36,142 nucleotides of DNA from an uncultured Gemmatimonadota bacterium. Its GTDB lineage: Bacteria; GCA-2686955. This document shows positions 1-36,142 of this stretch, in pieces. The first letter of the stretch is position 1, and each line of letters starts with the position of its first letter. The stretch spans positions 62,001 through 98,142 of the forward strand of contig CAZBBK010000014.1 in NCBI GenBank assembly GCA_964490075.1, read 5' to 3'. The position numbers and the translations under genes were made by a program. Under the pieces are notes generated by a model, which saw nothing but the letters and a program-made list of their open reading frames with translations, made no database searches and was not told the origin of the DNA.

Positions 1-725
1 GCCAGGGCTCCGTAGTCGAGCGAGCCCTCCAGGCCGTAGAGAAGGAGCATTCTGGAATCGTCGTACTGCGAAACGTAGCCCGAGGCGTGGAGGGAGCCGA
101 GCCCGCCGCCCTGGAGGCCGATCCGGGTCGCGGCGGCGAATGCGTCGCCGGAATCCGGAACCCGGATCTTGATGGTCGAGCCCGGATCGCCCGAGACCCC
201 CTTGCCGCCGAACAGATCGAGAGCGATCCGCCAGCGCCCGCGGGAGATCTCGGGCGGCGAATAGACCGCGCCGTACTCACCCCAGACCAGCGGCAGCAGA
301 AGAGTCTCGTACTCCAGATTCCAGACACCGCCGTAGCGGTGGTGATAAGGATCGGCACCGAAAGGAACCAACACCTTTCCGACCTTGAGCCGGTGCCCTT
401 CCAGGGGCACGATGCCGATCTCGTGGAACCAGCCGCCCAACACTTCGCCCATGAACGACAGCCGGCCGTCGGGGGAAGCCGCTCGCAGGAAGACGAATTG
501 GTGGTAGCTGGTCATTTCGAATGCGTCGCCGCGGCGCTCCAGGGCGAGGTCGAAGCGCCCCATCAGCCGCACCGCCGGCGCGACGCCGGCGGCCGGAGGT
601 GGCGCCTCCTCGTCGGTCAGGTCGTCGAAGGAGATCTCCTCTTCGACCGGCTCGGCCGGGGCGATCGTCCAGGCAGCGAGCATCAGGACGATTGCGGTGA
701 CTGTCCGCGGGGATCTGGACCACAT
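1..725 (-). CDS. Putative outer-membrane beta-barrel/porin, truncated by the window edge
   Basis: Not in the ORF track. Manual translation from ATG 725 (SD AAGGAGG upstream) stays open to the edge: MWSRSPRTVTAIVLMLAAWTIAPA-EPVEEEISFDDL...RLMGRFDLAL...LKVGKVLVPFG...YHHRYGG...LYGLEGSLDY. It has a signal peptide and alternating beta-strand patterns, including a porin-like G-K-x-x-VPFG. Confidence 0.75.
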   Translation of the reverse strand, partial: MWSRSPRTVTAIVLMLAAWTIAPAEPVEEEISFDDLTDEEAPPPAAGVAPAVRLMGRFDLALERRGDAFEMTSYHQFVFLRAASPDGRLSFMGEVLGGWFHEIGIVPLEGHRLKVGKVLVPFGADPYHHRYGGVWNLEYETLLLPLVWGEYGAVYSPPEISRGRWRIALDLFGGKGVSGDPGSTIKIRVPDSGDAFAAATRIGLQGGGLGSLHASGYVSQYDDSRMLLLYGLEGSLDYGAL

Positions 726-803
726 TGCCCCCTCCTTGCTCAGAGCTACTTCGCCAGGCGGTGACCGGGGCCGCCGACTCGGAGCGCGGCGGACCAGGTG
801 TTG

Positions 804-1979
804 CTACTGTTCGAAGCGCAGGTGGTAGACGTCGCCGGAAGTCGCATGAGCGATCTGCGCGTTGTCGAAGATCGCGAATCCGAAGTCGTAGTTGGCGTTC
901 GCGCCCCGATCCGACCACTGCACGTCATGATCCAGATCGCCGGTTTCGAAGGCCCGGGCGATCTCCACCGTCCAGCCGCCGCCATCGTGTACACCGTGAC
1001 CGACGAGATCGCCGCGGCTACCGGTGAAGGCGTCGATGGTGACGCTGGGGATGCGCTGGGGATCGTGCCGGGGGAAGTCCGCCGCGGCGAGCACCGTGCC
1101 GTCTTCGTCCACCAGCGATCCGTCGGCGTTCAGCGCGGTGATCATGCGGGCGGTTCCGGCATCGATCTCGGATTGCAGGATGTAGTGATACTCGGTGCGC
1201 CCGGGGATGTAGTAGAGGGGGATCTCCACATCTTGTGCGGTGATGGGATGTTGGACGGTCTGCACATTGTTGGAGTAGCCGCCCGCGGTCTTGGTGTCGC
1301 CGTGGCGGCCGGCGTTCTTCTCTTGCGAGGTATCGTCGGTGTATTGATCGTCGGCCTGGTTCATGGCGTTGGTGCGCACCAGCTTCCAGTGCCACATGTC
1401 GACCGCTTCACCCGGCGCGTTGGTGTACTTGAGGGCGGTTTTTCCGAAGGGATGGCCGCTGACGCCGGTGTGGCAGACGGTCATGCAGCCCTGGCTGGCG
1501 AAGTTGGGGACACTCTCGTCGATATTCCAGATGAAGCTGAGCTTGTCTTCGTAGTGCGCCGGCTCGATCAGTGTGCCATTGTCGATGGTGGGACGACCGG
1601 ACTCCTGGACCCAGAGGCTGTCGTCGGCGTCGAAGTACCAGCATTGTCGGTTGTCGCTCAGGGTGGGATCGTCCCACTGCGCCAGGATGTAGAGCTGGGT
1701 GTCGTCGTAGAGCGCGCGCACCGTCGCGCTGTAGCTGTCGCCGCCGTAGCCTTCGAACTCGCCGATGTCCCAGACCGAGGTCTCGATCTCGATCGGGGTC
1801 GCCGCGGCCCAGGCGGCATCGACCACGCCGTCGATCGTCGGCCCGGTCGTGACCTTGGCCGCGAGCAGCTCATCGGCGCTGGGGGCCGGAGGAGGAGGAT
1901 CGGTGGCGGTGTCGCGCTCGCAGCTGGTGAGCGCGAGACACAGGGTGATGGAGAGGGAGATCGGGAGCATGGCGTGCAT
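804..1979 (-). CDS. Ethylbenzene-dehydrogenase-related (EB_dh/DOMON-like) heme-binding lipoprotein
   Basis: Start moved to ATG 1979 (GAGGA upstream). Lipobox LALTSC; motifs PTIDG..W, VRALYDDTQLYILAQWDD, YEDKLSFIW, GCMTVCH, DMWHWK, WTVEIARAF, FAIFDNAQIAH. Confidence 0.8.
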   Translation of the reverse strand: MHAMLPISLSITLCLALTSCERDTATDPPPPAPSADELLAAKVTTGPTIDGVVDAAWAAATPIEIETSVWDIGEFEGYGGDSYSATVRALYDDTQLYILAQWDDPTLSDNRQCWYFDADDSLWVQESGRPTIDNGTLIEPAHYEDKLSFIWNIDESVPNFASQGCMTVCHTGVSGHPFGKTALKYTNAPGEAVDMWHWKLVRTNAMNQADDQYTDDTSQEKNAGRHGDTKTAGGYSNNVQTVQHPITAQDVEIPLYYIPGRTEYHYILQSEIDAGTARMITALNADGSLVDEDGTVLAAADFPRHDPQRIPSVTIDAFTGSRGDLVGHGVHDGGGWTVEIARAFETGDLDHDVQWSDRGANANYDFGFAIFDNAQIAHATSGDVYHLRFEQ

Positions 1980-2057
1980 GGTGCTTTCCTCAGGGTGTTG
2001 GTTTGGCGCGTGTGTAGAAGAGTCGCCACGACTCCTCGAGCGCGCCCGCTGTCCGAG

Positions 2058-2074
2058 TGCAACGCCCGTACCAA
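2058..2074 (-). promoter_or_regulatory. Sigma-54 (-24/-12) promoter
   Basis: Minus strand reads TTGGTACG-GGCG-TTGCA (GG-N10-GC; consensus TGGCACG-N4-TTGCA), about 80 bp upstream of ATG 1979 and next to a bEBP gene. Confidence 0.88.
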
Positions 2075-2153
2075 TCCGGGCGGAATCAAGCAACACCATG
2101 GTGCTGAGCGACATAGATCCGTCGACCCAGGCCGCCGGCTGCGCCGCGTCGAA

Positions 2154-2209
2154 CAGAATCTGGCGAATGGTCGCCAGAATCTGGCGTCAGTCGCGATCAG
2201 AATCTGGCG
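2154..2209. promoter_or_regulatory. Three CAGAATCTGGCG repeats, putative bEBP enhancer (UAS) sites
   Basis: Exact 12-mer at 2154-2165, 2175-2186 and 2198-2209. The middle copy extends to the dyad CGCCAG-AAT-CTGGCG (2172-2186). They lie 80-135 bp upstream of the sigma-54 site. Confidence 0.7.
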
Positions 2210-3647
2210 CCGGGTCGTCCTTGGAAGAGGTCGCTTCGGTGTCGAAGAGCTTCTTGCGGACCGTGGTCGGCGAGAGTTCGAGAACGCGCGCCGCGCGGCT
2301 CACGTTGCCGTCCAGGAGCTCGACGGCGCGCCGCACGTAGTCGCGCTCAACGTCTCTCCAGGGGCGAAGGTCGGCGGCTGATTCGGGGAGAAAGGTCGAT
2401 TCGCCCGGAGCCGCCCGGTCGCGACCGGGGGCGGCCTGGACCGCGGGCGCGGCGGGCGAAGCGGGAAGCTCGACTTCCAACAAGGTCTCGCCGCGACAGA
2501 AGGTCACCGCGCGGGTGAGCACGTTCTCCAGCTCCCGCACGTTCCCGGGCCAAGGGTAGGAGCGCAGCCGCTCCAGCACCGCGCGGTGGACCCAGCGAAT
2601 GCTGGCACCGGTCTCGCGGTTGATCTGGGCCAGGAGATGCGCCGTGAGCAGACCGATGTCGTTCGGCCGCTCCCGCAAGGGCGGCACATCGAGAGTCGCC
2701 ACCGAGATCCGGTAGTAGAGATCGCGGCGGAACTCCTTGGCCGCCACCATCGAGAGAAGATCGCGACTGGTGGCGGCCAGCACCCGGGCCCGCAGGGGAA
2801 GGGTCTGATTGCCGCCGACTCGCTCGAATACCCGCTCCTGCAAGACCCGCAGCAGCTTGGCCTGCAGATCGAGGGAGATGTCGCCGACTTCGTCGAGCAG
2901 CAGCGTGCCGTCCGCCGCCAGCTCGAGCTTGCCGGGCCGCGCCTCGGTGGCTCCGGTGAAGGCCCCTTTCTGGTGCCCGAAGAGCTCCGACTCCAGCAGC
3001 GTCGGCACCACCGCGGCGGCGTTGATGGCGACGAAGGGCTTGCCCGGCGTGGTCGCTTCGTGGATCGCGCGCGCGACCAGCTCCTTGCCGGTTCCGCTCT
3101 CCCCCTGGATCAACACCGTGGCTCGGCCCCTCGAGAGCAGTGCGATCGACTTCAAGAGGGCGACGATTCTGCGGTCCCGGCCCACGATCTCGTGCGGTCG
3201 AATTGCGACCCGCGGCAGGGCCAGAGTGCCCGGCGGCGCCTCGCGCGACTCGTCCCCCGACCCGGCGGCGGCCACGGGATCCGGCCGCGCTTCGCGCTTG
3301 CCCTTCTCGACCGCCAGCAGCACGTCGTCCAGGTCCAAAGGCTTGCGGATCGCGTCGAAGGCCCCCAGGCGGATCGCCTCGATGGTGGCCTCCATGTCTT
3401 GGCGGCCGGTGATCATCGCGACGGCGCAGGCCGAGCCGCGCGACCGAATCCGCTTCAGTACAGTCAGTCCCGATATGTCCGGCAGTCCCTGATCGAGAAA
3501 CACCACCTGCGGCTGGAACTCCTCTTCGAGCGCCAGCCCTTCCCGACCGGTGGCGGCGCAGCGCACCTCGTGCCCGCGCAGCTCCAGCGCCAGCTCCAAC
3601 GAGCGCAGGATCGAGCGGTCGTCGTCGATCACCAGGATTCGGCTCAC
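2187..3647 (-). CDS. NtrC/ZraR-family sigma-54-dependent response regulator (REC-AAA+-HTH)
   Basis: ILVIDDD and FLDQGLPD receiver; GESGTGKE; LLESELFGHQKGAFTGA; LLLDEVGD; WPGNVRELEN; Fis-type HTH NVSRAARVLELSPTTV. GTG start overlaps the kinase stop (GTGA). Confidence 0.96.
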   Translation of the reverse strand: MSRILVIDDDRSILRSLELALELRGHEVRCAATGREGLALEEEFQPQVVFLDQGLPDISGLTVLKRIRSRGSACAVAMITGRQDMEATIEAIRLGAFDAIRKPLDLDDVLLAVEKGKREARPDPVAAAGSGDESREAPPGTLALPRVAIRPHEIVGRDRRIVALLKSIALLSRGRATVLIQGESGTGKELVARAIHEATTPGKPFVAINAAAVVPTLLESELFGHQKGAFTGATEARPGKLELAADGTLLLDEVGDISLDLQAKLLRVLQERVFERVGGNQTLPLRARVLAATSRDLLSMVAAKEFRRDLYYRISVATLDVPPLRERPNDIGLLTAHLLAQINRETGASIRWVHRAVLERLRSYPWPGNVRELENVLTRAVTFCRGETLLEVELPASPAAPAVQAAPGRDRAAPGESTFLPESAADLRPWRDVERDYVRRAVELLDGNVSRAARVLELSPTTVRKKLFDTEATSSKDDPAPDSDRD

Positions 3648-5464
3648 GGGGTACCCGCTTCTTGCCTGGGGATCACCATCCAGAAGAAGGCTCCGCCCCC
3701 TTCTCGATTCGAGGCGCCGACGCTGCCGCCGTGCAGCTCCACGATCTTGCGCACGTTCGCCAGGCCGAGTCCCGTTCCCTGGGCGCGGGTGGTGAAGAAG
3801 GGCTGGAAGAGCTGATCGCGAGCCGCCGCCGGCAGCCCCGGCCCACGGTCGGCCACCACCAGTCGCAGCCCGCCAGTGCCGGCCCGCGATGCGGTGATCC
3901 GGATCCGATCGGCGCCCGCCTCTCCTTCGTCCTCAGACTCGCACGCCTCGATCGCGTTCTGAACCAGATTGGACAGGGCCTGCACCAGTCGTTCCCGATC
4001 GGCGCTCACCCGCTCGCCCCCGGTGTTGTCGCGGAAGCTGATCGCGGCGTCGGGACGGGCCATCCGCGCGGCGAGCGCCGCCTCGACTTCCTGAACCACG
4101 TCGCGGGCGCTGACCGGCGCCGCCTCCAGCTCGATCGGCTTGCCGTAGCTCAAGAGCCCCTCGAGCATCAGCTCCAGGCGCCGAACCTGAGTCGCCGCGA
4201 TCTCGGCCATGGCGCGGTAGGTCGGGTCGTCTCGCGCCAGCGGCTCGAGTGCCTGCAGGTTCAGCCGGATCGACGAGAGGGGATTGCGCATCTCGTGGAC
4301 GATCGAGGTGATCATCTCGCCCATCGCCGCCAGAGAGGCGGTCCGCACCAGCCTCGCCTCCGCCGCCTGCAGGTCGTCCATCATCTGGTTGAAGGCGCGC
4401 CCGACTTCGCGCGCCTCGGGCGTATCGCCGTCCCGCATCCGCGTTCCGCGCCGACCCTCGCTGACCTGCCGGGCCGAGCGCGCCAACTCGGCCAGCGGTT
4501 CAGCGAGCTGGCCCGCGATGTGCGCGGCCAACCAGAGCACCACGATCGCGGTCCCGAGCGCGGTCGCCAGGGCGCGCGTTCGCAGCACACCGAGCCAGCC
4601 GAGCGCCTCCGTCCGATCCACCTCCACGATCACGCTCCACTCGCTCCCCTCGACCGGCGCGACCGCGGCCAGCACGGCGCTCCCCTCGCAGCTCCGGTAG
4701 GGCTCCTCGAGCAGCGTCGCCGGCGCACCGCGATTCCGCGCCTCGGAGGCCCCGGGCCGCAAGGGCGCGACCCAACGGCCGATCCGCTCCGCCGGCACCG
4801 TGCCGGGCGTGGCGGCCACCAGAATCGCGTCTCTGGAGAGCAGCAGCACCCGCTCGGAGCGCCCCAGTCCGCCGGGGGACCGCAGGATCGGATCCAGGGC
4901 CGGCGAGAGGATCAGGGCCAGGGTCAGATAGCGCGGCGGCCGGCCGGGCGACCCGATCCGCTGCACGAAATGCAGCCCCACCGATCGATCTTGGTGGAGG
5001 TGGAAGGCGCCGACCGCCCGCTCCTCGTCCTCCTCCAGCAGGGCGCGCGCCTCCTCGAACTCCTCTTCCTCGTCGCGATCCGGCGCTACGCTGCTGGCGG
5101 CGAGGCGGCGCCCCTCCCGGTCCAGCAGGACGACCGCCTCGAAGGCCGGGATGCGGCGCTGGAAACGGTCGAGCGTCGCCTGGAGCTCGGGATCGCCGCC
5201 GGGATCAGGGGTCATCAGACGCGGGTCGGCCGCCAGCATCGAGATATCCGAGCGGCGCTCCGCCACCCAGTCGGCGAGATGACTCGCGCGCCCCGCGGCG
5301 ATGGTCAAGAGATGGTTGGTCGCCGAGTCGAGCACCGCCTGCCGGGCGCAGTGGTAACCCTGCCCCGCCATGATGGCGAGCGGCAGCAGCGAGATCAGCC
5401 CCATCCAGGCCAGGATGCGCACCGAGAAGGTGGTCGGACGGAGTCGAAGCAAGTTTGTCTTCAT
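3644..5464 (-). CDS. Sensor histidine kinase (TM-Cache-like-TM-HAMP-HisKA-HATPase)
   Basis: H-box IVHEMRNPL, N-box NLVQNA, DRGPG, FQPFFTT, GTGLGL, HAMP (EVGRAFNQM) and two TM helices. Start probably ATG 5464 or GTG 5467 rather than 5533. Confidence 0.93.
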   Translation of the reverse strand: MKTNLLRLRPTTFSVRILAWMGLISLLPLAIMAGQGYHCARQAVLDSATNHLLTIAAGRASHLADWVAERRSDISMLAADPRLMTPDPGGDPELQATLDRFQRRIPAFEAVVLLDREGRRLAASSVAPDRDEEEEFEEARALLEEDEERAVGAFHLHQDRSVGLHFVQRIGSPGRPPRYLTLALILSPALDPILRSPGGLGRSERVLLLSRDAILVAATPGTVPAERIGRWVAPLRPGASEARNRGAPATLLEEPYRSCEGSAVLAAVAPVEGSEWSVIVEVDRTEALGWLGVLRTRALATALGTAIVVLWLAAHIAGQLAEPLAELARSARQVSEGRRGTRMRDGDTPEAREVGRAFNQMMDDLQAAEARLVRTASLAAMGEMITSIVHEMRNPLSSIRLNLQALEPLARDDPTYRAMAEIAATQVRRLELMLEGLLSYGKPIELEAAPVSARDVVQEVEAALAARMARPDAAISFRDNTGGERVSADRERLVQALSNLVQNAIEACESEDEGEAGADRIRITASRAGTGGLRLVVADRGPGLPAAARDQLFQPFFTTRAQGTGLGLANVRKIVELHGGSVGASNREGGGAFFWMVIPRQEAGTP

Positions 5465-5684
5465 CACGCACGCAAGTGTAGCGGTGGCGTCGCCGTGGTA
5501 CGAGGCGCAGCGGTCCTGGAAGTAGCCGGGCATGGCGAATGCCGGCGCAGCCGTCAGCGCCGGGGCCGCCGCGCTTCGGCTGGCGCCATGATACTCGCAG
5601 GAAGGAGAGGGGAAGGGGGTCGGGAAAGGGAGCCGCAGCGATGCCCCAAGGTCATGGCGCAGCGGTTCGCGGGCGGCCGCGCGA

Positions 5685-5714
5685 TTGACCGGAAGGGGCC
5701 GGAAATGGTAGCCT
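5685..5714 (+). promoter_or_regulatory. Sigma-70-type promoter for the plus-strand operon
   Basis: TTGACC-N18-TAGCCT with an extended -10 TGn, about 100 bp before the first gene. Confidence 0.55.
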
Positions 5715-5816
5715 CACGCGCTTTCGACGGCGCGTGAGACGCCATCCGAAGCGCCTCTTTCGAGCCGAGAGCGCGCATTCCGACCACCGGATCCGGTCCC
5801 GAATCAGGAACCCAGA

Positions 5817-6314
5817 TTGCCAGAGAGCGGCTTCCAGATTCTCTTCGTGTGCACCGGCAACACCTGCCGGAGCCCGATGGCCGAAGCGCTGTTCCGGACG
5901 CGTTTGCCCGAGGATCTGCGAGGGCGGACGGCCGCGGCGTCGGCCGGCAGCGCGGCGGTCGAGGGAGCGCCGGCGGCGCCCCACGCGCTGGAGGTGGCGG
6001 CGGCGGCCGGGATCGACCTGAGTCCCCATCGGGCGCGCCGCTACAGCCCCGAGATGGCCGCGCAGGCCGACCTGGTGCTGGCGCTCGACGCCGGCAATCG
6101 GGCCTGGGTGCTGGCGCAGAGCCCCCAGCATTCGGCCCGAATCTTCTGCCTGCGCGAGGCGGCCTCGAGCGGAGCGGGCGAGAACATCTCGATTCGTGAC
6201 CCCTTCGGCGGCGACCTGGAGGGCTACCGCACCTGCTTCGCCGAGATCGAGCAAGAGATCGAACGACTGATGACCCGGCTGCGGTGCTGGCTCGAGGGCG
6301 ACCCTCTGCCCTGA
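5817..6314 (+). CDS. Low-molecular-weight protein phosphatase, YwlE-like (probable arginine phosphatase)
   Basis: P-loop [18 protein letters not shown] and IRDPFGG. TTG start with AGGA upstream. Confidence 0.9.
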
Positions 6315-6356
6315 GCCACGCGACGGCCCGGTCCCCGAAACCGACCCCACGACATT

Positions 6357-6381
6357 CCGAACCAAACCAAACCAAACCGAA
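6357..6381 (+). repeat. Pentamer tandem repeat (CCRAA)x5
   Basis: CCGAA-CCAAA-CCAAA-CCAAA-CCGAA in the intergenic region before hbd. Confidence 0.8.
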
Positions 6382-6421
6382 GCGAGCCCGCGGCGGGCTC
6401 CCCACTTCTGCGGAGGACGAA

Positions 6422-7276
<855 letters not shown>

Positions 7277-7361
7277 TCCGGGCCGCCGGGCGGCGTCCGG
7301 CGCACCCGGCCCACGAACACTCGGCGAACGATCCACAACCCCAAAAGAAACGGAACCGACC

Positions 7362-8429
7362 ATGAGCATCTTCGAGAAGATGGCCGCCCACGATCACGAA
7401 GAGATCGTGTTCTGCCACGACGAGCCTTCGGGGCTCAACGCGATCATCGCGATCCATAACACCACGCTGGGACCGGCCCTGGGCGGCTGCCGCATGTGGC
7501 CCTATGAGACCGACGAAGAGGCTCTCGAAGACGTGCTCCGCCTTTCCCGTGGGATGACCTACAAGGCCGCGGTGGCCGGGCTCGACCTGGGCGGCGGCAA
7601 GACGGTGATCATCGGCGACCAGAAGAAGCACAAGTCGGAGGCTCTGTTCCGGGCCCTGGGTCGCTTCATCGAAGGACTGAACGGGCGCTACATCACCGCC
7701 GAGGATGTCGGCACCAACACCGCCGACATGGCCAACATCGCCCGTGAGACCGCTCACGTGCGGGGCTGCTCGCAGGGCGCCGGCGGCAGCGGCGATCCCT
7801 CGCCGGTGACCGCCTTCGGCGCCATGCGCGGTCTGCAGGCGGCGGTGAAGAAGGGGCTGGGAAGGGACGAGCTGGAGGGGCTGCGGATCTCTATCCAGGG
7901 CGCCGGGCACGTCGGCTACTACCTGGCCAAGAGACTGGCCGCGGCCGGCTGCGCGCTGGTGGTCGCCGACATCGACCCCCGACGCACCGCGCGTCTGGAG
8001 GAGGAGTGCGGCGCCAAGGTGGTGGGGACGGACGAGATCTACGACGAGCCCTGCGACGTCTTCTCGCCCTGCGCGCTGGGCGCGATCCTCAACTCCGACA
8101 CGATCCCGCGGCTCCGGTGCAAGGTGGTGGCCGGTGCCGCCAACAACCAGATCGCCCGCGAGGAGGACGGCGCGGCGATGGTCGAGCGCGGCATCCTCTA
8201 CGCGCCCGACTACATCGTCAACGCCGGCGGCCTGATCAACGTTTACCACGAGGGACCGAACTACAACCGCGACGTGGTGATGGACCTGGTCGACAAGCTC
8301 TACGACACGACGCTGCAGGTGCTGGAGCTGGCCGAAGAGCACAGCCTCACGCCCGAGGATGCCGCCACCCGGCTGGCCGAGCAGCGCGTCGAGCAGGTCG
8401 GCAAGCTGCGTAGGATTCATCGCTCCTGA
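7362..8429 (+). CDS. ldh: Leucine dehydrogenase (Glu/Leu/Phe/Val dehydrogenase family)
   Basis: IAIHNTTLGPALGGCRM, LRLSRGMTYKAA, LGGGKTVI, YITAEDVGT, SGDPSPVTAFG, AGAANNQ, YAPDYIVNAGG. Confidence 0.93.
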   Translation: MSIFEKMAAHDHEEIVFCHDEPSGLNAIIAIHNTTLGPALGGCRMWPYETDEEALEDVLRLSRGMTYKAAVAGLDLGGGKTVIIGDQKKHKSEALFRALGRFIEGLNGRYITAEDVGTNTADMANIARETAHVRGCSQGAGGSGDPSPVTAFGAMRGLQAAVKKGLGRDELEGLRISIQGAGHVGYYLAKRLAAAGCALVVADIDPRRTARLEEECGAKVVGTDEIYDEPCDVFSPCALGAILNSDTIPRLRCKVVAGAANNQIAREEDGAAMVERGILYAPDYIVNAGGLINVYHEGPNYNRDVVMDLVDKLYDTTLQVLELAEEHSLTPEDAATRLAEQRVEQVGKLRRIHRS

Positions 8430-8498
8430 GCTTCGAGGGTCCGGGTGTGCGCGTGTGCTCGGACCCCCGTCCGGCACGCGGAGCGCGGAGGTGAGCTG

Positions 8499-8939
8499 AT
8501 GCGAATCGCGCTGGCCAGCGACCACACGGCGATCGAGCTGCGCAAGGAGCTCGGCGCCTGGGTGCGCGCCCAGGGCCACGAGGTGGTCGATCTCGGCACC
8601 CATTCGAGCGCCTCCTGCGACTACCCGGACCTGGCGCGGGCGGGGGCAGAGCTCCTGGGGCGTGGCGAGGTGGAGCGCGCGATTCTGTTCTGCGGCACCG
8701 GCCAGGGGATGGCGATGACCGCCAACCGGGTCGCCGGGGTGCGTTGCTGCGTCTGCAGCGAGAGCTACAGCGCGCGGATGTCCCGCGCCCACAACGATGC
8801 CAACGCCCTGGCCCTGGGCGCGCGCGTGATTGCCTTCGGGCTGGCCCGGGAGATCACCCAGGCGTGGCTCGAGACCCCCTTCGACGGCGATCGCCACGTC
8901 GGCCGCGTGGCCAAGATCGAGCCCGCCGCCGCAGACTGA
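8499..8939 (+). CDS. rpiB: Ribose-5-phosphate isomerase B
   Basis: ATG 8499 with GGAGGTG. MRIALASDH, DYPD, FCGTGQG, RAHNDANALALGAR, FDGDRH..RV.KI. Confidence 0.95.
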   Translation: MRIALASDHTAIELRKELGAWVRAQGHEVVDLGTHSSASCDYPDLARAGAELLGRGEVERAILFCGTGQGMAMTANRVAGVRCCVCSESYSARMSRAHNDANALALGARVIAFGLAREITQAWLETPFDGDRHVGRVAKIEPAAAD

Positions 8940-8972
8940 TCCGGCGCCCGCGCCGGCGGAAAGGAGCCAGTA

Positions 8973-10217
8973 GTGCACTACCTTCCCGATCTCGATCCTG
9001 AGCTGCACGCCGCCTTCCAGGCCGAGCTCGGGCGCCAACGCCACACGCTGGAGCTGATCGCTTCGGAGAACATGGTGCATCCGGCGGTGCTGGAGGCGGC
9101 CGGATCGATCATGACCAACAAGTACGCCGAGGGCTATCCCCACAAGCGCTACTACGGCGGCTGCGACCACGTCGACGCCGCCGAGGACTTGGCGCGGGAC
9201 CGGGCCTGTCTGCTCTTCGGCGCCGAGCACGCCAACGTGCAGCCACATTCCGGATCGCAGGCCAACATGGCGGCCTACCTGGCGCTGCTCGAGGTCGGCG
9301 ACCCGATCCTCGGCATGTCGCTCTCCGACGGCGGCCACTTGACGCACGGCCACCACGTCAACTTCTCCGGGCGTCTCTTCGACGTGAAGAGCTACGGAGT
9401 GGGGGAGGACGGGCGAATCGACTATGACGCAGTCGAGGCGCTCGCCACCGAGCACCGGCCGAAGATGATCGTGGCGGGGGCCTCGGCCTACGCGCGGGTC
9501 ATCGACTTCGAGCGTTTTCGCGCCATCGCCGACCAGGTCGAGGCGCTGCTCATGGTCGACATCGCCCACATCGCCGGGCTGGTCGCGGCCGGCATCCATC
9601 CCTCGCCGATCCCCTTCGCCGAGGTGGTCACCTCGACCACCCACAAGACCTTGCGGGGGCCGCGCGGAGGGCTGATCCTGACGCGCGAGAAGCATGCGTC
9701 AGAGATCGACAAAACGGTCTTTCCAGGAATCCAGGGAGGGCCGCTGATGCACGTGATCGCGGCCAAGGCGGTGGCCTTCAAGATGGCCTTGCAAGACGAT
9801 TTCCGGCACTACATGACGCAGGTGGTGGCGAACGCGCAGGCGCTCGCGGCGGGGTTGATCGAGCGCGGCTTCACGGTCGTCTCCGGCGGCACCGATACCC
9901 ACCTCTTCCTGGTAGATTTGACGCCGCTCGGCAACATCTCCGGCAAGAAGGCCGAACGCCTCCTGCACCAGGCGGGAATCACCACCAACAAGAACACGGT
10001 GCCCGGCGAGAAGCGCTCGCCCTTCGTCACCAGCGGCCTCCGGATCGGCACCCCGGCGCTCACCACGCGCGGCATGGGCGAGGCGGAGATGCGCGTCATC
10101 GCCGACCTGATCGCCGAGGTGATCGACAGCCGCGGAGACGCAGAGGTCGAAGGCCGCACGCGGACGCGGGTGCGGGAGCTCTGCGACGCCTTCCCAATGT
10201 ACGGAGAGCTCGACTGA
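8973..10217 (+). CDS. glyA: Serine hydroxymethyltransferase
   Basis: [45 protein letters not shown]-lysine motif [21 protein letters not shown]. Confidence 0.98.
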
Positions 10218-10218
10218 G

Positions 10219-10674
10219 ATGCGCTGCCCGTTCTGCTCCAGCGACGCCGACAAGGTGGTCGAAACGCGGGGTGCGCGCAACCAGAACGCGATACGCCGGC
10301 GCCGCGAGTGCACCGCCTGCCAGCGCCGCTTCACCACCTACGAATCGGTCGATCTGACCCCTCTGCGGGTGATCAAGCGCGACGGCGGGCGTGAGGGCTA
10401 CGACCGCGAGAAGCTGCGCCGCGGAGTGCGCACCGCCTGCGTCAAGCTGCCGATTCCGAGCGCCGAGATCGATGCCCTGGTGGCGCGCGTGGAGGGGCGG
10501 CTGCACAACGCGCTCGGGGGCGAGGTGGCCTCCGACGAGATCGGCGCGGCCGCGCTGCGCGAGCTGGCGGCGCTCGATCCGGTCGCCTACATCCGCTTCG
10601 CCTCGGTCTATCGGCGCTACCGCGACCTGCGGGAGTTCATGGACGAGGTGGACGCCTGCCTGAAGAGTTCGTGA
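10219..10674 (+). CDS. nrdR: Transcriptional repressor NrdR
   Basis: MRCPFC...IRRRRECTACQRRFTTYE zinc ribbon; ATP cone VIKRDG...VAYIRFASVYR. The glyA-nrdR order is common. Confidence 0.97.
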   Translation: MRCPFCSSDADKVVETRGARNQNAIRRRRECTACQRRFTTYESVDLTPLRVIKRDGGREGYDREKLRRGVRTACVKLPIPSAEIDALVARVEGRLHNALGGEVASDEIGAAALRELAALDPVAYIRFASVYRRYRDLREFMDEVDACLKSS

Positions 10675-11957
10675 TTCCACCCGACGAGCACGACGCCGAG
10701 CCGGAGGGAACGGCCGCGGGGGCCGGCGAAGGGCCGGAGGCCGGGGCAGCGGGCGACGCGGCGGCCGACCCGGCGGCCGATCCGGCGGCGCTGCCGGTCG
10801 AGTCGAGCGGGTCGCGACCGCGCAGCGCGCCCTTGCCGAGCACGAAGCGGCGCGAGGCGGCTCCGCCGGCGCCGTTCGAGGACGGGGGGGAGGCGCCCGA
10901 GCCCGGGGAGATGTCGTTCCTGGACCACCTGGAGGAGCTGCGGCGGCGGCTCTTCGTGGTGGTGCTCGCGGTGGCGCTGGGGACCGGGCTCGGCTACGTG
11001 ATCGCCCCGCAGGTGTTCGAAGTGGCGATCGGCCGGCTGCCCCAGACGCTCGAGCAGGGGCCGCTCGGCGGTGGGTTGCGGGCCTGGGTGGCGAAGCTGA
11101 CCGGCGACCTGATCGAGTCCGAGGAGGAAGAGGAGCCGAGCGCCGCGGACCGGGCGGTGGCGGACCGCGAAGATGCGCAGGCGGACCGCGAAGATGCGCA
11201 GGCGGACCGCGAAGATGCGCAGGCGCGCGATGACGCGGCTGCGCGGCTCGATGCGCTGCTCGAGGCCGCGTTGCAGGGCGACACTGGCGCGCGTCGCGAG
11301 CTTCCTGGGGCGATCGCGGCTTTGGCACGGGCCGAAGCCGACGCCGCTCTGAGGCGGGCGCGCCTCGACGCATCGCCCGCGGCCGACCCGCCCGCGGAGC
11401 TGATCGTGACGACTCCGGCGGGAGCGATCCTCACCAAGCTCAAGGTTGCGGTGTTCGTCGGCATCGTGCTCTCGGTCCCGGTGATCGTCTACCAGGCGTG
11501 GATGTTCGTGGTGCCCGGTCTGGTCGCCAAGGAGCGCCGCATCGCCACCTTCCTGGTCGTTCCGACCACCCTCTGTTTCGCCTTGGGGGTTTACTTCTCC
11601 TATCGCATACTCCCCCTCATCACTGCCTTCCTCAGCTCCGTGAGCGCGGAGTTGGGGGTCGAGCAGCGCTGGATCGCCGACGACTATCTGGGCTTTGTGC
11701 TCAAGTTGATGTTGGTCGGTGGGGTATCGTTCCAGCTTCCGGTCGTCTCCTTCGGCCTTGCCAGCCTGGGGATCATCGGACCATCGACACTCCGCCGCCA
11801 TCGACGACTGGCGGTGGTGATCATCCTGGTCGCCGCGGCGACCTTCACGCCGCCCGACCCGCTCTCCATGATCTTCATGGGGTTGCCGCTGCTCTTGCTC
11901 TACGAGATATCGATCGGAGTGGCCGCGCTGGCGCGCCGCCGCGCTCAGGAAACGTGA
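10671..11957 (+). CDS. tatC: Twin-arginine translocase subunit TatC with N-terminal extension and periplasmic insertion
   Basis: EMSFLDHLEELRRRL, YQAWMFVVPGL..KERR, FQLPVV, FTPPDPLSM..PLLLLYEISI. GTGA overlap with nrdR; exact start uncertain. Confidence 0.93.
   Translation: MIPPDEHDAEPEGTAAGAGEGPEAGAAGDAAADPAADPAALPVESSGSRPRSAPLPSTKRREAAPPAPFEDGGEAPEPGEMSFLDHLEELRRRLFVVVLAVALGTGLGYVIAPQVFEVAIGRLPQTLEQGPLGGGLRAWVAKLTGDLIESEEEEEPSAADRAVADREDAQADREDAQADREDAQARDDAAARLDALLEAALQGDTGARRELPGAIAALARAEADAALRRARLDASPAADPPAELIVTTPAGAILTKLKVAVFVGIVLSVPVIVYQAWMFVVPGLVAKERRIATFLVVPTTLCFALGVYFSYRILPLITAFLSSVSAELGVEQRWIADDYLGFVLKLMLVGGVSFQLPVVSFGLASLGIIGPSTLRRHRRLAVVIILVAAATFTPPDPLSMIFMGLPLLLLYEISIGVAALARRRAQET
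11160..11222 (+). repeat. Perfect 21-bp tandem repeat x3 encoding (ADREDAQ)3 in tatC
   Basis: GCGGACCGCGAAGATGCGCAG at 11160, 11181 and 11202. Confidence 0.95.
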
Positions 11958-11960
11958 GAC

Positions 11961-12992
11961 ATGTTGAAGACCGATTCTCCCTTCGGAGTGATCGACGCCC
12001 AGCTTGCCCGCTTCGAAGAGGCCTGGCTGGATGCGCTGACATCCGATATGCGTCTGATCCGTGAGATCTCGGGCCATCTGCGCCAGATGCGCGGCAAGCG
12101 CTTTCGCCCCGCGCTCACGATCCTCAGCGCGGGAGCGGATCTCGACGAAGCGGCGGCGGAGCGAGTGCTGACCGTGGCCCTGGTGGTGGAGATGATCCAC
12201 ACCGCCACGCTGATCCACGACGACATCATCGACCATTCGCTGCTGCGCCGCGGTTTGCCGACCATCAACGCGCGCTGGAACCGCAAGACCGCGGTGCTGA
12301 TGGGCGACTATCTCTTTGCCCGTGCCTTCTCCACCATGGTGCACGAGACGACGCCCACGGTGGTGACCATCATGGCCGACGTGACCTACGAGCTGTCTCA
12401 GGGGGAGCTGATCCAGGAGCAAGTGATCTTCCAGCCCGGCCTCGGCGAGCAGGAGTACTTCGGCCTGATCGACCTCAAGACCTCGGCGCTGATCGGCGCG
12501 GCCTGCGAGATCGGCGCCGCGGTGACCGGTGCGCCGCCCACCGAGCAGGTGCGGCTGCGGCGCTTCGGCCGGCGCCTTGGCCTGGTCTATCAGATCGTCG
12601 ACGACATCCTCGACTTCGCCGGCGAGGAGGAGCGACTGGGCAAGCCGGTGCACTGCGATCTGGCCCAGGGAAAGGTGACATTGCCCCTGATCTGGGCCTA
12701 CCAGAGCGCCTCCGAGGCGGAGCGAGCACACGTCGACACCCTCTTCCGCGACGGTCTGGCGCGCCGCGAGGGCGGCGATGGACAGGTGAAGGCGGCGCGG
12801 GAGCGTCTGCCGGAGGTCCCCTGGCACGAGGTGGAAGAGATCGTGGCGCGTCACGATGGCGTCGGTCTGGCCCGCGCTCGAGTGGCGTCGATCGCCGAGC
12901 AGGCACGACTCGATCTGCACGAGCTGGAGAGCGAGGAGCTGGCCGCCAGGCTGGAGCCGATGCTCGACTTCGTCATCTCGCGAGATCGTTAG
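11961..12992 (+). CDS. Long-chain polyprenyl diphosphate synthase (IspB/HepT-like)
   Basis: GKRFRP, EMIHTATLIHDDIID..LRRG, AVLMGDYL, KTSAL, YQIVDDILD, LGKP..DLAQGKVTLP. Confidence 0.94.
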   Translation: MLKTDSPFGVIDAQLARFEEAWLDALTSDMRLIREISGHLRQMRGKRFRPALTILSAGADLDEAAAERVLTVALVVEMIHTATLIHDDIIDHSLLRRGLPTINARWNRKTAVLMGDYLFARAFSTMVHETTPTVVTIMADVTYELSQGELIQEQVIFQPGLGEQEYFGLIDLKTSALIGAACEIGAAVTGAPPTEQVRLRRFGRRLGLVYQIVDDILDFAGEEERLGKPVHCDLAQGKVTLPLIWAYQSASEAERAHVDTLFRDGLARREGGDGQVKAARERLPEVPWHEVEEIVARHDGVGLARARVASIAEQARLDLHELESEELAARLEPMLDFVISRDR

Positions 12993-13019
12993 CGCGGGCA
13001 ATCGGGAAGAGAACGCACC

Positions 13020-13295
13020 ATGGCGCTGCGCAGCCAGAAGAAGCCGCTCGGACTGGTGGTCCTGGTGCTCGTGCTGGGCATGCTGATGGGCAGCCTGATG
13101 GGAGAGCTGATCAGCGAGTTCATGGTCGACGGCGTGGTGAAGGACTTCTTCACCCGCTCGATCGCGCCGGGCTTTTCGCCGAGCACCCTCGACCTGGTGG
13201 TGCTGCGGCTGACCTTCGGGCTGACCTTGAAGCTCAATGTGATCAGCGTCGTGGGCGTGGCGCTGGCGGCCTACCTCCTGAGATGGTACGAATGA
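13020..13295 (+). CDS. Small membrane protein, DUF4321-like
   Basis: 91 aa with two hydrophobic segments and the pattern LGMLMGSLMGEL...LDLVVLRLTFGLTLKLNVISVVG. Confidence 0.75.
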   Translation: MALRSQKKPLGLVVLVLVLGMLMGSLMGELISEFMVDGVVKDFFTRSIAPGFSPSTLDLVVLRLTFGLTLKLNVISVVGVALAAYLLRWYE

Positions 13296-14512
13296 GGCAG
13301 TGCGCGATCATCACCGTGCTGGCGGCGGCGCTGGCGGCCGGCTGCGCCGACACCGCGGGCGATCTGCCCACCGGCTTCACCGATCGCGGCGGGCTCGAGC
13401 GCCAGGTCGCATCGATCTCGCTGCGGCCGATCCGCCACGCCTCGCTGGTTGGGGAACGGGCCAACGGCAACGCCTTCGCGGCCCACGTCGGCGAGCGCGA
13501 CGGGGTGCGCGCGGCGGCGATCTTCCACTTCCCGCTGGCTGACAGCGCGGGCCTGCCCTACCTGGCCGAGGGCGACACTCTGCTCGAAGCCAGTCTCTCC
13601 TTCACCACGCTGCGCCGGCGGCCGCTCGATTCCGACCAACGGGTCGAGCTCTGGGCGGTCTGCGAGCCCTGGGACGAAGACAGCCTGCTGACCGCCGAGG
13701 AGCTGGCGCCGACCCTCATCGACGAGCTGATCTGCACCGGCGAGCCTCTGGGGGAGATGAGCTTCGCCGGCGGGGACACCGCCACCGCCACGCTGCCGGT
13801 GGCGCTCGAGCAGGTGCGGAGCTGGATGGACGACCCCGAGGGGAACCTGGGGGTGGCGCTGCTGCCGGTGGGCGAGGCCGCGATGAGCGCGGTGTCGTCG
13901 ATCTCGGCCGCGGCGCCGGCTCGGCTCAGCCTGGTGGTGAGCGCGGCCGGCCGCAGCCGCATCTTCTCGATCACGCCTTCGCAGGACAGCTACGCCGTGG
14001 CGATCGCCGATCCCGATCTCTTCGCCGACCAGGACGACCGCTTCACGGTGCAGAACGGGTTGGCGCGACGCGGGCTGATCGAGTTCGACCTGGGCGTGGT
14101 GCCGGAGCGGGCCACGGTGCTCTCGGCACGGCTGGCGCTGATCCCCGACGCGGCGCGCACCTGGCGCTTCAACCCCGGCTTCGGGCTCGAGGTGCACGAG
14201 GCGAGCGCCGAGAACTGGGGCGGCGACTTCGCCAACCTGGAGGGCGAGGTGTTCCCGGGCACCACCGTCGACGTCTTCGATCTGAGCGAGCTCCTGCTCG
14301 ACAGCCTGGTGATGAACGTCCAGGTGCCGGTGCAGGGCTGGGTCAACGACCCGGCGAGCAACCAGGGTCTGCTCTTCCGCACCACCGCCGAGGTCGGCGA
14401 CGTCTCCTACGTCTCCTTCTTCGCCGGCGAAGCGGCGACCGACTCGCTGCCGCGCCTCGACATCCAATACGTGACGGCGCCCGAGAGCCGCTTCGGCGGG
14501 GGTGGGTCGTGA
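13292..14512 (+). CDS. Lipoprotein with two DNRLRE/DUF4270-like beta-sandwich repeats (BamH-like candidate)
   Basis: ATGA-coupled start, lipobox LAAGC. Two internal repeats: TLLEASLSF..VRSWMDDPEGNLGVAL..ARLSL and TVLSARLAL..VQGWVNDPASNQGLL..PRLDIQY. Confidence 0.75.
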   Translation: MRQCAIITVLAAALAAGCADTAGDLPTGFTDRGGLERQVASISLRPIRHASLVGERANGNAFAAHVGERDGVRAAAIFHFPLADSAGLPYLAEGDTLLEASLSFTTLRRRPLDSDQRVELWAVCEPWDEDSLLTAEELAPTLIDELICTGEPLGEMSFAGGDTATATLPVALEQVRSWMDDPEGNLGVALLPVGEAAMSAVSSISAAAPARLSLVVSAAGRSRIFSITPSQDSYAVAIADPDLFADQDDRFTVQNGLARRGLIEFDLGVVPERATVLSARLALIPDAARTWRFNPGFGLEVHEASAENWGGDFANLEGEVFPGTTVDVFDLSELLLDSLVMNVQVPVQGWVNDPASNQGLLFRTTAEVGDVSYVSFFAGEAATDSLPRLDIQYVTAPESRFGGGGS

Positions 14513-15744
14513 GAGTCCTATCTCTGCTCTTGCTCGCTGGCGCTGTGGCGCTGATGCCGCCGGCGCGCGGCGCGTCGATCTTTGCGCTGAACGGTCTGGG
14601 GGAGCCGGTGTCGCCGGCCGATGTGCGCGCGCTGGGAATGGGCGGGGCGACCATCGCGTTGGGCGAGGGCCGCAGCCTGTCGGCCCTCAACCCCGCCACC
14701 GCGCGGGCCGGGGAGGATGCGCTCTTGGGTGTGGAGCTGAGCCCGGGTCTGCTGCGCAGCGAAGGACCCGAGGCGGTTCTGAGCACCGAGGGCTTCGGCC
14801 TCGAAAAGGCCCGAGTGCTCTTCCCGATCGGAGGCGGAGGCACTCTGGCCTTCGGCCTGCACACCGTCGCCTCCTTCGACACCCCGCGCATCGAGACCGT
14901 GCTGGACGGCGGCGATAGCCTGATCTACCGGCGCTCGACTCAGTCGACGGGCAGCATCGCCGCGCTCGGTGGCGGCTGCGCCTTCGATCTCGGCGCGTTG
15001 ACCCTCGGCGTCCGCGGCGACTATCTCTTCGGCTCGGCCGTCGAGGAGTGGCGGGTGAGCTTCGAGGGTGACACCCTCTTCCACGATTCCTCGGGCCGCC
15101 CGGTGCCGATCCGCGACCAGCTCGACATGTGGCGCACCTCGATCCTCGGGGCACGGTTGGCGGCCGGCGTCCTGGTCCGCAGCACGCGCGTCGACTTCGG
15201 CCTCTTCGGCTCCTACTCGCCCTGGGCCGAGGGGGCCGAGCACTTCGAGGGGATCGCCTCGGGCAACGAAGCGCGCACCGAGCACAGCTACACGCTTCCG
15301 CTGGAGGCCGGGGTCGGCTTGAGCTGGCGACCGCTGCGGGGCCTGACTCTGGCCGCTGACGCCGAGCTCAGCACCTGGTCCGCCTTCGAGGTGGACGGTA
15401 GGACGCAGCCGGCGCTGGCCGACAGCCGGCGGCTGGCTGCCGGGCTGGAGTGGTACCTGGGCCGCGACGACACCTTCCTGGGCGCCAATCTGCCGCTGCG
15501 TCTCGGCGTGGCCCGGGCGCCTCTGCCCTGGCGCGTCGCCGGTCCCGGGGCCGAGTGGCGGCCGATCGGCGCCAGCCGCTTCACGCTCGGCACCGGATCG
15601 TCGTTCGCGCACGGCAAGGGCTGGGCCGACCTGGCCTTCGAATACATCGTTCGCGACCAGGCCGAGATCCGCGAGCGCGAGTACCGCTTCCACCTCTCGC
15701 TCGGCCTGATGGAGCACTGGATCCGGAAGCTCCCGGCTCGATGA
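14509..15744 (+). CDS. FadL-family outer-membrane beta-barrel (BamG-like candidate)
   Basis: Signal peptide ending ARG-A; N-terminal SIFALNGLGE..RALGMGG..LNPA; amphipathic strands; C-terminal FHLSLGLMEHWIRK. GTGA overlap with the upstream gene. Confidence 0.8.
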   Translation: MRVLSLLLLAGAVALMPPARGASIFALNGLGEPVSPADVRALGMGGATIALGEGRSLSALNPATARAGEDALLGVELSPGLLRSEGPEAVLSTEGFGLEKARVLFPIGGGGTLAFGLHTVASFDTPRIETVLDGGDSLIYRRSTQSTGSIAALGGGCAFDLGALTLGVRGDYLFGSAVEEWRVSFEGDTLFHDSSGRPVPIRDQLDMWRTSILGARLAAGVLVRSTRVDFGLFGSYSPWAEGAEHFEGIASGNEARTEHSYTLPLEAGVGLSWRPLRGLTLAADAELSTWSAFEVDGRTQPALADSRRLAAGLEWYLGRDDTFLGANLPLRLGVARAPLPWRVAGPGAEWRPIGASRFTLGTGSSFAHGKGWADLAFEYIVRDQAEIREREYRFHLSLGLMEHWIRKLPAR

Positions 15745-16910
15745 TCCCGATCCTGATCTACCACTCCATCAACGAGCCGCGCCCGGGTCATGTCTGGGCC
15801 CGCCTGTCGCTGCCGCCCGCGGTTTTCGAGGCGCAGATGGCCCACATTCGCCACGCCGGTTTGAACCCGATCGGCTTGCGCGAGGCCCACGCCGGGCTCA
15901 GCGAGCCGGGGGCTCTGCCGCCCCGGCCGGTGGTGGTCAGCTTCGACGACGGCTACCTCGACAACCACCTTTTCGCGTTGCCGATCCTGGAGCGTTACGA
16001 GATCCCGGCGACCCTCTTCGCGGCGACCGAATTCGTCGATCGCCGCGCCGGAGTGCGGTCAGGGGAGGGGGTGGCGCCGGGCTCCGAGGCATCCTACGGC
16101 TACCTCTGCTACGACGAGCTGCGGGCCATGGAGGCGACCGGCCTGGTGCGGGTGGAGTCCCACTCCACCACCCACGGCGAGATCGCAATCGGCCCCGAGA
16201 TCCTCGACTTCCACCATCCCGAAGGCGACGCCTACTGGATCCACTGGCAGCTCCAACCGGAGCGCAAGCCGGACTGGCTGACCTGCGACTACCGGCGCCA
16301 GATCCCCCTCGGCACACCGGTCTATCGCCATACCTACGCCATGGTGGGGCGTTGCTGGAGCCCGCCAGAGCAGGAGATCGAGGCCTGCCGCCAGGCGGTG
16401 CGCGAGAGCGGCGGTGGCGCGTTTTTCGAGCGTTCCGACTGGCGCAGGCGACTGCGCGAGATCGCCCTCGCGGCCGCACCCGCCGAGCGCGACGACCCTT
16501 CGCGGCGCGAGAGCGAAGCGGACTACCGCGCCCGGGTGCTGGCCGATCTGGGCGACTGCCGCGCGGAGCTGGCCCGCGAGCTCGGACACGAGGTGCGCTA
16601 CCTGTGCTGGCCCTGCGGCCTCTACGACGACACCACGCGCGCCCTGGCGGCCGAGGCGGGCTATGCCGCCACCTTGACCTGCGAGCAGTACAGCAACCAC
16701 CCCGGGCAGGATCCCGCGCTGCTCCATCGCCTCTACTTCGGTCAGGACGAGCGCTACCTGCGGATTCGCACCGATGCCCTGCTGAATCTCCGCTTCCGCG
16801 GCACCCTGCGCTCGGCCCACGGCCTGCGCTCGGGCAAGCTCATGACCGTGGCCGCCAATCGCGCCATGGCCCTGGTCGATGCCTGCGAGAGGCGCCGGCC
16901 TCCCAATTGA
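15741..16910 (+). CDS. Polysaccharide deacetylase (CE4/NodB) with large internal insertion
   Basis: ATG 15741 (ATGA overlap). IPILIYH, VVVSFDDGYLDN, ATLF, ESHSTTH, LCWPCG, AGY, LHR. No signal peptide. Confidence 0.9.
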   Translation: MIPILIYHSINEPRPGHVWARLSLPPAVFEAQMAHIRHAGLNPIGLREAHAGLSEPGALPPRPVVVSFDDGYLDNHLFALPILERYEIPATLFAATEFVDRRAGVRSGEGVAPGSEASYGYLCYDELRAMEATGLVRVESHSTTHGEIAIGPEILDFHHPEGDAYWIHWQLQPERKPDWLTCDYRRQIPLGTPVYRHTYAMVGRCWSPPEQEIEACRQAVRESGGGAFFERSDWRRRLREIALAAAPAERDDPSRRESEADYRARVLADLGDCRAELARELGHEVRYLCWPCGLYDDTTRALAAEAGYAATLTCEQYSNHPGQDPALLHRLYFGQDERYLRIRTDALLNLRFRGTLRSAHGLRSGKLMTVAANRAMALVDACERRRPPN

Positions 16911-17141
16911 CCCCTCCGTGGTTTGTCGGACGGCGTTATAAGTGAGTCGGGGGACGGCTCCCGCTGAAGTCTCGCGCTCGGACAGACGATCAGGAACGAG
17001 AGGTTCCGCAGGTCGGCGCGACCGCCCATGCGACGCATTGAATTCGGCGGAAAAGCCGTTCTGTCGTGCTAAACTCCTGGTTTTGCTCACTTCCGGTCTC
17101 CGCCATCCAGCCGCGCACGCGGCCCACGAGGCTTCCAAACC

Positions 17142-17858
17142 ATGACTGACTCTTCGGTCCCCCGTCGCGCGGCAGACCTGCGCGTCTTGGGCGATCCCGG
17201 GCGAGCGGGCGTCTCGCTGGCGCCCTTTCTCGGACCGGTGCGCGCTTCGGAGCAGTTCCAGGGTCAGCTCGAGTCCCTGCTGCAACGGCTCGGTCTGCAC
17301 CGCCTGGCCGGGGAGTCGCGGAGCATCGTTTTCTCGGGCGTCGACTCGGCGATCGGCACCACCACCATCGCGGTCGGGGTGGGCTGGATTCTGGCCACCC
17401 GGCACGCGCTGCCGACCGTGATCGTCGGCGCCGATCTGCGTCCCGCAGTAGGCAGCGAGGGCGGCGCCGCGAAGGCCGGGGTGCGCCAGGTTCTGAGCGG
17501 CGCGGCGTCGCTCGAATCCGCCCTGCAGCGCACCGAGTTCTCGGGCTTCGACGTGCTGCCGGCCGGCCACGGCGGAGCCGGTTTCGCGGGCGCCGACCTG
17601 GGCCATCTGTTGCGTTCGCTCGAGCGCAGCTACCGCGCGGTGCTGCTCGATACCGCGCCGGTGCTGGACTATCCCGAGACCGCCCTGCTCACCGCCGAGG
17701 CCCACGGCACGGTGCTGGTGGCGCGCCACCTGGCCTCCAGTCGCAAGCGCCTGGTGCAGGCCGGCACCCTGGTGCGCGGCAGCGGCGGCAGCCTGCGCGG
17801 CGTCGCCATCAACGGGATCGAAGAACCACTGCCCGCGTGGCTCGCGGCGCGGATCTGA
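17142..17858 (+). CDS. CpsD/CapB-family BY-kinase homolog with degenerate catalytic motifs
   Basis: Layout SIVFSG..GTTT / IVGADLR / VLPAG / VLLDTAPV / GTVLVAR / LRGVAIN. First gene of the EPS operon. Confidence 0.8.
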   Translation: MTDSSVPRRAADLRVLGDPGRAGVSLAPFLGPVRASEQFQGQLESLLQRLGLHRLAGESRSIVFSGVDSAIGTTTIAVGVGWILATRHALPTVIVGADLRPAVGSEGGAAKAGVRQVLSGAASLESALQRTEFSGFDVLPAGHGGAGFAGADLGHLLRSLERSYRAVLLDTAPVLDYPETALLTAEAHGTVLVARHLASSRKRLVQAGTLVRGSGGSLRGVAINGIEEPLPAWLAARI

Positions 17859-17868
17859 AAGGCGGCAG

Positions 17869-18609
17869 ATGCGAATCCGAGGGATCTTCTTGGCGCTCAC
17901 GCTGCTCGCCGGCTGCGGCGGGCGGCCCGGCCCGGTGGTCACCGGCCACCTGGGGAGCGCGGGGCCTCCGCCGAGCCCGGCGCCGCCCTACCTGATCCAG
18001 ACCGGCGACCTGCTCGGGGTGCGTTTTTTCCGCGCCCCCGATCTCAGCGCCGAGCACCGGGTGCGCCCCGACGGACGGATCACTCTGCCGCATATCGGCG
18101 ACGTGGTGGCCGAGGGGCTGTCGCCCGACGCCCTGCACGACATGATCGTGGCTCGCTACACGACGGTGCTGAAAGACCCCGAGCTGACCGTGGCGGTGCT
18201 GGAGTTCGAGCCGCCGACGGTCTACGTGGGCGGTCAGGTGGGTCGTCCCGGAATCTACGAGCACACGCGGGAGATGACCGCACTGCGCGCCGCGCTTGGC
18301 GCGGGGGGCTTCACCGACCAAGCGGCGCGCAGCCGGGTGGTGGTGATCCGAAACACCGGCGAGCGCACGCCCGAGTCCTTCGAAGTCGATCTGGAGCGCG
18401 CGGTGGAGGCGGCGGACGGCGCCTTCGATCCCTATCTCCAGGCGCAAGACATCGTGATCGTGCCGCGCAGCGGCGCGGCCTCCGCGGACCTCTTCGTCGA
18501 CCAGTACATCGATGGGATCCTCCCCGACCTGGTGGAGCGCGGATTCAGCTACGCCCTTGGCGTCCTGGCCGCGGACGAAGCCCGAAAGTGGCGTGATGAT
18601 AACCTCTAA
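17869..18609 (+). CDS. wza: Polysaccharide export lipoprotein (Wza/OPX family)
   Basis: Lipobox LLAGC; PES motif YLIQTGDLL..VRPDGRITLPHIGDVVAEG; SLBB VYVGGQVGRPG..AGGFT; LQAQDIVIVP. Confidence 0.92.
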   Translation: MRIRGIFLALTLLAGCGGRPGPVVTGHLGSAGPPPSPAPPYLIQTGDLLGVRFFRAPDLSAEHRVRPDGRITLPHIGDVVAEGLSPDALHDMIVARYTTVLKDPELTVAVLEFEPPTVYVGGQVGRPGIYEHTREMTALRAALGAGGFTDQAARSRVVVIRNTGERTPESFEVDLERAVEAADGAFDPYLQAQDIVIVPRSGAASADLFVDQYIDGILPDLVERGFSYALGVLAADEARKWRDDNL

Positions 18610-19654
18610 TAGCCTCGAAGACGTGCCGGCCGCCGCGGCTGAAGCGGGGCGGCGAGGGGTTCGTCTCACCGATCCACTCTCGGCCGGCGACGAGCCGCAC
18701 GTCCTGATCCTGGGCGCCGACGCCCGCGCGCTCGCCATCGGCGATCGTCTCCAGGCGAGCAAGATGCGCGTGATCGGACATCTGGGGCGCGACGACGATC
18801 AGTCTCGGAACGAGGTGGTGGGGACTTACTCCGAGCTCGAGCAGATCCTCCGCGACGAGGTGGTGGATCGGGTGGTGGTCGCGGTGCACCACGACAGCGC
18901 CCGCCAGATCGTCACCCGCGCCCTGCATCTCTGCGCCCTGATGGGTGTGCCGGTCTGCGCCGAGGAGGCGTACGAGCAGTTCCTGCGCTGCGGACGCCTG
19001 AGCGCCGGCGCCAAGATGGTGCCGCTCGGCTCCACCATGACGCCCAGCGATTCCGCTCTGGTCGTGCGGCGCTTCGTCGATCGGCTGCTGGCGCTGTTGA
19101 TGATCGTCGTCGGCCTGCCGGTCTTTCCCTTGCTGGCCATCGCGATCCGTCTCGACAGCAAGGGCCCCATCATCTTCCGCCAGGTGCGGGTGCGCAACAA
19201 CGGCCGCCACTTCCACCTGTTCAAGTTCCGCACCATGGTCGACAACGCCGAAGAGCTGAAGGCGCGACTGATGGCGCAGAACCAGGTGGACGGGCCCGCC
19301 TTCAAGATCGAGGGCGATCCGCGCATCACCCGCGTCGGCCACCTGCTGCGCCGCCTGCGCATGGACGAGCTGCCGCAGCTCTTCAACATCCTGAGCGGCG
19401 ACATGGCGATCGTCGGCCCGCGTCCGCCGCTCCCCGCCGAGGTCGAGCGCTACGAGAGCTGGTACATGCGGCGTCTCTCGGTCACTCCGGGGCTGACCTG
19501 CCTGTGGCAGATCGAGCACGGACCGCTGGGCGTCGGCTTCACCGAATGGATGCGACTCGACTGTCGCTACATCGAAGAGTGGAGCCTCTGGAACGACGCC
19601 AAGATCTTCCTCAGAACCGTCCCGATCGTGCTCTTCGGCATTCGGGCGATGTAA
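18596..19654 (+). CDS. Priming phosphoglycosyl transferase (WcaJ/WbaP-like), lacking N-terminal TM bundle
   Basis: GPIIFRQVR, LFKFRTM, DPRITRVG..LR..DELPQLFNILSGDMAIVGPRP, PGLTCLWQ. Rossmann-like N-terminal domain (VLILGA). Start ATG 18596 or GTG 18593. Confidence 0.93.
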   Translation: MITSNSLEDVPAAAAEAGRRGVRLTDPLSAGDEPHVLILGADARALAIGDRLQASKMRVIGHLGRDDDQSRNEVVGTYSELEQILRDEVVDRVVVAVHHDSARQIVTRALHLCALMGVPVCAEEAYEQFLRCGRLSAGAKMVPLGSTMTPSDSALVVRRFVDRLLALLMIVVGLPVFPLLAIAIRLDSKGPIIFRQVRVRNNGRHFHLFKFRTMVDNAEELKARLMAQNQVDGPAFKIEGDPRITRVGHLLRRLRMDELPQLFNILSGDMAIVGPRPPLPAEVERYESWYMRRLSVTPGLTCLWQIEHGPLGVGFTEWMRLDCRYIEEWSLWNDAKIFLRTVPIVLFGIRAM

Positions 19655-19680
19655 CGACACCCGATTTACAGGTGAACGCG

Positions 19681-21231
19681 ATGGAGAGCTCCCCTCCCGA
19701 CAGGTCGAGACCAGAGATCGAGGGCATCGGCATCGATCCCGGTGATCTATTGCGTCTCTACTTCCGCCACACGAAGCTGATCGTGGCGATCTTCCTCGGC
19801 GTGATGGCGCTGGCGACGACGCTGGTCTATCTGATCCCGCCGACCTACGTCTCATCGGCCGAGCTCTTGATCGCGCGCAACGAGCCCGACGTGTCGGAAG
19901 GGGAGTACCAGCGACCGGTGACCGCGCTCGATCGCGGCGAGCTTTTGGCCACCGAGGCAGAGATCCTGACCTCCGAGGGACTGGTGCTGCGCACCCTCTC
20001 CGACCATGCCAAGCTGAACGCGGCGCCGACCGAGGTCGACTACGTGAAGCTCTTCTTGAAGTACGCCTTCATGCCGCTCAAGACGCTGGGCCTGATGTAC
20101 GAAGGCGACGATCCTCTGGCGGACCGGGTGCGGAGCCTGGCGAAGCGGCTCACGGTCACCGAGCACGTCGATGCCAATACGCTCACCGTCGAGTTCGAGC
20201 ACGACTCGCCCGACATCGCCCAGAAGGCGCTGCAGGCCTTGATCGACACCTACCTGCGCTTTCGCATCGAGACCTTGCGCCGGCCCGAGCTGCAGGAGCA
20301 TTTCGAAGAGCGCATGGGCTCGACCACCGACCGCATCGCCGAGGTCGAGGGGCAGCTGCTCGACATCGAGGAGCAGTCCGGTCTGATCCGCCCGGACGTC
20401 GAGCTGGAGCACGCGGTGTCGCATCTGGCCGAGATGCGCAACGACCTGGTCGACCTGCGGGTCGACGAAAAGGCGCTGCGCGGCCGTCTGGAGCAGATCG
20501 ATGCGCAGCAGCGCGGCCTGGAGCGTTCGACCGTGATCCGACGTGAGACCGGACGCAATCCGGCCTGGGAGGCGCTGACCGAGACCGTCACCAACCTGGA
20601 GCGGCGCAAGACCCTGATGGGGGCGGTCTATCGAGAGGACTCCGATCCGATCAGGCAGGTGGCGCGCGAGCTCGAGCTGATGCGCGAGCTCTTGTCGCAG
20701 ACGCCCGAGATGATCCAGACGGTCGAGGTGGTGGGGCCGAACGAGCAGCTCGACGCGCTGCGCGGCGAGCGCGATCAGTCGATGATCGAGCTGGCGACGG
20801 TCGGGCGCCGCATCGAAGCCCTGACCGAGGCGATCGAGGGGTCGCGCGACGGTCTGCGCGGCATGAGCCGCTGGGCCAACGCCGCGGCGCGCGCCGACGC
20901 CGAGATGCTGGCGGTGTCCAATACCTACCAGATCTACCTCAACAAGCGCGAAGGGGCGCGGTTGGCGGAAATGGCCGACAAGGGCGAGATCAACGTCAAG
21001 ATGATCAAGCCGCCGCTGCGTCCGGACAAGCCGGCCATGCACCGCCTGATTCCGATCATTCTCGCCGGCATCGCCGGCCTGGCCCTGGCCTTCGGGCTGG
21101 TCACGATGATCGAGCTGCTCAACGGCACGGTGCGCAGCGAGCACGACGTGGAGCGCGCCCTCGGTGTGCCGGTGCTGGCGGCGGTCGAGGCGGCGGATGA
21201 GGCGGCGGACGAGGAGGCGCGCGCCGCTTGA
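19681..21231 (+). CDS. Polysaccharide co-polymerase (GumC/Wzc N-terminal, PCP-2)
   Basis: TM1 then PPTYVSSAELLI, TEAEILTS, long coiled coil, IKPP.RP..P, TM2, TVRSEHDVERALGVPVLA. Confidence 0.9.
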   Translation: MESSPPDRSRPEIEGIGIDPGDLLRLYFRHTKLIVAIFLGVMALATTLVYLIPPTYVSSAELLIARNEPDVSEGEYQRPVTALDRGELLATEAEILTSEGLVLRTLSDHAKLNAAPTEVDYVKLFLKYAFMPLKTLGLMYEGDDPLADRVRSLAKRLTVTEHVDANTLTVEFEHDSPDIAQKALQALIDTYLRFRIETLRRPELQEHFEERMGSTTDRIAEVEGQLLDIEEQSGLIRPDVELEHAVSHLAEMRNDLVDLRVDEKALRGRLEQIDAQQRGLERSTVIRRETGRNPAWEALTETVTNLERRKTLMGAVYREDSDPIRQVARELELMRELLSQTPEMIQTVEVVGPNEQLDALRGERDQSMIELATVGRRIEALTEAIEGSRDGLRGMSRWANAAARADAEMLAVSNTYQIYLNKREGARLAEMADKGEINVKMIKPPLRPDKPAMHRLIPIILAGIAGLALAFGLVTMIELLNGTVRSEHDVERALGVPVLAAVEAADEAADEEARAA

Positions 21232-22580
21232 GCCCGCCCTCCACGATGACCGATTCCAAAACCGGCTCGAAGCTGATCTCGGACGGGTTGCTCACCTACG
21301 CGACCGAGTTCTCGAGCGCGCTGCTGAACCTCGGCACCAGCATCCTGATCGCCCGCATTCTCGGGCCGAGCGGTCGCGGGATCTACGCGATCTTCATCCT
21401 GGTGCCGATGACGCTCCAGCAGTTCGGTGTGTTCGGGCTGCCGCAAGGGGTGGTGCACTACATGCACAAGGACCCCGAGGGGCGCGGGCGGCGGGCGATG
21501 AACATGGTGCTGGCGGCGGCCCTGGTCGGCATCCCTTATGCCCTGGTGGCCCGCTGGATCTTTGCCACCGGAGCGCTGGATGAGCTGCGCCATGCGTCGG
21601 AGCTGGTCACCACCTTGGTGGTCTGCTGCGTGCCGCCCATGCTCTTCAACGCCTATGCGCAAGGCTTCGTGCTCGGCCTGGACGACCTCGTGAAGCGCAA
21701 CCTCTTGAGGATCGTCGAGCTGGCGGTCTACTTCGCCGGCGTGGTGCTCTTCGTGGTGCTTCTCGATCAAGGGGTGGTGGGGGCGATGAAGGCCTGGGCC
21801 GGGGGAATTCTGGCGACCACCGTGCTGGGGGGCTTCTATCTGCTGCCGGACGCCGCCCGGGCGCGCTTCCGTCCCGACCCGAGGCGTCTGAAGCGGGACT
21901 TCGCGTTCGGCATCCGCGGCTTCATCGCCACCGTTGCCTTCTTCCTGCTCTACCGGCTCAACCTCTACCTGGTCTCGCATTTCCTCGACAGCGACGCGGT
22001 CGGACACTATTCGGTGGCGGCCGCGCTCCTGATGATGATGGCGATCCTGCCGCAGGCGATCGACCAGGCTTTCCTGCCCAAGGTCACGGCGCGCTACGCG
22101 GCCGGTGGCGGTCAGGAAAGGATGACGCCCCTGATCTCGCGCCTCTCGCTGATCATCTCGGCGGCCTGCGCTTTTGCGATGGCGATCGGCGCCTGGCCCC
22201 TGGTGTGGGTCCTCTACGGTCAGGAGTATCTGCCGGCGGTGGGCGCTCTGCTGGTGCTGCTGCCCTCGGTGACGGTGCTTTGCGGCATGGCGGTGCTGAG
22301 CTCGGCGCTGCAGGCGCGCGGGCGACCGATCTGGAACTCGGTGGGGGCGGTGGTCGGCTTCACGGCGAACGGCATCCTGGGGCTTCTGTTGATCCCGCAC
22401 TGGGGCATCATGGGCGCGGCGCTGGCGTCGAGCGTCGGCTACCTGGCCTTCGGCTGCGTGCTGGCCTTCGCCTTCCTGCGCTTCGAGCCGCAGGTGCGGG
22501 CGGCCGATCTGCTGGTGCCGCGCCGTGCCGATCTGAAGCTGCTCTGGAGCGGGGTTCGCTCGCTGCGCGGGGTGGCCTGA
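21228..22580 (+). CDS. wzx: Wzx-type oligosaccharide flippase
   Basis: About 12 TM helices. ILIARILGPSGRGIY, VGHYSVA, LYGQEY, LIPHWGIMGAALASSVGY. TTG 21228 (GAGGAGG upstream) or ATG 21246. Confidence 0.92.
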   Translation: MSPPSTMTDSKTGSKLISDGLLTYATEFSSALLNLGTSILIARILGPSGRGIYAIFILVPMTLQQFGVFGLPQGVVHYMHKDPEGRGRRAMNMVLAAALVGIPYALVARWIFATGALDELRHASELVTTLVVCCVPPMLFNAYAQGFVLGLDDLVKRNLLRIVELAVYFAGVVLFVVLLDQGVVGAMKAWAGGILATTVLGGFYLLPDAARARFRPDPRRLKRDFAFGIRGFIATVAFFLLYRLNLYLVSHFLDSDAVGHYSVAAALLMMMAILPQAIDQAFLPKVTARYAAGGGQERMTPLISRLSLIISAACAFAMAIGAWPLVWVLYGQEYLPAVGALLVLLPSVTVLCGMAVLSSALQARGRPIWNSVGAVVGFTANGILGLLLIPHWGIMGAALASSVGYLAFGCVLAFAFLRFEPQVRAADLLVPRRADLKLLWSGVRSLRGVA

Positions 22581-22593
22581 AGGGTAGCGGGCG

Positions 22594-24462
22594 TCAGCCT
22601 CGATCCCGCCGGTCGAGCTCCGGCGCTCTGTGGCGCTCGGCCAGGCGTCGGCTCTCGCGGCGCGGGGCGACCCGGTGGCGGGCGACCTCGCGGGCGATCG
22701 TTGCATCGCGCAGGTAGCGCATCAGCAGGCGCCGCGGCTCCTGCAGGATCCGCCAAACGAACTCCATGCCAATGCGCACGATCCACGCGGGAGCCACGCT
22801 CACGTCGCCGGCCAGCATGTCGAGCGTGCCGCCGATCCCGATGCAGACCGCGGCGCCGGAATCGGCCAGGAAGCGTTCTCCCCAGATGTCCTGCTTGGGC
22901 ATTCCGAAGGCGATCAGCACCACCTGGGCGCCGCTCTCGCGGATCGCCCGCACCACCTCCGCGTCCTCGGGCGAGGGCCGATCGGGATCGAAGCGCGGCG
23001 AGGCGGTGCCGGCGACCTGGAGACCAGGGAAGCGCTCACGCGATCGTTCCGCGGCCCGCTCCGCCACACCGGGGCCGGCCCCCAGGAAGAAGACCCGCCA
23101 GCCCTCGCGTGCCCCGCGCTCCAGGATGCGTTCGGCCAGGATCCGGCCCTGGACCTTCTCGCGCAGGGGCTCTCTCAGCAGCCACGCCGCGCGCACCACC
23201 CAGGCGCCGTCGGGGATGTTGAGCCGGGTGCGCGCCAGGAGCCTGGAGAATGAAGGTTCGCGGGCGGCGCGCATCAGGAAGTTGACGTTGGGGGTGGCGA
23301 TCTGGCTGGGGCGGCCCTCGGCGAGGAAGCGGGCGACCAGGTCGACGCATTCGTCCAGCGTCACGTCGTGGATCGGCACGCCGAGAATCTGCCTCTTGAT
23401 CGGATCGCCCAGACGCGCCGCGGCCGCGGCCTCGAGCGCCGAGATATGGCCCACCCGGGCACTGCGCGTCAGCTCGGCGAGCTGCTCCGCGAAGGCCTCG
23501 GCCGGCCGCTGAGGCACCAATCGGCGCGCCTCGTCGAGCGCCGCCTCCGCGAGTCGCGCACAGAGCTCCGGATCGGCGACCAGGCGCACCAGGGTGTCGC
23601 CGAGCGTGTCGGCCGTGCTGACCAGGCCGGTTCGGTCGTGCTCGATCAGCTCGCATCCGGCGATCCCGTGCACCGCCGCCACCACCTGCCCGGCGCTCAT
23701 CGCCTCGAGCACCGCGCCGCGGTTCTGCGGCGGGCCCAGGGCGATGGCGATGGTCGGAGTGCGTCCCTCGTGTAGGTGATCGAGCGCCGAGGGGGGCGCC
23801 AGCCAGGGATCGAGCAGCCGCCGCCGCACCTCGAGAGCGGTCTGCGTCTCCAGCTCGCGCACTGTCTGCAGCCCCAGCCGCACGTGGGACATTCCTGCGT
23901 CTCGCAGCCGGTGCGCCGCGTCGAGCACGCGCTCCACGTCGGCCCAGCGGCGCAGCGGTACCGGCAGCGCGACCAGGATCGGCGCGCCGGTGCCGGCCCC
24001 GGCGGCCCAGGGGCTGCGCGCCACGGTGATTCCGCCGGGCAGCCGCACACAGCGTGCCGGCGGGAAGTTGCTGCGCAGCGCCGCGAAGTGCGCCGCGGAG
24101 GAGCTGAGCAGCACGCTGTGGGCGTAGAAGCGCAGAGGGTAGCGACGGGGCGTCTGGGTGCCGTGCCCGGCGCCCGCCGGGTCGACCACCACGCGGCGCC
24201 GGATGCGATGGCGAAGCCCGAAGGCCAGCGCCTCGGGGGTGGCATCGGGCCCCACGCCGATGATGCCGTGCAGGCGCAGCTCGCGGCGCAGCGAACGCAG
24301 CTCGGCGCCGTTGCACGCGGCGTGAAACACCATCCTGCCGGCGCGCTGCAGCTCGAGGGCCGCGGCGATCGCCGCGGGCAATCCGGCGCGCCCCTCGCGG
24401 GGCAGCAGCAGCGCCCAGTGGCGGAGCTTCTTGCCGGCGTGCGCGGCGCTGTGCGATGGCAT
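22594..24462 (-). CDS. Fusion of a degenerate GT4-like domain and a WecB/TagA/CpsF (GT26) glycosyltransferase
   Basis: C-terminal half: IATPNV, NIPDG, VFFLGA, VVLIAFGMPKQD, IGIGGTLD, APAW..GMEFVWRILQEPRRL..RY. N-terminal half: VLEAMSAG..VAA...ELIEHDRTGL. Start uncertain (ATG 24462 chosen). Confidence 0.85.
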   Translation of the reverse strand: MPSHSAAHAGKKLRHWALLLPREGRAGLPAAIAAALELQRAGRMVFHAACNGAELRSLRRELRLHGIIGVGPDATPEALAFGLRHRIRRRVVVDPAGAGHGTQTPRRYPLRFYAHSVLLSSSAAHFAALRSNFPPARCVRLPGGITVARSPWAAGAGTGAPILVALPVPLRRWADVERVLDAAHRLRDAGMSHVRLGLQTVRELETQTALEVRRRLLDPWLAPPSALDHLHEGRTPTIAIALGPPQNRGAVLEAMSAGQVVAAVHGIAGCELIEHDRTGLVSTADTLGDTLVRLVADPELCARLAEAALDEARRLVPQRPAEAFAEQLAELTRSARVGHISALEAAAAARLGDPIKRQILGVPIHDVTLDECVDLVARFLAEGRPSQIATPNVNFLMRAAREPSFSRLLARTRLNIPDGAWVVRAAWLLREPLREKVQGRILAERILERGAREGWRVFFLGAGPGVAERAAERSRERFPGLQVAGTASPRFDPDRPSPEDAEVVRAIRESGAQVVLIAFGMPKQDIWGERFLADSGAAVCIGIGGTLDMLAGDVSVAPAWIVRIGMEFVWRILQEPRRLLMRYLRDATIAREVARHRVAPRRESRRLAERHRAPELDRRDRG

Positions 24463-24476
24463 GGGCAGCTCGCTGT

Positions 24477-24533
24477 GTGGCCCACTCCGCAATTACGGCG
24501 GCCGAATGCCACCGCAATTGCGGAGTGGGCCAC
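24477..24533. repeat. 26-bp-arm inverted repeat containing two CCGCAATTRCGG palindromes
   Basis: Arms 24477-24502 and 24508-24533, loop CGAAT, two mismatches that are G-U pairs on the minus-strand RNA. Confidence 0.9.
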
Positions 24534-24620
24534 CAAGGGGCCGATGGAAGGAGTGGCAGAGTACTACCCGATCGGGCTTTCGAACGCCGCGACTTGACTG
24601 CGCTGGCCCCGATTCCTAGC

Positions 24621-24637
24621 CTGGCACGCTCGGAGCT
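24621..24637 (+). promoter_or_regulatory. Possible sigma-54 promoter for the GT4 gene
   Basis: CTGGCACG-CTCG-GAGCT: perfect -24 box, GG-N10-GC spacing, imperfect -12 (GAGC vs TTGC), about 30 bp before ATG 24666. Confidence 0.55.
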
Positions 24638-24665
24638 CATAGGAACAAGAGGACTCGCACCACAG

Positions 24666-25841
24666 ATGCCAACGAGAGATCGCTGGGGAGAGCCCGATCC
24701 GACGCGGATCACCGTGCTCTTCTTCCCCTGCAACTTCGTGATCGGCGGCATGCAGCGCCAGCTCGCCGACCTGGTCACCCACATCGATCGAGACCGCTTC
24801 CGGCCTCTGGTCGCCTGCTTCGGCCCCTCGGGCCCCTTCGCCGCGGAGCTGGAAGAGGCCGGAATCCCCTTCGATTGCTGGGACGAGGAGCCTTGCTACG
24901 ACCTCGGCGCGTTGCGCATGACGGCACGCATGGTGCGCCTGCTGCGCCGCGAGCGGGTGCAGATCTTCCAGACCTACGAGTTCCCGACCAAGGTGCTCGG
25001 CTGGATCGCCGGCACCGCGGCCCGCAGTCCGGTGATCACCTGCGCCGAGCACGGCACCGGGGAGCCCAAGGACACGCAGCGCAAGACCTGGCTCCTGCGC
25101 AAGCTCAGTCCGCTCTGCGATTCCTTCATCTACGTGGCCGATGCTCAGCGGCGCTTCTACCGCGACCAGCGCGGCTTCCGCCTCGGCGGGCGCACCGAGG
25201 TGATCTACAACGGTATCAATCACCGGCGCTTCGACCCCGGGGCGGTGCAGCCGCTGACGCGCGCCGAGCTCGGCATTCCGGAGCGCGCCCCGGTGGTCGG
25301 CATCACCGCCGTGCTGCGCGAGGAAAAGGCCCACGAGGTGCTGCTGCGCGCCTTGCCGGTCATCGAGCAGCAGGCGCCGGGCACCCATGCGCTGATCGTC
25401 GGCGACGGCCCCGAGCGACCCGCGATCGAAGCCCTGGCGCGCCAGCTGGGGGTCGCCGAACGGGTCGTGATCACCGGCTTCCGGGGCGACGTGGAGCGCA
25501 TTCTGCCGCTCTTCGACGTGATGACGCTGTGCTCAGATCCGGTGGCCGAGACCTGTCCCCTCTCGGTGCTGGAGGCGATGTGCATGGGCAAGCCGGTGGT
25601 CGCGACCGCGGTCAGCGGCCTGCCGGAGCTGGTGGTCGAAGGAGAGACCGGGCACCTGGTCGGAATCCGCGATCACGAGGCCCTGGGAGCGCGGATCGGG
25701 GAGCTGCTCGCTGATCCCGAGCGGGCCAGGGCGCTGGGCGCCGCCGGACGGATGCGGGCGCTCGCACGTTTCACCATCCCGCACATGGTGGCCCACCACG
25801 AGCGGCACTACGAGAAGCTGGTGCGCGAGGCGCTCGGCTGA
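24666..25841 (+). CDS. Glycosyltransferase family 4
   Basis: ATG 24666 (GAGGA upstream). IGGMQRQL, VIYNGI, EKAHEVLL, IVGDGPER, E-x7-E motif ETCPLSVLEAMCMGKPVVAT, GETGHLV. Confidence 0.93.
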   Translation: MPTRDRWGEPDPTRITVLFFPCNFVIGGMQRQLADLVTHIDRDRFRPLVACFGPSGPFAAELEEAGIPFDCWDEEPCYDLGALRMTARMVRLLRRERVQIFQTYEFPTKVLGWIAGTAARSPVITCAEHGTGEPKDTQRKTWLLRKLSPLCDSFIYVADAQRRFYRDQRGFRLGGRTEVIYNGINHRRFDPGAVQPLTRAELGIPERAPVVGITAVLREEKAHEVLLRALPVIEQQAPGTHALIVGDGPERPAIEALARQLGVAERVVITGFRGDVERILPLFDVMTLCSDPVAETCPLSVLEAMCMGKPVVATAVSGLPELVVEGETGHLVGIRDHEALGARIGELLADPERARALGAAGRMRALARFTIPHMVAHHERHYEKLVREALG

Positions 25842-27364
25842 TTCCAGGGATCCGGCGCGACCCGCGGCACCTCCGGCGCTGGCTCCGGGGCGGTGGGTGC
25901 GCTCCGCAGGCGCGCGTTCTCGTACACCCCCATCACCGCCCCGAAGAACAGGAAGACCACCGTATCGGCGTAGTTCATCGCCGTCATGTCGGTGAACAGA
26001 CACTGCCCGTAGAAACCGACCAGTCCGCAGGCCGCCCCGACGACGTACGGACGCATCGCCTCCAGGCCCATCGCCGGCAAGCGTTTGCGGAAGCGGTTCA
26101 GTCCCGAGAACATGGTCCAGAGGTAGCGGCAGTAGAGCACCAGGCCGACCACGCCCATGGTCACCAGCATGCGCAGGAACTCGTTGTGCGGCGTGGTGTT
26201 GGACAGGTAGTAGCGGCGCCCGATGAACTCCAGGCGGGGGACCAGGTCGAGCGTCTTCAGGTGGGGATAGGTCTCGAAGCCGTAGCCATGGCCCACCAGG
26301 GGGCTGGCCTTGATGAAGTAGAAGCTGGTGGCCCACATGCCGAAGCGCTCGAAGATCGATCCCAGGTTGAGAATGCGGTTGTCGGGATCGCTGAACGCCA
26401 GGGGCAGGTAGAGCGCCAGCCCGAAGAGGCCGAGCGCTCCGAGCGCCAGGATCGCCTTGCGCAGCCTCGGGACCCAGAGCCAGAGCAGCGGCGCGCAGAG
26501 CAGAAAGGCGAAGTAGACCGAACGGGTGTAGGTCACCAGCATGCCGACTCCGCAGAGCGCGATCGCCGCCGCCCCGAGAACGCGGATCCAGCGCTTGCCC
26601 TCGGTGAGCAGCAGGAAGAAGCCGAGCACCGCGCCCTGGATCATCGACACCCCGAGCGTGACCGAGTTGCCCATCGGTCCCGCCGCCCGGTTGAGCTGCA
26701 GGCTGTGCAGGCCGCCGATCTGAGCCGCCTGGGCGTGGGTGGTGATCGCGGCCCGGTCGACCTTGCCGATCTGCAGGCCCAGCACCTGGTCGACCCAGGC
26801 GTGGCCGGCCAGCAAGACGGCCGCAATTACCAGCGAGATGGTGATCGAGCGCACCTGCTCCGGCGTGCGGACCAGGTGCTTCATGCCGAAGTAGATCAGA
26901 AAGGGGTAGACGTTTTCGTTGACCACCTGGCGCACGGTCTGCGGCGGTGTCAGGCCCATCAGAACGCCGGACAGGATCATCGCGGCGATCAGCATCAGCC
27001 AGGACTGGTCGAAGCGGGTGAGCCGCAGTCGGTCGACCTTGCCGGCCAGGATCCCGAACATCACCAGGGCCGTCACCCCGTAGATCCCCAGCCGCTCGAA
27101 GTTGAGGTTGGGCACTCCGGCGCCGAGCTCGATCTCGGTGGCGTGCATGATCCAGGGGGCGATGATCACGTAGAGGCCGACGGCCACCCAGGGCCCCCGC
27201 ACCACCGCGGCCGCCACCACCGGCACCAGTGCCAGACCGACCAGCGCCGGGGCGGCGCTGGAGCTGACCACCGATCCGGCCGCCGCGGCGAGCACGCATG
27301 CGGCGCCGACGCCGACCAGCAGCAGGGTCTTCGCGGTGTTGTGTTCAGTCAGCTGCGCGAGCAT
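25808..27364 (-). CDS. O-antigen ligase/Wzy-type polymerase family protein
   Basis: Many TM helices; RAAGPMGNS, TYTRS, R..MW...PLVGHGYG, PHNEFLRMLVTMGVVGL (Wzy_C signature). Confidence 0.9.
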   Translation of the reverse strand: MLAQLTEHNTAKTLLLVGVGAACVLAAAAGSVVSSSAAPALVGLALVPVVAAAVVRGPWVAVGLYVIIAPWIMHATEIELGAGVPNLNFERLGIYGVTALVMFGILAGKVDRLRLTRFDQSWLMLIAAMILSGVLMGLTPPQTVRQVVNENVYPFLIYFGMKHLVRTPEQVRSITISLVIAAVLLAGHAWVDQVLGLQIGKVDRAAITTHAQAAQIGGLHSLQLNRAAGPMGNSVTLGVSMIQGAVLGFFLLLTEGKRWIRVLGAAAIALCGVGMLVTYTRSVYFAFLLCAPLLWLWVPRLRKAILALGALGLFGLALYLPLAFSDPDNRILNLGSIFERFGMWATSFYFIKASPLVGHGYGFETYPHLKTLDLVPRLEFIGRRYYLSNTTPHNEFLRMLVTMGVVGLVLYCRYLWTMFSGLNRFRKRLPAMGLEAMRPYVVGAACGLVGFYGQCLFTDMTAMNYADTVVFLFFGAVMGVYENARLRSAPTAPEPAPEVPRVAPDPWNQPSASRTSFS

Positions 27365-27706
27365 CGAGGGGTTCGAAAGCGGTTTCTTCTTCGACTGGGA
27401 CGCGGCGCGCGCCTGCGCAGGCCTTGCTCAGCGCGGTCCGCCAGGGCGTGCTCCCACGCCGGGGGCAAGGTCGCCCACCGGCCGTACGCACGCGCGACTC
27501 TACTACTTATCGGGAAACGTCCTCGGAAGATACAGCGACGCGTCGATCTCATTGCGCGCGCGCGTCGGGTCGATGATATACGACGAACCGTCGATTGATC
27601 GTTCGCCGAAGCCGTGTTTGAATCGGATGGCATGGATGAACGGTACTCGCAACCCCCCCCCGGCGGATCAGGTGGGATCCCCGACCAACCTCGTGATGCC
27701 AAGCTT

Positions 27707-30700
27707 ATGATCAGTAAGACGGTGAACAACGCGGCGACGCTGACGCTGGCGGCCCTTCTCGGCGCAGCGCTGTGCTCCCCGGCCGCCCTCGGCGCCACCA
27801 ACAAGTTGCCGGACGGCTTCGGGTTCGAGACCGGTCCCGACGGCTGGGACGTGATGCCCCACTACGCCTTCCAGGATCCGGCCGACACCACGACCAGCTA
27901 TCCGCGCGGCTGGCGTATGGCCACTGCGGTCGCCGACACGGCGCTGGAGGGCGACTTCTGTCTGGCGCTCGAAGGCGGCCCGACGCTCCAGTACCACGAC
28001 GTCCGCTGGGCCCCGGTGCTGCTCGAGGCGAACACCGATTACACCTTCAGCGCCTACCTGAAGGTCGAGAGCGATTACTACGGCGGCGGTTGCGGGCAGG
28101 CCGGCTTCGGCGCCAGCTTTGCCGTCACCAACGGCTTCGGAACCGCCCTCACGCACCAGGCGATGCGCGATCACGATTCCGACCTGACCACCTGCTTCGA
28201 GCGGATCTACTTCCACTTCAACACCGCCGACATCCAGGCCGGCAACCTGCATCCGCGGAGCATGTATGGCTTCCGCCTGACCATCGACACTACGCAGCGC
28301 TCACCCACCGACACCGGCGAGTACACCGTCTACGTCGATGCGGTGCAGCTCGAGAAGAGCGCTGCTCCGAGCGCCTTTCTGCCGCCCAAGCCTCTCGACG
28401 TCGGGCTCGACGTGATCCCGGCCGCCGCCGACGCACCGGTCGCCGAACGTGCCCTGCGCCACTACAAGCTCTTCGAAGAGAGCGAGGCGCTCGAGTTCCG
28501 CTGCTGGGTCTATGCGCGTCCGGGATCGCAGCGCCCGCGGGGCGTCGGGGTGCGCGTCGAGGACGCCGCCCTGCGCAACGCCGACGGATCGCCCCTGGTG
28601 CTGGTGGAGCGGCTGCGTCTCTCAGATCCGGGCCAGGGGGTGGCCGGCAACTTCACCCTCGACCACGCCGATTTGGAGGCCGGCAGCGGCATCTACCGCA
28701 TCGTTTTCGGCGCGCCCCTGGAGGACGAGTCGGAGGAGCTGGTGTTCGGCGTGCTGCATCCCGCCCATCCCGCGGCCGCCGTGCCGGCCGCCGATCACCA
28801 GTTCGGAGTGCAGCTCGGCAACTTCAAGTACCTGCACCGCCTGGTCAACGAGGATGGCGACCCGAACAACGATCGGCCGGAATGCGATGGCGCGGAGACC
28901 GGCGATCCCGAGTGCACCGTGCGCGTGCTCTACGCGCTCGGCCCCGATCCCAACTTGCCGCTGTGGATGATCGAACGGCTGGGAATCCCGCATCTCAGGG
29001 TCAAGCACGTCTTCCATCCGAAAGGCTACGCCCCGACCGACTCGTTGAATGGCACCTGGGACCTGAGCTACGTCGAGCGCTTCGTCGACACCGTCAACCA
29101 GTACCAGATCGGCATTCTCGGTATGACCGGAGACGATCTGCACGAGGTCGAGAACCTGGCCGCCAAGACGGTCAACGGCTATCCGGGCTGGATGAGCCCC
29201 GACCTACAGGGCTGGCAGGCCTTCTGTGACGGCCACCTGCGCGCCTACCAGGAGTTGGCGGCGACGCTCGGCAACCGGGTAGAGGCCTACGAGGTGTTCA
29301 ACGAGCCGACCAGCATCCGCAACTCGATGACGGCCGCCAAGCTGGCGCAGCTCGACCAGGGCTCGAGCGACGTGATCGCCAACGCCGGCCTCGACGTGCA
29401 AGTGGTCGGCTTCGGCCTCACCGGGATGGGGCCGCGCGGGGTCAACGCCGCGCCCGACTTTCCCCAGGGGCGCGACGCTCTCTTCGGCGAGTTCATCGAG
29501 CTCGGGGGATTGAACGCGATGGACGTCGCCGCCATGCACGTCGCGGTCACCTCCGAGATCGAAATCTACCCCGACTCGCTCTACAACCACGGCCTGGAGA
29601 TGCGCCTGGCCTACTGCGCGCGGGCGCTCAAGACCGAGATCGATCGCCTGATCGAGGTGGGCGATCCGACCAACGAGGGCTTCCCCTTCTGGGTCACAGA
29701 GACCAGCTTCCTGTCCGGCTCGGTCTATCCGAAATTCGACATTCCGGGAGCGAGCGATGTCGGCACGGCGGGGCGACGCGTCGATCCGCACCGAGAGGTG
29801 GCGCGGCTGATGGCGCAGGAGTTCGTGAACTTCGTGGCGAGCGGCTGGCAGCGCGCCTATTACTTCAACTTCGATGCCACGCTCTTCGTCGGCGTGAACA
29901 ACGGCGTGTTCCGCTCCCTGGTCGATGTCTATGGATCGCCCCGCACCGCGCTGGGGGCGTTCTACAACGTCTCGCAGAACCTGGCCGGCGCGACCTTCGT
30001 GGAGCGCTTCGAATCCGACGCGATCAAGCGGGTGTTCCTGAAGTTCGAGCGCGGCAGCGACGACATCATCGTGGCCTACTCGCTGGACGCCCACTTCCCC
30101 GACCTGCCCTTCCAGCTCAGCGAGCCGGCGATCTACGTCAGCATGTGGGGCAAGCAGGTGATCAACCCCGAGCTGAGCCCCGATCCGATCTTCATCCACG
30201 GCCCCGATCTCGATCTCTTTGGTGTCGCCTCGCAGATCGAGGAGCAGGCCGCGGCAGCCCGGGCGCCGCTGTCGCTCCAGGATAGCGACGATCCGACGCT
30301 GACCTTCGACCACATCCCCTGGACCGGGAAGTACCAGTGGGATTTCGAGTGCGCCTCGCATCTCTGGCTCGGTTCGGAGCCCAATCCCGAGGACTTGAAC
30401 GACCGCTACATCCAGTTCATCCAGCGCTTCACCGATGGTCTGCACCGGCAGATGGTTCCCCAGGGGGAGCTCTTCCAGGGCTACACCGACGAGATCGACG
30501 GGGTCTCCACCTCGGTGCACAGCGGCGAGACGCTCTTTCTCGGGTCCGATCTGCTCAACCACTACGGCTCTTTGAGCGAGCAGGTGGCGGCGCTGATCGG
30601 AGAGGTCGAGCAGTACCTGGTGATCTCGGAGCGCGGCGGCATCAACACCGGTGTCTACCTCTACGGCTGCACCGACACGACGATCACCCAGGACCCCCGC

Positions 30701-30955
30701 TATCATCTGCCCCTCCTCGATCCGGCCCAAGTCGACCTGGTGGAGAGGCGCCTCAACGTCCCGGCACACCAGGTGGACCTGGTCGAGCTCTTGACCGAGA
30801 AGGGCTACCTGATCGACCCCGCCAAGGAGTACCTGGTAGACTTGGTGAGCTACGCGGTGGGGGACGGAGCGGTGTTCGGGATCGACGCGGTCTACTACCA
30901 TGACGGCGCGGTGGCGCGCGAAGAGCCCGAGAGCGCGGGCTCGGAGGGGCACTGA
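27707..30955 (+). CDS. Secreted multidomain clan-A glycoside hydrolase (GH39-like) with N-terminal CBM4/9-like domain
   Basis: Signal peptide MISK..LAALLGAALCSPAALG-A. CBM-like GFE..W..LEANTDYTFSAYLK..YVDAVQLE; acid/base YEVFNEP; nucleophile FWVTETS; RAYYF. Start uncertain (in-frame ATG at 27632 also present). Confidence 0.75.
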   Translation: MISKTVNNAATLTLAALLGAALCSPAALGATNKLPDGFGFETGPDGWDVMPHYAFQDPADTTTSYPRGWRMATAVADTALEGDFCLALEGGPTLQYHDVRWAPVLLEANTDYTFSAYLKVESDYYGGGCGQAGFGASFAVTNGFGTALTHQAMRDHDSDLTTCFERIYFHFNTADIQAGNLHPRSMYGFRLTIDTTQRSPTDTGEYTVYVDAVQLEKSAAPSAFLPPKPLDVGLDVIPAAADAPVAERALRHYKLFEESEALEFRCWVYARPGSQRPRGVGVRVEDAALRNADGSPLVLVERLRLSDPGQGVAGNFTLDHADLEAGSGIYRIVFGAPLEDESEELVFGVLHPAHPAAAVPAADHQFGVQLGNFKYLHRLVNEDGDPNNDRPECDGAETGDPECTVRVLYALGPDPNLPLWMIERLGIPHLRVKHVFHPKGYAPTDSLNGTWDLSYVERFVDTVNQYQIGILGMTGDDLHEVENLAAKTVNGYPGWMSPDLQGWQAFCDGHLRAYQELAATLGNRVEAYEVFNEPTSIRNSMTAAKLAQLDQGSSDVIANAGLDVQVVGFGLTGMGPRGVNAAPDFPQGRDALFGEFIELGGLNAMDVAAMHVAVTSEIEIYPDSLYNHGLEMRLAYCARALKTEIDRLIEVGDPTNEGFPFWVTETSFLSGSVYPKFDIPGASDVGTAGRRVDPHREVARLMAQEFVNFVASGWQRAYYFNFDATLFVGVNNGVFRSLVDVYGSPRTALGAFYNVSQNLAGATFVERFESDAIKRVFLKFERGSDDIIVAYSLDAHFPDLPFQLSEPAIYVSMWGKQVINPELSPDPIFIHGPDLDLFGVASQIEEQAAAARAPLSLQDSDDPTLTFDHIPWTGKYQWDFECASHLWLGSEPNPEDLNDRYIQFIQRFTDGLHRQMVPQGELFQGYTDEIDGVSTSVHSGETLFLGSDLLNHYGSLSEQVAALIGEVEQYLVISERGGINTGVYLYGCTDTTITQDPRYHLPLLDPAQVDLVERRLNVPAHQVDLVELLTEKGYLIDPAKEYLVDLVSYAVGDGAVFGIDAVYYHDGAVAREEPESAGSEGH

Positions 30956-30998
30956 GCGGAGCCGGCGGCCGGGACCCCAGGCCGGCAGCGGATGTCGC

Positions 30999-31029
30999 TT
31001 GACAGGGCCCCCGCCCGCACGCTATTAAT
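30999..31029 (+). promoter_or_regulatory. Sigma-70 promoter of rpsT
   Basis: TTGACA-N18-TATTAAT, 30 bp before the start codon. Confidence 0.6.
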
Positions 31030-31059
31030 CCCGGTCTGTACCAGCCCTGGAGGAACCCC

Positions 31060-31317
31060 TTGCCACACCATCGGTCCGCCGCGAAGAGACTGCGCCAGTC
31101 GGTCGTCTCCCGGCAGCGCAATCGCACCGTCAAGAGCAGCATCAAGACCGCCATCAAGAAGCTCGACGCCACCACCGATCCGGCCGAAGCGCGCACGCTG
31201 CTGAGCGAGGTCCACGGCATGATCGACTCGGCGGCCAAGCGCAATGTGATGCACGCGCGCACCGCCGCGCGCCGCAAGTCGCGGTTGGCGAAGAAGATCA
31301 ACAAGCTGGCCGACTGA
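31060..31317 (+). CDS. rpsT: 30S ribosomal protein S20
   Basis: SAAKRLRQS..RNRTVKSSIKTAIKK..IDSAAKRNVMH..AARRKSRL. TTG start with GGAGGA. Confidence 0.96.
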   Translation: MPHHRSAAKRLRQSVVSRQRNRTVKSSIKTAIKKLDATTDPAEARTLLSEVHGMIDSAAKRNVMHARTAARRKSRLAKKINKLAD

Positions 31318-31319
31318 GC

Positions 31320-31337
31320 GGCGGCGGCATCGCCGCC
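31320..31337. terminator. GC hairpin after rpsT between convergent genes
   Basis: GGCGGCG-GCAT-CGCCGCC, with no U-tract. Confidence 0.4.
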
Positions 31338-31392
31338 TCAGACCAGCCCGCGGAGCCGGTGTGCTCGCGGGCTGTCTGCTGTACGGCGGCCG

Positions 31393-33324
31393 CTACCCCG
31401 CGCCGGCAGCGGCGAGGCGGCGGGCTTGGCGCAGCGCGCGTTGCGCGTCGTCTGGCCGGCCGAGCGCCTGGTAGAGAGTGGCCAGGTCGCGCCGGCAGGC
31501 GGGATCGGCGGGCAGCATCCGGGCGGCGCGAATGAGCTCGGCGAGCGCCTGGTCGAGCCGCCCTTGGGAGCGATGGAGCAGCGCGCGGGCATGAGCGAAG
31601 CGCCCGTGCTCATCGGCCAGGCGCAGTGCGCGCGGATCGTGCAGCACGCTGCCGCTCGGCGGAATGCGCGGCGGGTCGAGGGCGGCGGGCGCCAGGGCCG
31701 GCAGATCCGGCGCCGCCCTGCCCGGCGGAACCATCCGCCAGGCCAGCACCCGGGGCATCGAGCGCCAGCCGCGCAGGATCTCCTCGGGGCTGTCGAGCAG
31801 CGCGTAGCCCGGCCGCGCCCGCGTCCCGCCTGCGAGCAGGCCCCGGCAGATCGCCACGTAGTGGCGCTGCAGGCGCGCCGCGTCGTACGCCTCTCCGGCT
31901 TCGAAGGCCCGGAGCGCGTCGAGGAACTCCCGCACGTCGGTGCGCACCGCGGCGTGCAGATCGGGCGCGACACGCTCCAGGTAGCCGTAGTACCAGGAGC
32001 GCCGCAGCAGCTCCTTGTCGACCAGCGCGACATCTTCTCTGAGCCCCTCGACCTGCTGCAGGTAGATCGCCGAGGAGTAGGCATCCCAGCGATCGGTGAG
32101 CAGCACGGCGCGCGGCTCGAGCCCTTCCAGCAAGGTGCGGGCATAGTCATCGACCACCCGGTAGTCGGCACGCGCCGCCACCGGCGCTGACACCACCCCG
32201 GCGACCACCACCAGCACCAGCGCCGCGCTCTGGGCGGCGATCCAGCCGCGCCGCCCCAGTCCCGCCAGAGCGGCGCCCGCTAGCAGGGCCAACGCCACCT
32301 CGCCCGGGATCAGGTAGGAGCGGATGTCGGGGATCTCGTAGTTCAGCGTCAGGAGCAGGTTGGCTGCCGCCACCGCCAGCAGCATGGCGCCGCGCCGCGG
32401 TAGGCGGCGGGTGAGGATCAGTCCCAGCGCAACCACCGCCACCAGCGCGGGGATGTCCTCGACGAGCTCGATGCGGATCAGGTCGGCGGCGGCGGTGGCC
32501 AGTTCGGCCGGTCCGCGGGTGAACATCCACACCTGGTACTGCGCCCCCCGCAGGTGGCGCAGAAAGGCCGCCGATGTGGAGGGATCACCCCAGTTCAAGA
32601 GCGGCGCGGCGCCCGCGCGCAGCGGCAGTTGCAGCACCACCGTGGCGCCCAGCAAGGCCCACGCCGTGCCGCGTGCCGTGTCGGTGAATCGGGTACGGCG
32701 CGGCAGCGCGCTCAGCAGCCAGAGCCCGGCCGGCGCGGTCGCCAGCACCGAGAGGTGGTTGCCGGCCGCCAGACCGAAGATCAGGCACCAGAGCAGGAAG
32801 AGGCGCCGCCGCGTCCTATTCGCGCTCGTCCCCAATCCTTCCCAGGCCAGCGCCAGGAGCACCGCGCTCAAGAGCGCGGTCAGGGTGTAGACCTCGATCT
32901 CGCCGGCCGCCAGCCAGAAGGAGCGGCTCGAGCCCAGGGCGGCGGCGACCAGGGCGGCCGAAAGCGCCGCGTGGAGCGCGCCGTGGCCGGCTCGCAGCAT
33001 GGTCCGTGCGACCACGCCGCAGAGCAGCCCCACGGTCAATGCCGCGGGACCGTGAGAGAGCCAGGCCAGCAGCGCGGGCGGGGACTCGCCGGCCCAGGGC
33101 GCCAGCGCATAACCGAGCAGCGTGAACAGGGGGTAGCCGGTCGGATGGGCGACTCCGCCGCTCATCACCACGGCCATCAGCTCGCCCGAGTCGATCAACC
33201 CCACCACGCCGGGGTTGGAGGCCGCGTACAGCAAAGCGGCCGCCACGGCGGACACCGTGGCGGTCGCGGTGAGCAGGGCTCGCTCGCGAGAAGGGCGCCT
33301 CACGGTCCGGCGCGCCCCGCGCAT
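31393..33324 (-). CDS. DUF2723/TMEM260-like GT-C membrane glycosyltransferase with C-terminal TPR
   Basis: DSGEL...GVAHPTGYPLF, EIEVYTL, GNHLS, LNWGDP, YEIPDIRSYLIP, YLQQVEGLREDV; TPR-like C-terminus. Confidence 0.88.
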   Translation of the reverse strand: MRGARRTVRRPSRERALLTATATVSAVAAALLYAASNPGVVGLIDSGELMAVVMSGGVAHPTGYPLFTLLGYALAPWAGESPPALLAWLSHGPAALTVGLLCGVVARTMLRAGHGALHAALSAALVAAALGSSRSFWLAAGEIEVYTLTALLSAVLLALAWEGLGTSANRTRRRLFLLWCLIFGLAAGNHLSVLATAPAGLWLLSALPRRTRFTDTARGTAWALLGATVVLQLPLRAGAAPLLNWGDPSTSAAFLRHLRGAQYQVWMFTRGPAELATAAADLIRIELVEDIPALVAVVALGLILTRRLPRRGAMLLAVAAANLLLTLNYEIPDIRSYLIPGEVALALLAGAALAGLGRRGWIAAQSAALVLVVVAGVVSAPVAARADYRVVDDYARTLLEGLEPRAVLLTDRWDAYSSAIYLQQVEGLREDVALVDKELLRRSWYYGYLERVAPDLHAAVRTDVREFLDALRAFEAGEAYDAARLQRHYVAICRGLLAGGTRARPGYALLDSPEEILRGWRSMPRVLAWRMVPPGRAAPDLPALAPAALDPPRIPPSGSVLHDPRALRLADEHGRFAHARALLHRSQGRLDQALAELIRAARMLPADPACRRDLATLYQALGRPDDAQRALRQARRLAAAGAG

Positions 33325-33360
33325 CCGCCACCACCGGTGGGGCGGATGCGAGGAGTCGAA

Positions 33361-33456
33361 TCAGACCTTCTTCTTCTTGTGTCGATTCGCGCGGCGCCGC
33401 TTCTTACGCTTATGAGTGGCGATCTTGTGACGCTTGCGCTTCTTTCCACAGGGCAA
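33361..33456 (-). CDS. 31-aa basic ribosomal protein, bS22/mS38 (AURKAIP1/COX24)-like
   Basis: TTG start 6 nt after GAGGAGGAG; MPCGKKRKRHKIATHKRKKRRRANRHKKKKV. Appears in the track only as the tail of a longer ORF. Confidence 0.88.
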   Translation of the reverse strand: MPCGKKRKRHKIATHKRKKRRRANRHKKKKV

Positions 33457-33530
33457 TGAACGCTCCTCCTCGCGGCGCGACTCGTCGAGGCACCGGGGTT
33501 GGGGGGGCCTCTCCGCTCCGTCGGCCGCGC

Positions 33531-33806
33531 TCAGCCGGCCACGCGGGCCTTCAGGTCCTTCGATGGTTTGAACACGGGCACATCGCGGGCGGGAACCTCG
33601 ACCGACGCTCCGGTGCGAGGATTGCGCGCCATGCGGCCCTTTCGGGACTTGACTTTGAAACTCCCGAAGCCGCGGATTTCGATGTTCTGGCCTTCGGCCA
33701 GCGCCTGCGAGACGCACTCGATCAGCGCATCCACACTGGCTGCCGCGTCCTTCTTGGTCAGGCCGGTGTCTTCGGCGACTTGCTCGACGAGATCCGCCTT
33801 CGTCAT
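33531..33806 (-). CDS. hup: HU/IHF-family DNA-binding protein
   Basis: ATG 33806 with GAGGAGG. MTKADLV..IEIRGFGSF..ARNPRTG..VPVFKPSKDLK. Confidence 0.94.
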   Translation of the reverse strand: MTKADLVEQVAEDTGLTKKDAAASVDALIECVSQALAEGQNIEIRGFGSFKVKSRKGRMARNPRTGASVEVPARDVPVFKPSKDLKARVAG

Positions 33807-33985
33807 GTCTGCGTCCTCCTCTTGACCGCGATGTGGAAGGCTGCCGCCCTTCGGGTGGGCCGTTCCGCCGATCGTCCACGCCACACGTTGGTGGACCGCC
33901 GGACTCGACAGCCTCTCATTCGAGAGATTGGCCAGCGCATCGTATCTGGTTGTAAAAGCACAGGATACGCCAGACCATGGAGCGC

Positions 33986-34015
33986 ACGCTAGCAGACCGA
34001 TTCCGTGGCTGTCAA
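33986..34015 (-). promoter_or_regulatory. Sigma-70 promoter for hup and the bS22-like gene
   Basis: Minus strand TTGACA-N18-TAGCGT with an extended -10 TGn. Confidence 0.65.
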
Positions 34016-34061
34016 CACGGTAAACGCAATCGCAAGAGCAACTTCCAGTCTGCTTCCCGGA

Positions 34062-35315
34062 TCAACAGTCCGGGTTGGCAAAGAACAGCTCCTCGTTGGC
34101 CAGCATCTTGGAGTTGACCACTTCGATCTTGCCGCCGGCGAAGTCCCCGACCTGGGCGTCCTGCTGGGCCTGCCGGTACTCCGAGAGCGCCTTGCGGAAG
34201 TGGCGGTTCACCGCGTCGGCCTGGCGCTTGCACTTGGTCTCCTCGAACTTCGCGCGCGCTGCGTCGCCGCGCTTCTCGTGGATCTCGCCGTAGGAGGCGT
34301 GCAGCTGGGCGTCTCCGCTGTCGATTGCCAAGCCCTTGCGTACCACTCGCTCCGCGCCGTCGAGGTCGCCCAGCTTGACGTAGGCGATCGAGCAGCGGTG
34401 CATGGCGCTCAGGTTCTGGGAATCGATGCGGAAGCAGGATTCGAAGGAGCGCACGGCGCCGCGCAGATCGCCCAGCGCCATCTGGCACTGCCCCTTCTTG
34501 GTGTGCGCTTCGGAGTTGTCGGGATCGAGCGCGACCAGCTTCTCGTAGACCGCCAGCGCGCTCGGCAGATCGTCGGAGCGCCGATGGGCGATCGCCAGCC
34601 GCTCGTTGAACTCGAAGTCGTTGGGACGCAGTGCGACCGCCGCCGCCAGCGCCGGGATCGAGCGTTGCCACTCCTCTTCGCGCTGGTAGAGCATGCCGAT
34701 CTTGAAGGCCAGGGCGTCATCCTCGGGGTTGGCGGCGAATATCACCTCGTAGTGCTCCACCGCGGCCAGCAGATCCTCCTCGTTTTCCAGCAGCTGCGCC
34801 AGGCGGCGGCGCGCCTCGAGGTTGCTTGGATCCTCGGCGATCTGCTTCTCGTAAAGGGCGATCGCCTCTTCGTAGCCGCCGCCGCGGGTCAAGAGCTGCG
34901 CCTTGCCGTCGAGGGCGCTCTTGTTGTTGGGATCGAGGGTGAGCACGGCGTCGTACTGCGCCTCGGCTTCGTCGAAGCGTTCCATTTCCCAGTAGAGACC
35001 GCCCAGGCGCAGCCGCGCGTCGACGTGCTCGGGGTCGATGGCGAGCACCTTCTGGTAGTTCGTCTGGGCGCGCTCGAAGGCCACCTGCCGGGCCTCGCTG
35101 GTGGTGGCGGTCTTGACCGCCTTGGCGTACTCGTAGGCCGTGGAGTAGGCGATCATCAGCTGCCGCTTGTCGGCCTCGGTCGGGGCTTGTGCCAGCGCCT
35201 GCGCTTCGGGAGCCAGCGCCGGGTCCCGGTCGGGAGCGGTCGCTTGCGGCGGGGTGCAGCCGGACCAGACCACGAGGCCGGCGGAGAGGACGAGGACCAG
35301 TGAGCGCGCGTTCAT
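34062..35315 (-). CDS. Tetratricopeptide-repeat lipoprotein
   Basis: ATG 35315 (GGAG upstream), lipobox-like VWSGC, about 8 TPR units (YQKVLAIDP, YDAVLTLDP, YEKLVALDP). Confidence 0.88.
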   Translation of the reverse strand: MNARSLVLVLSAGLVVWSGCTPPQATAPDRDPALAPEAQALAQAPTEADKRQLMIAYSTAYEYAKAVKTATTSEARQVAFERAQTNYQKVLAIDPEHVDARLRLGGLYWEMERFDEAEAQYDAVLTLDPNNKSALDGKAQLLTRGGGYEEAIALYEKQIAEDPSNLEARRRLAQLLENEEDLLAAVEHYEVIFAANPEDDALAFKIGMLYQREEEWQRSIPALAAAVALRPNDFEFNERLAIAHRRSDDLPSALAVYEKLVALDPDNSEAHTKKGQCQMALGDLRGAVRSFESCFRIDSQNLSAMHRCSIAYVKLGDLDGAERVVRKGLAIDSGDAQLHASYGEIHEKRGDAARAKFEETKCKRQADAVNRHFRKALSEYRQAQQDAQVGDFAGGKIEVVNSKMLANEELFFANPDC

Positions 35316-35398
35316 TTCAGCTCCGAGGGGTTCCACGGGAATCGACGCCGACGGGGTGCGGCGGAGGAAGGGGGACTATAGCGCTTCCGGGCCGAGAT

Positions 35399-35836
35399 CT
35401 ACGGCGCGTCGAAGAAGCTGGTGGAGCTCCAGTACGGCGCGTAGGGAGAGCTGCCGCGGGCGCGCCCCAGATCGACGTGGAAGAAGAGATTCTCGGTCGG
35501 CCGGTAGCTCAGCTCGAGCCCAGGCAGCACGCTAGGCGCAGCGCCCGGCATGGCGGGGCCGGCCAGCGAGGCGCTGTGGGCCAGGTCGAGGTGGATGCGC
35601 AGGTCGAGCGCGTCGTGCAGCTTGAGATCGAAGGAGTTGAGCACCATGCTCTGCTGCACGGTCTGACCGCCTCCGGAGATGATCGAGTACTGGAAGCCGT
35701 GGCTGTGGGTGAAGAGCTCCGGGCTCAGCAGGCCGGAAGTCGCGGGTAGGCCCAGCGTGAAGGCGCCCTCGGTGGGCGCGGGGTTGCCGCTCAGGGCACT
35801 GAGCGCCACCAGGGTCGTGAGCGATGCGTGGATCAT
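35399..35836 (-). CDS. Secreted beta-rich hypothetical protein
   Basis: ATG 35836 with GGAGGAGGAG; hydrophobic N-terminus; alternating strands (HSHGFQYSII, LDLRIHLDL, LELSYRPTENLFFHVDL). Confidence 0.7.
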   Translation of the reverse strand: MIHASLTTLVALSALSGNPAPTEGAFTLGLPATSGLLSPELFTHSHGFQYSIISGGGQTVQQSMVLNSFDLKLHDALDLRIHLDLAHSASLAGPAMPGAAPSVLPGLELSYRPTENLFFHVDLGRARGSSPYAPYWSSTSFFDAP

Positions 35837-35861
35837 GGAATCGTCTCCTCCTCCGGTGACG

Positions 35862-35890
35862 AATATCCGCCACCCTCTTCCCGGCGTCAA
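35862..35890 (-). promoter_or_regulatory. Possible sigma-70 promoter
   Basis: TTGACG-N17-GATATT about 25 bp before the ATG; the -10 box is weak. Confidence 0.3.
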
Positions 35891-36142
35891 TGGGGGAGGC
35901 GAGGATCTGGCGTTTCGACATAGCGCGGCAAGCGAAGCGCCCTGCCGTCTCATTGACGAGGAGTCTGCCAGCTCTGCGCGCGATCGAGTGGCCCCCGGGC
36001 GGTGGCAACCGGGGATTGCGGCCGCGGAGATGGGAGTTGCGACCGGAATTTGGCCGCAACGCGTGACCGCGGCGGCGGAGATCGGGAGAACGACCGCTCA
36101 TCGACCTCGGCTCGCGGCTTTGGTCGCGCTGACGCGACGCGG

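Follow-up and report, generated by a model that had tools for sequence, protein, structure and literature searches.

Overlapping genes for a probable BamH-type lipoprotein and BamG-type FadL-fold barrel in a high-GC lineage

The closest described systems are the BamG and BamH subunits of the Bacteroidota BAM complex, recently discovered proteins that assist in the assembly of outer-membrane proteins. BamG (Bt4367 of B. thetaiotaomicron, 9HIV/9HJ3; P. gingivalis BamG, 9HJM; Fjoh_1412 of F. johnsoniae, 9N2D) has a FadL-type fold, and BamH (Bt4306, Fjoh_0823, and 9hjm_G; Pfam PF14092, DUF4270) is a lipoprotein whose Cys is followed by a conserved tail. The core genes are given as unlinked, Bt4367 and Bt4306 in B. 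thetaiotaomicron and Fjoh_1412 and Fjoh_0823 in F. johnsoniae, in the cited parts of two studies (PMC12578637, PMC12611786). A second pair of B. thetaiotaomicron, BamG2-BamH2 (Bt1785-Bt1786), is encoded by adjacent genes; in the same sections of one study, BamH2 is described as smaller than BamH by some 100 residues, a BamG-BamH-like unit is predicted for the two proteins, and the pair was undetected in B. thetaiotaomicron proteomics and dispensable (PMC12578637). As to range, BamH is confined to Bacteroidota in the cited part of one study (PMC12578637) and occurs across the FCB superphylum in that of the other, where BamG and BamH are conserved in six of seven other FCB phyla (PMC12611786). 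Since BamG and BamH beyond Bacteroidota are thus already published in the latter, the pair described below would be a new member of a known system.

The window, the whole stretch of DNA analysed (36,142 nucleotides), contained three consecutive genes with the following features.

13020..13295, + strand: DUF4321 small membrane protein, 91 aa (Pfam PF14209)
13292..14512, + strand: BamH-like lipoprotein, 406 aa (NCBIfam DNRLRE_dom, AF2 model, PDB fold matches)
14509..15744, + strand: BamG-like FadL-fold outer-membrane barrel, 411 aa (NCBIfam NF053685, profile A2, AF2 and fold matches)
13292..13295, + strand: ATGA overlap of the DUF4321 stop and lipoprotein start ('gaATGAggc'; ATG at 13292, TGA at 13293-13295)
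14509..14512, + strand: GTGA overlap of the lipoprotein stop and barrel start ('tcGTGAgag'; GTG at 14509, TGA at 14510-14512)
13292..13345, + strand: lipoprotein signal peptide with lipobox L-A-A-G-C, Cys18 predicted to be lipidated (translation)
13346..13405, + strand: N-terminal tail after the Cys, ADTAGDLPTGFTDRGGLERQ, with a P-x-G motif and predicted barrel contact (family, interface)
13406..13915, + strand: first DNRLRE/CBM96-like beta-sandwich domain, about residues 39-208 (AF2 secondary structure, duplication)
13916..14491, + strand: second DNRLRE/CBM96-like domain, about residues 209-400, with predicted docking onto the long barrel strands (NCBIfam, predicted interface)
14509..14574, + strand: barrel signal peptide MRVLSLLLLAGAVALMPPARGA, present only with the GTG start (sequence; inferred cleavage site)
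14575..14706, + strand: barrel N-terminal tail and hatch, S-x-F-x-x-x-G-L-G-E, R..GMGG, and NPA (conserved columns)
15712..15729, + strand: barrel C-terminal motif E-H-W-I-R-K (alignment to BamG C-termini)

All three reading frames had a GC3 of 0.89-0.93, a strong coding signature, in a window of 66-72% GC. The 4-nt overlaps by which a preliminary description had linked the three genes were both found, as ATGA at 13292 and GTGA at 14509. The lipoprotein frame had two in-frame ATGs, at 13283 and 13292, and the ATGA overlap requires the second; a start at 13283 would extend the overlap with the DUF4321 gene to 13 nt. In two further loci, L001 and L002 (barrels 68% identical), the adjacency of the lipoprotein and barrel genes was kept, with the same GAATGAGG junction between DUF4321 and lipoprotein and a junction equivalent to the GTGA overlap between lipoprotein and barrel; CME06_14715 and CME06_14720 are consecutive locus tags. 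The overlap chain was not special to these three genes, since the barrel gene also overlapped the next gene, a polysaccharide deacetylase, through an ATGA at 15741, and nrdR and tatC overlapped by 4 nt (10671-10674, by coordinates). The pair was located among consecutive housekeeping genes (rpiB, glyA, nrdR, tatC, and polyprenyl synthase), and the tatC neighbourhood to which the preliminary description had drawn attention carried no evident meaning beyond this. The window ORFs that were scanned included neither BamA nor BamD.

Among the NCBIfam families, BamG (NF053685) was the sole match of the barrel at E <= 0.1 (E 3.8e-22), with a score of 78.9 bits, under the curated cut-off of 250. Its relatives P0002, P0004, and P0005 scored 88-93 bits against the same model at positions 4-395 of 397, and two controls, L003 with 305 bits and P0157 with 277 bits, were over the cut-off. 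When a profile of five close barrel relatives (A2) was compared with the PDB, the only matches at E <= 10 were P. gingivalis BamG (9hjm_F, E 1.9e-19) and B. thetaiotaomicron BamG (9hiv_F, E 6.8e-19), both aligned over the full length. The AF2 model of the barrel (pLDDT 83, pTM 0.80) likewise had 9hiv_F, 9hjm_F, and 9n2d_B as its first three Foldseek matches (E 9e-22 to 2e-18, TM 0.77-0.84, rmsd 3.0-3.6 A), and the structurally aligned sequences were 14-18% identical. These results identify the barrel as a divergent homologue of BamG.

The sequence motifs pointed in the same direction. All those attributed to the barrel beforehand were present in the translation: S23-I-F25-A-L-N-G29-L-G31-E32, R40-A-L-G-M-G-G46, and N61-P-A63 near the N-terminus, and E402-H-W404-I-R-K407 near the C-terminus. 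They correspond to the S-x-[FY]-x-x-x-G-x-G-[DE] tail, R/K..GMGG, NPA, and C-terminal E/D-x-W of BamG. The motif residues were mostly invariant in five relatives (42-100% identity), and 21 of the 44 columns in residues 23-66 were invariant, as compared with 94 of 329 for residues 67-395. The N-terminal motif aligned to S28-D37 of B. thetaiotaomicron BamG, whose conserved N-terminal extension is described as residues 23-37 in the cited part of PMC12578637; counted after the inferred cleavage, the tail of the window barrel begins about five residues after Q23 of that protein. The C-terminal motif aligned to ESWFKK of 9hjm_F, ERWF of 9hiv_F, and, in L003, DKWFNK of the Sphingobacteriaceae BamG. 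A public gene call (P0001) has a length of 396 aa, which fits a start at Met16; the barrel signal peptide would then be missing.

FadL/TodX (PF03349) and PorV/PorQ (NF033709) belong to the same barrel superfamily and share the NPA hatch motif, so the barrel might be of one of these types and the lipoprotein an unrelated neighbour. With the FadL fold and NPA motif came a weak match to Pfam Toluene_X (PF03349; E 0.028) and weak N-terminal PorV_fam matches in the relatives P0004 (16.5 bits) and P0005 (27.2 bits). However, the Toluene_X score was 13.4 bits against a gathering cut-off of 29.7, the PorV_fam scores of the relatives were far under the cut-off of 90, and the window barrel itself had no PorV (NF033709) match at E <= 0.1. 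With profile A2, no FadL, TodX, or PorV chain was found in the PDB at E <= 10, and FadL, TodX, TbuX, and CymD ranked lower in the fold comparison (E values of 3e-13 or weaker, with TM 0.49-0.63 and rmsd 6.6-9.2 A). The window barrel moreover has the sequence motif of the BamG-typical N-terminal extension, and its interface with the lipoprotein was confidently predicted, as described below. This explanation was already disfavoured, and we regard it as extremely improbable. The HMM and Foldseek comparison proposed in the preliminary description placed the BamG profile and the solved BAM barrels far ahead of FadL/TodX and PorV.

The lipoprotein began with MRQCAIITVLAAALAAGC, in which the Cys is residue 18; the Cys of a lipobox is the lipidated residue. 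Of 75 family members, 74 had Cys in this column, and P-x-G occurred at most 16 residues from the Cys in 39 of 74. The lipoprotein matched NCBIfam DNRLRE_dom (NF033679; E 6.2e-13, 49.1 bits, cut-off 34), with the best stretch at 259-394 in a 409-aa numbering; the DNRLRE match was present in 75/75 family members and a CBM96 match in 37/75. When the N-terminal half of the family alignment was compared with the C-terminal half, hhalign returned 98.8% probability (E 6.5e-17, 133 columns), and plain BLASTP between the halves gave a weak match (E 0.004, 40 residues). The lipoprotein is a protein of DNRLRE/CBM96 type with an internal duplication, and the two repeats first noticed in it were borne out at the profile level. 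The C-A-D-T-A-G-D stretch has two acidic residues in its first six, as in the rule for an acidic surface-export signal after the Cys that is quoted for Bacteroidota in the cited part of PMC12578637; this rule, which may not hold in the present lineage, applied to just 24 of 74 family members.

The relation of the lipoprotein to BamH was more remote. No match to Pfam DUF4270 (PF14092) was found at E <= 0.1, and only 2 of 75 family members matched this model at E <= 0.01 (best E 0.0039). In contrast, the AF2 model (pLDDT 89.3, pTM 0.84), an elongated two-domain beta-sandwich with a CBM-like domain, had 9n2d_C, 9hjm_G, and 9his_G as its first three Foldseek matches (E 3e-12 to 9e-11, probability 1.00), and the next match had E 2.7e-4 and probability 0.08. 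Chain 9hjm_G is named 'DUF4270 domain-containing protein', and the subunit identity of 9n2d_C and 9his_G was inferred from entry titles and lengths. Over the whole chain, the TM to these BamH-position chains was only 0.45-0.58, and the fold matches also included chondroitin-sulfate and alginate binding modules (8wab_A, 7vbo). A wide family profile of 75 sequences (A3) matched 9hjm_G, P. gingivalis BamH, with E 7.1e-11 from the lipid Cys on; its first-domain half aligned to the N-terminal half of that protein, and the tail of the lipoprotein to the tail. A profile from which the window's own subfamily was left out (A6) still matched 9hjm_G (E 1.5e-10), and this subfamily matched A6 with a probability of 100% (E 1.3e-57, 370 columns). 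Neither the single sequence (E <= 1) nor a narrow five-sequence profile (A5, E <= 10) recovered a BamH chain from the PDB. The homology to BamH is thus transitive, in that it runs from the window subfamily through the wide family to 9hjm_G. Of the initial label 'DUF4270-like', the fold and the remote profile stood, whereas Pfam DUF4270 was unmatched and the curated models name a DNRLRE domain protein. The lipoprotein further differs from BamH in being shorter, 406 aa versus 462 aa deposited for 9hjm_G and 439-520 aa resolved in the BamH-position chains, and in having two domains that are clear duplicates of each other.

The predicted complex of the barrel and the lipoprotein scored 0.77, whereas the best of three controls scored 0.00; among solved complexes, 116 of 157 attained the mark applied, as did 2 of 215 mismatched pairs. 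The runs agreed in at least 84% of contacts, with a pLDDT of at least 81 for the partners. The predicted interface comprised residues 25-39, 273-280, 327-352, and 392-401 of the lipoprotein and the N-terminus (24-29) and long strands of the barrel, and such a contact arrangement of BamG and BamH is described in the cited parts of PMC12611786 and PMC12578637. The barrel is thus predicted to hold the BamH-type lipoprotein on its long extracellular strands, as BamG does, although this pass may reflect the model's memory of, or likeness to, solved BamG-BamH structures. Because the barrel resembled BamG, the lipoprotein had a BamH-like fold, and the two were predicted to bind, the locus did not present a PorV or true FadL barrel devoid of a lipoprotein interface.

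Taken with the barrel being nearest to solved BamG, the fold shared by the lipoprotein and BamH-position chains, and the match of the wide profile to BamH, the candidate BamH-BamG pair of the preliminary description was upheld, and we conclude that the overlapping genes probably encode a BamH-type lipoprotein and a BamG-type FadL-fold barrel of the BAM complex. Both proteins would be made together from the overlapping frames. The barrel, predicted to have 14 strands, would lie against the back of BamA, by analogy with solved Bacteroidota BAM complexes, and its conserved N-terminal tail would fill the lateral opening that serves for substrate in FadL transporters. The long extracellular strands would grip the lipoprotein, whose lipidated N-terminal tail may wrap along the barrel as its two beta-sandwich domains project over BamA in a small extracellular canopy. 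Such a canopy would aid the folding of those outer-membrane proteins that carry large surface-exposed parts or have lipoproteins as partners. That the pair associates with BamA, is exposed at the surface, and acts in protein insertion is what we infer from the solved complexes.

Of the proposal that the two are divergent orthologs, divergent homology stood, from the 78.9-bit match and the profiles; as to orthology, the adjacency of the genes and the short lipoprotein resemble BamG2-BamH2, and these are the traits of Bt1785/Bt1786 in the cited sections of PMC12578637. The pair might accordingly be a paralogous module of this type, the same barrel-lipoprotein unit outside the core BAM complex, with a separate, conditional, or unknown role. 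The 4-nt overlap of the window genes, in contrast to the unlinked core genes of B. thetaiotaomicron and F. johnsoniae, fits this possibility, as do the lipoprotein being shorter than BamH-position chains and the barrel score under the curated BamG cut-off. The likeness to Bt1785-Bt1786 is drawn from their published description. However, the window pair lies in a different phylum, where gene linkage need not match the Bacteroidota pattern, and among housekeeping genes. No second pair is known from the one genome window covered. We consider a paralogous module unlikely.

Downstream of the barrel were the PgaB-like polysaccharide deacetylase gene and then an exopolysaccharide cluster with Wzc-like, Poly_export, sugar transferase, Wzz, flippase, glycosyltransferase, and Wzy_C genes. 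This arrangement, together with the 4-nt overlap between barrel and deacetylase, the CBM96 matches in about half of the lipoprotein family (37/75), and the fold matches to 8wab_A and 7vbo, could mean that the pair serves the adjoining system, with a barrel-held surface lipoprotein of carbohydrate-binding type that binds or organises the polymer. However, a CBM-like fold is itself described for BamH in the cited part of PMC12611786, the barrel and deacetylase genes were separated without overlap in L001 and L002, and the best matches of the barrel were BAM subunits and not polysaccharide channels (AlgE, TM 0.29-0.33). A role in exopolysaccharide handling therefore appears very improbable.

As a BamG-BamH-type pair, the locus would provide a sequence-level example of Bacteroidota-type BAM accessory proteins in a lineage of high GC content for which the nearest records carry the label Gemmatimonadota, and it leaves the known picture unchanged. 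There the lipoprotein escapes annotation, being called a DNRLRE domain protein or hypothetical and not DUF4270, and the disagreement on the range of BamH between the cited parts of PMC12578637 and PMC12611786 may stem from such missed annotation. An overlapping pair with a compact, duplicated-domain lipoprotein could also serve as a simpler model for the origin of the extracellular BAM canopy.

The first gene of the three matched Pfam PF14209 (E 7.5e-14, 51.7 bits, gathering cut-off 27), and no mention of DUF4321 was found in the literature searched. Its suggested role as an inner-membrane partner of the pair was not borne out: the adjacency in the window, L001, and L002 was the only sign of it, and the overlaps continue to unrelated neighbours. 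The DUF4321 gene also preceded the lipoprotein gene in L001 and L002, and the nearest DUF4321 clusters were commonest in Bacillota as well as Gemmatimonadota. If DUF4321, BamH, and BamG did form a three-gene module, DUF4321 would be made and work with the pair, for example in lipoprotein hand-over or envelope-layer coupling; if twin-DNRLRE lipoproteins were the true BamH of FCB lineages other than Bacteroidota, proteins of about 390 aa would be missed by the DUF4270 model and might retain the BamGH unit in an ancestral operon form. We regard either proposal as very improbable. The DUF4321 gene, whose product has hydrophobic stretches at about residues 9-31 and 71-88 as read from the sequence, is most likely just a neighbouring gene for a small inner-membrane protein.

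The DUF4321, lipoprotein and barrel genes were located inside a plus-strand run of closely packed genes, in a window with a GC content of 66–72%:

8445–8939, + strand, rpiB-like gene
8973–10217, + strand, glyA
10219–10674, + strand, nrdR
10671–11957, + strand, tatC
11961–12992, + strand, polyprenyl synthase
13020–13295, + strand, DUF4321 gene
13292–14512, + strand, lipoprotein (BamH-like, 406 aa)
14509–15744, + strand, barrel (BamG-like, 411 aa)
from 15741, + strand, PgaB-like polysaccharide deacetylase, with its 5' end in an ATGA overlap with the barrel gene

The GC3 of the DUF4321, lipoprotein and barrel genes was 0.89–0.93. The 4-nt overlaps said in the preliminary description to link these three genes were both confirmed, as ATGA at 13292 and GTGA at 14509. 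Because the barrel-deacetylase junction at 15741 was an overlap of the same 4-nt kind (ATGA), as was the nrdR-tatC junction judging from the coordinates, overlap alone did not single out the three genes. The surroundings of tatC looked like ordinary housekeeping packing. A scan for promoters and terminators was uninformative, with 0 promoters and 4 terminator-like sites (3.2 expected). Scans of the window gave no tRNA and no Rfam match.

When the GTG start was used, the barrel protein carried a signal peptide. The sole Pfam match was a sub-threshold one to FadL/Toluene_X (13.4 bits versus 29.7), and the one NCBIfam family matched was BamG (NF053685; E 3.8e-22), with a score of 78.9 bits that was well under the curated cut-off of 250 bits. 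On the same model, the related barrels P0002, P0004, and P0005 scored 88–93 bits with nearly the whole model covered, and two controls, the barrel of locus L003 and protein P0157, scored 305 and 277 bits. The NCBIfam scan gave no PorV_fam match for the window barrel; P0004 and P0005 scored 16.5 and 27.2 bits on that family. In a search of the PDB with the single barrel sequence, chain F of the Porphyromonas gingivalis complex (9hjm_F) was matched at E 3.3e-6 and that of B. thetaiotaomicron (9hiv_F) at E 0.032. A profile of five close relatives of the barrel matched only these two chains, over their full length (E 1.9e-19 and 6.8e-19, respectively), with no FadL, TodX, or PorV chain at E ≤ 10. 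Both entries are BAM complexes described in PMC12578637. The AlphaFold2 model of the barrel (10-row alignment, pLDDT 83, pTM 0.80) had 9hiv_F, 9hjm_F, and 9n2d_B as its best three fold matches in the PDB (TM 0.77–0.84, rmsd 3.0–3.6 Å), 9n2d_B being taken as BamG on the basis of its entry title and its chain's length and letter; the next matches were FadL, TodX, TbuX, and CymD (TM 0.49–0.63, rmsd 6.6–9.2 Å). Comparison of sequence models and folds with known BAM subunits thus placed the barrel, described beforehand as FadL-like and a candidate BamG, closest to BamG and not to FadL or PorV. The readings as a FadL transporter or as PorV were disfavored by every score, that is, Pfam, NCBIfam, PDB profile, and fold.

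The terminal motifs picked out in the preliminary description corresponded to conserved BamG termini in the alignment to solved BamG. The barrel segment S23-x-F-x-x-x-G-L-G-E32 was aligned with S28-P-Y-T-R-Y-G-Y-G-D37 of B. thetaiotaomicron BamG, and the C-terminal E-x-W-x-x-K aligned with BamG as well. Conservation in the barrel subfamily peaked in the N-terminal 44 residues, where 21 of the 44 columns were invariant, versus 94 of 329 elsewhere in the barrel. The public protein P0001 has 396 aa, 15 residues (window 14509–14553) fewer than the GTG-start ORF, which fits a start at Met16; the signal peptide would therefore be missing from it, suggesting that the start was mis-called in the source record.

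The N-terminus of the lipoprotein was MRQCAIITVLAAALAAGC. The only Pfam family matched by this protein was TGFb_propeptide, below threshold, and by NCBIfam it was classed among the DNRLRE domain proteins (49.1 bits versus 34). Direct sequence search brought up no relative of known structure at E ≤ 1, and a narrow five-sequence profile retrieved no BamH from the PDB, only propeptide chains of the TGF-beta family at E 1.2. An exhaustive phmmer search of 1.84 billion representatives yielded 282 proteins with E ≤ 0.001, of which 21 had E ≤ 1e-10 and 3 had E ≤ 1e-30. Among the best 150 of the 282 matches, 79 were 340–440 aa long, mostly with a lipoprotein signal at the start; 74 of these and the window protein were assembled into a 75-sequence family, the 5 with no recognizable signal being left out. 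All 75 members matched DNRLRE_dom, while CBM96 was matched by 37, Disaggr_repeat by 33, TGFb_propeptide by 33, and DUF4270 by only 2. The lipid-bearing Cys was aligned in 74 of the 75, and 39 of the 74, the window lipoprotein included, had P-x-G within 16 residues after it (at position 4–8 from the Cys). The two halves of the lipoprotein were duplicates of one another (hhalign 98.8%, E 6.5e-17).

The 75-sequence profile matched 9hjm_G, annotated as a "DUF4270 domain-containing protein", at E 7.1e-11, in an alignment that took in the signal peptide and the Cys and extended across the first domain. The match persisted at E 1.5e-10 when the window's own subfamily was removed from the profile, and that subfamily aligned with the reduced profile over 370 columns (E 1.3e-57). 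Sequence homology of the lipoprotein to BamH is therefore transitive, since the narrow subfamily profile alone did not reach BamH. The AlphaFold2 model of the lipoprotein (75 rows, pLDDT 89.3, pTM 0.84) had 9n2d_C, 9hjm_G, and 9his_G as its top three PDB matches (E 3.2e-12 to 8.6e-11, TM 0.45–0.58), and the fourth-best match had E 2.7e-4 and a probability of 0.08. Only 9hjm_G was named directly; 9n2d_C and 9his_G were assigned to BamH by inference, using the titles of the entries and the length and letter of each chain. A chondroitin-sulfate-binding module (8wab_A) was also among the fold matches. The earlier designation "DUF4270-like" thus held at the level of family profile and fold, which matched 9hjm_G, but not as a Pfam assignment, as the lipoprotein had no DUF4270 match. 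As a lead only, the lipoprotein's nearest clusters in a language-model atlas came from Gemmatimonadota, Bacteroidota, and Fidelibacterota, one of them with DUF4270 on 16% of its members.

The complex of the mature barrel (residues 22–411) and the mature lipoprotein (residues 18–406, with the 75-sequence alignment) was predicted with a score of 0.77 (median of 0.78, 0.77, and 0.75), and the best of three controls scored 0.00. At least 84% of contacts were common to the runs, and the partner pLDDT was at least 81. Of 157 solved complexes, 116 attained the score mark that this pair passed, as did 2 of 215 mismatched pairs; these counts apply only roughly here because custom alignments were used. 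Since BamG–BamH complexes have already been solved, this pass might reflect resemblance to them and not binding. On the lipoprotein side, the interface as predicted involved tail residues 25–39 and the second domain, and on the barrel side the N-terminus (24–29) and long strands around 128–144, 177–210, and 244–259. As modeled, it corresponds to the published BamG–BamH arrangement, in which BamH's lipidated N-terminal tail is described as running along BamG to meet the N-terminus of BamG, with BamH's folded end docking on extended BamG strands (PMC12611786, PMC12578637).

Taken together, the homology, the folds, the hallmark termini, and the interface prediction indicated that the two proteins most likely form a BamH–BamG-type unit. 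Such a pair would attach to BamA and form a small extracellular canopy, presumably surface-exposed, for outer-membrane protein assembly. The main rival is a paralogous pair like BamG2–BamH2, with which the window's pair shares gene linkage and a short lipoprotein: Bt1785 and Bt1786 are described as forming a putative operon whose BamH2, shorter by about 100 residues, was reported as undetected in proteomics and could be deleted (PMC12578637), and the core bamG and bamH are reported to be unlinked in B. thetaiotaomicron and F. johnsoniae (PMC12578637, PMC12611786). As a BamH–BamG-type unit, the pair is a new, divergent example of an already known kind. BamG and BamH are stated to be conserved in six of the seven other FCB phyla (PMC12611786), and BamH is described as seemingly confined to Bacteroidota (PMC12578637); the literature searched contained no relevant paper on BamG in a Gemmatimonad context. 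The pair is of modest interest for its overlapping genes, its compact BamH-like protein with a duplicated domain, and the annotation blind spot that it exposes.

A genome scan for relatives of the barrel gave 4 loci from 115 candidate stretches. The closest, L001 and L002, were MAG contigs labeled Gemmatimonadetes or Gemmatimonadota, with 68% barrel identity. Both kept the DUF4321-lipoprotein and lipoprotein-barrel junctions and lacked the barrel-deacetylase overlap, and the gene order of L002 matched that of the window from the dehydrogenase genes to the deacetylase. A role of the pair in the neighboring exopolysaccharide system is conceivable, if tenuous. L003 was a Sphingobacteriaceae BamG and L004 a weak WOR-3 match (17.8 bits on the BamG model); an ORF listing filtered by size and GC3 showed no adjoining BamH-sized lipoprotein ORF and no DUF4321 ORF at either locus, which for L003 fits the unlinked core genes of Bacteroidota. 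Word-indexed homologue searches were shallow for the barrel (6 and 8 proteins) and gave 9 proteins with little taxonomy for the lipoprotein family. The L003 barrel (7386–8813), above the curated cut-off, had as neighbors in the ORF list an upstream ORF of 239 aa and a downstream one of 186 aa that was lipoprotein-like. The L004 protein (8004–8936, 310 aa) had the same S-V-F-S-L-N-G-L-G-E motif at its N-terminus; it could represent a relative from outside the FCB group, either truncated or highly divergent.

The DUF4321 protein was a genuine family member with two hydrophobic stretches, and its gene was seen next to the pair only in the window and the two close relatives. The nearest DUF4321 clusters in the language-model atlas, again a lead only, were mainly from Gemmatimonadota and Bacillota, so a BAM-specific role was not suggested. 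No mention of DUF4321 was found in the literature searched.

The exopolysaccharide cluster that follows the deacetylase (15741–27364 for the two together) encoded a Wzc-like kinase domain, Poly_export/SLBB, a sugar transferase, Wzz, a flippase, WecG- and GT4-type transferases, and Wzy_C. The TatC of the window was unusually long (428 aa; the tatC ORF of L002 has 380 aa), and the 208-position Pfam model was spread over residues 85–406, indicating a large insertion. Within tatC, a perfect 21-bp tandem repeat of 3.2 copies (11159–11225) encoded ADREDAQ three times. For an ORF of 1113 aa at 27614–30955 (+), with a coding-type GC3 of 0.88, neither Pfam nor NCBIfam gave a match at E ≤ 0.001. Two other ORFs whose GC3 of 0.84 was also of the coding type, at 3–725 (−, 241 aa) and 35399–35953 (−, 184 aa), were likewise unmatched in both databases. 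The protein encoded at 804–5533 (−) had domains resembling ethylbenzene dehydrogenase and CBM9, and it adjoined a sigma-54 response regulator along with a Cache/HAMP histidine kinase.
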